In this document: piece after piece, positions 1 through 64,000 of the stretch
Layout: every line of letters starts with the position of its first letter
Numbering within the stretch: the first letter of the stretch is position 1
Origin: an uncultured Mycoplasmatota bacterium
GTDB lineage: Bacteria; Bacillota_I; Bacilli_A; RF39; UBA660
Direction: 5' to 3'
Length of the DNA stretch: 64,000 bases
Assembly (NCBI GenBank): GCA_947646095.1
Contig: CANSFI010000004.1
Span: 2,788-66,787, forward strand
The notes under the pieces: model-generated
Database searches by the model: none
What the model was told of the DNA's origin: nothing
Seen by the model: only the letters and a program-made list of their open reading frames with translations
Made by a program: the position numbers and the translations under genes

Positions 1-4
1 TGTT

Positions 5-1162
5 ATGGCTAAAGGTGTTGTTTGGGGGCTTATTTGTGTTTTAACAGTATTTCCTTCTTTACTTTTAGTATTTGATAATTTAATAGAGAAAACTAAACAT
101 AAAAATATTTTTCCTAAATTTAAAAAAATTCAAACTTTCTCTATTAAATACTATAAATTAATTTTAGGGATTTTTATTCTACTTAGTATTCCTGCTATAT
201 ATGGAAATAACAATTATAATGTATATTATAAATTAGATAAATCTTTACCCACTGATTTGCCTAGTTCAATAGCAAATAGTGAAGTAGCTAAAAAATTTAA
301 TATTATTTCACCTCAAATAATTTTACTTAATAAAAGTATTAATGATAATGAATTAGTTGAATTAACTAATAAAATAGAAGATATAGATGGTGTTGATTTA
401 GTATTATCACCTTCTAAAATATCTGAATTAGGTCTTCCTAAAGAAATGTTACCAGAAGATTTAATAAATATATTTGAAAATAATAACTATAAATTAATGC
501 TTATAAATTCTACTTATGAAGTAGCAAGTACAGAGTTAAACAATCAAATAAATAGCATTAATAAACTTGTTAAAAAATATGATAAAAATGCTATTATAGC
601 TGGCGAAGGAGCACTAACTAAAGATTTAGTTGAAATAGCTGATCATGATTTTAAAGTTGTAAATTATATATCTATTGGTATTATATTTATTTTAATGTTA
701 TTAGTTTTAAAATCTATCAGTTTACCATTTATTTTAGTTATTACTATTGAGTTTGCTATATTTATTAATTTAGCTATAGCTTATTATACTAATACTAACT
801 TACCCTTTATTGCTTCAATAGTAATTGGTACAATTCAATTAGGCGCTACTATAGATTATGCTATATTAATGTCAACTAAATATTTAGAAACAAGAGAAAG
901 TAAAGATAAAACCGAATCTTTAAAAGAAACTTTAGATAAGACAGTTCCTTCAATAATTGTCTCAGCACTATGTTTCTTTGCTGCTACATTTGGAGTTGCA
1001 ATCTACTCTAAAATTGATATGATTGGGTCAATATGTAATTTATTATCAAGAGGAGCTATTATTAGTATGCTTGTAGTAACTTTAATTCTACCTGTTTTAC
1101 TATTAGTATTTGATAAACTAATTATAAAGACAACTAAAATTAAGAAAGAAGGTATACAATGA
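5..1162 (+). CDS. MMPL/RND-superfamily membrane transporter, C-terminal half (5' end cut by window edge)
   Basis: The frame is open to the window edge. A soluble loop is followed by about 6 hydrophobic helices (ISIGIIFILMLLVL, VVTLILPVLLLVF), as in the second MMPL repeat. ATGA overlap with the next gene. Confidence 0.7.
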   Translation: MAKGVVWGLICVLTVFPSLLLVFDNLIEKTKHKNIFPKFKKIQTFSIKYYKLILGIFILLSIPAIYGNNNYNVYYKLDKSLPTDLPSSIANSEVAKKFNIISPQIILLNKSINDNELVELTNKIEDIDGVDLVLSPSKISELGLPKEMLPEDLINIFENNNYKLMLINSTYEVASTELNNQINSINKLVKKYDKNAIIAGEGALTKDLVEIADHDFKVVNYISIGIIFILMLLVLKSISLPFILVITIEFAIFINLAIAYYTNTNLPFIASIVIGTIQLGATIDYAILMSTKYLETRESKDKTESLKETLDKTVPSIIVSALCFFAATFGVAIYSKIDMIGSICNLLSRGAIISMLVVTLILPVLLLVFDKLIIKTTKIKKEGIQ

Positions 1163-2781
1163 AAAAATTAAATATATTATTAATTGGAACTTTAATATTT
1201 ATTCCCTTTAAAGTTTCTGCTTTTAATAAAAGCGAAACAATTTATTCTAATTTAAATTATGATGGTAGTTCCTATAATACTATTATTAATAATCAATTAA
1301 AAAATGTTAATGAAAAAGAATTAGAGGATGAAACTGAATTAAAAAATATTTTAAATATTAATGGTAATGAAAAATTTGAATTAAAAAATAATAAATTACT
1401 GTGGAAAACTAATAAAAAAGATATTTTTTACAGAGGTACTTTAGAAAAGAAATTACCAATTTCTACTGATATAAAATATTATTTAAATGGTAAGAAGGTA
1501 AATCCTGATGATATAGTTGGTAAATCTGGTTCTATTTCTATTGTTATAGATTTTACTAATCATGAAAAAAATACTGTTAATATTAATGGAATTAATCAAA
1601 ATTTATATACACCATTTGTTGTTACATTAGGTACTATTATTGATGGTAAGGATAATAAAAATATCAATATAAATAATGGTAAAGTTGTAAGTACTGGTTC
1701 TAGAAATATGGTAGTTGGTCTATCTTCTCCTGGTTTATATGAAAGTATTAATTATGATGGTTTTAAAACTCTAAATAATATTACAATTGAATATGAAACA
1801 ACTAATTTTTCATTAAATAATATTTATATAGTTTCTACTCCTAAATTGATAGATGATAATGATTTAGATATATTTAAAAAAATGGATAATCTTTATAATA
1901 ATATTAGTCTTTTAAAAGAAAATATGGACAAAATAGAAGATGGAGCTAAAAAATTACAAAATGGTACTAAAACCCTTTCTAATGGCTCTTCTTTAATATC
2001 AGAAAACTTACAAATAGCTTCTAAAGGTATAATAGAACTTGAGAATGGTTCTAATGATATTAATAATGGTATTAAACAAGTTATTGATGCTTTAAATTTA
2101 GCTAAATCACAACTTAATATTGATAAACTTAATATGTTAGAACAAAATAATATTAATGCCGCTAATGGGTTATTAGTATCATTAAAATCCCTTGGTTTAA
2201 CAGATGATTTAATTATATTATTTAATAGTTTTACTGTAAAAGATTTAAACTTAGGTGGAACATTTAATAGTAATGATGAAGCTAATAATGGTCTTAAAAA
2301 TTATCTACAAACTAATGGTTATAACACTACTCAAATACAAAGTATTATGCAATTAAAAAGTTTATATGATGTTTATTTATTATTAGGTATGGATGCTAGT
2401 ATATTTAATCAAATAAGCAATTTATCTAATCAAATTGATCAATTGCTAATTGGTTTAAATAATTTAAAAGATGGTAGTACTAATTTAACAAATGGAATTA
2501 AGTCTTTAAAGGAAGGTATTTCTAAATTATATAGTGGTTCCTTAAATTTAAATGAAGGAATAAAAAATTTAGATAATGGTACTATAACTTTATCTAATGG
2601 GATTGTAAGCTTTAATAAACAAGGTATTAGTACACTTACACATTATGCTTATACTATTAAAGATTATTCTGATAAAGCTGATGCTTTAATTAATCTAAGT
2701 AAAAATTATAAAGGTTTTGCCTCTAATAACAGTAATACTACTAATTTTATATCTATGATTAAAGCTACTAAAAAGAAATAG
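1159..2781 (+). CDS. Secreted/anchored Asn-rich repeat protein, YhgE/Pip-like
   Basis: Signal-like N-terminus MKKLNILLIGTLIFIPFKVSA. Repeated L-x-N/D-G-x-x-x-L segments (KLQNGTKTLSNGSSL, LKDGSTNLTNGIKSLKEGISKL). Translationally coupled to the MMPL gene. The family call is from memory. Confidence 0.45.
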   Translation: MKKLNILLIGTLIFIPFKVSAFNKSETIYSNLNYDGSSYNTIINNQLKNVNEKELEDETELKNILNINGNEKFELKNNKLLWKTNKKDIFYRGTLEKKLPISTDIKYYLNGKKVNPDDIVGKSGSISIVIDFTNHEKNTVNINGINQNLYTPFVVTLGTIIDGKDNKNININNGKVVSTGSRNMVVGLSSPGLYESINYDGFKTLNNITIEYETTNFSLNNIYIVSTPKLIDDNDLDIFKKMDNLYNNISLLKENMDKIEDGAKKLQNGTKTLSNGSSLISENLQIASKGIIELENGSNDINNGIKQVIDALNLAKSQLNIDKLNMLEQNNINAANGLLVSLKSLGLTDDLIILFNSFTVKDLNLGGTFNSNDEANNGLKNYLQTNGYNTTQIQSIMQLKSLYDVYLLLGMDASIFNQISNLSNQIDQLLIGLNNLKDGSTNLTNGIKSLKEGISKLYSGSLNLNEGIKNLDNGTITLSNGIVSFNKQGISTLTHYAYTIKDYSDKADALINLSKNYKGFASNNSNTTNFISMIKATKKK

Positions 2782-2796
2782 GTTTTCTATTTCTTT

Positions 2797-2985
2797 TTAT
2801 ATCTTATCATATTTTTTTAATATTTCTTTTTTACTTAATTTAGTTACACTCTTAATAATTTTTATATCAATTCCTAATTTTAACATTTCATTAGAACATT
2901 CTTTTTTTCCTTGGATAAGTCCTTGTTCAAAACCTTCTTTTAAACCACATTTATAACCATATTTTCTACTGTTTTTATCTTTCAT
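2797..2985 (-). CDS. Small protein resembling the C-terminal tail of Rpn/PD-(D/E)XK putative transposases (probable remnant)
   Basis: KEGFEQGLIQGKKE...MLKLGIDIKIIKSVTKLSKKEI resembles the Rpn-family tail. No nuclease domain is present. Confidence 0.3.
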   Translation of the reverse strand: MKDKNSRKYGYKCGLKEGFEQGLIQGKKECSNEMLKLGIDIKIIKSVTKLSKKEILKKYDKI

Positions 2986-3130
2986 TTTTTCACCGTATTA
3001 AAACTATTATATTAATTATAATATATATATATACACTTCATTTTAAATTAATATAAACTTACCTTTCTATTAGTATAATACAATTTTTAATATATTTTTT
3101 CCTTCTAAAAAAAGAAAATAGTTCAACACA

Positions 3131-3160
3131 TAAAAAATAGTATGACCACTGCCATACTAT
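3131..3160 (-). terminator. Rho-independent terminator after the LysM pseudogene
   Basis: Stem atagtatg (3138-3145) / catactat (3153-3160), followed on the minus strand by a U run (plus-strand aaaaaa 3132-3137). Confidence 0.6.
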
Positions 3161-3921
3161 TTTATTGTTAGTTTTTGTCCTGGATAAATTATATGGGGAT
3201 CTTTTATATTGTTATCATTAGCTATAACTCGCCAATCTTTATTAAATTTTTTACCTATTTTTATTAAATAATCTCCTTTTTCTACTATGTATATAGTATC
3301 TTTTTTCATTAATATTTCATTTACTCTATTTTGAATAGCTTGATAATTATACCCTAATTTAATTAGTTTTTCTTTTCTAAAAAGATTATTTCCCCATTTA
3401 CATTCTATTACTTAATAAGCTAACTGTTCTATTGTTTTGGCATAATTGTAATCAATTTTATTCCAATTATATAAGCCATTTACACACATGAATACTACCA
3501 TTGTTTCCATTATAACCAGCATCATTATCTCTACCTATTAAATGGTTATGAGCTCTTATTCCAGTTTCATTAGCGGTAAGTAAGAAGCTTCTCCTCCTAT
3601 TGTTCAACTTTTATATGTATCTCCAGCTCCTAGTAAAAATCTATCTTTTATCTGTTCCCAAACTCCTCCAAATAAAAGTGAAGGGTCAGTAGAACTTACA
3701 GATAAATATATACTTCCTATTGGATATATTTGATTGAAATCTAGGCTTGTATAAGATATTCCTTGATTACATGTTATACTATTTACGATTAAGTTTCCAT
3801 CACTATCTAAACTAAATTTATTATTTTTTGATGTTAAACAAGCTATAGAAGCAGTATCTACTTCTATATTTAATTTATCTTCTGTTTTTGTAAATGCATC
3901 TTTAAAATAGATGTCATACAT
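3157..3921 (-). pseudogene. Decayed phage tail-fibre/collar-like gene with C-terminal LysM domain
   Basis: The 105-aa ORF 3604..3921 ends ...IYPIGSIYLS..LLFGGVWEQI, then TGA. Downstream, in shifted frames, I read GGEAS..LTANETGIRAHNHLIGRDNDAGYNGNNGSIHV, then IECKWGNNLFRKEKLIKLGYNYQAIQNRVNEIL. An intact LysM (DTIYIVEKGDYLIKIGKKFNKDWRVIANDNNIKDPHIIYPGQKLTIK) ends at TAG 3157-3159. At least two stops or frameshifts break the gene. Confidence 0.6.
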
Positions 3922-4170
3922 TGTAAAATCATCCTCTTTCTAATTTACTTTTTAAATTCTTCTAAAACTTTATAAAATTAATAATTAAACGACTGTTGCT
4001 TTCAGTTCCATAGGAATTTCACCTTATTTCCGATTAATTGAGTCTATCACTAAATGGAAGTATCATTATCACAAATCTTCATCATTGCATTACTATTAGC
4101 TATAGTATTTATAATCAAGTTTTTATCATTAAGCGAACTTATTAACGTGCTTAGAAGATTTGATATGTAT
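3922..4170 (-). ncRNA. Candidate structured leader/ncRNA, copy 1 (diverged copy of 48600..48925)
   Basis: No ORF. Lies between a TTGACA box (4187-4192, minus strand) and the pseudogene start. Shares collinear sequence blocks with the ICE element (see findings). Confidence 0.3.
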
Positions 4171-4304
4171 TTAATTATTATTAAATTGTCAAAGAACAAA
4201 AATGAGAAATATATATGAGAGATTTTTTTCTCTCACTATATTCCTCATTTAAAATTAAAAAGTTAAGTTTAAAATTAGAAAATTATAAATATAAAATTTA
4301 TAAC

Positions 4305-5345
4305 TTATTTTACAATCCAGCCATTTGGAAGTTCCCTTTCACCAGTTGAACTATATCCACATGGTTCATTATAAAGTTTATTTTCAACTACTAGTGTTGT
4401 TGAAGCTCCTCCATCCATATTAACAGCATTGTAAGCTCCATATCGTTCTAGTATTTCGATTAAGCCATTCATATCAACACCACCACGACCACTCCAGTTG
4501 TATTTGTTTTGACCATTACCATCTACTACTAGGAATAGTACTATTCCATCTTTTCTTTGAGCTAAAACTGTTCTAGGATTAATTCCCCATCCTCCATTAC
4601 CAGAAATAGTAGCTGATTTTCCATTTACAATTAAGAAAGGTCCAAATTGAACAGCATCTCTTATACCTTTATTTATAGCATCCTGAGTAGTTCCATTCAT
4701 AAGTACTAAAACGTCATCTTGATTAAATCCAGCAATTCCTCCTATAGCATCCCCAGAATCCCATACTATTTTTCCATCTTCTATAACTGTTCCAAGTGGT
4801 ATTCCTCCATTACCATAACCACCAGGATCAGAAAATCCTCCAGCATTGATTGCGACTTTAGCATCATATCTTTTAGCAATATCAACTAAATATTCACCTG
4901 TAGAACCTAAATATTTAGTGGTTGCTACTTTAACTCTAGAAGGATCATAAATAGCAGTTAAATAAACATTGTAACCATTATATTTAAATTCAATTAATTT
5001 ATATAATGCATCTTTATCATGTTCTAATATTTGTTTATCATAAACTGATGTATAAGTAGCTGATACATCTCCTACTTTTACTTTAGATGTGTCTGTATCT
5101 TCTCCTATATTTGAAACATAATTTTGACTTAATACTTTATTGATTAATTCTTCTGAATAAAAGATACGAGCCAAGTATTTATGACTTTTAGTTGTCATAG
5201 CTGTAGTTATTAGAAAATCTCTAAAATAAGTAATAGGACCATATGTTAAGAAAAAACATATTGCTACTATTACATCAAAACCAATTAAAACTTTTAATAA
5301 TGTTTTTACCTTTTTTTTCTTTTTTTCTTTTTTCATATTTATCAC
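4305..5345 (-). CDS. Phosphodiester glycosidase family protein (DUF2233-like), N-terminal membrane anchor
   Basis: Motifs AINAGGF, RTVLAQRKDGIVLFLVVDG and NAVNMDGGASTTL. K-rich N-terminus followed by one TM helix. Overlaps the upstream gene by 4 nt. Confidence 0.7.
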   Translation of the reverse strand: MINMKKEKKKKKVKTLLKVLIGFDVIVAICFFLTYGPITYFRDFLITTAMTTKSHKYLARIFYSEELINKVLSQNYVSNIGEDTDTSKVKVGDVSATYTSVYDKQILEHDKDALYKLIEFKYNGYNVYLTAIYDPSRVKVATTKYLGSTGEYLVDIAKRYDAKVAINAGGFSDPGGYGNGGIPLGTVIEDGKIVWDSGDAIGGIAGFNQDDVLVLMNGTTQDAINKGIRDAVQFGPFLIVNGKSATISGNGGWGINPRTVLAQRKDGIVLFLVVDGNGQNKYNWSGRGGVDMNGLIEILERYGAYNAVNMDGGASTTLVVENKLYNEPCGYSSTGERELPNGWIVK

Positions 5346-6679
5346 CCTATTATATATGGATTTTCTTTTTCACCATTTCCTGATTTAACTTGTGAAGATA
5401 AATCTAAGAAAATAGTTGGTCTTATTTTAGCTTTATTACTTGGTAAATCAGCATATAAATTGTTATCTTTTTCTACTTTATAGATAGTTCCAATATAGGT
5501 ACTTGTTCTAGAAACTAAGAAATAATCACTATAGTCATTTATAAATAAATCACCAACTTGCATCATACCTACTTTTGCTTCTATTTTATTATCGAATATT
5601 TTACTATAATCAAAGTCAACTGTACTATCATATCTATTAGTATAAATAGTTCCTGTTACCATATTGGTATGATCTAAAGTTTCATAGAAGTTGTTATTTA
5701 AATAATATCCAATAGCACTATTAATAGAATATACATTAGAGTTATTACTAAATGATCTTTCATAATCTTCATCATTTTGTTTTATAACTCCATCTAAAGC
5801 TAATCTAATATAGCTATCATTTTTTTCTATTATACGCCAATTATTATTACTATAATTTACATAACTACCTATATTTTTATCTTTTAATAAATTACTTGAT
5901 TCTTGTTCAATTACATATGGTTTTTCTAAAGTACCTTCGCCACTTATAAGATCAATATCTCCTTTAATTGTAATAACAGGTCTTACTCCATAACTATAGT
6001 ACTCTTTACCTAAACTAGATACATCATTTAATTTACCATCATTGTACACAAACCAAACGCCTTCACTAGAGGTATTACTTAACCACCAATAATTATTTTT
6101 ATTTAGATAACTTTTACTTCCACCTGCGTTTTTATACTCAATTAATGAAAGTAATCCTACACTATCATTTTGTATTTCTTTGCATTTTATATCGTTACTA
6201 TCTAATGTATCAATACAAAAATTAGTATCAACTAAATAATTGTCTGGATTATTTAAACTTTTGTAGAAAACTCCATTAGAAGTATTATTTAACCAATTTT
6301 TTACATATGATGTTTTATAATCATCAATTCCCCAAACCAGATTAGTAAGAGATTCATCAGTTATTAATTTAATATTGTTATCTTTATCAATTGAAACAAT
6401 TCTAAATAAATATCCAGAGTATTTTAGATAGTTATTTACTTTATTTCCTTTAAATATATAACCATCATCTTCTTTATATAAACCATCTTCAATAGTAGTT
6501 ATATTTTTCTTTAAAGTTATAGTTTCTATTAAATTTAGTTTTTTTGTTGTCTTTGGATTCTCTATCCTATAAAAATGGATTAAACGATAAGCATAAAAAC
6601 ATGTAATTGCTAGAAGAATTACAATGTTTAAACATATTATAATATTTTGTATTTTTAATTTTCCCTTTTTCTTTTTCAT
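5342..6679 (-). CDS. Membrane-anchored protein with two WW..S...G-x-RP-type (DUF6273/DUF1566-like) modules
   Basis: N-terminal TM helix. Two modules end in YWWLSNTSSEGVWFVYNDGKLNDVSSLGKEYYSYGVRPVITIKG and ...KAKIRPTIFLD. The start lies 2 nt after the gpmI stop. Confidence 0.4.
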   Translation of the reverse strand: MKKKKGKLKIQNIIICLNIVILLAITCFYAYRLIHFYRIENPKTTKKLNLIETITLKKNITTIEDGLYKEDDGYIFKGNKVNNYLKYSGYLFRIVSIDKDNNIKLITDESLTNLVWGIDDYKTSYVKNWLNNTSNGVFYKSLNNPDNYLVDTNFCIDTLDSNDIKCKEIQNDSVGLLSLIEYKNAGGSKSYLNKNNYWWLSNTSSEGVWFVYNDGKLNDVSSLGKEYYSYGVRPVITIKGDIDLISGEGTLEKPYVIEQESSNLLKDKNIGSYVNYSNNNWRIIEKNDSYIRLALDGVIKQNDEDYERSFSNNSNVYSINSAIGYYLNNNFYETLDHTNMVTGTIYTNRYDSTVDFDYSKIFDNKIEAKVGMMQVGDLFINDYSDYFLVSRTSTYIGTIYKVEKDNNLYADLPSNKAKIRPTIFLDLSSQVKSGNGEKENPYIIG

Positions 6680-6680
6680 A

Positions 6681-8180
6681 TTACCTCTTAATCAAATTTT
6701 TACCTGTCATTTCTTTTGGAATTTCTAAGTTTAATAATGATAACATAGTAGGTGCGATATCACCTAATTTACCATTTTCTAAAGTTATATCTTTTTTATT
6801 TACAATAAATGGTACTAGACTAGTTGAATGGCTTGTTATTTTATTATTGTTATCATCTAACATATAATCACAATTACCATGATCAGCTGTTACAATCAAA
6901 GTTCCATTTATTTCATCTATTTTTTTTATTAATTTACCTAAACATTCATCTAATACTTCTACTGCTTTAACTGTAGCTTCATAATTTCCAGTATGACCTA
7001 CCATATCTCCATTAGCATAATTTAAAATTATGACATCATATTCATCTATTACTTCTAATAATTTATTAGTAATTAAATAAGCACTCATTTCTGGTTTTAA
7101 ATCATATGTAGCAACAGATGGTGAATCTATTAATATTTTAGTTTCATTTTTATAATTTATTTCTTTTCCACCATCAAAGAAAAATGTAACATGAGCATAT
7201 TTTTCTGTTTCTGCTATTCTTAATTGTGATAAATTATTTTTTTCTAAATATTCACCTAATATATTAACTAAATCTGGATCACTATAAGCACTTAATGCTT
7301 TAACTGATTCAACAACTGGTAGCATTGTAACAGTTTTAATATTGTTAAATTTTTTGGTTTCAAATTCATTAAAGTCACGATTAGTTATAGCAGTTAATAT
7401 TTCACGCAAACGGTCTTTTCTAAAGTTGAATACGATTATTCCATCATTTTCAGATATCATTCCTGATTCATCAAAAACAGCTGGTAATAAAAATTCATCT
7501 GTTATACCTTTATTATAACTATCGTTTATATATTTCTCTATAGAGGAACTTTTTTCACCAATACCATTTACAATAGCGTCATATCCTTTTTTTAATCTGT
7601 CATAGTTATTATTTCTATCCATCCCATAATAACGACCACCAATTGTTGCGATTGAACCTATATTTAGTTCTTTTAATTTGTTTTCAATTAAATTAATATA
7701 AGAATAAGAACTAGTTGTTGAAACATCTCTACCATCAGTGAAAAGATGAAGATATAGATTATCTATTCCTTCTTTTTTACATATATCTAAAATTGCTATT
7801 AAATGATCGATATGTGAATGAATTCCACCATCACTAATAAGTCCTAAAATATGGAGGTTTGACTTATTACTTTTAGTATGCTTTATTACGTCTATTATAT
7901 TCTTATTTTCAAAGAAAGTTTTATCTTTTATTTTTTCATTTAATAATTGTAATGGTTGATATACTAGTCTTCCAGCACCTATATTCATATGTCCTACTTC
8001 GCTAGTTCCCATTTGACCATATGGAAGTCCTACTAATGGTCCACTAGCATGTAATAAACTATGTGGATAATTATTCCATAGATAGTCAAAGTTTGGTTTA
8101 TAAGCATTTTTAAATGCATTACCATGAGTTTCATCTCTTATACCAACACCATCTAAGATACATAATACAACTGGTTTCAT
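6681..8180 (-). CDS. gpmI: 2,3-bisphosphoglycerate-independent phosphoglycerate mutase
   Basis: Motifs LDGVGIR, GTSEVGHMNIGAGR and TADHGN. Length 499 aa. Confidence 0.95.
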   Translation of the reverse strand: MKPVVLCILDGVGIRDETHGNAFKNAYKPNFDYLWNNYPHSLLHASGPLVGLPYGQMGTSEVGHMNIGAGRLVYQPLQLLNEKIKDKTFFENKNIIDVIKHTKSNKSNLHILGLISDGGIHSHIDHLIAILDICKKEGIDNLYLHLFTDGRDVSTTSSYSYINLIENKLKELNIGSIATIGGRYYGMDRNNNYDRLKKGYDAIVNGIGEKSSSIEKYINDSYNKGITDEFLLPAVFDESGMISENDGIIVFNFRKDRLREILTAITNRDFNEFETKKFNNIKTVTMLPVVESVKALSAYSDPDLVNILGEYLEKNNLSQLRIAETEKYAHVTFFFDGGKEINYKNETKILIDSPSVATYDLKPEMSAYLITNKLLEVIDEYDVIILNYANGDMVGHTGNYEATVKAVEVLDECLGKLIKKIDEINGTLIVTADHGNCDYMLDDNNNKITSHSTSLVPFIVNKKDITLENGKLGDIAPTMLSLLNLEIPKEMTGKNLIKR

Positions 8181-8245
8181 ATTATCATCTCCATTATCAA
8201 TTTTATCATAAATATGTATATTTTAAAAAATAAAATACAGATTTT

Positions 8246-9091
8246 TTACTGTATTTTACATTTTTTTATAATTTGTTTTACTTTTATCATATCACCATTA
8301 TCTATAGTTAGTGATCTAGATAATAATTTAAAATTAAATATATTACTACTTATTAGTTTACCATCAGCATTACAGATTAATGGTATTTTTGATCTAACTT
8401 CAAAGCCATCACTACAAAATCTATCAATATAACAAGATTGTTCGTGTCTATTACATATTAGTTTTAAAAATAAATCTGGAATTTGATAAGTCTTTAGTGG
8501 TTTTATCATATATACATCTAAAAATCCATCACTTAAATCAGCAGTAGAAGAAATTTTAAAATTAGAACTACTATATTTACCATTACATATAGCCATAAGG
8601 TTAACTTTATAATTACCACGATCTAATTCTAATTCAAAATTATTTTGTTTAAATATTTTAGATAAAATACTATTTCTATTTTTTATATTACTATCTACTA
8701 TTTCAGATTCTAAACTAAGTGTTGCTTCGTTAATAAAATATTCATTATTTACAGAAGCCAAATCTATTTTATTAAAACATTTAGGTAAACTTTTTAAAGA
8801 CTTACTAAAATGCTTGCTACTACCTATAGGAATAACATTTAAAATATTTTGACTGCCTATTATCCCTGTTACAATTTCTCTTAAGGTTTCGATTTCGCCT
8901 ACACTATAAATAATATTTCCATCCCCTAATGATTTTATAGTTTGATTTAATTGGTTGGAATTAGGTACATAAATTATTTTATAATCTACATCTATTTCTT
9001 TACAATATTTGTCTATTATAAGTGATGCCCTTAAAGCTTTTTTATTACTAATATCTACTATAAATATATGTTTATAATTCATCTTTACCAC
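8246..9091 (-). CDS. DAG-kinase/YegS-like lipid kinase family protein with degenerate catalytic motif
   Basis: Overall DAGK_cat plus accessory layout (DGFLDVY). VGEIET sits where GGDGT is expected. Confidence 0.5.
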   Translation of the reverse strand: MVKMNYKHIFIVDISNKKALRASLIIDKYCKEIDVDYKIIYVPNSNQLNQTIKSLGDGNIIYSVGEIETLREIVTGIIGSQNILNVIPIGSSKHFSKSLKSLPKCFNKIDLASVNNEYFINEATLSLESEIVDSNIKNRNSILSKIFKQNNFELELDRGNYKVNLMAICNGKYSSSNFKISSTADLSDGFLDVYMIKPLKTYQIPDLFLKLICNRHEQSCYIDRFCSDGFEVRSKIPLICNADGKLISSNIFNFKLLSRSLTIDNGDMIKVKQIIKKCKIQ

Positions 9092-9159
9092 CCCATGTCA
9101 TCGTATCATAAATTTATTATAAAAACAAATAAAAAATGTCAAAAAAAGTAAAATTAATG

Positions 9160-9190
9160 TATAAAATTTCTAGAATTAATCTAGAAATTA
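9160..9190 (-). terminator. Terminator hairpin after pseudopilin A
   Basis: Stem atttctaga (9166-9174) / tctagaaat (9180-9188) plus a U run on the minus strand. Nearly identical to the hairpin at 10824-10844. Confidence 0.6.
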
Positions 9191-10747
9191 TGTGTTTTTA
9201 GATACTTTTATAACAGGGCGGACACCACCACTGCTGTTGTGAGTGACGTTGTTGTAATAGACATGCTTACCCTGGCAGTACACACCGAAGCCACTGTCAG
9301 GAAGATCGGAGCGCGCAGTAGATACCCAATACATATATGGTTGTTCAACTGTATTTCCTCCACTTAAATTTTCGTATAACCAGCTTGGACAAGTGTTTTT
9401 ATTTTGATTATGTTCACATCCTAAATTTGTTACTTCTGTTAATGTCAACATTCTTGTTCTTACATTGGTTCTTTTTATTTGTTGGTACATTACTTTTGAA
9501 TCACTTATTCCTAGTTGTTGTTCTAACTTTGATGGCTTGTCATCTTCTAATGTATAATCATATGCAGGTATATTAGTCCAATTTTTAGTTAAATCTTCTA
9601 ATTGATTTAATGCTGTGAGTGGACCTTTATTATTGTTTCCATATTCTCCATAATCACTTTCTGTTCCTCCTGCCTTAATATAATCTTCTTTAGAGATCCA
9701 AGCTACTTTTGGTCCTATATTTTTATTCATAATTAATTCTATATATTCACCTGTATCATTTATGACATAAAAATCATATGATTCTTTACTATTTACATGA
9801 ACTTTTACTTTAGTTCCATTTGGACACTTTTGTTTACCATTTATACAAAAATCATATGCTTCCATTATTTTATATTTATATGGTCCTACTACTACTATTC
9901 TATTTTTACTTGTCTCATTTCCACTTTTATCTATAGCTGTATAAGTTACATTATATGTTCCTGGTATTTTTAGACTTACATTACTTTTTACTTTTATTTC
10001 TACTTCTTCTTTACTATTATCTGTAGCTGTTACTCCTTCTAGTGGATTAAATGTCTCTTCGGTTTCTTTTAATATTATATTTCCTGGTATTTTTAATTCT
10101 GGTTTTTTAGTATCTACTATTTTTACTGTTCTTGATACTTTACTTGTTTTTCCATTACTTGTTACTGTATATGTTATTATGTATTGATTATTTAGGATAG
10201 TTGTATCTATATAATTACCACTTCCTGTTATTTTTGTTTTAACACTAGAAGTTATATCATTATTATCTTTATCTTTTGCAACTACTCCTAAATCATAATA
10301 TGGTTCATTTACTTCTACTAATTCTATACTACTTCCATTTAATATTATTGTTGGTTTATTTATATCAATTATACATTCATCACTTTCTTTAATAGTTTTT
10401 TCATCGATAGAATAATTAGTAATTTTATCTTTTACTTCTATTTTTAATATCATACTGTTATCGAAACATTTTTTTGTTTTAGGATTTCTTATTTCATAAT
10501 CGATATATCCTTCACTTTTTAAATTACCTAAAGTAAGGGTTAATATTCCTTCTTCTGGTAATAATTCTTTATTATCGCTTGCCCAATTTTGTAATGATAG
10601 TTTTATATTATCTAGTTGTGTATTATATATTTTATTACTGTTTTCTTTTATCATTTTTTCTAATGTAGGAGTTACTATTAATCCTATTATTCCTATTATT
10701 GTTATGACTGCTAGTAATTCTACAAAGGTAAATCCTTTTTGTTTCAT
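9188..10747 (-). CDS. Large prepilin-type (type IV pilin-like) protein with Ig-like repeats and lectin-like C-terminal domain
   Basis: N-terminal cleavage/methylation motif KGFTFVELLAVITIIGIIG. The middle has Ig-like repeats (DITSSVKT..YTVTSNGKTS; YNVTYTAIDKSGNETS). The C-terminal ~220 aa are paralogous to 20775..22067. Confidence 0.8.
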   Translation of the reverse strand: MKQKGFTFVELLAVITIIGIIGLIVTPTLEKMIKENSNKIYNTQLDNIKLSLQNWASDNKELLPEEGILTLTLGNLKSEGYIDYEIRNPKTKKCFDNSMILKIEVKDKITNYSIDEKTIKESDECIIDINKPTIILNGSSIELVEVNEPYYDLGVVAKDKDNNDITSSVKTKITGSGNYIDTTILNNQYIITYTVTSNGKTSKVSRTVKIVDTKKPELKIPGNIILKETEETFNPLEGVTATDNSKEEVEIKVKSNVSLKIPGTYNVTYTAIDKSGNETSKNRIVVVGPYKYKIMEAYDFCINGKQKCPNGTKVKVHVNSKESYDFYVINDTGEYIELIMNKNIGPKVAWISKEDYIKAGGTESDYGEYGNNNKGPLTALNQLEDLTKNWTNIPAYDYTLEDDKPSKLEQQLGISDSKVMYQQIKRTNVRTRMLTLTEVTNLGCEHNQNKNTCPSWLYENLSGGNTVEQPYMYWVSTARSDLPDSGFGVYCQGKHVYYNNVTHNSSGGVRPVIKVSKNT

Positions 10748-10815
10748 TTTATCACCTATTATATTAATTTTATAATATTTATTTTACTTTGTCTATATTT
10801 TATTAAAATTTTATA

Positions 10816-10846
10816 ATATAAAAATTTCTAGTTAATCTAGAAATTA
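10816..10846 (-). terminator. Terminator hairpin after spo0A
   Basis: Stem atttctag (10824-10831) / ctagaaat (10837-10844) plus a U run on the minus strand. Confidence 0.6.
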
Positions 10847-10920
10847 GTTTTATCAATTTTTTGATACTTTTTTGAAACTATAACTATCATTTCTGCTTTG
10901 AAACTTAAAATTTCATAAAA

Positions 10921-11691
10921 TTAATTACTATTAACTTTATGAAATTCTAACCTTAATTTATCTGCTATGGTTACTATAAATTCAGAATTAGTTGGTTTTG
11001 CTTTATCAATATCGACACTGTGTCCAAATATCTCTTCCATCAAATCCCAGTCTCCCCGATTCCAACTTACTTCTATAGCATGTCTTATTGCTCTTTCTAC
11101 TCTAGATACTGTAGTATTATATTTACTAGCTAGTTCAGGATATAATTCTTTAGTTATTCCACCTATTGTTTCAGGTCTTTCAAATATAATTCCAATACCA
11201 TCTCTTATATATTGATATCCTTTAATATGTGATGGTATACCTAGTTCATGTAGTATTTTGGTAATTGATATCTGTAAATTATTGTGATAAAAATCTATAT
11301 TTTTACTTTCTTTTTTAGCTTTAGTTAATTCTAAGATTCTTTTTTCTAAATCAACAATATCAAATGGTTTTAATATAAAGTAATTGACACCATATTCCGA
11401 AACTTCTCTAATAACTTCACTAGCATTATAACTAGTAGATACTATAGTTTTTTTATTTATACCTCTTTTTTTCATTTCAGATAAAACATATATTCCATCT
11501 TTATTAGGCATAATTAAATCTAAAATTAAGACATCAAAATTATCTTGTTCTTTATCTATTAAATCAATTCCTTTTTGCCCATCAATTGCACTATATTTAA
11601 CTTCTATAAACTCATTATCTTTAAAATATTCTTTAACCATATCTACTAAATTTATATTATCATCAACCATAAGTAATTTTATTTTTTCCAT
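10921..11691 (-). CDS. spo0A: Sporulation master regulator Spo0A
   Basis: Receiver domain ([14 protein letters not shown]) plus the Spo0A-specific C-terminal domain including [15 protein letters not shown]. Confidence 0.95.
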
Positions 11692-11799
11692 AACTTTCTC
11701 CTTCTATTCTCTTATTATTATTATAATCACTTTTGCAAATTAACGCTAGAGTGAATATACTCTAATTTTGTCGAAACCTGTCGAAAAATTAAAAAGAAG

Positions 11800-12519
11800 C
11801 TATTGACCTGCAACAACTTCTACAATTTTTAAAAACTCATCTGGATTTAATGAAGCACCACCTACTAAAAATCCATTTACTTCTTTTATTTTATTTAATT
11901 CTACTATATTTTTTTCTGTTACACTGCCACCATACAATATCTTAACACTATTGTTAGGAAATAATTTGTCGATTATTGTCCTTATATAAGAAATTGTAGA
12001 TGAAATTGATGATGTATCTGGAACAATACCTGTTCCTATAGCCCATACTGGTTCATAAGCTATAATTATATTATCAATTGAATTTATATTATTTAAACTA
12101 TTAATTATTTGTCTTTTTAAAACTTGATCAGTTTTAAGCATATTTTTTTGTTCTAAAGTTTCTCCAATACATAAGATAACCTTTAAATTATTATTTAAAG
12201 ATTCAACTATTTTTTTATTAATTAAAATATCACTTTCTTCAAAATAACATCTTCGTTCACTATGACCTACTATAACATAATTTACACCTAAACTCTTGGC
12301 TTGCATAGGTGATATTTCTCCAGTATAAGAACCTTTAGAATAGCAATAAACATTTTGGATTCCAACTTGAGTTTTATTTATAAAATATGGAATATAAATA
12401 CTAGTAGGACAAATAATAACATTTTTATTATTTATTTTACTTATTTTATCTAAATACTTATTTAAATCATCAGCATTTAAGTTCATTTTATGATTTGCGA
12501 TTATTAATTTATCTTTCAC
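11800..12519 (-). CDS. tpiA: Triose-phosphate isomerase
   Basis: Motifs NHKMN, IVGHSERR, IAYEPVWAIGTG and GGASL. Confidence 0.95.
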   Translation of the reverse strand: MKDKLIIANHKMNLNADDLNKYLDKISKINNKNVIICPTSIYIPYFINKTQVGIQNVYCYSKGSYTGEISPMQAKSLGVNYVIVGHSERRCYFEESDILINKKIVESLNNNLKVILCIGETLEQKNMLKTDQVLKRQIINSLNNINSIDNIIIAYEPVWAIGTGIVPDTSSISSTISYIRTIIDKLFPNNSVKILYGGSVTEKNIVELNKIKEVNGFLVGGASLNPDEFLKIVEVVAGQ

Positions 12520-13745
12520 TTTTTACCTACTACTTTCTTTAGTTTATCTAAAAATCTTTTTTTATTAGATGAATTATTTATTCCTATTGCTGTTTTGTAA
12601 ACATCTAATACTCTTTCAGCAAAGTATTTAGATGAATATGATTCAGCATTTATTCTTGCTTGTATTCCCATTTTTTTCACAATATTTGGATTTTCAATTA
12701 GATCTTCTACCTGTTTTTTATATTGGCGTTTATTTTTGAAGAAGTAACCATTTAATCCATCTATAACAGTATCCTTAAAACTTTCATCAAAGATGCAAAT
12801 GACTGGAATGGATGCTGACATGGCTTCTATTACTGTGAGTCCTTGTGTTTCACTTTTAGAGGCAGTAGCAAATATCGAAGCAATATAATAATATTTTGGA
12901 ATTTCATCCCAAGCTACTTTACCTGTAAATATTACGTTATCTTGAATTTTTAATTTTATAGCTTGATTTTTAAATTTTTCTATATCTGGACCATCACCAA
13001 TTATTAATAATTTAGCTTGTGGATATTTTTTACAAATACTAGCATGGGCATCGATTAAAAAATCAATATTCTTTTCACCAGCTAAACGTCCAACAAATAA
13101 AATAACAAAATCTTTTTTTTCTATATGAAGTTTATTTCTAATATCATATATATCTTTTATATTAAAGTTTTCTCTATAAAATCTTTCTACTTCAATTCCT
13201 GTTGGAATAATATGAACATTACGATCAAATTTATATTTTTTCTTAAATAAGTCATATGTTTTTTTAGTAGGTACAATAAGTTCGGTTGCTGTTTGATCAC
13301 AATAAAATTTTGTTAAATACTCTACTATTTTTCTTCCTGTACCCATAAAATAACCCTTAGTAATATAGTGAACATAATCTTCATACATAGTATGATATGT
13401 ATGAACTAAAGGAATATTGTATTGACTAGCAACTAGTCTTGCGAATGTTCCAACTCCAAATTCAGTATGAGAATGTATTACATCTAAATTCCATTTTTTT
13501 ATTTTTTTTAATGCTCTTAAAGGATAAATACCAGTTAAACGGTAATCATATATACCAGTAGGAATACCAGGGATTCTAATAATATGATCATTATTTTCAT
13601 ATTTATAAGTCATATTTTCTGAATTAACTGTTACTATGTATACTTGATGTCCTTTCTTTTTTAGTGCATTTTCAAGCATAGCAACACTAGTAGAAACACC
13701 ATTTATATATGGTGGATAAGTATCTGTAAATATTCCTATTCGCAT
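12516..13745 (-). CDS. GT4-family glycosyltransferase (glycolipid synthase-like)
   Basis: N-terminal FTDTYPPYINGVST. EX7E region SETQGLTVIEAM. Overlaps tpiA by 4 nt. Confidence 0.8.
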   Translation of the reverse strand: MRIGIFTDTYPPYINGVSTSVAMLENALKKKGHQVYIVTVNSENMTYKYENNDHIIRIPGIPTGIYDYRLTGIYPLRALKKIKKWNLDVIHSHTEFGVGTFARLVASQYNIPLVHTYHTMYEDYVHYITKGYFMGTGRKIVEYLTKFYCDQTATELIVPTKKTYDLFKKKYKFDRNVHIIPTGIEVERFYRENFNIKDIYDIRNKLHIEKKDFVILFVGRLAGEKNIDFLIDAHASICKKYPQAKLLIIGDGPDIEKFKNQAIKLKIQDNVIFTGKVAWDEIPKYYYIASIFATASKSETQGLTVIEAMSASIPVICIFDESFKDTVIDGLNGYFFKNKRQYKKQVEDLIENPNIVKKMGIQARINAESYSSKYFAERVLDVYKTAIGINNSSNKKRFLDKLKKVVGKK

Positions 13746-13747
13746 AG

Positions 13748-14761
13748 TTATTTCTCCTTCTTTTTAATATTTAAAACAATCGCTCCTAAAATCATTCCCA
13801 AATAATATGTAATAAATCTCCATAATAACATTATTGATTTTAAAGTTGTACCTTTTATATAATTTCCATAAAAGGCGATAAAACCATATTCAAGTCCTCC
13901 ACTTCCTCCTGGAATAGGAACAAATGAACCTATAAGCATAACATATGCTGAAGTAATAATAGCTTCATATGAAGTAATAACATTAAAATTACCCATACCA
14001 TATAAAAGAACTAAAGGAATTAAATAAAGGGAACATAAAGCCATTAAATTATAAAATATTCCTTTAATAAACTTTCCTTTATTCTGTAATAATATTATAG
14101 CACCATCATGAAAATTTTCAACATATTTTTCCCATTTATCAAGTGCTTCTTTTTGATTTTTAATTATTTTTATTTCTTTTAAAACTTTAATTGATATATT
14201 TCCAATCCATTTATTTAATTTAACTGTAAAGGCTAAAATAAATAATATAAATGTTACTAGTATATTAATAATGAATCCTAAAGTAACTAAATGTTTTAAT
14301 ATAGTTATATCTTTAAAAAAATGGATAAAATAATTACATATAACAGCAATCAATCCAAGTATTACTAAAGCTATTTGATAAACAATAAAATTCTGAATAA
14401 TAATATTAGTTGCATTAGTAATTTTAATATTTTCTTTTTTTAACATATATACTTGAAAAGGTTGACCTCCTGTTGCAAAAGGAGTTATACCATTAAAAAA
14501 TTGAGTTTTTAATATCAAACTAAATGTATCAAAAAAACGGTAATCTTTCTTAAATTTAGTTATAAAATCATGTAAAACTATTGTTCTTAAATAATAATAA
14601 GAAATCATTAATAAAAAAGCAATTATTAAGAATTTAATATCTATATTAACTATTTGATAAATGATGGTGTTAAAGTCATCTTTTAAAGCCAAGAATAAAA
14701 CTATAAATGTTACGATAAAAATTATTAGCACATTTAATTTATTTTTTAACTTTTCTTTCAT
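13748..14761 (-). CDS. Flippase-like / lysyl-PG-synthase TM-region family membrane protein (UPF0104)
   Basis: About 8 TM helices. Motif PIPGGSGGLEYGF. Confidence 0.65.
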   Translation of the reverse strand: MKEKLKNKLNVLIIFIVTFIVLFLALKDDFNTIIYQIVNIDIKFLIIAFLLMISYYYLRTIVLHDFITKFKKDYRFFDTFSLILKTQFFNGITPFATGGQPFQVYMLKKENIKITNATNIIIQNFIVYQIALVILGLIAVICNYFIHFFKDITILKHLVTLGFIINILVTFILFILAFTVKLNKWIGNISIKVLKEIKIIKNQKEALDKWEKYVENFHDGAIILLQNKGKFIKGIFYNLMALCSLYLIPLVLLYGMGNFNVITSYEAIITSAYVMLIGSFVPIPGGSGGLEYGFIAFYGNYIKGTTLKSIMLLWRFITYYLGMILGAIVLNIKKKEK

Positions 14762-14766
14762 ATATC

Positions 14767-15948
14767 CTACTTATCGTTAATTATTTCAATCCCTGGTAAT
14801 TTCTTGCCTTCTAAAAGTTCTAAAGATGCTCCACCACCTGTTGATATATGTGTAAAACTATTTTTATATCCAAGATTAATTGCTGCAGAAGCTGTATCTC
14901 CTCCACCTATTATAGTTTTAGCATCTAATGTAGATAATATTTGACATAATTCTTCAGTTCCTTTAGCATACATTTTATTTTCAAATACTCCTACTGGTCC
15001 ATTCCAAATAATTGTTTTGCTATTATTTAGGTATTGTTTAAATAATTTAATAGTTCCATTACCTATATCTAAACCCATTTCATTATTTTTTAAATCAGTA
15101 ATAAAACATTCACGACATTCATTACTATCTAAACTAGTACTACAAATAACATCAATTGGTAATATTATTTTATCAGGATATTTATCTAACATTTGTTTAC
15201 AAAAATTGATATTTTCTTTATCTAATAATGAGGAACCTATATTTACTCCACTTGCTTTTAAGAAAGTAAAAGCCATACCTCCTCCAATTAAAATATAATC
15301 AGCTATTGGAGCAATATTTTCTATTACGTTTATTTTATCACTTACTTTTGAGCCACCTAATATAACAGTAAATGGTTTTTCTGGCTTATTAATTGTATCT
15401 AATAAATTATTTAGTTCTTTTTCTATTAAAAAACCTATACCATTAGGTAAAATTGAAGCTATTCCTACATTAGAAGCATGTGATCTATGTGAAGTACCAA
15501 AAGCATCATTAATATATAAATCTCCTAAGGATGCCCAATAACTAGCTAGTTTTGAATCATTAGAACTTTCTAATTTACCATCTAAATCTTCAAAACGAGT
15601 ATTTTCAATTAATACTACATCACCAACATCCATGTTGTTTATAGCGTTTTCTAGTTCTTCTCCTCTAGTATTTGGTATAAACTTAATATCTTTATCTAAA
15701 AGTTCACTTAAACGATTTGCGACTGGTTTTAAAGTGTTTTTTATTTTATCTTCCTCTGTTTTTATGCGTCCTAAATGAGAAAGTAAAATTACTTTAGCTT
15801 TATTTTCAACAGCATATTTTATAGTTTTTAAACTTTCTTTAATACGATTATCATCAGTTATTATTCCATCTTTAATTGGAACATTAAAATCTACTCTAAT
15901 AATAACCTTTTTATTTTCTAAATTATAATCTTTAATTGTTTTTTTCAT
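14767..15948 (-). CDS. pgk: Phosphoglycerate kinase
   Basis: Motifs RVDFNVP, SHLGRI and GGGDTA. Length 393 aa. Confidence 0.95.
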   Translation of the reverse strand: MKKTIKDYNLENKKVIIRVDFNVPIKDGIITDDNRIKESLKTIKYAVENKAKVILLSHLGRIKTEEDKIKNTLKPVANRLSELLDKDIKFIPNTRGEELENAINNMDVGDVVLIENTRFEDLDGKLESSNDSKLASYWASLGDLYINDAFGTSHRSHASNVGIASILPNGIGFLIEKELNNLLDTINKPEKPFTVILGGSKVSDKINVIENIAPIADYILIGGGMAFTFLKASGVNIGSSLLDKENINFCKQMLDKYPDKIILPIDVICSTSLDSNECRECFITDLKNNEMGLDIGNGTIKLFKQYLNNSKTIIWNGPVGVFENKMYAKGTEELCQILSTLDAKTIIGGGDTASAAINLGYKNSFTHISTGGGASLELLEGKKLPGIEIINDK

Positions 15949-15958
15949 ATTTTATCTC

Positions 15959-16327
15959 CTACTTTTTCATTACTTTATAATTAAATATTTGATCGTTACC
16001 AACTTCTACTTTAACCTTATAATTAGTAACAGAAGTATTATCATTAGGATCTTTTAAATCTTGTTTTAAATATTCTGCATCAATTAAAATATTAGTATCT
16101 ATTTCTATACTACTTCCTATATTATTGAGTTCTGGATATTTTTCTCTATTTCTTTCTACATATAATTCAGAAGCTCTAATAATAGCTTTTTCAAAATCTT
16201 TATATTCTTGATCCTCGCTCCTTTTTATAGTATTAATAATAGATGGAACACTAATTAATATTATAGCTGCAAGTAAAGTAACTACTGCAATTAGTTCTAC
16301 TAATGTAAAACCTTTATTTTTTTTCAT
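15959..16327 (-). CDS. Small prepilin-type (pseudopilin-like) protein
   Basis: N-terminal KGFTLVELIAVVTLLAAI methylation motif. Stop codon lies 10 nt upstream of the pgk start. Confidence 0.8.
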   Translation of the reverse strand: MKKNKGFTLVELIAVVTLLAAIILISVPSIINTIKRSEDQEYKDFEKAIIRASELYVERNREKYPELNNIGSSIEIDTNILIDAEYLKQDLKDPNDNTSVTNYKVKVEVGNDQIFNYKVMKK

Positions 16328-16469
16328 ACTATCACCTATTATTTATTTTATAATTTTTTATGTTTTTTTACAAGTATTTAATTTTAATATTAACAAATTG
16401 TAAGAAAAAACTCCAAAATTTACTATTATTTTGAAGTTTAAATAATTAATTATACATTTTTAAATTTCT

Positions 16470-17264
16470 TTATTTATTACACTCTTTAATTTTATTAAAT
16501 ACTAATTCATTATCACTAGAAATAATGTATATTAAATAATCACCATATTCCTCTTTTAATCTATGTTTTACTAAATCATATTGAGCGGGTGCATATGTTT
16601 TCCATTGTATTTCTAAATTATCCATATATTCATCCATTTTATTTTTAACTTCTTCTTTTTTATCTTTTTTAGGTTTTAAAATATAATAACTGTTAGATTG
16701 TGTCATAATGGAACTTTTAACTAAAAATTCATCTAAGTCACTAGTTTTTATTCCAATTAATGACTCTAAAAATTCTCCATCTACTTTAGCAAGTGTACTA
16801 AAAATAGGTAAATTTGATTGTTTTATTTTTTGTAATGCTTCTTCTCCTTTATTAGAAAAAATATAAATTAAATAATCTTCATATTCTGTTTCTAATTTTT
16901 GTTCAAGTGAATCAAATTTGTTAAAATAATCGTTAAGATTAGTTTTTACTTCTTCTTTTTTATTTTTTTTAGGTTTAATTATTATGTATGCTGGTTTATT
17001 ATCATAAGTAACTCTAAATGTTATATTTTCTATATTATCTTTAATATTTATAGATTCTAAATCTGATGTAGAAATATCTTTTAAATTTGAAAAATAAGTA
17101 TTATCTTCTTCTATTTTACTAGAAGCTTTTAAATTATCAAATTTATCTACTGTTAAATTATCTATTGTATTTTCTATTTTTTCTAAATCTAAATTTACTT
17201 TACCACATCCAGATAATGTTAAACATACTCCTATAGCGAGTATAAAATTAATTAACTTTTTCAT
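16470..17264 (-). CDS. Lipoprotein with internal duplication (DUF4358-like)
   Basis: Lipobox LTLSGC after MKKLINFILAIGV, with an AGGAGGG RBS before this Met. Two repeats: YIIIKPKKNKKEEVK...DYLIYIFS and YYILKPKKDKKEEVK...DYLIYIIS. Confidence 0.55.
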   Translation of the reverse strand: MKKLINFILAIGVCLTLSGCGKVNLDLEKIENTIDNLTVDKFDNLKASSKIEEDNTYFSNLKDISTSDLESINIKDNIENITFRVTYDNKPAYIIIKPKKNKKEEVKTNLNDYFNKFDSLEQKLETEYEDYLIYIFSNKGEEALQKIKQSNLPIFSTLAKVDGEFLESLIGIKTSDLDEFLVKSSIMTQSNSYYILKPKKDKKEEVKNKMDEYMDNLEIQWKTYAPAQYDLVKHRLKEEYGDYLIYIISSDNELVFNKIKECNK

Positions 17265-17365
17265 AAGCCCTCCTATTGTAATTATATTATAAAATAAATT
17301 TTTACACAATAGTAAAATTATAAATTTAAAAACTGCTTTTTAGCAGTTTATCTATTTTTCTTATT

Positions 17366-18379
17366 CTATTTATTTATTAATTCACCTAAGTATTTAGCTG
17401 TTCTAACCATTTGAACACTATAACTCATTTCATTGTCATACCAGGCAATTACTTTTACTAGTTGTTTTCCATCAACTTCTAAGATACTTGTAAGAAGTCC
17501 ATCTACAAGTGATCCAAAATGTGAACCAATGATATCGCTTGAAACAATTGGATCTAAAGTAAATCCTAAAGTTTCATTAGCGTTTTTCTTAAATGCTTCA
17601 TTTATTTGTTCTACAGTAATATGTTTATCTAATTCTAAAGTTAAGTCAATAACACTTCCTGTTGGTGTTGGAACTCTTAAGGCACTTCCATCAAGCTTAC
17701 CTTTAAGTTCTGGAATAACAAGTCCAATTGCACTAGCTGCTCCTGTAGAAGATGGTACTATGTTGGCAGCTCCAGCCCTACCACGGCGAGCTTTTATTCC
17801 TTTTTTATGTGCTACATCTAAAATTGCTTGATCATTAGTATAAGCATGTACTGTAGTCATATAGCCTTTATTAATTTTAAACTCATCATTAAGTACCTTA
17901 ACTACAGGTGCTAAACAGTTTGTAGTACAACTAGCAGCACTAATAATTTGTTCACTTCCATCAAGGATATTATGATTTACATTATAAACAATTGTTTTAA
18001 CATCACCTTTAGCTGGAGCTGAAATAATTACTTTTTTAGCACCTGCTTCTATATGAGCCATAGCTTCTTCTTTCTTAACAAATTTACCAGTACATTCAAA
18101 TACTTCATCTATTTCTAATTCTTTCCAAGGTAAATTCTTAGGATCCATTAAAGCATATACTTTTATTCTTCTATTTCCTACTATTAAATCATTACCTTCA
18201 AAACTAATTTCATCATTACGATAATTTCTATGGTTAGTATCGTATTTAAGAAGATACGCTAATTGTTCTGCATCTGTTAAATCATTGATTGCTACTACTT
18301 CAAAACTTGGATCTTCTTCCATTAATCTAAATACAAGTCTTCCTATTCTTCCAAATCCATTGATTGCTACTTTTATCAT
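17366..18379 (-). CDS. gap: Glyceraldehyde-3-phosphate dehydrogenase
   Basis: NAD-binding motif INGFGRIGR. Active-site motif ASCTTNCLAP. Confidence 0.95.
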   Translation of the reverse strand: MIKVAINGFGRIGRLVFRLMEEDPSFEVVAINDLTDAEQLAYLLKYDTNHRNYRNDEISFEGNDLIVGNRRIKVYALMDPKNLPWKELEIDEVFECTGKFVKKEEAMAHIEAGAKKVIISAPAKGDVKTIVYNVNHNILDGSEQIISAASCTTNCLAPVVKVLNDEFKINKGYMTTVHAYTNDQAILDVAHKKGIKARRGRAGAANIVPSSTGAASAIGLVIPELKGKLDGSALRVPTPTGSVIDLTLELDKHITVEQINEAFKKNANETLGFTLDPIVSSDIIGSHFGSLVDGLLTSILEVDGKQLVKVIAWYDNEMSYSVQMVRTAKYLGELINK

Positions 18380-18393
18380 TTTATTCCTTCTTT

Positions 18394-20058
18394 CTATTTA
18401 TGGACAAATCCACTACCACCAATAAATTCTCTTAATATTGAATCTTTTGGTACTTCATCACTAGGTATAGGTAAAAAGTTTCTTAAAAAATTAATTAATC
18501 TAATAGCTTCTGGGTAAGTTTCATCATCTTCTGGAACCGAAAATAATAATGGTTCAGCATAAGTTTTTAAAACTCCTAATTCATATACTAAAGCTGTATT
18601 TATTACTTTATCAGCAGAGTCTTGATAAGGAAATATATATTTTTCTTCTCCTTCACGAATGTTTTTCCACATTTTTAATGTATCTGCTGCCATATATCCA
18701 CGATATTTATTATCACGAATAATCCTTCTAAGTCTTCTAGTATCACTAGTATGGATTCGATTATGATTATCTATATTTAATTGAGTTAGAGGGCTAATAT
18801 AAATTTTATATTTATATTTATCTTCAATAGCTATTGTAAGTTCATCATTTAATGCATGTAAACCTTCTATTATAATAATATCATTTTCTTTTATTTGAAG
18901 ATAATTATTTTTATATTCTTTTTTTCCTAAAACAAAGTTAAATTCAGGAAGTGATACTTTTCCTCCCTCTAAAAGTTTGGTAAGATGTTTATTAAAAAGA
19001 TTAATATCTATTGCTTTTATAGATTCAAAATCATAATCACCATTTGGTTTTTTAGGTGTGTCTTTACGTTCTAAAAAATAATCATCTGTAGAAATACTAT
19101 GGGTTTTAAAACCTTTACTTTGTAAGTATACAGCTAGTTTTTTTGAAGTTGTTGTTTTACCACTAGAAGATGGACCTGCTATTAAAACTATTTTTACATT
19201 TTTTTCTTTATAAATTAGTTCACTAACTTCTGCTAATTGTGACTCATAATGAGCTTCTGATAATCTTATTATTTCATTATATTTACCAATTGATACTATT
19301 TCATTTAAGTCTGCTGCTGTTGATATTCCAATTGCTTTACCCCAATTAGTATATTCTAAAAATTTATCAAATATAGGTTTATGATGTACATAATCTAAAG
19401 TACATTCAGGATTATATATATTAGGATAAGCTAAAACAAATCCTGTTTCATCTATAAATGTAAGTTTAAAATCATCTATATCTTTTGTACTATTTGCCAT
19501 TTCACCAAAGAAATAATCATAAACATCATCTAATCTATATAAGTTAACATAACTATTACTTATATATTTAAGTACTTTTACTTTATCTAATTGTTTTGTT
19601 TTTTTAAAGTATTTAATAGCATCTAATCTAGCTACACTAATTCTTGTGAAATTTAAATCCTCAGCTACTAAGTTATGCATTTCTTCTTCTATCTTTTTTA
19701 GTTCTTGTTTTGTTATTTTTCTATTTATAAGTTCACAATATATTCCTTTATCAATTGAATGTTCAATCATTACATCAGTATCTTCACCACATATTCTTTT
19801 TATAGCAACAATCAACATTAGTTGTACACTACTGGCATATACATTATTACCTACTGTACTAGTACGATCATAAAAATCGATATTACACTTCTTAGTAATA
19901 GTTTTTCCTAAATGGGTTAAATTATTATCAACTTTTGCGATTAGAATAGGGTAATTGTAGTATTCTTTAAACGAATGTGAGATTTCTTCTAAAGTAGTAT
20001 TTTGTGAAAATTCTTTTACTATCCTATCTTGGAACACAACTTTTATCATTCTTTCCAT
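18394..20058 (-). CDS. Uridine-kinase-like P-loop NTPase with ThrRS-type N-terminal domains
   Basis: Walker A GPSSSGKTTTSKK in the C-terminal half. The N-terminal ~270 aa resemble TGS / second-additional-domain architecture. Confidence 0.55.
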   Translation of the reverse strand: MERMIKVVFQDRIVKEFSQNTTLEEISHSFKEYYNYPILIAKVDNNLTHLGKTITKKCNIDFYDRTSTVGNNVYASSVQLMLIVAIKRICGEDTDVMIEHSIDKGIYCELINRKITKQELKKIEEEMHNLVAEDLNFTRISVARLDAIKYFKKTKQLDKVKVLKYISNSYVNLYRLDDVYDYFFGEMANSTKDIDDFKLTFIDETGFVLAYPNIYNPECTLDYVHHKPIFDKFLEYTNWGKAIGISTAADLNEIVSIGKYNEIIRLSEAHYESQLAEVSELIYKEKNVKIVLIAGPSSSGKTTTSKKLAVYLQSKGFKTHSISTDDYFLERKDTPKKPNGDYDFESIKAIDINLFNKHLTKLLEGGKVSLPEFNFVLGKKEYKNNYLQIKENDIIIIEGLHALNDELTIAIEDKYKYKIYISPLTQLNIDNHNRIHTSDTRRLRRIIRDNKYRGYMAADTLKMWKNIREGEEKYIFPYQDSADKVINTALVYELGVLKTYAEPLLFSVPEDDETYPEAIRLINFLRNFLPIPSDEVPKDSILREFIGGSGFVHK

Positions 20059-20173
20059 AATATCCCTCTTATCCTTATATAATCATTTTATCAAAAAATA
20101 ATAATTTTGTACACGATTATATGAATATTTTTACATACTTTTACTTATTATATTAAAGAAAGGACTGAAATTT

Positions 20174-20743
20174 ATGCTTATACCAACTGTAATAGAAAAA
20201 AGTAGTAATGGTGAAAGAGCTTATGATATTTACTCACGTTTATTAAAAGATAGAATTATTATTTTAAGTGATGAAATAGATGATGCTAAAGCAAATACTA
20301 TTGTAGCTGAACTACTTTATTTAGATTCTTTAAATAATGATGATATTAGTATTTATATTAATTCTCCTGGTGGTAGTGTTACAGCAGGAATGGCTATTTA
20401 TGATACTATGAATTTTGTTAAAAGTGATGTTTCAACTATTTGTGTTGGAATGGCTGCTAGTATGGCTGCTTTCTTGCTTTCTAGTGGAACTAAAGGAAAA
20501 AGAAAGGCTTTACCAAATAGTGAAGTTATGATTCATCAACCACTTGGTGGGGCTCAAGGACAAGCAACAGAAATTAAGATTGCTGCTGAAAGAATATTAA
20601 AATTAAGAGAAAAGTTAAATATTCTTCTATCTAAAAATACTAATCAAGATTTAAAGATTATTGAAAGAGATACTGAAAGAGATCATTTCTTGAGTGCTAA
20701 AGAGGCTTTGGATTATGGTTTAGTTGATGAAGTTTTAGATTAA
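20174..20743 (+). CDS. clpP: ATP-dependent Clp protease proteolytic subunit
   Basis: Motifs [22 protein letters not shown] and IHQPLGG. Confidence 0.95.
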
Positions 20744-20776
20744 AAAAACTTAGATTTTTAAGTCTAAGTTTTTATT
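20744..20776. terminator. Bidirectional terminator between clpP and pseudopilin B
   Basis: Stem aacttaga (20747-20754) / tctaagtt (20763-20770), flanked by A and T runs. Confidence 0.6.
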
Positions 20777-22067
20777 ATAAATTTTTTGGTACTTTTATTA
20801 CTGGTCTTATACCACAATATGAGTTGGATTCTAAATCATAAATGCCAACATTACCACTATAAGTAACTGAATATGCATAATAATAACCCAAGGTATCTTT
20901 GTTATAAGAGGTAGTCAACCAATATCCACGTGGTAATTTATCACTACTACTACCGCTAGTATATTCGTATAAATATTTTGGACATCCACCATCTGTTTTA
21001 CATCCTAAATTTTTAGTTTCTGTTGCTGTTAGCATTCTAGCTCTTACATCTGTTACCTCTATTGATTTATAATTTATTTTTTCACTAGAATTAAAAACAG
21101 GTTTATCATCTTTTAGTGTATAGCTATAGCTTTTAATATTAGTCCAATTATCAGTTCTCTTTTTTAATACTCTAAGAGCGGTTAATGGGCCCTTGTCATA
21201 ACTTCCATAATTGGTTCCACCAGTTGCTTCATAATCTTTTTTTGATATCCAAGCTATATTTTCTCCTAAATTTTTATTCATAATTAAAGTCAATTCACTT
21301 CCTGTATCATCAATTACATAGAACTCATAATTTTCTGTATCATTTACTTGAACGGCTACTCTTGTTCCATTTTCACATATAGTATTATTATGAATACATT
21401 TATTAGTAGATGTTAATATATATTCAGTTACTGTTATAGGTATTTCTTTTTTAGTTCCATTTATATCTATTGTTGCTTTTGTTGTTCCAATACTTTTAGC
21501 TTTTATCTTACCATTTTCTACAGTAGCTATATTTTCATTAAGACTTTCTATTTTAAAATTTCCATTTTGAAAATTTAAAGTAACTGAATCTCCTAAATAC
21601 ATTTCTATCGACATACTTAATAATACACTATCTGTTGAATTTGTTGATATATTACAATTTTCTAAATTATTACTTATTTTTATTTCTGTTTTATTTAGTT
21701 CTTTAGTTGCGCACCATTTTCCATTTGTTATTGCTAGTTCTATTTTACCTTCTTTAGTAACAATCATATTACCACTTGTTGGTTTTTTACCTTTTATTTC
21801 TAATTCTTTAGCTTCTGGAAAGGTAAATGTTACATCTTCTTTCATTTCTTCTACTTCTAATAACTTATTAGAATAATATAGTTCTCCAGATTTTATAATT
21901 CCATAAGCACTATTTTTAAATGCTTCTTTTTTTGATTTTTCTACTATATTTATTACTAATGGTATTGTAATTAAAGCTATTATTCCAAGTATTATTATAA
22001 CTGCAAGTAATTCTATTAAAGTAAAACCCAATGTTGCAAGTTTAAACTTTTTCCTATTATTTTTCAT
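20775..22067 (-). CDS. Large prepilin-type protein, paralogue of 9188..10747
   Basis: N-terminal LGFTLIELLAVIIILGIIA. The C-terminal domain aligns with pseudopilin A (YEFYVIDDTGSELTLIMNKNLGENIAWISKKDY..., GPLTAL, VRARMLTATE, CGIRPVIKVPKNL). Confidence 0.8.
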   Translation of the reverse strand: MKNNRKKFKLATLGFTLIELLAVIIILGIIALITIPLVINIVEKSKKEAFKNSAYGIIKSGELYYSNKLLEVEEMKEDVTFTFPEAKELEIKGKKPTSGNMIVTKEGKIELAITNGKWCATKELNKTEIKISNNLENCNISTNSTDSVLLSMSIEMYLGDSVTLNFQNGNFKIESLNENIATVENGKIKAKSIGTTKATIDINGTKKEIPITVTEYILTSTNKCIHNNTICENGTRVAVQVNDTENYEFYVIDDTGSELTLIMNKNLGENIAWISKKDYEATGGTNYGSYDKGPLTALRVLKKRTDNWTNIKSYSYTLKDDKPVFNSSEKINYKSIEVTDVRARMLTATETKNLGCKTDGGCPKYLYEYTSGSSSDKLPRGYWLTTSYNKDTLGYYYAYSVTYSGNVGIYDLESNSYCGIRPVIKVPKNL

Positions 22068-22390
22068 AATCTATATCTATTCCTCCAACTACCATTAAGT
22101 ATATCACTTATTTTATATTAAATTATATTTTTATTCTAATTGTTACTTTAATTTTAATGCTTTATTACTAAATTGACAATACTTATGTAAATTATTTTTT
22201 CAATCTTTTAATATTTATTATATATAATTATGGTTTAATGATTAAATTTATTACATAAATTTCATATAAAAATAACTATTGAAATAAATCAACAGTTATT
22301 CTTTTATGTTCTTCTACATTATGATAATAATTTGTACCATAATGAATAGTTTTAATATAATTTTTAACATATTTATTCATTATATCACTA

Positions 22391-22573
22391 CTATCTATTT
22401 AAAGTTTGTTCACCCATTTGAACTAATCTTCTAGTCATTTCGCCACCAACTGAACCATTTTTACGTGCAGTTTGATCTGGTCCTAATGTTACACCTAATT
22501 CACGAGCTATTTCATATTTCATTTGCTCTAATGCTTGCTTTGAACCAGGAACAACTAATTTATTATTATTCAT
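22391..22573 (-). CDS. Alpha/beta-type small acid-soluble spore protein
   Basis: Motifs KYEIARELGV and GSVGGEMTRRLV. ATG at 22573 is preceded by AAAGGTGGTGA. Confidence 0.9.
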   Translation of the reverse strand: MNNNKLVVPGSKQALEQMKYEIARELGVTLGPDQTARKNGSVGGEMTRRLVQMGEQTLNR

Positions 22574-22847
22574 ACATCTCACCACCTTTTATATTAATAG
22601 TTTAACCATTAATATATTTATTAAACTGGTAATAATTAGTATGATTTTATAGTTTTTAAGCTAATGACTATATGATTCTACTTCAACAAAATTGTTATTT
22701 CTCCATATACAATTTTGAGTAATGATACTTATATTTAATATTCTATACCAGCATATTATCACCTCTATTAATAATATACGATAAGAATATATCAAACTCC
22801 TTCATACAACTAAAAAAAGACAGATATTTTTCTGTCCATTTTCATAA

Positions 22848-23057
22848 TTATTTAGATTGGTAGTTAGCTCCACCTAAATTTTGTTCACCCATTTGAACTA
22901 ATCTTTTAGTGATTTCTCCACCAACTGAACCATTTGCTCTACTAGTTGCATCAGGACCCATAGTAACACCTAATTCATTAGCTATTTCATATTTCATTTT
23001 TTCGATAGCTTGTTTAGCTCCAGGTACAACTAAATTACTTGTTGATTTATTATTCAT
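22848..23057 (-). CDS. Alpha/beta-type small acid-soluble spore protein
   Basis: Motifs [10 protein letters not shown] and [15 protein letters not shown] at 23057 is preceded by AGGAGGTGA. Confidence 0.9.
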
Positions 23058-23135
23058 TATACTCACCTCCTGTACACTAATAGAATGTGTCATGAAGGTA
23101 ATTTTAATACATTTTTTTTAATGGTAAAAAATGGT

Positions 23136-24314
23136 TTATAATAAATCTTCAAATTTATTAAAATTTAAATCTTTTACTACTTCAATATTTTCAATACATT
23201 TATCAATTAATGATTCAAAATCAAATCGTTTTTCATAATCTAAGCATTTATCTAATTTTGGATTAATAATAGGATGACGTGGCACAAAAATTGTACAGCA
23301 ATCTTCAAATGGTAAAACACTTGTTTCATAAGTATTTATTTTATTTGCAATATCTATTATTTCTAGTTTATCCATACATGCTACTGGTCTAATTACTGGC
23401 ATATTAGTTACATTATTAATAACACTCATACTAGTTATTGTTTGACTAGCTACTTGACCTATACTTTCACCATTTATAAGAATATCGCATTTTAATTTTT
23501 TCGCATATTTTTCACTTATACGATACATTATTCTACGCATAATTGTTATCATATAATTAGGTGGTACCATTTTATAAATTGTTTCTTGTACTTTTGTAAA
23601 TGGTACAACATGTACTTTTATATTACCTGAATAATCATTGATAATAGATGCAAGTTTAATGACCTTATTTTTTGCTTCTAAAGATGTGTGTGGTGGACTT
23701 TCAAAATATAAACAATCTATATCTACTCCTCTTTTTAAAGCTAGATATCCAGCTACTGGACTATCAATACCACCACTTAGCATTAATAATCCCTTTCCTT
23801 GTATACCAACTGGATATCCACCACTTCCTTTAATTTCATTAGTATATATATATGTTCCATCATCTCTAATTTCAATATGTAAAACAAAATCAGGATTATG
23901 AACATCTACTTTGCAATCAAATGTTTTTAAAACTAAAGATCCTATTATATTATTAAAATCCATTGTATGAATTTCAAAAGATTTGTTTGCTCTTTTAGTT
24001 TCTACTTTAAATGTATTAAATTTTATTTCTTTTAAAATTTTTATTACATTTTCTTTTATTTCATCAGTATTATTATTCACTTTATGACAAATTACTATAC
24101 TATGAATTCCGAAAACTTTAGTTAATTTTTTTGTTATTTCATCGATATAATTATTATTTGTATAAATATATGTTCTAACACGATCATATTTAATTTCAAA
24201 ATCATAATCTTTTAAAACATTTTTAATATTTGATACTAGTTTTTTTATAAAAAAGGAACGATTATCTTTTTTTGTTGTAAGTTCCCCATATTTAATCATA
24301 ATTATTTTTTCCAT
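23136..24314 (-). CDS. thiI: tRNA 4-thiouridine synthase
   Basis: IKYGELTTK N-terminus, THUMP region, PP-loop SGGIDSPVA. Confidence 0.9.
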   Translation of the reverse strand: MEKIIMIKYGELTTKKDNRSFFIKKLVSNIKNVLKDYDFEIKYDRVRTYIYTNNNYIDEITKKLTKVFGIHSIVICHKVNNNTDEIKENVIKILKEIKFNTFKVETKRANKSFEIHTMDFNNIIGSLVLKTFDCKVDVHNPDFVLHIEIRDDGTYIYTNEIKGSGGYPVGIQGKGLLMLSGGIDSPVAGYLALKRGVDIDCLYFESPPHTSLEAKNKVIKLASIINDYSGNIKVHVVPFTKVQETIYKMVPPNYMITIMRRIMYRISEKYAKKLKCDILINGESIGQVASQTITSMSVINNVTNMPVIRPVACMDKLEIIDIANKINTYETSVLPFEDCCTIFVPRHPIINPKLDKCLDYEKRFDFESLIDKCIENIEVVKDLNFNKFEDLL

Positions 24315-24375
24315 AACTATCACTTCTTTCGTAAGCATTATATCAAATTAATTGTGTTTTAGCAAAGAAAAACAA

Positions 24376-26106
24376 TCATTTATTTTGATTGTTTTCACTT
24401 CCATATAAATTAAGTAGTTTATCATATATTCCAGGTTCAATTCTATTTAATGCATTGATTGTAAGTTCTAAAGATTTTTGATATTCACCCTTATAAAATA
24501 ATATTTCTGCATTAGTTAAGTTTTTATCTAAATCATCAACTGTAGAACGATATCTATTACCATATATTATAGACATTTCAGCAAACATTGCTGTTTTCAT
24601 AATCTCTTTTGTTTTACTAAATAATTTTAATACTAAATCACGTGCAGTATCTACTCTTGTATTTAACACTTCAATTGTTATTGGTTTTTTATCTAGTTCT
24701 TTAACTATTTCTTTAATAGCATTCTTTGCTTCAGTAAGTTCTAAATAGTAATTTTTTGGTATAACTGGTAAATTATAATCACGCATTTTAGATTTAGAAT
24801 TTTTTAAAATAATTTTAACTTCTTCTAGTTGTTGACGTGCTCTGCTTTCGTCTTCCTTCATACTTCCAATTGTATCTAAGGTATTATCTAAGCTTTCTTC
24901 TATTACAGATAATTTTAATACTAAATTTTCAATTTCTTTAGTTAACTTCGAATAAGCAAATGTACTGTTTCCTGTATGACCAATTAAAACTTTATAATCA
25001 CCATTTAATGATTTTAAATCTTCTCTAACCTTACCTAAAACTTCTAAATCTTCCTCTGATAAATTATATAAATCTTTAATTTCATCTATTTTATTAAAAA
25101 TATCTGAAACTAAGGCATTTATACTATCAAGTTTTCTTTTAAATGAAGAGTTAGTTTCTTCATATACTTTTCTATTTACTTTTTCCTTTTCAAAATCGTT
25201 AAATAAACCATCAAAATATTCCATTAAAACTTTAAGTTCAAATAAACCATCTTCCATATTCAATACTTTACTTCTATTAATAATATCACTAATTTTTTTA
25301 TTAGCTTCTTCAATATTGTATTCAACATTTAAGTAATCAAGTGGATAACCTAGTTTTTTCATTTCTTCATATGTGGTTTCAACTTCACTTATTTTATTTG
25401 GAATTATATTGTATGCCATTAAAACTATTGAAGGCATTTCATTAATTACTATTTCCATATGTTTTAACATTTCATCTATAGCTTTTATAATTTGAGTTAC
25501 TTCTGTATATTCATTATTTTCCATAATTTTTTCAAAATCTTCAAATCTTTTTGCTATGTTTTCAAATTGTAATGAAATAGATTCAGCAATTTCTCCATAC
25601 TCTGCTTTAGTATCATTAAATCTTTGATATAATTCTCTATAGCTTGTTTTTAGTTTTGTAATTATTGCTCTATTTCTTTCCTCACTTGTTGTTACTTCTT
25701 TTATTTCGTTAAGCAAAAACTCTGAATTAGTTCTTACTTTATATATTTCCATTTCTAGTTTAGCTATTTTATACATTGCATTTTTATAATCTGTTTGTGA
25801 TAATGAATAATCTGCTTCTAATATCATATCAGTAATTTTAGGAATTTGATTATCTTTTATATCATCTAATCTTTCTTTCCATTCATTATACATAACTTCT
25901 AATTTTTCATTTTTTAAATAGGATTCTATTTTTGCAAGCTCTGGTAAAATTGGAGTACTTGCTATTTTATTTTTTTCTATATCTAAATTTTCTAACATTT
26001 TCTTTAAACTTTTATTTTTGTTAGCTTGAATAAAGTTAAGAATGAGTACTATTAAAATGACTGATATAATAAATATTGTTACTATCACTAAAATTAATCC
26101 ATCCAT
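24376..26106 (-). CDS. ezrA: Septation ring formation regulator EzrA
   Basis: One N-terminal TM helix, then ~550 aa of coiled coil with EzrA-like length and layout. Confidence 0.8.
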   Translation of the reverse strand: MDGLILVIVTIFIISVILIVLILNFIQANKNKSLKKMLENLDIEKNKIASTPILPELAKIESYLKNEKLEVMYNEWKERLDDIKDNQIPKITDMILEADYSLSQTDYKNAMYKIAKLEMEIYKVRTNSEFLLNEIKEVTTSEERNRAIITKLKTSYRELYQRFNDTKAEYGEIAESISLQFENIAKRFEDFEKIMENNEYTEVTQIIKAIDEMLKHMEIVINEMPSIVLMAYNIIPNKISEVETTYEEMKKLGYPLDYLNVEYNIEEANKKISDIINRSKVLNMEDGLFELKVLMEYFDGLFNDFEKEKVNRKVYEETNSSFKRKLDSINALVSDIFNKIDEIKDLYNLSEEDLEVLGKVREDLKSLNGDYKVLIGHTGNSTFAYSKLTKEIENLVLKLSVIEESLDNTLDTIGSMKEDESRARQQLEEVKIILKNSKSKMRDYNLPVIPKNYYLELTEAKNAIKEIVKELDKKPITIEVLNTRVDTARDLVLKLFSKTKEIMKTAMFAEMSIIYGNRYRSTVDDLDKNLTNAEILFYKGEYQKSLELTINALNRIEPGIYDKLLNLYGSENNQNK

Positions 26107-26338
26107 ATACTCACCTCACTATTATTACTGCTATTATAATTTTACCACAAATTCGACTTTTTTTGCACTTTTTTTTAATATTTTTGTTAAAACTATATAA
26201 TATTATTGTTTTTGTTGAATTAACATTATGTTTTATTATAGAAATTTAATATTAATAAAATTTTTATTCAACTAAAAAATGTTGATAAAATTATAATAAA
26301 AAACTATTTAAAATAAAGACTTTTTTTAATTTTTGGTA

Positions 26339-26367
26339 TTGACTATTATATAAAAACATAATATAAT
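26339..26367 (+). promoter_or_regulatory. SigA-type promoter of rpsD, followed by a ~175-nt leader
   Basis: TTGACT (26339-26344), 17-nt spacer, TATAAT (26362-26367). The long leader before the rpsD RBS could be an S4 autoregulatory leader; that part is inference. Confidence 0.55.
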
Positions 26368-26547
26368 TATAAATGCGTATGAAAAAGCAGCGTGTTTTGG
26401 AATTTTATAATGTGTTTATTACCTATAGGGGTTATTGTGTAACTTTTATAAATAGGATTTGAAGCTGCTAAGTGAAGATATTAAAATAAACACCCTATAA
26501 TTTGGCCAAACACTCTCTAGATTATGCAATAATGAAGGAGGGATTTT

Positions 26548-27150
26548 ATGTCAAGATATACTGGAGCAACTTATCGTAAAAGTCGTCGTTTAGGTTTTTC
26601 TACTACTGAAACTGGTAAAGAATTAGCTAAAAAACCATATGCACCAGGGCAACACGGAAATAAACGTGGTAAAAAATTATCTAACTATGGTGTTCAATTA
26701 CAAGAAAAACAAAAGGTTAGATTTATGTATGGTATTAATGAAAAACAATTCAGAAAAATCTTTAATGATGCTGGAAAATTAAAGGGTGTTCATGGTGAAG
26801 ATTTCTTAAAATTATTAGAAAGTCGTTTAGATAATTTAGTTTATCGTATTGGATTTGCTACTACTAGAAAAGGAGCAAGACAATTAGTAAATCATGGACA
26901 TGTAACTGTTAATGGTAGAAGCGTTAACATTCCATCTTATAGATGTAAACCAGGCGATGTGATTGCTATTAAAGAATCTGATAAAGATTTAGTTATTGTT
27001 AAATCTTCATTAGAATCTATAAGTAATCGTGTTGAATTTGTTACTTATGATGAAAGTAAAATGGCTGGTACTTATGTAAGATATCCAGAACGTAATGAAT
27101 TAAATGCTGATATTAATGAATCATTAATTGTTGAATTCTACAATAGATAA
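26548..27150 (+). CDS. rpsD: 30S ribosomal protein S4
   Basis: MSRYTG..YRKSRRLG N-terminus and an S4 RNA-binding domain. GGAGGG RBS. Confidence 0.97.
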   Translation: MSRYTGATYRKSRRLGFSTTETGKELAKKPYAPGQHGNKRGKKLSNYGVQLQEKQKVRFMYGINEKQFRKIFNDAGKLKGVHGEDFLKLLESRLDNLVYRIGFATTRKGARQLVNHGHVTVNGRSVNIPSYRCKPGDVIAIKESDKDLVIVKSSLESISNRVEFVTYDESKMAGTYVRYPERNELNADINESLIVEFYNR

Positions 27151-27178
27151 AAAATACTGAATCAAATCAGTATTTTTT
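27151..27178 (+). terminator. rpsD terminator
   Basis: Stem atactga (27154-27160) / tcagtat (27167-27173), then TTTTT. Confidence 0.8.
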
Positions 27179-27523
27179 AATATTTTATAAAGTTAACTAC
27201 AAGTTATTACAAAAAGTGTTTTTATCTGATATAATTAGCATAGAGATATTTATAACTGTTGTTCCCCCCCAAGTAGTAGGTATGCAAAAAGGCATTCCTG
27301 GAATATTTATATTAGTTATTTTAATTTTACTTTTAGACATTATACCTAAGAATAAAGTATAATTAAAAACGCTTAATTATTCATATTGAATTGATTAGAC
27401 GTTTTTTAATTGAAAAATTTGAGAAAACACTTAACATACAAAAGTTATACATATCCCTTTTTATTATATAGAATATTTCCACCTACATACAATTTATCAT
27501 ATTTTATTAAAAATACAAATTAA

Positions 27524-28750
27524 TTATTCAAAAATTCCTAAATAATATTTTTTCTTACCTCTTCTAACAACTAATAACTTATTTTCAATTGCTATATTTC
27601 TAATTATAGTCATATTTTCATCAGTTACTTTTTCATCATTGATAATAATTGAACCAGCATTTATAAATTCTCTAGCTTCTCTTTTACTTGAACAAATATT
27701 ATTATTAACTAACATATCTAGTATATTAATATCTTCATTTAAATTAAAGTGTGGTACATCTTTAAAACCTACCATAATATCTTCTAAATTTAATTCTTTA
27801 ATACTTCCTCCAAATAAAGATTCACTTATTTTAACTGCCTTATTATATTCGTCCTCACCATGTAAGAAGGTAATTACTTCATGAGCTAAAGTTTTGTGTG
27901 CTTCTCTTAAATGTGGATTTTCATTATGTTTTTTTTCTAGTTGTTCTATTTCTTCCTTAGATAAGAAAGTTAATTTTTTTAAATATTCGATTACTTTAGA
28001 ATCTTCAGCATTCAATAAAAATTGATACATTTCATAACTTGATGTTTTTTCTTTATCTAACCAAATGGCATTTCCTTCACTTTTTCCAAATTTAGTTCCA
28101 TCTGCTTTAGTAATTAATGGCATTGTAAGTCCAAAAGCATTTCCACCTATTTTTTTTCTAATTAATTCTACTCCAGAGGTAATATTTCCCCATTGATCAG
28201 AACCTCCTATTTGTAAAGTACAATTTTTATTTTCATATAACCATAAAAAGTCTAATGCTTGCATTATCATATAAGAAAATTCTGTATAAGTAATTCCCAA
28301 GTCTAGTCTACTTTTAACTGTTTCTTTGTTTAACATATAATTTAAATTAAAAAATTTACCATAGTCTCTTAAATAATCAATAAAATTAATATCTTTAGAC
28401 CAATCATAATTATTTACAACTTCAAAACCAAATAATTCTTCTACTTGTTTTCTTAACTTTTTATAATTATTTTCTAATAATTCTTTTGTTATCATAGGTC
28501 TTTCAGCTGTTGGTTTAGGATCTCCTATAAGACCAGTCGCTCCACCTACTAATAATATCGGATTATGTCCACCTTTTTTTAACCTAGTTGCCATTGAAAA
28601 TGTTGAATAATGACCTATATGTAGACTATCTCCTGTAGGATCTGTACCAATATAAAAAGTTAATCCTCCATTGTTTATTTTTTCAATCAATTTTTCATCT
28701 GTTATATTTTCAATTAATCCTCTCCAAACTAATTCATCATATAATTTCAT
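27524..28750 (-). CDS. tyrS: Tyrosine--tRNA ligase
   Basis: HIGH motif (SLHIGHY), KFGKS, C-terminal S4-like domain. Confidence 0.95.
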   Translation of the reverse strand: MKLYDELVWRGLIENITDEKLIEKINNGGLTFYIGTDPTGDSLHIGHYSTFSMATRLKKGGHNPILLVGGATGLIGDPKPTAERPMITKELLENNYKKLRKQVEELFGFEVVNNYDWSKDINFIDYLRDYGKFFNLNYMLNKETVKSRLDLGITYTEFSYMIMQALDFLWLYENKNCTLQIGGSDQWGNITSGVELIRKKIGGNAFGLTMPLITKADGTKFGKSEGNAIWLDKEKTSSYEMYQFLLNAEDSKVIEYLKKLTFLSKEEIEQLEKKHNENPHLREAHKTLAHEVITFLHGEDEYNKAVKISESLFGGSIKELNLEDIMVGFKDVPHFNLNEDINILDMLVNNNICSSKREAREFINAGSIIINDEKVTDENMTIIRNIAIENKLLVVRRGKKKYYLGIFE

Positions 28751-28751
28751 T

Positions 28752-29429
28752 TTAATCCTCCTTACAATGAATATGTTTATAACTACATTTACTATCCATA
28801 ATATTTACACCATTACTTGTTCCTATTCTAGTTGCACCTGCTTCAATCATTCTATTTGCTTGTTCATAACATTTAATTCCACCACTTGCTTTTATTTCTA
28901 AAATATTGTTACGATATTTATTAATTAATTCTATATCTTCTATTCTTGCTCCATATTCACTAAAACCTGTTGAAGTTTTAATAAAATTAACATATGTTTC
29001 ATTACATATTTCAGTCATTTTAATTATTTCTTCTTCTGTAAGTAAACATGTTTCAATTATAACTTTTAATATTTTACCATCTATAGCATCTCTAATCTCT
29101 TCTATTTCTGTTTTAATATAATCATAATCTTTATTTTTTAAAGCTGATATGTTTATAACCATATCTATTTCATCAGCTCCATTTTCAATTGTATCGATTG
29201 CTTCATAGACTTTTGTAGCTGGTGTATTCATTCCAAGTGGAAAGCCTACTACAGTACATACACTTACATTACTTTCTTCTAAAAGTTCGCTTACAAATGG
29301 TACATAACAGGGAAAAACACATACAGAAGCAAAATGATATTTGATTGCTTCATCACATAATCTTTTTATATCTTCTTTTAAAGCTGTATTTTTTAAATTA
29401 GTATGATCAATATAACTATTTAATTCCAT
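28752..29429 (-). CDS. deoC: Deoxyribose-phosphate aldolase
   Basis: IDHTNLK N-terminus. Schiff-base lysine context FIKTSTGF. Stop abuts the tyrS start. Confidence 0.9.
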   Translation of the reverse strand: MELNSYIDHTNLKNTALKEDIKRLCDEAIKYHFASVCVFPCYVPFVSELLEESNVSVCTVVGFPLGMNTPATKVYEAIDTIENGADEIDMVINISALKNKDYDYIKTEIEEIRDAIDGKILKVIIETCLLTEEEIIKMTEICNETYVNFIKTSTGFSEYGARIEDIELINKYRNNILEIKASGGIKCYEQANRMIEAGATRIGTSNGVNIMDSKCSYKHIHCKED

Positions 29430-29439
29430 ATTTCCTCCT

Positions 29440-29665
29440 AAAAAAAGTTATTATAATATAAGGACGAAAACTCGCGGTACCACCTTATTTCATAATAACT
29501 TATGCTCTTTATAACTTTAACGCAGTTAACGTTTTGATTCAAAATTTGTATTTTATTATTTAAACTTGATTAGTTTTCATCACCACTAATTTTCTGATTA
29601 CTATTTAAATAACTACTTTTAATTTATCACTATCAAATTATAAATTAAATATATCATAAAGTTCT
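29440..29665 (-). promoter_or_regulatory. T-box leader (probable Tyr specifier) upstream of deoC-tyrS
   Basis: Minus strand reads AAATAAGGTGGTACCGCGAG (plus 29474-29485 cgcggtaccacc), the conserved T-box sequence. Upstream stem-I-like region contains AGTGGTG and a candidate UAC-A specifier in AAAUACAAA. Confidence 0.75.
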
Positions 29666-29676
29666 AATTTAGTCAA

Positions 29677-30018
29677 TTAGTCTCCATCATGTATTTGTTC
29701 AATTATATTTTCTATTTTTTTGCCATAAGCAATTGATTCATCATAGACAAACTCTAATTCTGGAATATGTCTAATATCTATTCTGTCAGCTAACTCTTTT
29801 CTTATAAAGCCACTAGCATTTTTTAAAGCAATTAATGTATCTTTTTTTCTATTTTCGTCTAAAACTGTAAAATAAATTTTAGCAAAAGACAAATCATTAG
29901 TTACTTTAGCATCTGTAATAGTTACAAATCTAATATCACTATCTTTAACTTCATTAGCAATTATATAACTTACTTCTTTAACTATATTTGATGCTATTCT
30001 ATCTATTTTTATACTCAT
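29677..30018 (-). CDS. rbfA: Ribosome-binding factor A
   Basis: 113 aa. R..R....I.KE...I N-terminus and IPEL.F motif. Position after infB. Confidence 0.9.
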   Translation of the reverse strand: MSIKIDRIASNIVKEVSYIIANEVKDSDIRFVTITDAKVTNDLSFAKIYFTVLDENRKKDTLIALKNASGFIRKELADRIDIRHIPELEFVYDESIAYGKKIENIIEQIHDGD

Positions 30019-30022
30019 AGTA

Positions 30023-32113
30023 TCACCTTTTTATTTCAACCATTTCATAAGCTTCAATAATATCGCCTTGTTTTATATCAGAATAATTTTCCATGGTAAT
30101 ACCACATTCTAAGCCTTTTTTAACTTCTTTTACAGCATCTTTTCCACGTTGTAATGAATTAATATTACCATCATATATTACTACGCCATCACGTATAATA
30201 CGAGCTTTAGCATCTCTTTTAATTATGCCATCTATTATATAAGAACCAGCAATAGTTCCAACTTTTGAAAATTTAAATAACTCTCTAACTTCTGCACTAC
30301 CTATTACTTTCTCTTCATATTCAGGGTCTAACATACCTTTCATAGCTGCTTCCATTTCTTCTACTGCTTTATAGATAATATCATAAAGTCTAATTTCAAC
30401 TCCACTTTCTTTAGCATAATCTTTAATACTATTGTTAGGTCTTACATTAAATCCAATTAAAACAGCATTTGAAGCTTTTGCTAAAACAATATCACCTTCA
30501 GTAATAGCCCCAACACTACTTCTTATAACTTTTACTTTTACTCCTTCAACATCAATTTTTTCTAAAGAATTTTTAACTGCTTCACTAGAACCATTAACAT
30601 CGGCTTTAATTATAACATTTATTTCTTTAACACCTTCTTGAATTTTAGAGAAAAGTTCATCTAAACTTACTGATTGTTTTGGAGCATTTTCTTTTATTTT
30701 AGCTTGAATTTTACGTTGTTCGGCTATATTTCTTGCTTGTTTTTCAGATTCAAATGACATAAATCTATCTCCAGAAGATGGTGTCTCGTTTAAACCTGTA
30801 ATTTCAACTGGCATTGAAGGTTGTGCTTGAGTTATTTCTTCTCCTTTGTCATTTTTTAAAGTTCTAACTTTACCATATGCGTGTCCTACAACAATTGGAT
30901 CCCCTAAACGTAGAGTTCCATTTTGAATAAGAACTGTAACGATTGGTCCTAAGTGTTTATCAAGTCTTGATTCAATTACTGTTCCTGTAGCATATCTATT
31001 AGGGTTTGCTTTATATTCTTGCATTTCAGCTACTAATAAGATATTTTCAAGTAGTTCGTCAATACCAGTTCCTACTTTAGCTGAGATATTAGTATAGATT
31101 GTATCGCCACCCCAACTATCTGGCATTAGTCCATATTCAGTAAGTTCTTGAGTAACCTTTTCTGGGTTAGCATCTGGTTTATCTATTTTATTGATTGCTA
31201 CTAAAATTGGAACGTTAGCTGCTTTAGCATGATCAATAGCTTCTTTAGTTTGGGGCATTACTCCATCTTCTGCTGATACAATAATAATAACTATATCTGT
31301 TATATTAGCACCTCTAGCACGCATTTCTGTGAAAGCTGCATGTCCAGGAGTATCGATGAATGTTATAGTTTTACCATTATAATTAACTTGGTAAGCACTA
31401 ATTGTTTGAGTTATTCCTCCAGCTTCTTTACCTGCTACATCAGTTTTTCTAATAGTATCAAGTAAAGTTGTTTTTCCATGATCAACGTGTCCCATAATAG
31501 TTACAACTGCTGGTCTAGTTTTTAGATCTTCTTCATTATCAATTATTTCAAATTCTTCAAAATTTGTTACATCCGCTGTTTCTTCTCTTTTTAATTCTTT
31601 ATTATAGTCTAATACTAGAATTTCAGCATTTTCAAAAGTAATGCTATTATTTATAGTAGCCATAACTCCTAATGAGAATAATTTTTTAATTAATTCTCCA
31701 CTATTTATATTAAGAGCTTTAGAAAGTTCTGCTATAGTCATATTTTCTTTATATAGAATAATATTTTCATTATTAGTTGGAGTATTAGAAATTAATTTTT
31801 CTTTATTTTTATACATTGCCTTTTTCTTATTAGCAAAATCTTTTTTAGTTTTAACATTATCAACTTTCTTTTTTAATTTTTGTTTATTGATAACATTATC
31901 ATTATTTACTTTTTTATTATCAACCACTACTTCTATTGATTCAATATCTTCATCTATTTCATCATTTTGAAAAGCATTATCTAATTCTGTTATTGCTTCT
32001 TCATCTAACAAATCTTCACTATCATTAACCTTAATGCCTAAATTTTCACACATTTTCATTACTTCATCTGTTGTTTTATTTATATCAATTGCATATTCAT
32101 TTACACTCATCAT
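30023..32113 (-). CDS. infB: Translation initiation factor IF-2
   Basis: Motifs [20 protein letters not shown] and NKIDK. Confidence 0.97.
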
Positions 32114-32131
32114 AAATAAGCACCTCCTACT

Positions 32132-32383
32132 TTATATTAAATTTTTTAATTCATCAAATATACTATTATCTACTTCTACTTCTAAATGTCTATTTAATAT
32201 TTTTGATTTTCTAGCTTTCTCAAACACTTCTAAATCTTTTTTTAGATAAGCTCCTCTTCCATTAGCTTTACCATTTAAATCAATTATGACATTTCCATCA
32301 GGGGTTCTAACAACACGTATCAATTCATATTTAGGTAATTTTTCTTTTGTTACTACACAACTACGCATAGGTATCTTTTTCAT
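32132..32383 (-). CDS. ylxR: YlxR/RnpM family (DUF448) RNA-binding protein
   Basis: MRSCVVTKE...GRGAY motif. Position between nusA and infB. Confidence 0.85.
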   Translation of the reverse strand: MKKIPMRSCVVTKEKLPKYELIRVVRTPDGNVIIDLNGKANGRGAYLKKDLEVFEKARKSKILNRHLEVEVDNSIFDELKNLI

Positions 32384-32390
32384 GATTCAC

Positions 32391-33464
32391 CTACTTTACT
32401 ATATTTATTCCCTCATTTGAAGCTTGTTCATAGGTTTTAACATCTAATTTAAAACGAGTTAAACGGCTTGCTAAACGGACATTTAAGCCTTTTTTTCCAA
32501 TAGCAAGTGATAAGTTTTCATCATCAACTACTACTAGAGCTTCTCTTTTTTTATCATCTGTTATAAATACACTTAAATTTTTAGCAGGACTTAAAGCATT
32601 TTCGATAAATTTAGAAGCATCTTTATCATAAGGAATAATATCTATTTTTTCATTGCCCAATTCTTTTAATATATTAGCAATTCTCATACCTTTTTCTCCA
32701 ATACAAGCTCCAACTGCATCAATGTTAGGATTTTCTGAAGCAACTGCTATTTTTGTTCTGACTCCTGTTTCTCTAGCAACACCATATACTAAAACTATTC
32801 CCTCATTAATTTCTGGTATTTCCAATTCAAATAATCTTTTTACAAAACCATAGTGATTTCTAGAAAGTAAAATTAATGGTCCTTTAGAGTTATTTTCTAC
32901 TTTAGTTATATAAACTTTTATTGTTGAACCCATTTTAATTTCTTCTTTAGGAATTATTTCTGTTTTAGGTAAAATACCTTGAGTTCTTCCTAAATTGATG
33001 TAATAATTGCGAACATCTTCCATTTCAACTGTTCCTACAACCATCTCATTTTCTTTTTCAGCAAATTCATCAATGATAATATTACGTTCTGCTTCACGTA
33101 TTTTTTGAATAACTACTTGTTTGGCTGTAGCTGCTGCTACTCTTCCAAAGTCTTTTACTTCTACTTCTTCTTCGATAGTTTCTCCAACATTTATATTTGG
33201 AACTATTAATCTAGCATCCTCAAGTAATATTTGTGTACTTGGATCATTGTTTTCTGAATCTATTTCTTCAACTACATTTTGATATGAACAAACCCTAATA
33301 TCACCTGTTGCTTTATCAATATTAACATGAACATTAGGTTTGTTATAATTCTTTTTATATGCACTAGTTAAAGCAAGTTCCATGGCTTCAAATATAACTT
33401 CTTTATCAATACCTTTTTCTTTTACCATTAAATCAATTGCATTTAAAAATTCTTTTGTGTTCAT
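32391..33464 (-). CDS. nusA: Transcription termination/antitermination factor NusA
   Basis: N-terminal domain, S1 and two KH regions (GACIGEKGMR, AIGKKGLNVR). Start taken at MNTKEFLNAI. Confidence 0.95.
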   Translation of the reverse strand: MNTKEFLNAIDLMVKEKGIDKEVIFEAMELALTSAYKKNYNKPNVHVNIDKATGDIRVCSYQNVVEEIDSENNDPSTQILLEDARLIVPNINVGETIEEEVEVKDFGRVAAATAKQVVIQKIREAERNIIIDEFAEKENEMVVGTVEMEDVRNYYINLGRTQGILPKTEIIPKEEIKMGSTIKVYITKVENNSKGPLILLSRNHYGFVKRLFELEIPEINEGIVLVYGVARETGVRTKIAVASENPNIDAVGACIGEKGMRIANILKELGNEKIDIIPYDKDASKFIENALSPAKNLSVFITDDKKREALVVVDDENLSLAIGKKGLNVRLASRLTRFKLDVKTYEQASNEGINIVK

Positions 33465-33465
33465 T

Positions 33466-33720
33466 TTATAAACTTCCTTTCTCTTTTGAACAAACATCTA
33501 ATATATAACTTTCACTAATAGGGTCTTTTGCATCTATTATTGGTTCAATTAATTTAAAAACTTTTACACAGTCATCAATATCAATAACTCCTTTTTTATC
33601 AATAATAACTCTAAGAAATTTAGTATTTCCTTCTTGTACATACATTAAATCATCTAATATGTAGTTATTTTCATTGATAATGGGTTCAATTATTATTCTT
33701 ACTTCTTCTACTATATTCAT
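33466..33720 (-). CDS. rimP: Short RimP (N-terminal domain only)
   Basis: 84 aa from MNIVEEV, with a GGAGGA RBS. RimP-like YILDV..S motif near the end. Stop lies 1 nt before the nusA start, so there is no room for the usual C-terminal domain. Confidence 0.65.
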   Translation of the reverse strand: MNIVEEVRIIIEPIINENNYILDDLMYVQEGNTKFLRVIIDKKGVIDIDDCVKVFKLIEPIIDAKDPISESYILDVCSKEKGSL

Positions 33721-33839
33721 AAATCCTCCATAAATTAAAGAGTGGAAAATTCCACTCTTCATGCACCTATGTATTAATTATATCATATTTTTATTAAAAG
33801 TTGTCAATAAATTAATATTTTTTTAATAAAAAAACCAAA

Positions 33840-35825
33840 TTATTTATCTAGTTCTTTTATTAGTTCTTCTTTATTCATTTTAGAATAACCTTTTATATTT
33901 TTTTCTTTAGCTAAATCTTTAAGTTCTGTTAAAGTTAAATCTTCTAAAGATAATTCTTTAAAATCGCTTTCATCTTTTTCTTCATCTTCATCAGGCATAC
34001 AACCGTGTTCTACTAAATATTCTATTTGTTCTTTTGTAATTGTTTCATATTCTAGTAAAGTATTAGCTATTAAATCAAGTAAATCTTTATTTTCACTTAA
34101 TATTTTTTTAGTCACTTCATATTGTTCATGAATTATTTTTCTTACTTGTTCATCTATTTCATTAGCAACTTGAATAGAGAAGTTTTGACTTTTATTATAA
34201 TCTCTTCCTAAGAATACACTTGATTCTTGATGTTCAAATTGAACAGGACCTAATTCACTCATTCCATATTCAGTTACCATAGCACGAGCTATTTTTGTAG
34301 CTTTTTCAAAATCGTTATGAGCCCCAGTAGTTATCTCATTAAATACTAGTTCTTCTGATACACGTCCTCCAAGTAAGCCACTGATTGTTTCAAGTAATTC
34401 TTTTTTAGTTGAAAGATAAGTTTCTTCTTTTGGAAGCATTAAGTTGTATCCACCTGCTGCTCCACGAGGAACTATTGTTATTTTTTGAACATCGTTAGCA
34501 CCTTCTAATTTGATACCTACTACAGCATGACCTGCTTCATGATAAGCAACAACTTTCTTTTCTTTTTCAGTATATTTGTGACTTTTTTTAGCTGGTCCCA
34601 TAAGTACTCTATCATGGGCTTCATCTATTTCAGCCATAGTAATAGCTTCTTTATTTCTTCTTACTGTAAGTAGTGCTGCTTCATTAAGTAAATTTTCTAA
34701 ATCTGCTCCACTAAATCCAACTGTTCTTTTAGCTATATTAGAAAGTTTAACACCTTTAACAAAGGTTTTTCCTTTAGCATGAACTTCTAATATTTCTTCT
34801 CTTCCTTTAACATCAGGTAGATTAACTGTTACTTGTCTATCAAATCTCCCTGGTCTAAGTAATGCTGGATCTAATACATCAGGACGATTAGTTGCTGCTA
34901 TAATAATAATTCCTTCATTAGCTCCAAATCCATCCATTTCAGTTAATAATTGATTTAAAGTTTGTTCTCTTTCATCATGTCCTCCACCAATACCTGATCC
35001 ACGTTGACGTCCAACTGCATCTATTTCATCAATAAAGATTAAACAAGGAGCTGTTTGTTTAGCTTGTTTAAACATGTCTCTAACACGACTGGCACCTACA
35101 CCTACAAATAGTTCAACAAATTCTGAACCACTTATATAGTAAAATGGCACATTTGCTTCACCAGCTACTGATCTTGCAAGTAAAGTTTTACCTGTTCCTG
35201 GAGGGCCTACTAGTAAAACTCCTTTTGGAATTCTAGCTCCCAATTTTTGAAATTTAGCAGGACTTTTTAAGAAATCAATAAGTTCTGATACCTCTTCTTT
35301 TTCTTCAGTAAGTCCAGCAACATCTTTAAATGTTACTTTTTTATTACCACTGCTAAGACGAGCTCTACTTCTTCCAAAATCCATTGATTTATTAGCTCCG
35401 CCCATTTGTTTCATTATAAAATAAAGGGCAATTCCAGCCATAATAAGGATTGGAAGTACATTGAATAGAAATAATTTAAACATACTTGAATCAGGATCAT
35501 TTATTGTTTTTAATTTAAATTTATATATTTCCTGACTATCAAGTATTTTAGCCATTATTTCCTCTGATAATGGAACTTTTAGAGAAAATATTTCATTTTC
35601 GTTATAATTTTTCATTTTTCCCTTTAGTTCATATACACTAGCACCACTTCTAGGTATAATTGTTAATTCAGTTACTTCACCTTTGTTTAAAGATTTCATA
35701 AACTTATCATAATTAAGTTTATTTGTTTTTTGATTTAAAGTGTCCATAAGAATTATTGTTCCTATAAAAAATAGAAGTAAAGTTAAATAGGGTAATAATC
35801 CTTTTTTCACAGCATTTTTATTCAT
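33840..35825 (-). CDS. ftsH: ATP-dependent zinc metalloprotease FtsH with C-terminal Rho_N/SAP-like tail
   Basis: Motifs GPPGTGKT and HEAGHA. C-terminal tail [30 protein letters not shown]. Confidence 0.95.
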
Positions 35826-35839
35826 TGCTTTTTTCCTCC

Positions 35840-37168
35840 TTAATAATACTTAAGTATTATATCATACTTTTCACTTTTTGTTTTATCAAATTTCGATTTT
35901 TTAAGTCCTGGTAGCCAAACTATATCTTCATTACTGTCTACTACAACTGGCCATAGTTCCCTATCTTGAGTAGATATTTTACTATCAATAAATATATCGT
36001 TAATTTTTTTTCTACCTGCCATTCCTAAAACATACATTTTATCTCCATCTTTTCTTGTACGAACATGAAGAGGTAATTTTACTTCATTACTGTCTAAATA
36101 ACATATAAAATTATTTGTTTCATCACTTTCTTCTAGTACTTCAATATTTTTTCCATTAGGTAAATTAACAAATTTAATTATTTCTATTTCATATTCGTAA
36201 TTTGTCATTGGTGTGGGAATTAATACTAAATTGTTATATGTTTTTATAGCTTGTATATTATTAGGTAAATGTATTAAAGCATTTGCTCTTTTTGAATGAA
36301 TTAATTCATACAATATTTCAGCATGCCTATCAGTTATTAGCATTAAATAATCTTGGTAAATATGTTCTAAAATATAAAATATTATTTTCATTTGAATAAT
36401 ATGATCTTCTTGTTTAAATTTTTCAATATTTAAAATATTATCAGGATATATTTCTTTTATTTTATTACTTACTAAATTATCTATATAATCATTATACTCT
36501 AATAATATCTTACTAAATTTATAAAATTTTTGATGAACATTTTTGTCTTCTTTTTTAAATTCAGGAACTATATATTTACGAAAACGATTTCTTGTATAAA
36601 CATCTTTATTATTAGATGAATCTTCTTTATAAGGTACATTATTAGTTTGACAATAATTAACTATTTCTTGTTTAGTTATATCTATAAGGGGTCTTACTAT
36701 TTTATAGTTATCCATCTGTACTATTTTAGAAAATCCACTATATCCTTTTAATGTAGAACCTCTAACTATACGCATTAAAATAGTTTCAATTAAATCGTCA
36801 CCATGATGAGCAGTGAATAAGTATTTAGCATGATATTTTTTTACTATTTCATTAAAAAAATTATATCTTTTTGTGTGAGCTTCACTATGAAAATTATCAT
36901 CTCCATAATCTTCAATAGTCATTGTTTCAAATGTAACTTGATTATCTTTACAATAGCTTTCTACAAATTTCTGTTCTTCTGTTTGTCCCATTCTTCCAGT
37001 GTTATGGTTAACGTGTACACAAATAATTTCTATTTCTATATTTTTTCTTATCTTTAAAAGTATATCTAGTAATGACATAGAATCTGGTCCACCAGATACT
37101 GCTACTACTAGAAAATCTCCATATTTAATTTTTAAATCATTAACTAAAAAATTGTATGCATCTAACAT
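35840..37168 (-). CDS. tilS: tRNA(Ile)-lysidine synthase
   Basis: PP-loop SGGPDS. Start taken at MLDAYNF after AAGGTGG. Confidence 0.85.
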   Translation of the reverse strand: MLDAYNFLVNDLKIKYGDFLVVAVSGGPDSMSLLDILLKIRKNIEIEIICVHVNHNTGRMGQTEEQKFVESYCKDNQVTFETMTIEDYGDDNFHSEAHTKRYNFFNEIVKKYHAKYLFTAHHGDDLIETILMRIVRGSTLKGYSGFSKIVQMDNYKIVRPLIDITKQEIVNYCQTNNVPYKEDSSNNKDVYTRNRFRKYIVPEFKKEDKNVHQKFYKFSKILLEYNDYIDNLVSNKIKEIYPDNILNIEKFKQEDHIIQMKIIFYILEHIYQDYLMLITDRHAEILYELIHSKRANALIHLPNNIQAIKTYNNLVLIPTPMTNYEYEIEIIKFVNLPNGKNIEVLEESDETNNFICYLDSNEVKLPLHVRTRKDGDKMYVLGMAGRKKINDIFIDSKISTQDRELWPVVVDSNEDIVWLPGLKKSKFDKTKSEKYDIILKYY

Positions 37169-37176
37169 AAATTCAA

Positions 37177-37827
37177 CTACCACCTTATTTTTTCAATATT
37201 ATTCTTTTCTAAAAAATTATTAATTTTAGAAAATGGTTTACTTCCAAAAAAGCCTCTATGAGCGGATAATGGAGAGGGATGTACTGATTCTAGTATCAAA
37301 TGTTTTTTATTAGTTATTAGTACTTTTTTACTTCTAGCGTAACTTCCCCATAATACAAATACAATTGGTTTTTCCCTTTCATTTAGTTTAGATATAACAG
37401 CATCTGTAAATGTTTCCCAGCCTTTATCTTTATGTGATAATGGTCTATCTTTTATAACACTCATAATAGAATTCAATAAAAATACTCCTTGTTTTGACCA
37501 ATCTGTTAAATCATTACCTTCTTTTTTAATTCCTAAATCACTTTCTAATTCTTTTAAAATATTTTGAAGTGAAGGAGGTCTATGTACATCATCATGTACA
37601 GAAAAAGAAAGGCCATGAGCCTCTTTATCTCCATGATATGGATCTTGTCCCAATATTACTACTTTTACATCATCATAATCTGTATATCTGAAAGCATTAA
37701 AAATATCAGCATATGCTGGATAACATATTTTATTTTTATATTCATTTTTAACAAATATACCTAATTCTTTAAAATACGGTTTCTTAACTTCATCTTCTAA
37801 TATTATATCCCATTTTTTATTTATCAT
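37177..37827 (-). CDS. ung: Uracil-DNA glycosylase
   Basis: Motifs GQDPYH and HPSPLS. Confidence 0.93.
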   Translation of the reverse strand: MINKKWDIILEDEVKKPYFKELGIFVKNEYKNKICYPAYADIFNAFRYTDYDDVKVVILGQDPYHGDKEAHGLSFSVHDDVHRPPSLQNILKELESDLGIKKEGNDLTDWSKQGVFLLNSIMSVIKDRPLSHKDKGWETFTDAVISKLNEREKPIVFVLWGSYARSKKVLITNKKHLILESVHPSPLSAHRGFFGSKPFSKINNFLEKNNIEKIRW

Positions 37828-37936
37828 AAAATCACAACCTTATAAATATTTTATCAAATACTTATAATTATTTCTACTAAAATAATAAATTTTATCAAAA
37901 GAAAATATATATATAATTATTTAAATTATAATAGTT

Positions 37937-39238
37937 TTATTTATTTTTTCTATAAATATCTAATTCATAAAAAATATCATCTTTTAATTTAAATAAAGTA
38001 TATATATTAATTAGAGCTAGAAAAGCTACTAGTATATCAACTAAAGACCAAAGAATGGTTGATGATAAAATACAACCTAAAAATAAAACTAAAAGTGATA
38101 TTATTTTAAGGATGTTTAAATGATATGGTTTTATTTTTTTTAAAAAATATTTTAAACTTGATTCACCATCATAATAACCTGTTAGGATTGTTGTAAATGA
38201 AAATAATAAAACTGATATAAATAATAATAAATTACCAAAGCTTCCTAAATGATATTTAAATGCATAACTAGTTATTTCTATTCCATTAACATCATTTAAA
38301 ACTAATTCTTTATAGTTTGTAGTCATTACTATTAGTGCTGTTGATGTGCAAATAAGTAGTGTTGTTATATAGATGCCAAGCATTTGAATATATCCTTGAG
38401 AAGTTGGACTATCAGTTGATGCTGTAGAAGAGGTTATGCTTCCTGTACCTAGACCTGCTTCATTTGAAAATATTCCTCTTTGTATTCCAATTATTAAGGA
38501 ATATAGAAATCCACCATATATTGATTTTAATGAAAATGCTGATATGATTATTTCTTTAAAAATATTAGGTAATAAGTTTATATTTTTTAAACTTATAAAT
38601 ATAGCGATACCTACATATAAAAGGGTCATAAATGGTACTAATTTAGATGAAAAAGAAGCAATTTTTTTAAGTCCTCCATAGATAATAAGTGAAGTTACTA
38701 ATACTAATATTACCCCAATAATAAATGGTGGTATATTAACTAAATCTATTACTGATTTTGTAATAGTATTGCCTTGTATCCCAACGAATCCTCCTACATA
38801 GCTAACCAATATTAAAATAGCATATATTCCACCTAATATTGGTTTATTTAATCCATATTTTATATAATATGGAGGCCCACCCTTATAATCACTTCCATCT
38901 TTTTTTCTATAAATAATACCTAGTACAGTTTCTGAGAATGTATTAGAAGCTGATAGAAAAACACTAACCCACATCCAAAAAATACTTCCTGGTCCACCTA
39001 TATAAAGAGCAAGCGAAACACCTGCTATACTTCCTACTCCAATACGTGAACCTAAAGTCATTAAAAAACTTTGAATTGGAGTTATTCCACAATTTTTGTT
39101 ATTTCTTTTTAGTAAATTTTTAAACATCTCTTTAAAATTAAATTGAACTGCTTCTAGTTTAATTGTAAAATAAATTCCAGATATAAAAATAAGAGCTGTA
39201 GCGACAGCCCATACTATTTTGTTTAATATTTCAAGCAT
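37937..39238 (-). CDS. Alanine/glycine:cation symporter (AGCS) family transporter
   Basis: About 11 TM helices. The AGCS-like N-terminus and length are recognised by family resemblance only. Confidence 0.75.
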   Translation of the reverse strand: MLEILNKIVWAVATALIFISGIYFTIKLEAVQFNFKEMFKNLLKRNNKNCGITPIQSFLMTLGSRIGVGSIAGVSLALYIGGPGSIFWMWVSVFLSASNTFSETVLGIIYRKKDGSDYKGGPPYYIKYGLNKPILGGIYAILILVSYVGGFVGIQGNTITKSVIDLVNIPPFIIGVILVLVTSLIIYGGLKKIASFSSKLVPFMTLLYVGIAIFISLKNINLLPNIFKEIIISAFSLKSIYGGFLYSLIIGIQRGIFSNEAGLGTGSITSSTASTDSPTSQGYIQMLGIYITTLLICTSTALIVMTTNYKELVLNDVNGIEITSYAFKYHLGSFGNLLLFISVLLFSFTTILTGYYDGESSLKYFLKKIKPYHLNILKIISLLVLFLGCILSSTILWSLVDILVAFLALINIYTLFKLKDDIFYELDIYRKNK

Positions 39239-39273
39239 TCTATCACCAATAATATTTTATTATATATTGATGT

Positions 39274-40119
39274 CTAGATATGTCTATATTTATTTAGATT
39301 ATTTGAAATTTCTACAAATATTTCTAAAGATATTTGTTCTGCTCTTATAGTTAAATCCATATTATATTTTTTTAAAACTTCTTCTATTTTACCTAAATTA
39401 TAATCTTTTAAGTTATTTCTTAAAGTTTTTCTTTTTTGTTTAAAACTATCTCTTATTAATTTAAAAAATAGTTCTTTATTTTCTAAATATAATTTACTTT
39501 TATTTTTCTTAAATTCTACTACTATACTATCAACTTTAGGCTTTGGAATAAAAACGTTTTTACTAATATCCATAAGTTTCGATACTTTAAAATAATATTT
39601 TAAGAAAATTGATAAAGAACTGTAATCCTTGCTTCCTGATTCTGCTTTAAAACGATTTCCTACTTCTTTTTGAACCATTACAACTATCTTATCAACATCG
39701 ATATTATCCTCAATTAATTTCATAATAATAGGGGTTGTTATATAATAAGGAAGATTAGCAACTACATATAGTTTTTCATATGAGTATCTTTTTAAATCCT
39801 CTTTTACATTTGATTTTAAAAAGTCTTGATACTTTATTTCGTAATTATCATAGTCTTTTAAGTTTTCTGATAATATTTCTTTTAAAGTTGTATCTATTTC
39901 ATAACACAATACATATTTTGCTTTTTCACAAAGTTTGTATGTAAGTGAACCTGCACCAGGTCCAACTTCTAAGACTAAAGTGTTTCTATCTATTTCAGAT
40001 TTTTTTACTATACTATTTATTATATTTTCGTCGATAATAAAATTTTGTCCAAAATTTTTTTTAAAATTAAAATTTTTATTATTTAAATTCTTTTGCATTT
40101 TTATAGGTGAATATTCCAT
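39274..40119 (-). CDS. rsmA: 16S rRNA (adenine1518/1519-N6)-dimethyltransferase
   Basis: Motifs FGQNF, VLEVGPGAGSLT and NLPYYITTPI. Confidence 0.9.
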   Translation of the reverse strand: MEYSPIKMQKNLNNKNFNFKKNFGQNFIIDENIINSIVKKSEIDRNTLVLEVGPGAGSLTYKLCEKAKYVLCYEIDTTLKEILSENLKDYDNYEIKYQDFLKSNVKEDLKRYSYEKLYVVANLPYYITTPIIMKLIEDNIDVDKIVVMVQKEVGNRFKAESGSKDYSSLSIFLKYYFKVSKLMDISKNVFIPKPKVDSIVVEFKKNKSKLYLENKELFFKLIRDSFKQKRKTLRNNLKDYNLGKIEEVLKKYNMDLTIRAEQISLEIFVEISNNLNKYRHI

Positions 40120-40232
40120 TTAACCACTCCAATTAATCTATATTTATAGTATATCATTATTCTTTTAAGTTAGATATAACTTTTTATTATTTTATAAATT
40201 TTTAAACATATTATATATTAGAGTGATACTTT

Positions 40233-40580
40233 ATGAAATTAATTCCTAATATTAATGCTGAAGCTTTTACAACTAGTGCTTTTCTTATTGGTTTACTGCT
40301 TGCTGATGATTCAACACCTGCTGAACAAAATGCATTAGGTGGTTGGTTTATGCTAATAGGACAGACTTTATCAACTAATTCTGGACAACAACAACTAATT
40401 AATAATAGAAATAACACATCTAATGGTTCTAATGAACATACCGTAAATAGTAACATTAATAAAGAGGGCATAAATTCTAATAATGAATTCAATCAAAATG
40501 ATGTTAATGAACAAATCAATATGATTAATAAAGTAATTGATGCTATGCAAAAGGAAATAGATAATTTAAAAAATTCTTAA
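40233..40580 (+). CDS. Hypothetical protein (hydrophobic N-terminal part, Q/N-rich middle, coiled-coil end)
   Basis: Followed by terminator attcttaa-taaa-ttaagaat plus a T run. Preferred over the antisense ORF 40211..40492. Confidence 0.4.
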   Translation: MKLIPNINAEAFTTSAFLIGLLLADDSTPAEQNALGGWFMLIGQTLSTNSGQQQLINNRNNTSNGSNEHTVNSNINKEGINSNNEFNQNDVNEQINMINKVIDAMQKEIDNLKNS

Positions 40581-40842
40581 TAAATTAAGAATTTTTGTTT
40601 AATTTTATTACATTTCTTAATCACAATAATAAAATTGCATAATGAATAATTGCAAGCATTATGATTTACAAATATAAAAATTTGAGTAGAAAAAATTAAT
40701 TGTTTTTGTAACAAATTGCTAATAAATATGAATTTATGCGTTATTATTTAAATAAGTATTAGTCACTAAATATATTAATATAATTATATAACTGCTTTTA
40801 ACTTTTTTAACCTAATTTATTATTTAAAAATTATAATAAGTA

Positions 40843-41736
40843 CTAGTATTCATTATTTTTAACTGAAGTAGAAGCTATAGCTGCTTCTCCAATTGCGGTA
40901 CTTATTTGGTATACATTCTTTTTTATTATATCTCCACAGGCATATATTCCTTTTATATTAGTTTCCATGTTTTTATCTACTAATATATATCCATTTTCAT
41001 TTTTTATATTTAAATTTTTTAAATAGTTAATATCAGGATCAAAACCAATATATATAAATAAACCTTCTATTTTTAGTTTCTGATTATTCAATTGAATACT
41101 TTCTAACTTATTATTTTCTTCATTTATATTAGTAATTTTACTATTGAATAATATTTCAATATTATTTTTTTGTTTAATTTTATCTTGTAAAATACTAGTA
41201 GCTCTAAGTTTTTCACTTCGATTTATAATATATACTTTTTTTACTATAGAGGATAAATATAAAGCTCCTGTTAAAGCACTATCTCCCCCTCCTACTATAG
41301 CAACTTCTTTATCTTTAAAAAACATTCCATCGCATATAGCACAATAACTTATACCATGTCCTATCAGTTTTTCTTCATTTGAAAGTCCTAATTTTCTTGG
41401 AATACGTCCAGTTGCTAAAATAATATTTTTCGTTTTAAATTCATCTTTATTAGTTTTAACTATTTTTAAATTATTTGAATCAATAATTTCTATTACATTA
41501 CCATATTTATAATCAATATTTTGTTTCTTTATTTGTTCATATATACATAAAGCTAAATCAGTTCCGTTAATGCTAGTAAAACCTGGATAATTCTCAATAT
41601 CTGTTGTTTTATTTAATTGTCCACCTGGCATTTCTCTTTCTAATAATAAAACATTTATATTTGATCTTTTTAAATAAAGAGCAGATGTCATTCCAGCTAC
41701 TCCTGCTCCAATTACTATACAATCATAATTATTCAT
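40843..41736 (-). CDS. trxB: Thioredoxin-disulfide reductase
   Basis: Motifs GAGVAG and redox CAICDG, second GGGDSA. Start taken at MNNYDCIVIG. Confidence 0.9.
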   Translation of the reverse strand: MNNYDCIVIGAGVAGMTSALYLKRSNINVLLLEREMPGGQLNKTTDIENYPGFTSINGTDLALCIYEQIKKQNIDYKYGNVIEIIDSNNLKIVKTNKDEFKTKNIILATGRIPRKLGLSNEEKLIGHGISYCAICDGMFFKDKEVAIVGGGDSALTGALYLSSIVKKVYIINRSEKLRATSILQDKIKQKNNIEILFNSKITNINEENNKLESIQLNNQKLKIEGLFIYIGFDPDINYLKNLNIKNENGYILVDKNMETNIKGIYACGDIIKKNVYQISTAIGEAAIASTSVKNNEY

Positions 41737-42520
41737 CTTTATCATCTCCATTATATAAAGAACCTTTACTCATTTTAAGAAATATTATTATTCCAATAGT
41801 TATCATTAATAAAGATACTATTTGAGCTATTCTTAAATTACCTAACATTAGACTATCTGTACGCATTCCTTCAATTATAAATCTACCTATTCCATACCAA
41901 ATCATATATATTGATGTTAATTGTCCTACTTTTAATTTGTTAAATTTTCGTATTAAAATTAAAAGTATAAAACCTATTAAACACCAAGTTGATTCGTAAA
42001 GAAAGGTTGGTTGATAATAAATACCTCCTATATTCATTCCTTTAATTATAAAATCAGGAATAAAAAGTTTTTGAAGATGTTCAAGTGTTGTTACCATACC
42101 ATGGGCTTCACTGTTAAAAAAGTTACCCCATCTACCAATTGCTTGACCTATAATTAAGCCTACTACTATAATATCTAGAATACGTAATGTACTAATTTTA
42201 TGTTTTTTAGTATAAAAAATCACAAATATAAGTCCTGCTAGTATACCTCCATGTATAGCAAGACCACCTTCCCATACTTTAAATATATTTATAAAGTCTT
42301 GCATGTAATAGTCTAAATTAAATATAACATAATATAGTCTAGCTCCTATTAAGGCTATTGGTATTATATAAAAAAACAAATTAATTATAAAATTTTCTGA
42401 AATTTTATTTTTTTTAGCTTCTTTAAGAACAAGATATCCGCCTGTTAATATTGCGATAAGCATAATTAAAGAATACCAATATATTCTTATATTTCCTATT
42501 TGGACTACAATAGGATTCAT
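41729..42520 (-). CDS. lgt: Prolipoprotein diacylglyceryl transferase
   Basis: Motifs GARLYYV and GRWGNFFNSE. Confidence 0.93.
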   Translation of the reverse strand: MNPIVVQIGNIRIYWYSLIMLIAILTGGYLVLKEAKKNKISENFIINLFFYIIPIALIGARLYYVIFNLDYYMQDFINIFKVWEGGLAIHGGILAGLIFVIFYTKKHKISTLRILDIIVVGLIIGQAIGRWGNFFNSEAHGMVTTLEHLQKLFIPDFIIKGMNIGGIYYQPTFLYESTWCLIGFILLILIRKFNKLKVGQLTSIYMIWYGIGRFIIEGMRTDSLMLGNLRIAQIVSLLMITIGIIIFLKMSKGSLYNGDDKDE

Positions 42521-42954
42521 TAATTATCACCTCTATCTAATATTGGTTTTATTATTAGTATATCCATACATACATTCATAATTGATATTAAAACAGCTAC
42601 TATAAAGGCAAAAAATATACCATTTATTTCGAAATGTGAACCTAAAATCCAGTCTGTTATATGAAGAATAAAAACATTAATAAAAGGATAAAACAATCCT
42701 AAAGTAAGTCCTGTTATTGGTAATGTTAACCAAACAATAATAGGTTTTACTGTTTTATTTAATAAATATATAATTATAGCAGCAAATAATCCCCATATTC
42801 CAAAATAATTACTATCTATATGAATTGTTTTTTTAAATATAATTGATACAGTTATTAAAATAATGGCATATGATATCATATGTATTAACCAATCAAGGAA
42901 ACGATTTATTTCTTTTTTAGGAGATATTTTTGGATTTATAACAGTTTGTTTCAT
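42520..42954 (-). CDS. DUF360 / holin-4-like (YvlD-type) membrane protein
   Basis: 144 aa with four TM helices. Overlaps the lgt start by 1 nt. Confidence 0.55.
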   Translation of the reverse strand: MKQTVINPKISPKKEINRFLDWLIHMISYAIILITVSIIFKKTIHIDSNYFGIWGLFAAIIIYLLNKTVKPIIVWLTLPITGLTLGLFYPFINVFILHITDWILGSHFEINGIFFAFIVAVLISIMNVCMDILIIKPILDRGDN

Positions 42955-43022
42955 ATTACCAACTCCTTTTATTATTATAACATATGTAATACTTTATCCT
43001 CAACTTAAATTTTAATATTTAA

Positions 43023-44978
43023 CTACTTATTTTCACTTCGCATTTCAAATAATATATCTCTAAGTTCTGTAGCTCTTTCAAAGTCTAAATTCTTTGCAGC
43101 TTCTTTCATTTCGGTTTCTATTTTTAACATTAGTTTTTCTTTATCTTTTTTACTCATTTTAGGACTTTCTTTTTGATTATTTTCTTCTACATTACTAATT
43201 ACTTCTCTAATTTCCTTTATAATTGTTTTTGGTACAATATTATGTTCTTTATTATATTCTTCTTGTATTTTTCTTCTTCTTTCGGTTTCTGAAATTGCAA
43301 TTTTCATAGAATCACTAATAGTATCTGCATACATTATAACTCTACCAGTTGCATTTCTTGCTGCTCTTCCTATTGTTTGAATTAAACTTCTTTCACTTCT
43401 TAAAAATCCCTGTTTATCAGCATCCATAATAGCTATTAAACTAACTTCTGGTATATCTAATCCCTCTCTAAGTAAGTTTATGCCAACTAATACATCATAT
43501 TTACCTAAACGTAAATCTCTAATTATTTTTAAACGATCTAAAGTTTTTATTTCGCTATGAAGATAAGCAACTTTTATGTCTAATTTTTTTAAGTATGTTG
43601 TAAGTTCTTCAGCCATTCTAATTGTTAAAGTTGTTATTAAAGTTCTCTCATTTTTTTCTATTTGCTTATTTATTTCTTCTACTAAGTTATCGATTTGATT
43701 TTTAGATGTTCTAACTTCTATAGGTGGATCTAATAAGCCAGTAGGACGAATTATTTGTTCAACTTTTTTATTATTTGTTTTTTCAAGTTCATATTCACCT
43801 GGAGTCGCTGATACAAATATAACTTGATTTATTTTATCTTCAAATTCATTAAATTTTAAGGGTCTATTATCCATAGCACTAGGTAATCTAAATCCATAAT
43901 CTACTAATACTTTCTTACGGGCTTGGTCACCATTAAACATTCCTCTAATTTGAGGAACTGTAACATGTGATTCATCAATAACTAGTAAAAAATCTTTTCC
44001 AAAAAAATCTATTAATGTAGTAGGAGTTGCTCCTGGTTCTTTTAGAGCTAATGGTCTTGAATAGTTTTCTACTCCTCGACAAAATCCTGTTTCTTCAAGC
44101 ATTTCTAAATCATAGTTAGTTCTCTCCATCAATCTTTGATATTCTAATAATTTATTATTACTTTTAAAATATTCCAATCTATCTTCTAGTTCTTTACGAA
44201 TATCTTTAATAGCTATTTTAAGTTTGTCTTCACTTGTTACAAAGTGACTAGCTGGAAATATTGATACTGTTTTTTTGTTTACTAAGATACTACCTGTTAA
44301 AGTATCAAATTCACTTATTTTTTCTATTTCATCACCAAAAAATTCTACTCTAATACCTTTTCCATGTTGACTTACTGGTACTAGTTCTAAAACATCTCCT
44401 TTTACTCTAAAGCTACCTCTTTTTAAATCTAAGTTATTTCTCTCATATAGCATTTCAACTAATTTTTGTAATACTACATCTCTATCAACTATATCACCAA
44501 CATTTAAAGTAAGCATCTTTTTTTGATATTCTTCTATTTCTCCTATTCCATATATACAAGAAACTGATGATACTACAATAACATCTTTATTATTTAAAAG
44601 TGAAGAAGTCGCATAATGTCTTAGTTCATCTATTTCATCATTGATTGAAGCATCTTTCTCTATGTAGGTATCTGTTTTAGCTACATATGCTTCTGGTTGA
44701 TAATAATCATAATATGATACAAAATAACATACATGATTCTCTGGGAAGATCTCCTTGAGTTCCGAATAAAGTTGTCCTGCAAGAGTTTTATTGTGTGCCA
44801 AAACAAGGGTTGGTTTGTTCGTTCTTGCTATCACATTTGCTATTGTGAAAGTCTTACCAGTCCCTGTTGCACCAAGTAAAACCTGGTGTTTCTTGCCTTC
44901 TTCAATTCCTTTTACTAGTTCTTCTATTGCTTTTGGTTGATCTCCTGCAGGTTCATATTTCGATACTAATTTAAACAT
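43023..44978 (-). CDS. uvrB: Excinuclease ABC subunit B
   Basis: [12 protein letters not shown], helicase motifs, C-terminal UVR domain. Real start is [14 protein letters not shown] at 44978 after AAGGAGGG. The first ~80 codons have atypical G+C-rich codons. Confidence 0.97.
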
Positions 44979-45014
44979 TTTGCCCTCCTTATTACGACTA
45001 CAGTCAGCCAGAAT

Positions 45015-45276
45015 ATTCGTGTCCAAAATTCAAAAATTCGTGTCCTGACTAATTTTTAGTGCTTCAAAATCTGACTTTTTTGCTTGGACACGAATGTCGG
45101 CCACAAATTTACTAAATGATACTAAATAACACTACATGATACGAGCCAATTTCTAATAATATATTTTAACACTTATTTTAAAACAAAACAAGGAAACACC
45201 TATATGTTCCCTTGTAATTATTTTTATCATTTTTGCTATTCTTTATACATATTTATTAATCATTAAATTCGTGTCC
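45015..45276. repeat. Four copies of ATTCGTGTCC at the ICE end
   Basis: Direct copies at 45015-45024, 45036-45045 and 45267-45276. Inverted copy (ggacacgaat) at 45086-45095. Confidence 0.85.
45178..45215 (-). terminator. Terminator of the recombinase operon
   Basis: Stem acaaggaaac (45188-45197) / gttcccttgt (45206-45215) with one mismatch, then UUUUGUUUU on the minus strand. Confidence 0.65.
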
Positions 45277-46541
45277 AAATCTTCTACTATTGGTGTCAAT
45301 AAATTGTGTAATATTTCTTCTGGTTTAACTCTATCAATATAACTATTTAATTCACTTGTACAATCAATTATTAACCTATTTTTATCAAAATAGACATTAG
45401 ATGTGATAATGGTAGAAGCATGACCTAATAACTCTGAAACTGCCTTTAAATCATAATTATTAATTAATAATAGTGTAGCATAGGTATGCCTTAAATCATG
45501 AAAACCAATATTAGGCAAGTTATTATCCTTTAATAATTTTAAATAATATCTTCTATGAAAGTCTTTACTTCTTGGTTTTCCATAAGTAGAACAACATATA
45601 TACTTATGGTCATAAAATGGGTTATGTTTATCATTAATTCTTCTATTTCGATTTCTTTCATATTTTTGCTTTTCATTTAAGATTGCTTCAAACACCATAT
45701 CTGGAATATCTAACACTCTTTCACTATGATAAGACTTTAATTCGATTTCTTGTTTAGTAAGCATCTTTCTAGGACAATCATCAATCGTATCACTTGTTTT
45801 TCTTCCTAATTGTACTCTCAAATATAGTTTTCTATTAACAAAGTCAATATCAGTATATTTTAAGCCATTAATCTCTTGTTTCCTTAATCCCATTAAGACT
45901 GCAAATAGAACTTGCAAATAAATGGGAGTCGATTTACTAGCTTCTATTAAGGTTTTTATTTGTTCTACATTTAATACTTGTTCTTCCTTAATAACTACTG
46001 TTTTATATTCCTTTTTCTCAATGGTTTTAGGTAAAGATATATTAGCAGTTGGATCAGCTTCTATCAAGTTTTTATCTTTAGCATATTTCATTGCTGTTTG
46101 CATAATTGTTTTTGCTAATCTTGCTATAGATTCATACTTACTAGCAGTATCATTATAAAACTTTTGAATATGTCCCATATTAATCTGTATTAGATTAAGA
46201 TTACCTAAAAATGGAATAGCATAATTTTCTATAACATTTCTATATGACATATAAGTATTATACTTTCCAGGTTTTATTTCTTTATCAAGCCAATATCTCA
46301 TATAAACTTCAAACTTAATCTTGGGTTGAACTACAAAGGTATGATTAATAAGTTGAGAGGCAACTTTATCTCTTTCAGCAGTTGCCTCACTTTTCTTTGT
46401 AAATCCACCAATTTGTATCATATCTTCTGTATCATCATTAAAAAATAATTTTAGTCTAAAACCATATTTATCTTTTAATTTAATAACAGAATATAACTTG
46501 TAATCTATATATGTTTTATTAAATAACTCATTATCCAACAT
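45243..46541 (-). CDS. Tyrosine recombinase/integrase 1
   Basis: Catalytic motifs GLRKQE, HDLRHTYAT and LGHASTIITSNVY. AP2-like arm-binding N-terminus (GFTKKSEATAERDKV). Confidence 0.9.
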   Translation of the reverse strand: MLDNELFNKTYIDYKLYSVIKLKDKYGFRLKLFFNDDTEDMIQIGGFTKKSEATAERDKVASQLINHTFVVQPKIKFEVYMRYWLDKEIKPGKYNTYMSYRNVIENYAIPFLGNLNLIQINMGHIQKFYNDTASKYESIARLAKTIMQTAMKYAKDKNLIEADPTANISLPKTIEKKEYKTVVIKEEQVLNVEQIKTLIEASKSTPIYLQVLFAVLMGLRKQEINGLKYTDIDFVNRKLYLRVQLGRKTSDTIDDCPRKMLTKQEIELKSYHSERVLDIPDMVFEAILNEKQKYERNRNRRINDKHNPFYDHKYICCSTYGKPRSKDFHRRYYLKLLKDNNLPNIGFHDLRHTYATLLLINNYDLKAVSELLGHASTIITSNVYFDKNRLIIDCTSELNSYIDRVKPEEILHNLLTPIVEDLDTNLMINKYV

Positions 46542-47733
46542 ATTCTACACCATCCTCTATAGCAAATAAATCATTCATAAATGATAATATTTTTTCTTTT
46601 TCATCCATAACCTCACAATAATATTCAAAAGTAGTATGAATAGAAGTATGTCCTAACATAGCAGATATTTTAGGTAAGGTTACTCCCTCTTCCAATAATA
46701 TTGTTGCACACATATGCCTAAGTCCATGAACTGATATATGAGGTAAACTTAATTTATTACATAATTTTGTTAAAGCTGAATTCATAGCATTTAAACAATG
46801 ACACTTACCATCAACTTGACAACTTATATAATCATGTTCCTCATATTCATCTCCTAGACTTACTTTATTATTATTAATTAATGAATTTCTTTTATTTAAT
46901 TCTTCCATTATTAAATCTGGTACTTTTAAGCAACGAATACTATTATCTGTTTTGGGATTTTTTTCAACCAGTCGATAATTTATTAATTGACTACTATTCT
47001 CTACTAGTTCTCCCTCTCTAACGATTTGTCTTTCTATTCTTACAGTTTTATTTTCTTGGTTAAAGTCTGTTGATTTTAACCCAAGTATTTCTCCTTTACG
47101 AAGTCCCACAAATAATCCTAACAATATCTCTAAATACCAATTTGTTTTCTTTGCTTCCTCTAGTAGTCTTTTTATTTGGGATTCACTTAAAACTCTAATC
47201 TTTGGTTTTGGTCTTCTATACAATTTTGTATTTAAGGCAGGATTATAAGTAATATATCCTCCTGTAACTGCATCTTTCATAGCCATAATAATTATATTTC
47301 TTGAAGAGTAACCACCCGATTCAGTCATCTTACTTGCTTTTTCTATTATCTCATCTAAATAGTCAGTTGTTACCATACCAATTTTTAAATTGTATTCGAT
47401 ATTAGGAACTATTAAATCGTGGACAATATATGCACCAACAATTCTAGTATTAGACGAAGCTCTTTCATAATAAATATGTCCAAACCAATAGATTAAATAA
47501 TCTTTAAACATTATTTCTTTATCAACAGTAACATAAAACTCTCTTTGTGCTTCTTCAAATTCTTTTTCATACTTACGATAGCTTTCAACTGCCTCTTCTT
47601 CAGTTTTAAAACCCTTTAATTTTAGATATTTTACTTTCCCATTTTTTTCAAGAACCTTATATCTATGACACCATGAGGTATATTCAAAAAATGCTACTCC
47701 ACTTTTTCCTTTTTTAATTTCTCCTTTTGACAT
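46531..47733 (-). CDS. Tyrosine recombinase/integrase 2
   Basis: Catalytic motifs GLRKGE, HGLRHMCAT and LGHTSIHTTFEYY. AP2-like N-terminus (KGFKTEEEAVESYRKY). Start at MSKGEI after AAGGAG. Overlaps integrase 1 by 11 nt. Confidence 0.9.
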   Translation of the reverse strand: MSKGEIKKGKSGVAFFEYTSWCHRYKVLEKNGKVKYLKLKGFKTEEEAVESYRKYEKEFEEAQREFYVTVDKEIMFKDYLIYWFGHIYYERASSNTRIVGAYIVHDLIVPNIEYNLKIGMVTTDYLDEIIEKASKMTESGGYSSRNIIIMAMKDAVTGGYITYNPALNTKLYRRPKPKIRVLSESQIKRLLEEAKKTNWYLEILLGLFVGLRKGEILGLKSTDFNQENKTVRIERQIVREGELVENSSQLINYRLVEKNPKTDNSIRCLKVPDLIMEELNKRNSLINNNKVSLGDEYEEHDYISCQVDGKCHCLNAMNSALTKLCNKLSLPHISVHGLRHMCATILLEEGVTLPKISAMLGHTSIHTTFEYYCEVMDEKEKILSFMNDLFAIEDGVEYVG

Positions 47734-47747
47734 AGTTAAAACTCCTT

Positions 47748-47936
47748 TCAATTATTGTTGAGCCACTGATCAAAGGAATCTTTAGGAATACGATATAACT
47801 TTCCAATTTTGATTACTCTAAAAGGTTTTTGCCTTTTATATACTTCTTCTAAAAACTTATATGCTTTTGTTCTTCCAAGTCCTAAAAGTTTTTGTACTTC
47901 AGATATGCTATATACTTTTTTATTTTCAGTATTCAT
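47748..47936 (-). CDS. xis: Excisionase-type helix-turn-helix DNA-binding protein
   Basis: 62 aa. YSISEVQKLLGLGRTKAYKFL...IKIGKLYRIPK is typical of the excisionase/MerR-like HTH. Confidence 0.75.
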   Translation of the reverse strand: MNTENKKVYSISEVQKLLGLGRTKAYKFLEEVYKRQKPFRVIKIGKLYRIPKDSFDQWLNNN

Positions 47937-48032
47937 CTATTTCCTTTCATATTGATACTGGCTCTTTCGTATAAAAGATACCAGTTTTAAAAAATAATTA
48001 CCAATGTACAAATTTTTTCATTTGTAATTTTT

Positions 48033-48374
48033 TTATTCCAAACCAAAAGAGATAGAAATTGCTTTTTCTACCTCTTTCATTTGTTCATGTTCTAGCATAC
48101 CCATATACCCTTTTAGTCTTGTTTTATCTAAAACTCTTATTTGTTCTAATAGAATAATTGAATCATGTCTTAATTTGTCAAACTGCTTTATTAATATATG
48201 AGTTGGCAATAACTTATCTTTTCTAGTTGATATTGGAGCAACTAATACAGTTGGACTATATTTATTACCTAAATCATTTTGTATAATTAAAACAGGTCTT
48301 ATACCCTGTTGTTCACTACCTATTATTGGATCTAAATCTGCATAGAATAAAGCTCCTCTAACTATGTTTTTCAT
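48033..48374 (-). CDS. mazF: MazF/PemK-family endoribonuclease toxin
   Basis: RGALFYADLDPIIGSEQQGIRPVLIIQND...VLVAPIS. Start taken at the Met 8 nt after GGAG. Confidence 0.85.
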   Translation of the reverse strand: MKNIVRGALFYADLDPIIGSEQQGIRPVLIIQNDLGNKYSPTVLVAPISTRKDKLLPTHILIKQFDKLRHDSIILLEQIRVLDKTRLKGYMGMLEHEQMKEVEKAISISFGLE

Positions 48375-48558
48375 CAACATCTCTCCTCTCATGTATTTTT
48401 TTAATTCTTATTTTTATATTTTTTCTAACCTCTGGTAATTTTAAAATTTGGGTTTCATCACTAATATAAATAACTTGTTCACGAATATCCTGTTCAGATG
48501 TTCCATCTAAATCAAAATCATATTTTTTTGTTAATCTAACTCTATATCTATTTAACAT
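48358..48558 (-). CDS. 66-aa protein in the antitoxin position (no MazE/RHH/AbrB resemblance recognised)
   Basis: Overlaps the mazF start by 17 nt. Acidic middle and basic C-terminus. AAAGGA RBS. Confidence 0.35.
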   Translation of the reverse strand: MLNRYRVRLTKKYDFDLDGTSEQDIREQVIYISDETQILKLPEVRKNIKIRIKKIHERRDVDEKHS

Positions 48559-48599
48559 CTTAAAAATCCTTTCTTTATGTATAAATACCAGTTGTTTAA

Positions 48600-48925
48600 T
48601 AAAGTTCGCTAAAATATAAATAATTACTATTTCACTAACCCCAACTGGTATTCAAAATCTATATATATTAAATGTGTTAATATTGTTCCTACCCCCTCAA
48701 CACTGGGAATCATTAAATGACTATTTGCTAAATAGTTCCATAGGACTTGAACCTCCCTGTGGTTCTCACAGAGTCGCACCCATTGATTTGGTCTGTGGCT
48801 ATGCGAAAGTATCATTATACCTACTATTCATCCTCGCATTATTAGGAGCAACCTAACATTTATAGTCAAGCTTTTATCGACAAGCGAACTTACTAAAGTG
48901 CTTAAAATAATAGGAATGTATTTAA
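48600..48925 (-). ncRNA. Candidate structured leader/ncRNA, copy 2
   Basis: Non-coding gap with a G+C-rich core (48680-48860), TTGACA at 48942-48947 (minus strand), multiple nested and alternative helices, and 5'/3' end pairing AAGTTCGCT/AGCGAACTT (plus 48883-48891 and 48602-48610). Confidence 0.45.
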
Positions 48926-48960
48926 TGACTAGATAATAAATTGTCAAAGAACTTTGTTCT

Positions 48961-49008
48961 AAATAAAAGAACAAGTGAGAAAGAGCAAAAATACTCTTCT
49001 CACTTGTT
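48961..49008 (-). terminator. Terminator after the sigma-like gene
   Basis: Stem aacaagtgagaaagag (48970-48985) / ctcttctcacttgtt (48994-49008), then a U-rich run on the minus strand. Confidence 0.7.
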
Positions 49009-49037
49009 TGGCAGTTTAAAAGCATTTATAGGGGGTA

Positions 49038-49511
49038 TTATTTTAAATTTTTTTGAATTTTTTCAATTCCTTTGTAAATACTTTCCCTAACTGATGATTC
49101 ATCACAACTCTCTTTTTCAGCAATTTGTTTGAAATTCATATCATCATAGTAATACATCTTAAATCTTCTTTTTTGTGTTTCAGTAAGTACATTAAATGCT
49201 TTCTTTATATCTTCTAATAGCAATTTTTGTTCAACCTCTTCTTCTAAAGAAAGGGGCTTGTCCATTCTTCTATTATTTAAAGAATCTTCATAAACTTCTG
49301 AATGTTCTATATGACTTCTATATTTATGTATTTGAGAAATATCTTCAAGTTCAAATTTATCAAATGCATGATATACTTCTTCTGATATTTCAACCTTATG
49401 AATAATTTTTTTATTATCAGTAAATTCAACTGTATAAATATTACTTATTTCATCAAAATCTAGTGTATAAGGATTATCCTTACTTTTATTTCTTTTTGGC
49501 ATTTTTGCCAT
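49038..49511 (-). CDS. Sigma-70 region-4-like HTH regulator (Tn916 Orf7-like)
   Basis: C-terminal LTETQKRRFKMYYYDDMNFKQIAEKESCDESSVRESIYKGIEKI matches the region 4 / LuxR-like HTH pattern. Confidence 0.6.
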   Translation of the reverse strand: MAKMPKRNKSKDNPYTLDFDEISNIYTVEFTDNKKIIHKVEISEEVYHAFDKFELEDISQIHKYRSHIEHSEVYEDSLNNRRMDKPLSLEEEVEQKLLLEDIKKAFNVLTETQKRRFKMYYYDDMNFKQIAEKESCDESSVRESIYKGIEKIQKNLK

Positions 49512-49600
49512 TTTAGTTATCCTCCAATCAATTTGAAATTTTTTAAATCAAATTGATTAGTGGTGGACTTCTACACCTAAATAACCTACCTATGCAAAGG

Positions 49601-49648
49601 AAAATAAAAAAGCCGAGCATTACTCCCTCAAACAAAGGAAAATGCTCG
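49601..49648 (-). terminator. Rho-independent terminator upstream of the sigma-like gene
   Basis: Stem cgagcatt (49614-49621) / aatgctcg (49641-49648), then UUUUUUAUUUU on the minus strand. Confidence 0.6.
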
Positions 49649-50083
49649 ACTTTCTCATTCAAAATTCTTTTTTCTCCATCTTCGTATTCAGCAATCATAG
49701 GCAACCTCTTCTTAATCACCTTTTATAAAAGCTAAATACTACATTATTTTGGTTTGCTTTCGTAATAAAGAAGGGGCTATTTTACCACTACTATATACTA
49801 CCTTTTACTCTTTCTTATTATCCATTAGGTAATTTTCAAACACATTATACGACATAAATATTGCAAATTTTGTCATATTCAGTAAGGTTTGTCTAATTTC
49901 ATACAAAAATGTATTTTTTCATCAAAAAAAGACTATCTTTGTTGATAATCTCTTTGATAATAATTTGTATTTATTATAATTAAACATAATTAGCATTATA
50001 TCAATTAATAACAAATATTGAATACAATCTACTCTATAAATTTTAATTTGTAATGCTTCTATAAAACTTAATAGTTTTTATTC

Positions 50084-50109
50084 TTGCTATGATAGATGTA
50101 TCATAGCAA
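50084..50109. repeat. Perfect 10-bp inverted repeat abutting the stop of 50111..50935
   Basis: ttgctatgat (50084-50093) / atcatagcaa (50100-50109) with a 6-nt loop. No U run on either strand. Confidence 0.7.
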
Positions 50110-50110
50110 A

Positions 50111-50935
50111 TTAATTGGATTTAGAACCTACTTGTTCTAAAATATCATAAAGTTTTATTTTCTCTCCAGAAGGAAAATGTATTACATAATTAGATTTATA
50201 TTTTCCAGCAGATTGATACACTTTAAAAACTTCTGTTGCTAATTCCATTGTTGGTATAAATCCAGTTTTTGCTAATGTCTGTAAAAACCATTGTGTTGCT
50301 TCTACCACATAATCTGTATTCACATTACCATTTTGAAATTGTTTAAAATCTAATTCCTTGTCCATTTCTTCTTTGGAAATTTCCTTAACATCATATATCT
50401 TTTTGAAATCAACTACAGCTTCCTTTTCACCACAAGCATTTTGATCTAAATAACATATAATATCTTTTTTATTTACTTTTGCTTCTAAGACCGTTCCTTT
50501 TGAATCATATTTCTTATAAAACCAAATAGCTCTATCTTTATCAATAGTCCATGATATTGCTTTCTTGCTATTACCTTGAGATGTTCCACGATAAATTGTT
50601 ACTATTTCTGGCAAGTTGTTAAATACTTCATAATCTAAATCCATTAATACTTTTAAATTGGCATTTTTAAATAAGTCTAATATTTCATCTAAAGTTATTT
50701 TTGCATCTTCATTATTTAAACCTGATGTTTTTGTATATGCTGTTCTTAATCCAAAACAATAATCTTCATCTGTAAGCAATGAGCTTATTTCTTTAAATAT
50801 ATATAATCTACTTTTCGGATTAATATTTTGAATTATCAAATATAAATCTGCATTAGGAAAGTTAATTGGTCTATCTAAATGCTCACTATACTTAGTATCA
50901 ATCAAATCTATTATTTTTTGTAATCTATTTTCCAT
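50111..50935 (-). CDS. Hypothetical protein with a possible R-S-ExE ADP-ribosyltransferase-like core
   Basis: VTIYRG (R120), AISWT (S132/T134) and GEKEAVV (E174-x-E176), each in the expected strand context. GGAGGA RBS before MENRLQK. The R-to-S spacing is unusually short. Confidence 0.3.
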   Translation of the reverse strand: MENRLQKIIDLIDTKYSEHLDRPINFPNADLYLIIQNINPKSRLYIFKEISSLLTDEDYCFGLRTAYTKTSGLNNEDAKITLDEILDLFKNANLKVLMDLDYEVFNNLPEIVTIYRGTSQGNSKKAISWTIDKDRAIWFYKKYDSKGTVLEAKVNKKDIICYLDQNACGEKEAVVDFKKIYDVKEISKEEMDKELDFKQFQNGNVNTDYVVEATQWFLQTLAKTGFIPTMELATEVFKVYQSAGKYKSNYVIHFPSGEKIKLYDILEQVGSKSN

Positions 50936-51080
50936 AAAGTCCTCCAAAAAATCGTAAAATATTGTAGCATGATTTTTTTTTAAATACTATAAAAAAATAA
51001 AAATAGGACAATCAGCCCTATAAACTTGCTATTTTTCTTTCTCTTTAATTATATCAAAAAAAGCAAATTGTAAATATGAT

Positions 51081-51545
51081 TCATTTTATTTCCTTATTAT
51101 CAGTTCTTCCTACTAAATAATCGAACGATATGTCATAATATTGTGCTATAACAAGCAATTTTAAAGTTGTAGGTATTCTTTTTCCTGATTCATAATAAGC
51201 ATAAGTCCTTTGTAAAAAACCAAGTTTATTGCTTAATTCTTCTTGTGTTAACTTCTTATCTTTTCTTAATTGTAATAATCTCTCTACGAGTTTTTTATAA
51301 TCAATTTTGTAATGTTCTGGAATAAAATTTCTTACATGAGATAAACCAAGTAAATAGTCTAAAGAAGTTTGATAATAGTTGGCAAGAGCATTACTTTTAT
51401 CTAATTTCATATCATTTATACAATTTTCCCATTTGGAGTAAGTATTTCTTTTTACACCTAAAACATTTGCTATATCTCCTTGTTTTAATTCACAATCAAG
51501 TCTTAATTCCTCATATCTTGTTGTTAAATTATATCCTGTTTTCAT
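51081..51545 (-). CDS. Tandem XRE-family HTH protein
   Basis: Two HTH_XRE units: LKQGDIANVLGVKRNTYSKWE and LTQEELSNKLGFLQRTYAYYE. Confidence 0.8.
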   Translation of the reverse strand: MKTGYNLTTRYEELRLDCELKQGDIANVLGVKRNTYSKWENCINDMKLDKSNALANYYQTSLDYLLGLSHVRNFIPEHYKIDYKKLVERLLQLRKDKKLTQEELSNKLGFLQRTYAYYESGKRIPTTLKLLVIAQYYDISFDYLVGRTDNKEIK

Positions 51546-51752
51546 AGAATCACCCTATAATAATTTTAAATGAATATTGAATAATCGTTGACTTTCGGGA
51601 CGCTATGTTCTAAAATAGGCTTATAGTATAAAAAAATAGTAGTACAAAAAGGAGTTTTTTTGATAAATTCTCTCTTGTTTTGTGCTACATTTTTTTTACT
51701 ATGTTATATTTATTGTATTATGAAAGAAAGTGAGGTGAATTTTTCATTTGTA

Positions 51753-52004
51753 CTAACCTTTATTTGTGTTAATTTTTGCATCTTTGGAAATTGTAATATC
51801 TATTCCATGTGTTCTTGCAATTTGTAATAAAGTTTCAACTGTCCATTGTCTTTCTGCCTGTTCATAGGATTGAATATTTCTTTCAGTTCTATATATTGAC
51901 TCTGCAAATTCCTTTTGTGTGAGTCCAGTCCACTCACGCATAATTTTAAGAATCTCATCAGCAGTATAATCTGTAGCTTTAAGTTGCACTTTACCACCTC
52001 GCAT
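51753..52004 (-). CDS. XRE-family HTH regulator
   Basis: LTQKEFAESIYRTERNIQSYE. Divergent from the plus-strand genes starting at 52102. Confidence 0.7.
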   Translation of the reverse strand: MRGGKVQLKATDYTADEILKIMREWTGLTQKEFAESIYRTERNIQSYEQAERQWTVETLLQIARTHGIDITISKDAKINTNKG

Positions 52005-52101
52005 CTACACTACCAATAATAGTATGCAAATATTTTACTAAATAATTACAAAATTATTTCAAAACTATCGCAATAAGAGGGATAACAAATAAATAAGAAA
52101 T

Positions 52102-52395
52102 ATGATAAATAAATTATATAAAATGAGAATTAATAGCTATATGAAAAAAGAACAAAAAAAGTATAAAAATACTAATCATCTTATTGTTTATGAAAAAGAC
52201 TATTGGAAAATAAGATTTAATAACTACACCTATATCATCAAAACTGTTAAGCAAAAAAATGAATACTATATAAGACTTACCCCTTATCAAAAAACTTATT
52301 TTCAAACAAAACTTAATTTAAAAGATATAGCATCACAAGTTCCTATGACTTTATTTGCTATGAAAGAAAATGAAGAGTTATATAGACATGACTAA
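52102..52395 (+). CDS. Hypothetical protein
   Basis: 97-aa ORF, K/Y-rich. Only positional support. Confidence 0.3.
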   Translation: MINKLYKMRINSYMKKEQKKYKNTNHLIVYEKDYWKIRFNNYTYIIKTVKQKNEYYIRLTPYQKTYFQTKLNLKDIASQVPMTLFAMKENEELYRHD

Positions 52396-52509
52396 TATCA
52401 AAACAATAAGAAAGTGTTTTATTGTCAAATAGATTCGTTAATTCAAAAAAACATATAACTTACAAGATACAGTAAATATCTTGTTAAAAACTAGAAAGAG
52501 AGGACTTCA

Positions 52510-52701
52510 ATGAAACAAGAAGAAAAATTTATGTGCTTTGCATGGATTTCAAAAACCAAATGCAATGCTTTAAGTTGTAAAAACTGTAGTAATTGTAGTT
52601 TTTTTAGAGATAAAAAAGAAGTACCAGGTTATGATAAATACATAAGCTCAAAAGAATTAGCTGAAAGGGAGAAGAACATATGTCAACTGATGAAAAAGTA
52701 G
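52510..52701 (+). CDS. Small cysteine-rich protein (Cys_rich_VLP-like)
   Basis: CFAWISKTKCNALSCKNCSNCSFF cysteine cluster. GAGAGGA RBS. Confidence 0.45.
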   Translation: MKQEEKFMCFAWISKTKCNALSCKNCSNCSFFRDKKEVPGYDKYISSKELAEREKNICQLMKK

Positions 52702-53417
52702 AATTATTAAGATATAAGTTACTCCACCAAAGATATGATTATGAAATGGATATATATCACCTATTACATAGTGTTTTATATGCAGAAGTTGATAGAATTG
52801 AGGAAAAATCATTTTCTTTCAGAGTAATACCAAAAGAAAATAATATCACAGCTCAACAATTTTTATCTTATACAAACGAGTTTATAAAATGTATGAAAAA
52901 GTATTTTAACAATATAGTACCATTTCAATTCATTATAAGAGAAATAATAAAAGGTAATAGAAAAGAATTAAATGATTTGTATAGTTGTACTTGTGATGAT
53001 CCTTATTTATGTTTTGATTTAAAGTCAAATAAAAATATAAAAGAGTACATATATAAAATTATTATTGGTAATTTTATTAAAAATGCTAAATATATACCCC
53101 AAATAGAGTCATTTCTAATAGAGAATAATATTCCTTTGAAAAAACTTAATGATTATGATTTAGAAGAAAGCACAAATATTTTAAATCTATTATCTAATAT
53201 TGTCTTTTCTCAGAGAGGAAGAGGAGATTCAACAGATTTATTTAAAAATATAGAAGATGAACTCCAAGACTATCTAAAAAGAAAAGAAAAAAGTAAGAGT
53301 AAAAAATATACTATCAAAGATTTTGAAGAACAATTCGTCAATACATATATTAATAATTACTCAAAAATGTTTAAATCATTTACAAACAAAAAGAAATATC
53401 TTAAATATTTTATTTAA
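52680..53417 (+). CDS. Hypothetical protein
   Basis: 245-aa ORF overlapping the previous gene by 22 nt. No recognised motif. Confidence 0.4.
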   Translation: MSTDEKVELLRYKLLHQRYDYEMDIYHLLHSVLYAEVDRIEEKSFSFRVIPKENNITAQQFLSYTNEFIKCMKKYFNNIVPFQFIIREIIKGNRKELNDLYSCTCDDPYLCFDLKSNKNIKEYIYKIIIGNFIKNAKYIPQIESFLIENNIPLKKLNDYDLEESTNILNLLSNIVFSQRGRGDSTDLFKNIEDELQDYLKRKEKSKSKKYTIKDFEEQFVNTYINNYSKMFKSFTNKKKYLKYFI

Positions 53418-53481
53418 ATAAGCGACTATTAGTACAAAGTTGTTTATATATAATATGTATAAAGAGTGCAAAAACACTCTT

Positions 53482-55107
53482 TTAATTGGTTTTAAAATAA
53501 TTAAACTGTGAAGTTTTACTAAACTCATAAGCACTCCACATATCAGTATGATTTGTTGCTGGATCGACCATTACAATATTATTACCATTGATACCAATAA
53601 CTGCTACCCAATGTTGACTACCCTCTGTTGCTCCTTTTACTTCAACAGTCAAATAATAACCATCATTGAAATATTGTGAAATAAGTGCTAATTTATCTAC
53701 TCTAGTTTTTCCTCTTAAATTAACATTCCCAACATATTTGAAATTTGGAATCACTTTACTGATTGGAGCATAACTTAAATTGCCTTTTGTATCAAAACCA
53801 TTATTTTGATTAAGTGATTCAACAAATGTTCCTGGATTAAAAGGACTTATATTATTTGTATCAACACCAGATTTTTGAATAAGAATTGCAATAGAAGTTA
53901 CCAAACAACCTATATCACTTATGGTACTACTTGTATTACCAATTCTAATTGCTGACCATGGAGCATTTTTTTGCTTCCAGTTAATATATTCTCCAGAGTC
54001 CATTCCATAAACAACATTATTCCATAATGAAGCATATTCATTACTAGATAATTCATCATATTGCTTAATTTGATTAGGATTAAAATGATACACATTTTTC
54101 ATATCTTCAGCAGTTTTAGAATCAATTTTAATGTGTAATACTTTCTTTTGTACCTCTTTAGGTAATTCTTCAGTATTTACTCCCTGTACTGTTACCGTTT
54201 CATCTTTAACCTCTGATGTAATAATATTCATATCCCAATATATATCTTTTAAAATTTGTTTCTTGGCATCATTCATAGTAACAACTTCTTGTTCATTGAT
54301 ACCATTGGATTGCTTTATTGTATAAATAGTTAGAATATCTCTCCATGTTGCTACATTACCATCTAAAACATACTCATCATGAGGATTAGAGTTTTGGATA
54401 GATTCTAATTTATCGGAAAATTCTTGATTACATTCAACTATCGCATCTTGCATAGTCATAGCATTAGGACTGGATTTTTCTCCAGAAAAGAAAATGCCAA
54501 ATATTGATCCAACTAAAAGACCAATTAAGCAAATAACTATAATTACTACTAAAGCAATCCAACCGCCAGCAATTAAAGCAGAAATCAAAGCCTTTGTTCC
54601 AGCTATAATTGCTTTTATTGCTGAAATTGTTGTCTTTACTGTTAATTTTGCCCCTTGATATGTCCTTTTAGCAGTTTCTCTAGCCAATTTCATTGCCCTT
54701 TGTGAAGCCTTTACTGTTTCTTTAGCAACTTTTTGTGCTTCTTTCTTTGCTACTTTACTACTTGCTTTAATTCCTTTAGTTGTATGCTTTATTTTCTTTT
54801 TTTCAGATAGTCTAGTTTTTATTGTTCTCACTTTTTGCTTTGCCTTTACAAAGTTTTCTTTTGTTGTTCTAACTGAGTCATTTCCCTTTTTCTTGATTTT
54901 TCCTGAATTATCAACAATAACTTTACCTGCATTTGTTATTTTATTTGTAGCATACTCATTGGCATTTCTTTCTTCTGGATTAGTAGCACTTTCACTTTTA
55001 TTTTTAACATTGACAATATTGTCTTTTGTTTTTTCAGTTGCTACTACACTTTTATCAATCGTTTTTATTGTTCCTTTTACAATATTTCTTGTCTTAATGT
55101 CTGCCAT
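53482..55107 (-). CDS. Membrane-anchored conjugation cell-wall hydrolase (C-terminal Cys/His peptidase-like domain)
   Basis: K-rich N-terminus, TM helix (WIALVVIIVICLIGLLVGSIFGIFF). C-terminal DIGCLVTS...GSQHWVAVIG suggests a papain-like Cys-His pair. Confidence 0.6.
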   Translation of the reverse strand: MADIKTRNIVKGTIKTIDKSVVATEKTKDNIVNVKNKSESATNPEERNANEYATNKITNAGKVIVDNSGKIKKKGNDSVRTTKENFVKAKQKVRTIKTRLSEKKKIKHTTKGIKASSKVAKKEAQKVAKETVKASQRAMKLARETAKRTYQGAKLTVKTTISAIKAIIAGTKALISALIAGGWIALVVIIVICLIGLLVGSIFGIFFSGEKSSPNAMTMQDAIVECNQEFSDKLESIQNSNPHDEYVLDGNVATWRDILTIYTIKQSNGINEQEVVTMNDAKKQILKDIYWDMNIITSEVKDETVTVQGVNTEELPKEVQKKVLHIKIDSKTAEDMKNVYHFNPNQIKQYDELSSNEYASLWNNVVYGMDSGEYINWKQKNAPWSAIRIGNTSSTISDIGCLVTSIAILIQKSGVDTNNISPFNPGTFVESLNQNNGFDTKGNLSYAPISKVIPNFKYVGNVNLRGKTRVDKLALISQYFNDGYYLTVEVKGATEGSQHWVAVIGINGNNIVMVDPATNHTDMWSAYEFSKTSQFNYFKTN

Positions 55108-55108
55108 T

Positions 55109-57424
55109 TTATTCTCCTGGCTTTGTTGTCATAAGTCTATACAATTTTGTATCTCTTGGAAATCTATTAATAAATGGTACAAGTGAACTACCATAGCGGA
55201 TTAACCCACATCCTGCATCAGCATTTGTAATGTAACTCATTTGTTCATCAGAAATATTAAGGAGTTTTGCAAGTTCTTTTCTATCAGTTGTAGCTTGATT
55301 AAGCATAACTATAAACTCACTATTGGATAACATGGTAGAAGCATCAACAGAAGATAAAAGATATTCTACATTTTGAGTTATAGCAGTAGGATAAGCATTT
55401 CTTTTTCTAAATTGTCGCCAAGCTGAATTGAAAAATGTTGCTGAATACTCGTTTTCAAATAGAACATGAATTTCATCAATAAAAATATGAGTTCTCTTAC
55501 CTTTTTTATAGTTTTCAGACACTCTGTTTATCATTGCATCTGTAATTACTAATAATCCCATGGTTTTTAATTGTTTACCTAGTTTATAAATATCATAAGA
55601 AATAATTCTACTATTTGTATCAACATTTGTTTCATGAGCAAAAACATTTAAAGAACCATCTGTAAATAATTCTAATGATAATGCAAGTTCTTTGGCTTCA
55701 CTTTCTGGTTGCTCTAATAATTTTTCTCTTAAAGTCATTAATGTTGGTATTTGATTCGTTTTACTATATTCCTCATAAACAAGAGCTACACATCTATCTA
55801 TAATTGATTTTTGTCTTGCACCTAGTCCTTTTTTATCTAGTTGTTCAAATAAAGATAGTATAAACTCTGATTTATCTATTACAGGGTTTGCACCATCTCC
55901 ATATCCTTCTGCCATATCCATAGCATTAATATGGTCTTTACTACTTGCTGATATTCCTATTACTTCTCCACCCATTGCTTTAACAAGAGCTGAATATTCT
56001 CCCTCTGGATCACAAATCAAAATATCATCATCAGTTGAAAGTGCTAAAAAGACAATTAATTCTTTAGCACTAAATGATTTTCCAGAACCAGGAACACCAA
56101 GTAGAAATGATGATTGGTTTAATAAATTAGCTTTATTTACCATAATTAAATTATGGCTAATTGCATTTTCTCCATAGTAGATTCCACCTCTATCCATTAT
56201 CTCTTGTACTCTAAATGGATTTAAAACTGCTAAACTTTCAGTAGTAAGTGTTCTTAAATTTTTAATCTTCCTAACTCCTATTGGCAAGGCAGTATTTAGT
56301 CCATTCATTTGTTGATATTTAAGCGGAACAATTTGACATAGATGCTTTCTTCCAATTATCAAAACTGTTTCTGTATCTGCCTCTAATTGTTCTTTTGTAT
56401 CAGCAATTATTACAAGTGTTAAATTAGCAAACATCATTCTTTGATCTCTAGTAGTTAAGTCATCTAAAAACTCTTTGCTTTCTTTTCTTTGTTGCTCCAT
56501 ATCATAAGGTATAACTGCACTAAAATTATTATTGGCATTTTGTTTTCTTTGCCAGTTCGTGATATTTGTTTCTACCCCTAGCAATCTATTTTCTACCTCT
56601 CTTACTGCTTCGTCTGTGGGAACAGGAATAACATCAATACTCATCATCATATTGTTACTCATATCAGTTAATTCTGCTATAAAACTATCTTTGATATAAC
56701 TAGCATAGTCTTTCAAAAATAATACTCTACCAAACCTTTTACCCATTTCAAAATAGTCATCCTTAAATGAAAAACCATCAGGACAAATATAATCTTTAAA
56801 ATTATGTCCTTTTTTCATCATATCTTTTAAATCTAGGTTATAGTTTACCTCTTCACCTATCCTATAAAAATCATGTAATATTCTTAATTTTTCTGTAGCA
56901 TCTAACTCTACACATTTACTATCTAATTTAGCAAGATGGGAAACAATATCATTACCTATTCTTCTAAAATAGTTCTTTGCTTCTTCATAATTTTTCTTTA
57001 CTATAGATACAGTAAGATATATCTCTCTTACCATACCATTACTACCTATTGCTTTATCAAGTAGCATTTGATTATATTCTTGTCTATAAATATCAAGTCC
57101 ATCTTCTTTAAATGGTAATAATATCTCTTTTTCAAAATCTTTTTTATTGATTCTTCTTAATGCTACAGTAATTTTAGTAGTTGCTCCACTATCAAAAGAG
57201 TTAAGTAGTTCTGAATAATCTAAAAACATTGCCTCTTTATCTTCCTTTGAAGCAACTGCATAGTTAATATCAGTAAACTTATAAGTTAATGAATATTTAT
57301 TTTTACCAACTAAAAAAATACCATTAGTCCATATTTTTTGAACTGGTATTACTTGTTGTATGCTTTTAGGAATACTAAAATCTTCCTTTTCTTGTTTTTG
57401 AATATTATTAAGTGCTTTTATCAT
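55109..57424 (-). CDS. VirB4-type conjugative transfer ATPase
   Basis: Walker A GVPGSGKSF and Walker B HIFIDEIH. Length 771 aa. Confidence 0.9.
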   Translation of the reverse strand: MIKALNNIQKQEKEDFSIPKSIQQVIPVQKIWTNGIFLVGKNKYSLTYKFTDINYAVASKEDKEAMFLDYSELLNSFDSGATTKITVALRRINKKDFEKEILLPFKEDGLDIYRQEYNQMLLDKAIGSNGMVREIYLTVSIVKKNYEEAKNYFRRIGNDIVSHLAKLDSKCVELDATEKLRILHDFYRIGEEVNYNLDLKDMMKKGHNFKDYICPDGFSFKDDYFEMGKRFGRVLFLKDYASYIKDSFIAELTDMSNNMMMSIDVIPVPTDEAVREVENRLLGVETNITNWQRKQNANNNFSAVIPYDMEQQRKESKEFLDDLTTRDQRMMFANLTLVIIADTKEQLEADTETVLIIGRKHLCQIVPLKYQQMNGLNTALPIGVRKIKNLRTLTTESLAVLNPFRVQEIMDRGGIYYGENAISHNLIMVNKANLLNQSSFLLGVPGSGKSFSAKELIVFLALSTDDDILICDPEGEYSALVKAMGGEVIGISASSKDHINAMDMAEGYGDGANPVIDKSEFILSLFEQLDKKGLGARQKSIIDRCVALVYEEYSKTNQIPTLMTLREKLLEQPESEAKELALSLELFTDGSLNVFAHETNVDTNSRIISYDIYKLGKQLKTMGLLVITDAMINRVSENYKKGKRTHIFIDEIHVLFENEYSATFFNSAWRQFRKRNAYPTAITQNVEYLLSSVDASTMLSNSEFIVMLNQATTDRKELAKLLNISDEQMSYITNADAGCGLIRYGSSLVPFINRFPRDTKLYRLMTTKPGE

Positions 57425-57783
57425 TTTCTTTTCAATTCCTCTCTTTCTTTTTGGTCTATACTTGGTTTTATGGCTTCATAGTAGATATTTTCTGATTCAA
57501 ACTTTAATTTTCTAGGAGTTAATATTTCAGATACTATAAATGCTTTGATAAATTGTTCTAATGGCATACCATTATATTTAAAAAAGCCTAAACCTGCAAA
57601 AGGCAATGCACCTAAAATACAAATCCAAGAAGTTATCTCTTTATTAAAATACTTACTGGAAATAAAATATAGCAATACTGCCATTCCACAAGCTAGTAGA
57701 GAAAAAATGAACTGCCTTAATGACAATCCAAAAAATACACTTTCAGTATAGTTTCTTATCTCTCGATTAATTTTAACTTCCAT
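57421..57783 (-). CDS. PrgI-like small conjugation membrane protein
   Basis: 120 aa with two TM helices, directly upstream of and overlapping virB4. Confidence 0.55.
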   Translation of the reverse strand: MEVKINREIRNYTESVFFGLSLRQFIFSLLACGMAVLLYFISSKYFNKEITSWICILGALPFAGLGFFKYNGMPLEQFIKAFIVSEILTPRKLKFESENIYYEAIKPSIDQKEREELKRK

Positions 57784-58076
57784 TATCTCTCCCCTTTCCT
57801 CTCCTGTCTTTTTTGTTCTTTGACATCTTGATAAATGAATTTACATAAATCATTTAAACTTAAACCGCACATTTCTTTTGCAATTTCCAAAGATGTCAAC
57901 ATATAATCATCTGTAATAATATTGTTTTTTGAATTTTGATTTTTTGATCGTTCTTTAATAGAATTATAAATATTTTCATCTAGTAAACTCATTTTTCCAT
58001 ACTCGTACAAAAAATAAAGTGCAAGACTATTTTGTAATCTGTCATTTTTTCTTAATTTATCTAAAATTTTATTCAT
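57783..58076 (-). CDS. Hypothetical protein
   Basis: 97-aa ORF in the coupled operon. 1-nt overlap with the next gene. Confidence 0.4.
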   Translation of the reverse strand: MNKILDKLRKNDRLQNSLALYFLYEYGKMSLLDENIYNSIKERSKNQNSKNNIITDDYMLTSLEIAKEMCGLSLNDLCKFIYQDVKEQKRQERKGER

Positions 58077-58079
58077 TTT

Positions 58080-58568
58080 TTATCGTTCTCTTTCTTTAGG
58101 TTTATTTTCCACATAATGATTATAAAAATCTTTTGCTTGTTCTGGTTTTATATTATTGTACTTTATCATTTTACTCAAAACATCTTCATACAAATATTTT
58201 TTATTTTCTCCATTTGCTATTTTGGAATCTAAATTAAGTTTCTTGCATTCTCTCTTGATATATTCATTAATACTAACAACTTCTTCTGCTTCTGTAACTC
58301 TCTCACTGCCAACAAGTTTTAAATTATATATTGAAAGTATTTCTACAAGTGAATCAAGACATATATTCCAAATATTACTGTTTAGATAAAGTTTTCCCTG
58401 TTTCCCATTTTTGACATATTCTACAACTTTATCAACATTATTACATAATTCCTTAATATCATAATTAATATCTCTATAACTATATTCCTCATCTTTTTTA
58501 ATATCAAATTCAAGATTATTTAATATAGTATTTATTCTTTGGTCATCATATTGTTTCAATATTTTCAT
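58080..58568 (-). CDS. Hypothetical protein
   Basis: 162-aa ORF in the coupled operon. Confidence 0.4.
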   Translation of the reverse strand: MKILKQYDDQRINTILNNLEFDIKKDEEYSYRDINYDIKELCNNVDKVVEYVKNGKQGKLYLNSNIWNICLDSLVEILSIYNLKLVGSERVTEAEEVVSINEYIKRECKKLNLDSKIANGENKKYLYEDVLSKMIKYNNIKPEQAKDFYNHYVENKPKERER

Positions 58569-58585
58569 CTCCTATCTTCTTATAA

Positions 58586-59035
58586 TTATCTTTCTTTTGA
58601 TAAATCTCTGTATTTTGAATTATGATTATCATAAAAGGAAGATATATAAGTTAAAATATCTTCCTCTAGTTTTTTATACTCTTTATTTGATAGTTCTTTT
58701 TCCTCAAATGTTTTTGCAGATAATGATTTCATAAAAATATTATCTCTTTCATCATGCAATTTCATAAATGTTTTATCTTTCCACAATAAATTAGATAAAT
58801 AATTTAGTCTTCGTAATATTTTATTACTACCACTTAAAACCTCGATAGTTCCCTGCATTAAACCATTTGTCAAAAACCACTTTTCAAAATTAATTTCTCC
58901 TAACTCATTATATAACTGTGTAAAATTTTTATTTTCTTCACAATAATAATGTTTCGGATATATATTATTGCTACATTGCCTGGTATAAACCTTATTATTT
59001 TTATATGTCATACTTTTAAAAAGCTCTCTACTCAT
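58586..59035 (-). CDS. Hypothetical protein
   Basis: Start MSRELF after AAGGAG. ATGA overlap with the upstream gene. Confidence 0.4.
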   Translation of the reverse strand: MSRELFKSMTYKNNKVYTRQCSNNIYPKHYYCEENKNFTQLYNELGEINFEKWFLTNGLMQGTIEVLSGSNKILRRLNYLSNLLWKDKTFMKLHDERDNIFMKSLSAKTFEEKELSNKEYKKLEEDILTYISSFYDNHNSKYRDLSKER

Positions 59036-60210
59036 AAACAATTCTCCTTTTTATTGTCAAAAGTATGAGCTAAATTATTCCCATTTATTGCTTTTTTATA
59101 ATCTAGCTCTGCCTTCGATTTATTATTATCGTAGTAGTAAGCATAACCCCAAGATATTTTGTCATCTGTTATTTCATAATAAAAAGCAACAAGATATTCT
59201 TTCGTATTATCATTAATAGTTTTTTCCAATAATGCAACAGGTTGGTCTTTTCTAAATCCCTTATTTAGAATTTTTATATTACCATTATAAAATTCTAGTT
59301 CTCCATGAGTTTTTACTTTATAATCTGAAAAAATCATCTCTTTGTTTTTTTCTACCCATTCTGTTAACATTTGATAACTAGAAAATTTAAGATTGTAATA
59401 TTCATTAGATTCTAAAAATTTTCCTGATTCATAATTACAAAAATCATAAATCGTATCACATTCTTGAACTGTAGAATTTTTAAACATATCTTGCAAGAGA
59501 TCATATCCTAATACAAAAGTAAAATACGCCTTTTCTCTCTCATAATTAGGATTTTCATTTATTTTTGGGGAATAGTTTTTATCTATATACGCTTTTATAT
59601 TTTTTCTTATATTGTATTGATTTAAAGTTATAACTTCTATATACTTGCCATTAGCATAATCTTGGTTATTTTTATAAAGATATATAATATTTTCTTGATT
59701 ATTATCAGGATTTAATTTTATAACATGGGCAATATATCCTTTATATTCTAATATTTGATTTATTTCTAAAGTAGTAAATTTATCCATTATATTTGGAGTA
59801 TCTAATTGTAACAACTTATCTAAATATTCTTTTGTGATTCCATTTTTATCACAATATTGAATATATAAATCAAGTCCCTCTTTACAATTTATATCTTCTG
59901 GATACCATTCATCTATTCTACACCATATATCATAATGAACATCAGCTGTCATATACCCAATACTTTTACCATCCTTTAATTCTTCAAATATATCTGTATC
60001 ATAAGAATATGCCCACTCTGCTATAGGATTGATTTCGTAATTTTTAGAATCTACCCTTACCATTTCATCCCAACCATAACAAATTATTTCATTTATTTTT
60101 TTATTTTCATCTAATAAGATATATTGAACCTTCATATCTTCATTATCTTTATAATCTTCATGATTTTTTAAAATTTTATTTACTTTCTTTACAGTCTTTT
60201 TTATATCCAT
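59032..60210 (-). CDS. Hypothetical protein (392 aa)
   Basis: Start MDIKKTV at 60210 after AGGTGG. No recognised motif. Confidence 0.45.
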   Translation of the reverse strand: MDIKKTVKKVNKILKNHEDYKDNEDMKVQYILLDENKKINEIICYGWDEMVRVDSKNYEINPIAEWAYSYDTDIFEELKDGKSIGYMTADVHYDIWCRIDEWYPEDINCKEGLDLYIQYCDKNGITKEYLDKLLQLDTPNIMDKFTTLEINQILEYKGYIAHVIKLNPDNNQENIIYLYKNNQDYANGKYIEVITLNQYNIRKNIKAYIDKNYSPKINENPNYEREKAYFTFVLGYDLLQDMFKNSTVQECDTIYDFCNYESGKFLESNEYYNLKFSSYQMLTEWVEKNKEMIFSDYKVKTHGELEFYNGNIKILNKGFRKDQPVALLEKTINDNTKEYLVAFYYEITDDKISWGYAYYYDNNKSKAELDYKKAINGNNLAHTFDNKKENCL

Positions 60211-60217
60211 AAACCAC

Positions 60218-60511
60218 CTATCTTTCATAACATCTATTTTTATTTTTTGAAAGTAAATCACTAATTTTATCTACTGATTTGTTATTGGAAACAAATGTAT
60301 TATAATCAACAAAATCATCAGCATAGGTATTTCCTAATTTGATTTCTTTATTTGTTATCATTGAACCAATGTTATTAACACTAACTCTTTTTTCAATACT
60401 ACCTATATCATTTCCAAAATCACTATCTCTTAAATCATAGCAATATAAACCTTTACTTTCATAAAGTTTTCTTTCTTCATTGCTTAAAGTATGTGTAACA
60501 TAATATTTCAT
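60218..60511 (-). CDS. Hypothetical protein
   Basis: 97-aa ORF. GLYCYDLRDSDFG segment is reminiscent of domains from polyvalent conjugative-element proteins (from memory only). Confidence 0.4.
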   Translation of the reverse strand: MKYYVTHTLSNEERKLYESKGLYCYDLRDSDFGNDIGSIEKRVSVNNIGSMITNKEIKLGNTYADDFVDYNTFVSNNKSVDKISDLLSKNKNRCYER

Positions 60512-60512
60512 A

Positions 60513-60983
60513 TTATTTTTCCCTTTCCTTTTGAAAATTTTTTACAATATTAACTTTTATATCTTCCTTTATTGGAATATCTGGCTCTTCATAAAATTTA
60601 TTTAGATATACAGTACACAAACTCAAAGTTCCTATACCACAATGAACATCTTTATATAAATATCCTTTTTTATCTTTATAAACAGGTCTATTCCAATCAT
60701 CAATTCCTACCAATTTAACATTTAATTCTTTAGGATTATTAACTAATTTATCATACTCATGCTTTGCCTGTTTTTCACTTGTAAAAAATTGAAGTTTTTT
60801 ATAATGTAACTCATGGTTATCATCAATATAAAAATCTGTTGCTATAGAATAACCTCTTTTATCTAAAAAATTGCTTTTATCATATTTTATTAGTGCTACA
60901 GGTGTTCCATAATTAAAGCCAACTTCTGCAACATTTGCTTTATGCTCAATTCTCATTCCTATATATTTATTTATATCTTCCAT
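60513..60983 (-). CDS. Hypothetical protein
   Basis: 156-aa ORF. Stop lies 1 nt before the next start. Confidence 0.4.
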   Translation of the reverse strand: MEDINKYIGMRIEHKANVAEVGFNYGTPVALIKYDKSNFLDKRGYSIATDFYIDDNHELHYKKLQFFTSEKQAKHEYDKLVNNPKELNVKLVGIDDWNRPVYKDKKGYLYKDVHCGIGTLSLCTVYLNKFYEEPDIPIKEDIKVNIVKNFQKEREK

Positions 60984-60988
60984 ATTTT

Positions 60989-61834
60989 CTATAACCCCAT
61001 CATCTCTCGTACAACCCTATCAGACATTTTAATTGTTCCTACTAGAACTAACATATTAAATATTAATTCTCCAATGTATTTCCATACTTGAGTAACTGCA
61101 GCTGCATTAGCATCTACTACTGGTGGAGAACTTGCAAACAAGGAAAATATAATACAAGCTAACACTATAATTGCACCCTCCAAACAAACTGCAGTAAAGG
61201 ATTTAATAAAACTCTTTGCAACATTTTGTGTTGGTTCTCCTGCAACTGTTGAAAGTGGTACAGGTGCTATAGCAGTATATAAATATAGTTTAAAAAATCT
61301 TCCATATACTGTAAGAATCATAATAAAAGATAATACTGTAATAAACAAACCACCAATTAATGTTACTGCCCATAGAGGAATTGACTCAAAAAATCCACAA
61401 TCTTCAACTGCTTTTATAATCTGTTGGGGCAATACTGTTTTGGTAGCACCACCAATTCCTGATGTAGTCATTATTGTTGACAACAAACCTTGAACTATTT
61501 TAAATATAGATAACATTAACTCTAGCCCATAGGTTACTATCCCTTTTGCAATGGCAAATCTTACAAATAATTTTAAAGCGTGTTCTGGTTTCTTAACTTC
61601 TGTGAACGAACCACAAGTTTTAATTATCCCACATACAAAGAATAAAACTAATAATGCAAGTCCTATGGCTTGTACTGCACCATTAATTTTTAAAATTACC
61701 TGCCATATAGAACCACCCTTAAAAGTTTCTGGGGATTGAGTAATTAATGACCATATTTCCCCTAATTTACTATTCCAAGTATTTAAGGCATTTTCCAAAT
61801 TTTGAACAACCCAATTTCCACTTAATATTAGCAT
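60989..61834 (-). CDS. VirB6/TrbL-like polytopic conjugation membrane protein
   Basis: 281 aa with ~6 TM helices. Positioned between the pilin-like gene and the rest of the T4SS genes. Confidence 0.6.
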   Translation of the reverse strand: MLILSGNWVVQNLENALNTWNSKLGEIWSLITQSPETFKGGSIWQVILKINGAVQAIGLALLVLFFVCGIIKTCGSFTEVKKPEHALKLFVRFAIAKGIVTYGLELMLSIFKIVQGLLSTIMTTSGIGGATKTVLPQQIIKAVEDCGFFESIPLWAVTLIGGLFITVLSFIMILTVYGRFFKLYLYTAIAPVPLSTVAGEPTQNVAKSFIKSFTAVCLEGAIIVLACIIFSLFASSPPVVDANAAAVTQVWKYIGELIFNMLVLVGTIKMSDRVVREMMGL

Positions 61835-61901
61835 TTTTCCACCTCCCTATAAAAGTGATAAAGGATAGAGAAAATTTTCTATCCTTATTCGTGAAATTAG
61901 A

Positions 61902-62249
61902 TTATCCTGCAATTAATTTTAGAATTGTTTTAGCACACATGATGATTACTCCACCTGCAAAAAATAAAAAGCCATTTGCTCTTTGTGAAGCATCATGACT
62001 CGTAAATGATAAACCAATTTGGACTATCGCATAACCTACAATAATTCCACCAATAACTTTGGTTAATTGAAATATAAAATCTGATAAATTATTTACAACA
62101 CTAATTGGATCATCTCCTGCAGCAAACACATTAGGAGTTAAAATAGACATAACTCCAAGTCCAATTAATGCTAATGAATAAAACTTAAATCCTTTTTTTA
62201 AACCTCTTTCAATTTTTTCTTTATTAATTCTTTTTTTCATTCTTATCAT
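61902..62249 (-). CDS. Maff2/VirB2-like small membrane protein
   Basis: Signal-like N-terminus, then two TM helices separated by SHDASQRANG, as in Maff2-type proteins. Confidence 0.5.
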   Translation of the reverse strand: MIRMKKRINKEKIERGLKKGFKFYSLALIGLGVMSILTPNVFAAGDDPISVVNNLSDFIFQLTKVIGGIIVGYAIVQIGLSFTSHDASQRANGFLFFAGGVIIMCAKTILKLIAG

Positions 62250-64000
62250 TCCTTTCTTTTAAATATTCATCCATATCTTCGCTAGATATGATTTCATAAT
62301 TTTCTTCTAACTCTTCCATATTTTTAAAATCGTAACTTTTAACATCATAATCAATTTGAACAGTAGCAATAGCACTAGTTACTTTGCCATGTTCATAAGG
62401 TTTAGCTTTCCCATCAGTAGTTAGTTCTACATTAGGGTGCTTCAAAATATCATATTTAAAGTCTTTGATTGGTCTTTCTCCTCGAACAAATAAAATGGCA
62501 TATTTGTTGTCCAACATTCTAACCTCATCTGGTGTTAATAACTCTCTACCTGTCTGTTGATAATTAGTAGAATAATTTCCATTTCTACCATGTGATTTCC
62601 CATAAGTATTCAAATCTAAATTTTCTTTTCCCATGAGTTCACTAACATATTTGTGAGTAGATTGTTCATTCCCACCTAAATATAAAAAAGAATCACAGTT
62701 ACCTACTATTGATTCCCATTGTTTTTCAAATAATGCTTTTAATTGAGCTAGATTTTGTAAAATGATTGATACAGATACCTCTCGACTTCTCATAACTGAT
62801 AAAATCTTATCAAAATCATCTGGTAAACTAACATTGGCAAACTCATCCATGACAAAATGCACATGAACAGGTAATCTTCCACCATATTTATGATCTGCAA
62901 TATAAAATAACTGTTGAAAAAGTTGGGTATATAAAATACTAACTATAAAATTAAATGAAGTATCATTGTCTGGAATAAGTGCAAATAAAGCAGTCTTTTT
63001 TTCTCCAAGTGTTTCTAATTCTAACTCATCAGTCATAGTCAACATAGATAAACTCTCCAGGTTAAACTTTTCTAACCTAGAAGCAAGTGTTATTTGAATA
63101 GATTTTAATGTTTTAGCAGAACCACTATGATAATCTCTATAATACTTGAGTGCTATATGTTCTGGATTTTTCATTTCTAATCTTTCAAATAAGACATCAA
63201 GTGGACTCATATACATATCATCATCTTCTTTGACATCTCCTGCTCTTAACATTTCCATAACCATTGTGAAATTTTGTTCTTCCTCTGGAGCTTCATACCA
63301 AAGATAAAAAACAAGTGAAAGTAATAACATACTAGCTGCAGTATCCCAAAATGGATCGTTAGATTGACTACCTTTTGGAGTAGTTGATTTGAATAAATTA
63401 GTAACTAATTTTTGTACATCATTATCATTCTTCAAATAAACAAAAGGGTTATAACAATGTGATTTGTTCATATTAATTAAATCTAACACTTTAACTGTAT
63501 AACCCTTTTTTTCTAACAATTCTCCTGTATCTCGAACAATTTCTCCTTTTGGATCAAGTATTACATAGGAGCAATTACATTGCATTACATTAGGTTTAGC
63601 AAAAAACCTTGTCTTTCCTGCACCACTACCTCCACAAATAAGTAGGTTTAGATTTCTTCTATGTTTTCTACCATCTAAACCTATACAAAAATTCTGTGTT
63701 AATATTTTATTGTTATTACTTTTAGGTTCTTTATATTTTTTACTAATACTTTTAGCACTTCCCCATTTAGCTGAACCATACTCTTCATTTCTTCTATAAT
63801 TTTTTCTTGTGGAAAAATAAACACCTATACCTATTCCATAAGCTCCCAATAAAAAAAGAACAGTCTTTATACTATTCTTGCAAAATTCTATTTTTAATGG
63901 ATTATCTAATGCTTTTGTAACATTTTTCAATATACCAGTTATTCCTGTATCTATATAAGGAGCAACTATTAGTGCAAACCATATAACAGGTATGATTCCA
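62224..64000 (-). CDS. VirD4/TraG-type coupling protein (N-terminus beyond window edge)
   Basis: Walker A GGSGAGKT and Walker B HFVMDEFAN. The tracked start is a TTG, but the frame stays open upstream to position 64000 (..GIIPVIWFALIVAPYIDTGITGI..), so the gene is truncated by the window. Confidence 0.9.
   Translation of the reverse strand, partial: GIIPVIWFALIVAPYIDTGITGILKNVTKALDNPLKIEFCKNSIKTVLFLLGAYGIGIGVYFSTRKNYRRNEEYGSAKWGSAKSISKKYKEPKSNNNKILTQNFCIGLDGRKHRRNLNLLICGGSGAGKTRFFAKPNVMQCNCSYVILDPKGEIVRDTGELLEKKGYTVKVLDLINMNKSHCYNPFVYLKNDNDVQKLVTNLFKSTTPKGSQSNDPFWDTAASMLLLSLVFYLWYEAPEEEQNFTMVMEMLRAGDVKEDDDMYMSPLDVLFERLEMKNPEHIALKYYRDYHSGSAKTLKSIQITLASRLEKFNLESLSMLTMTDELELETLGEKKTALFALIPDNDTSFNFIVSILYTQLFQQLFYIADHKYGGRLPVHVHFVMDEFANVSLPDDFDKILSVMRSREVSVSIILQNLAQLKALFEKQWESIVGNCDSFLYLGGNEQSTHKYVSELMGKENLDLNTYGKSHGRNGNYSTNYQQTGRELLTPDEVRMLDNKYAILFVRGERPIKDFKYDILKHPNVELTTDGKAKPYEHGKVTSAIATVQIDYDVKSYDFKNMEELEENYEIISSEDMDEYLKERNDKNEKKN

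Follow-up and report, generated by a model that had tools for sequence, protein, structure and literature searches.

The pseudopilin locus

The window (the whole 64-kb stretch of DNA analysed here) contains, at 9188..10747 of the minus strand, a gene for a modular pilin-like protein, or pseudopilin, of 519 residues. Its product is laid out as a prepilin signal, followed by Ig-like domains and then by a C-terminal module of ligand-binding type; all window features given below lie on the same strand. The prepilin signal (MKQKGFTFVELLAVITIIGIIGLIV, residues 1-25, 10673..10747) combines the N-terminal cleavage/methylation motif with the hydrophobic alpha-1 helix and is recognized in Pfam as N_methyl (PF07963, E=3.2e-6); the pseudopilin family profile matches the solved type IV pilin structures PilE1, MshA, PilA and GspG. 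Two Ig-like surface domains occupy residues 136-287 or thereabouts (9887..10342), where two stretches correspond to Bact_surface_Ig-like (PF16403, E=1.3e-18), the best of them at residues 231-287, and where weak Filamin/HYR-like matches extend over residues 136-280.

The C-terminal module (residues 290-519, 9191..9880) carries the variable segment with which this study is concerned. Its AlphaFold2 model (pLDDT 92.4, pTM 0.90) has a predicted DUF6273/DUF1566-like fold: in Foldseek searches it is matched by DUF6273 phage proteins at E values of 6e-6 to 1e-3 (TM 0.40-0.50) and more weakly by DUF1566 phage proteins. Among PDB structures, classical C-type lectins come up no better than at E ~2, which makes any link to them faint, and the structure search returned no match to Mtd or TvpA. 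In Pfam the C-domain is without a match at E<=0.1, the gathering thresholds of DUF6273 and DUF1566 not being reached, and the resemblance of the modelled domain to these families is structural only. NCBI labels P0246, a relative described below, and P0077 as 'DUF1566 domain-containing protein'. Immediately downstream, a perfect 10-bp hairpin with a 5-nt loop (AATTTCTAGA/TCTAGAAATT, 9164..9189), recognized from sequence and fold, overlaps the stop codon of the pseudopilin gene. It is terminator-like and may have a role in retrohoming; the related locus L207 likewise has a hairpin directly past its stop codon.

Two further genes of the window carry modules of the same family. One, at 20775..22067, encodes a paralogous pseudopilin whose equivalent segment lies at 20802-20906; the other, at 5342..6679, encodes a DUF6273 protein (PF19789, E=6.6e-7, 29.8 bits) with a YW...GVRPVI module at 5978-6076. 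A second small N_methyl gene is present in the syntenic locus of another strain (L121:4417-4785).

A G+C-rich patch at the 3' end of the gene

Positions 9215-9325, which translate to VSTARSDLPDSGFGVYCQGKHVYYNNVTHNSSGGVRP, stand out sharply from their surroundings. Our counts (60/111 G+C, or 54.05%; 22 coding-strand A, or 20%; 29 T, or 26%) agree with those of the initial annotation, which had set the patch against a background of about 25% G+C; the baseline is 25.7% for the 64-kb window and 27.3% for the pseudopilin gene. The richest 111-mer of the window, at 9216-9326, reaches 55% G+C, some 5 SD from the mean (25.7%, SD 5.6%). At codon level, GC3 is ~0.61-0.62 as against 0.11 +/- 0.06 elsewhere in the window. 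None of the 34 codons ends in A (mean expected, 15.4), although 45% of third positions are A in the host genome; 17 end in C, 13 in T and 4 in G. Several codons that the initial annotation had singled out as rare are indeed so, as judged from relative synonymous frequencies in the long ORFs of the window (GCG 0.016, CGC 0.015, TCC 0.031, GGC 0.05, GTG 0.031, GTC 0.035, CAG 0.061). Ranked among 14,774 windows of 34 codons, the patch comes out as the single most extreme, so that amino-acid composition does not explain it. Poor in A, made up largely of NNC and NNT codons and devoid of third-position A, the patch has the compositional footprint that adenine mutagenesis of an AAC/AAT-rich template would leave.

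The composition is alien to the genome in purine as well as pyrimidine counts, as might be expected of a foreign tract of higher G+C unconnected with any diversity-generating retroelement (DGR), or of a G+C-rich nucleic-acid element such as a structured RNA or a recombination site. We consider an origin of this kind highly improbable. The predominance of C and T at third positions (30/34) is the NNC/NNT pattern of variable regions written from AAC/AAT templates and not high-G+C usage in general. Moreover, four lineages of the family show this signature at matching codons, two of them having proven template repeats (TRs), which tells against the foreign recombination tract that the initial annotation had entertained as an alternative. 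A structured RNA can be rejected, as the patch has no match in Rfam and folds no better than shuffled sequences on either strand (z-scores of +1.74 sense and -0.23 antisense), and blastn against phages gave no match to it. A protein search with the 60-residue patch peptide alone yielded no candidates. A G+C-rich stretch in locus L125, tried as a related anomaly, was rejected as well: it belongs to a collagen-like (GPT)n gene, and its third positions, being A or T, mark it as unrelated to the patch.

Within the family, the modules fall into two classes. Those of class A have a G+C content of 0.50-0.58, a GC3 of 0.53-0.72 and A at no more than 0.09 of third positions (A3 <=0.09); those of class B are ordinary in these respects. 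The other two modules of the window belong to class B and bear no DGR mark in the case of the paralogous pseudopilin, whose segment was correctly described as AT-rich in the initial annotation (G+C 0.30, GC3 0.17, A3 0.26); the values for the DUF6273 protein are similarly ordinary (0.33, 0.21 and 0.27). Class A comprises the window lineage and three others, L207, L170 and L158. TRs are proven for both of the lineages examined for one, L207 and L170; the class-A segment of L158 comes from the MAG CAYOYB01.

These data also bear on gene conversion from silent cassettes. In Neisseria, pilE is varied by RecA-dependent gene conversion from silent pilS cassettes, and the window gene resembles pilE in encoding a type IV pilin-like protein with a putatively hypervariable C-terminal part. 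Unlike the Neisseria system, the window holds no silent copy of the patch (none in the 64 kb at <=3 mismatches or by repeat search), its paralogues, ~71-75% identical, are A+T-rich over the variable segment, and the codon signature is the one predicted for adenine mutagenesis. Within the 64 kb, the silent-cassette mechanism thus finds no support.

DGR targets in relatives of the pseudopilin

In related pseudopilins, the equivalent C-terminal segment is a proven variable region (VR) that can be paired with a TR. These pairs were found by a custom sliding count of non-A mismatches, a BLAST-based repeat finder having missed them. In L207, which encodes the close family member P0023, the TR (871-975) and the VR (2261-2365) are identical at 88/105 positions, and all 17 mismatches are at TR adenines. 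Reverse transcriptase (RT) and TR lie 1.4 kb upstream of this VR, the RT (IGNMTSQ...YMDD, RVT_1) being directly upstream of the TR/VR pair. In the L207-type cassette the RT is P0123, the TR encodes ATANSNNSNNSF... and the whole is situated upstream of the S10 operon. A second case is provided by the MAG SVAS01 (L210/L209), where an avd-RT-TR cassette, with bAvd and RT adjoining the TR in L210, serves both an adjacent pseudopilin and a remote one, P0246, on another contig. The TR (contig 2) and the remote VR (contig 1) are identical at 84/105 positions, with 21 mismatches at A and none elsewhere; compared with the cis VR, the same TR has 19 mismatches at A and 2 elsewhere. P0246 and the window gene share the gene order TIM, Spo0A, pseudopilin, iPGM, DUF6273 protein, with 81-88% amino-acid identity between the flanking genes of the two loci. 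By virtue of this common neighbourhood, the two pseudopilins are positional orthologues.

Alignment to the proven pairs of L207 and L210/L209 delimits in the window a VR-type segment of 108 nt, CTACTGCGCGC...GTCCGCCCTG (9214..9321), which is G+C-rich, A-poor and free of A-ending codons. It corresponds to codons 476-512 of 519, at the C-terminal end of the reading frame, and is set in a conserved scaffold between flanks (YW.ST and G.RPVI) that are maintained in 58 family members. In pairs of close homologues this segment, and it alone, is massively different (17/29 residues, as against 20/327). Its G+C-rich 3' end, GGTGGTGTCCGCCCTG (9214..9229), has the position of an IMH-like element. TR/VR homology stops after GGTGGTGTTCGCCCAG in L207, the VR continuing with TTAT and the TR with ATTC, and after GGTGTGCGCCCAG in L210/L209, where TTAT follows in the VR and ATTT in the TR. 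The window sequence past GGTGGTGTCCGCCCTG is TTAT, as in the proven VRs; its 3' end matches the point at which homology ends in the proven pairs, a putative IMH-like boundary. The initial annotation had likened a G/C run at the 3' boundary to an IMH.

Composition is in line with this assignment. The proven VRs have 50-59% G+C and 15-17% A, their TRs 41-49% G+C, 33-35% A and 16-26% T; the patch is within the VR range in G+C and, at 20%, slightly above it in A. The composition of the proven pairs accounts for the G+C richness of the patch and for its depletion in T. The window VR also shares the codon framework of the L207 template, TR207 (TCC, TTC, GTG, GGT, GGT GGT GTy CGC CCx), and its identity to TR207 at non-A sites is 0.76; codon shuffles give 0.62 +/- 0.07, and cross-family controls 0.57-0.69. 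These likenesses, together with the positional orthology, show the window VR to be homologous to VRs with a demonstrated TR. In our judgment, then, the patch is likely to be the VR of a DGR target. The argument for a DGR is one of comparison with relatives and not with a template of its own.

The search for such a template covered several levels. No TR was found in the 64-kb window, nor within +/-10 kb of the locus in four other strains; a motif scan and tblastn detected no RT in the window or the strain loci. The statement in the initial annotation that the window lacks both was thus upheld by repeat, motif and tblastn searches. Scans of genomes, metagenomes and viral contigs with a degenerate TR pattern (fixed third positions, verified on the window and on the four strain loci, L121-L124) gave 0 matches, in collections that are without the source genome and in which the VR itself is also unmatched. 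The two templates in hand were rejected as sources of the window VR, TR207 for 17 non-A mismatches and TR210 for 27, with a difference in length of one codon in either case; as judged by these alignments, no known TR could have templated it.

Origin and present activity of the variable segment

The best account of these findings is that the patch is very probably the footprint of a DGR by which a putative binding tip is rewritten, the template lying at another site of the genome. In such a system, the reverse transcriptase together with Avd copies an adenine-rich TR RNA into cDNA, misincorporating at template adenines, and the cDNA replaces the VR as far as the G+C-rich 3' end element. The TRs of this pilin family consist of AAC and AAT codons set in a framework that is rich in G/C, poor in T and free of A at third positions; randomizing their adenines produces an NNC/NNT segment of ~50-59% G+C, conspicuous in a genome of 25% G+C. 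The rewritten residues lie in the DUF6273/DUF1566-like module, predicted to be a ligand- or surface-binding tip. As the cassette is not beside the window gene, the target would be remote and served in trans, as is the positional orthologue in SVAS01. The suggestion in the initial annotation of a DGR-type VR on a pilin-like tip served in trans is supported by P0023 and P0246 and by the composition and 3' end of the patch. Our verdict is that the window VR is a remote or an orphan DGR VR. A sister TR would have written it and would still be in the genome; the presence of the cognate TR and RT in the source genome is rather to be expected, while an orphan left behind by a lost cassette is a lesser, though real, prospect.

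Population data are relevant to this choice. The VR is identical on four contigs from four samples (L121-L124; ERZ15043514, ERZ15043546, ERZ14889988 and JGI 3300006217), and the window allele differs from it at 6/111 nt. All six differences are confined to the 3' 36 nt of the VR (9233..9268), the sole stretch that distinguishes the two known alleles, which are identical over the first 57 nt of the VR, on its 5' side, and over all sequence 3' of this stretch. Four residues differ (K494E, T502A, N504D and S505M). Three of the differences are A/G and three are of other types (C/T, G/T and C/G), the C/T one being synonymous. Invariance between strains had been named in the initial annotation as an argument against a DGR. 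Taken at face value, the near-invariance observed, with only three of the six differences at A, is such an argument. It loses some of its force in view of the proven remote VR of SVAS01, which varies no more: 17 contigs carry a single protein-level VR for P0246, whose cis sibling does vary. Whether the cassette is present or lost, the window VR is seldom rewritten over the time that strains take to diverge.

One could regard the segment as a fossil, written by an ancestral DGR of which the cassette or the matching TR was later lost or became divergent, so that the patch would now be an ordinary, slowly evolving coding sequence that has not yet reverted to the A+T-rich codon usage of the genome. 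Such a fossil is a special case of the DGR reading, sharing its origin and differing in present activity, and we hold it to be plausible without favouring it. Consistent with it are the stasis in four samples, the synonymous C/T and the C/G differences, changes that adenine mutagenesis does not predict, and the absence of TR and RT from the 64 kb. In addition, the nearest TR, that of L207, does not fit, and the organism of the L207 locus may be the same or closely related, as L208 and L123 come from one sample. Yet the patch retains a GC3 of 0.61 and has not one A-ending codon, whereas A occupies 45% of third positions in the genome; such limited decay implies that the last rewriting was recent on the timescale of amelioration. 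Nor is stasis proof of loss, given that the perfectly TR-matched remote VR P0246 is equally static.

A further possibility is that the patch was made by a DGR at another locus, the VR-bearing 3' end having been imported by recombination from another pseudopilin, in a paralogue or another strain, that was diversified by its own DGR. The pseudopilin gene is a hotspot of recombination and divergence (5.3% divergence, as against ~0.4% across 19 kb of flanks) and contains mosaic blocks: P0002, for instance, is near-identical to the window protein at residues 330-420 and only 57% identical overall. The cis and remote targets of SVAS01 are identical in their 3' flanks over more than 100 nt, showing that such copies arise by duplication, which counts in favour of import. 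Against this, none of 152 family members proved to be a donor with the window VR sequence, and a positional orthologue in another genus-level lineage is directly targeted by a DGR at the same locus, which makes targeting in place the simpler explanation. Import is therefore improbable in our view.

On a bolder reading, the window gene would still be active within a so far undescribed DGR network of several targets, in which one avd-RT-TR cassette of uncultured A+T-rich gut Bacillota reprograms the binding tips of several modular type IV pilins. In this scenario, the copy adjacent to the cassette would change fast, whereas remote copies at the TIM-spo0A-iPGM locus would be rewritten rarely and act as 'archived' specificities. 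We put this forward tentatively, as a reading that we consider less likely than not.

The DGR mechanism itself is already known; it is the pilin-like class of targets that is poorly described. DGRs with several or remote targets include those of Treponema denticola (TvpA and its paralogues) and Legionella (LdtA), the prototype being that of Bordetella phage BPP-1 (Mtd). With these the present system shares a C-terminal VR on a conserved scaffold, the logic of an AAC-rich TR, a G+C-rich end of homology, an avd-RT-TR cassette (seen here in the relatives L207 and L210) and the use of one TR for several targets, some of them distant. It differs from all three in that the target is type IV pilin-like, with a prepilin signal, and belongs to an uncultured, very A+T-rich Bacillota lineage, and from TvpA and Mtd in that the module is DUF6273/DUF1566-like and not a demonstrated CLec or FGE fold. 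An analogy may also be drawn with the DGRs of type V pili in gut Bacteroidota, which likewise diversify a pilus component at its tip or adhesin part and also occur as many related cassettes across a clade. Those pili are sortase-independent and belong to another phylum, whereas the product of the window gene is a subunit of a type IV filament and carries a methylation motif at its N terminus. Targets with a pilin N-terminus and a DUF1566-like VR have appeared in the literature, in lists only and without anatomy, synteny, cis-versus-trans or population data; they probably represent the same class as the window gene. A DGR target of this kind, which the initial annotation called unusual, is so with respect to the literature but not within this clade, where DGR-marked pilin-like targets are common. 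The fusion of a pilin N-terminal module to a bulky C-terminal functional module has a counterpart in Streptococcus sanguinis PilB, which is thought to be adhesive at the pilus tip (PMC8179133). The PilB module is not diversified by a DGR, whereas the module grafted onto the window protein carries a segment that was probably written by a retroelement.

A practical corollary is that, in a gene for a surface protein, a short 3'-terminal island that is G+C-rich and has no codon ending in A can serve as a template-free flag for DGR targets. It is suited to very A+T-rich genomes and catches remote targets that are missed when TR/VR pairs are sought within single contigs of fragmented MAGs. What it indicates here is that uncultured gut Bacillota possess a family of modular type IV pilin-like proteins with retroelement-written tips. 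If the network outlined above is real, no DGR-diversified type IV pilus-tip system of Gram-positive-type bacteria would have been defined anatomically before it. The clear contrast between fast-changing cis targets and near-static remote ones is relevant to the way in which DGRs divide diversification between paralogues, and also to how these unculturable organisms adapt their adhesion.

The pseudopilin gene and its G+C-rich patch

The pseudopilin gene (9188..10747, minus strand) encodes a protein of 519 aa that combines a prepilin N-terminal methylation motif with Ig-like surface domains and a C-terminal module lacking a Pfam assignment. The family profile matches solved type IV pilins via the N-terminus. 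For the module (residues 290-519), the confident AlphaFold2 model (pLDDT 92.4, pTM 0.90) predicts a DUF6273/DUF1566-like fold: it matches phage proteins of DUF6273 and, less strongly, of DUF1566 (E 6e-6 to 1e-3; TM 0.40-0.50), and resemblance to classical C-type lectins is seen only at E about 2 at best. A small 122-aa gene with an N_methyl prepilin motif lies at about 15959-16327 (minus strand; position mapped from 4417-4785 of L121, the same locus in another sample), between PGK and a DUF4358 gene, and may encode a partner pilin.

Recounting the patch at 9215-9325 reproduced the base counts of the initial annotation: 60 of its 111 nt are G or C (54%) and the coding strand has 22 A (20%) and 29 T (26%), in a window of 25.7% G+C. 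No other 111-mer in the 64 kb is as rich in G+C; the value lies ~5 SD over the mean. The second G+C peak of the window (17681-17791, 49.5%) falls within the GAPDH gene (17366-18379). The codon-level statistics also agree with the rare codons listed initially. GC3, the G+C share of third codon positions, is about 0.61-0.62 in the patch versus 0.11 +/- 0.06 in the long ORFs of the window; third positions are C 17, T 13, G 4 and A 0 times, where 34-codon windows contain on average 15.4 A-ending codons; and in synonymous-codon frequency the patch ranks as the most atypical of 14,774 such windows. Because GC3, A3 (the A share of third positions) and synonymous-codon usage are all extreme, amino-acid content does not account for the patch. 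A truly amino-acid-driven island is found at L125:5188-5943 (minus strand), a collagen-like (GPT)n gene for a BclA-type surface protein that reaches 62% G+C in a 27% contig; there the G+C comes from Gly/Pro/Thr codons and third positions are still A/T.

A structured RNA was considered and rejected: no Rfam family matches the patch, and in comparison with its own shuffles it folds worse on the sense strand (z = +1.74) and alike on the antisense strand (z = -0.23). Nor is the patch an assembly artefact, since it is also present on four other contigs, each from a different sample. It has no phage match.

The window also contains an integrative conjugative element, which spans 45243-63585 and runs off the window end. 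It encodes an adjacent pair of tyrosine integrases (45243-46541 and 46531-47733), a sigma-70 region-4 protein (49038-49511), a VirB4/TraG-type ATPase (55109-57424) and a T4SS coupling protein (62224-63585). One match to the Rfam pemK RNA motif lies at this element (48738-48818, minus strand, 55.3 bits) and another adjoins the NAGPA-domain gene (4008-4069, minus strand, 36.5 bits); both are part of a sequence of ~150 nt that is repeated at 70-80% identity (4030-4180 versus 48779-48931).

Diversity-generating retroelements in related genomes

The protein search gave 152 relatives, most of them encoded in MAGs of uncultured gut-type Bacilli and Bacillota. A common C-terminal layout is seen in 58: YW.ST, ~30 variable residues and G[VIL]RPVI, in that order. 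Frequent among the variable residues are N, Y, H, D, S, G, F and C, the AAC-to-NNC repertoire. Close pairs diverge strongly there and little in the rest of the protein: between P0078 and P0094, 17/29 residues differ within the segment and 20/327 outside; between P0022 and P0023, 13/29 and 38/333. At the DNA level we distinguish class A modules (window, L207, L170, L158), with G+C 0.50-0.58, GC3 0.53-0.72 and A3 <=0.09, from class B modules (L125, L126, L137, L196) with ordinary codon usage. The window's own two paralogous modules belong to class B, which upholds the paralogue comparison made in the initial annotation. An orphan class A segment, L158:2604-2699 (G+C 0.51, GC3 0.53), has no RT within 10 kb; its MAG, CAYOYB01, is labelled Muribaculaceae and is Bacilli-like in content.

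Template repeats (TRs) were sought with a purpose-written sliding scan that scores mismatches where the candidate template is not A. In L207, a 105-nt TR (871-975) lies 1.4 kb upstream of the variable region (VR) of P0023 (2261-2365). The two are identical at 88/105 positions, and all 17 mismatches fall at TR adenines. This TR is within the 3' end of an RVT_1 reverse transcriptase (RT) ORF (IGNMTSQ...YMDD) and is translated as the RT tail ATANSNNSNNSFNVNYNGNVDGNSVFNNNNGGVRP; seven further RTs, 74-81% identical, have similar Asn-rich tails. The arrangement, with the TR inside the RT ORF as an Asn-rich C-terminal tail, marks one RT subgroup (L207:871-1001; P0123-P0129, P0150).

The second system acts at a distance. 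The class A VR of L170, on contig SVAS01000001, has no RT within 10 kb, and a TR-style degenerate pattern built for it has exactly two matches in 596 Gb of reference genomes: the VR itself and SVAS01000002, a second contig of the same MAG. On the latter, bAvd, RT, TR and the pseudopilin P0247 follow one another. The TR, with 37 adenines, agrees with the remote VR at 84/105 positions, and all 21 mismatches are at A; against the cis VR it has 19 mismatches at A and two at other bases. As its TR fits both VRs, one cassette serves a cis and a trans target. This TR lies ~86 nt downstream of the RT stop, unlike that of the L207 subgroup, and an identical 3' flank of >100 nt is common to the cis and remote targets. 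SVAS01 (L170, L209, L210) holds at least four paralogous VR-bearing pseudopilins (P0246, P0247, P0077, P0257); at the protein level P0257 is also compatible with the MAG's single TR, and P0077 has a few changes that do not appear adenine-derived. Directly after both TRs stands a conserved sequence, ATTYYTTTAAAACTA...AAAAGCTAAAGAAAACAAGT (L207:976-1035; L210 reverse-complement 6377-6436), with the same predicted stem-loop arrangement; it probably belongs to the portion of the DGR RNA that priming requires.

Proven TRs have 41-49% G+C, 33-35% A and 16-26% T, and proven VRs 50-59% G+C and 15-17% A. A DGR would swap the adenines of AAC/AAT codons for random bases, and a TR framework that is G/C-rich, T-poor and free of third-position A would then give NNC/NNT codons and locally high G+C. 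The composition and third positions of the window patch fit adenine mutagenesis of such a TR. Its T depletion (~26%), entered initially as a caveat in favor of a foreign tract, is accounted for by the T-poor framework.

Relation of the window's probable variable region to the proven systems

Around the SVAS01 remote target P0246 (MBE6143986.1) the genes are ordered as they are around the window's gene (TIM, Spo0A, pseudopilin, iPGM, DUF6273 protein, NAGPA), with 81-88% protein identity in the flanking genes; the window's gene is therefore the positional orthologue of a demonstrated trans target. Aligned to the L207 template (TR207) with a one-codon gap, the window VR shows a common framework, GCx xxC TCC ... 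xAC AxT xGC TTC xxT GTG xAC TxC ... GGT ... GGT GGT GTy CGC CCx. TR207 was nonetheless rejected as its direct template: apart from the gap, identity at non-A template sites is 76%, compared with 97-100% in true pairs, 57-69% in cross-family controls and 62 +/- 7% in codon shuffles. The VR is thus related to TR207 without being its product, and its template would be a sister TR longer by one codon. The VR ends 3' in GGTGGTGTCCGCCCTG, with TTAT next; this end matches the element where TR/VR homology stops in both proven systems; past this element their VRs run on TTAT and their TRs ATTY.

P0002 is 57% identical to the window protein overall and nearly identical over ~90 residues (aa 330-420) of the C-terminal module; it is a mosaic formed by recombination of pseudopilin lineages. 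Judged from the protein, its VR-equivalent, FSNHTYYSFNVNYNGGVGGTDGHNYGH, has the look of a DGR-written segment.

Strain variation and the status of the system

Between window and L121, identity is 99.4-99.8% over 19 kb of flanks and 94.7% in the pseudopilin gene, a hotspot of divergence between strains (9188-10747 versus L121:10001-11560; 5.3% against ~0.4%). The differences are concentrated at gene nt 420-540 and 1020-1440, a distribution suggestive of mosaic allele exchange. Six fall in the VR, all in its 3' 36 nt (three A/G, one C/T, one G/T, one C/G), altering five codons, four of them non-synonymously. The segment is not hypervariable, and adenine mutagenesis alone does not account for all six changes. 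A single VR is common to L121-L124, the locus in four other samples, even with 23 differences between L121 and L124 in the rest of the gene. Within the SVAS01 lineage, the cis target has different VRs on near-identical ~194.7-kb contigs (P0247, P0249, P0256), and P0247 and P0252 differ only in the VR 3' half, whereas the perfectly TR-matched remote VR (P0246/P0254/P0255) is identical at the protein level on 17/17 contigs. Stasis is thus normal for a remote target and no sign of cassette loss. The window VR keeps a GC3 of 0.61 and no A3 although 45% of third positions in the genome are A, an argument for a last rewriting that is recent on the scale of codon-usage decay.

As first noted, the 64-kb window contains no RT, no TR and no second copy of the patch. 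No RT remnant was found by tblastn in the window or the strain loci, where the sole match was that of the RT's TR-encoded tail to the VR itself. Scans for a sister TR gave no match in genome, metagenome and viral contig collections; these also lack the genomes of both VR alleles, and since patterns fitting the VR itself return nothing there either, the result carries little weight.

DGRs whose VR is C-terminal and that reach remote targets are known from Treponema and Legionella; this is the standard mechanism, and the window gene would be a case of it. In Bacteroides, DGR targets linked to type V pili have been characterised (bioRxiv 10.1101/2024.11.15.621889). PMC11661182 lists G-type pilin domains as scarce among the domains that bear VRs, and PMC6642488 mentions putative pilin structures for DUF1566 targets. 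The literature search gave no account of modular type IV pilins written by DGRs in Bacillota. We are inclined to believe that a matching TR and RT are still present in the window's source genome. With greater confidence, we consider a DGR origin of the patch highly probable and conclude that it is a remote or orphan DGR variable region.
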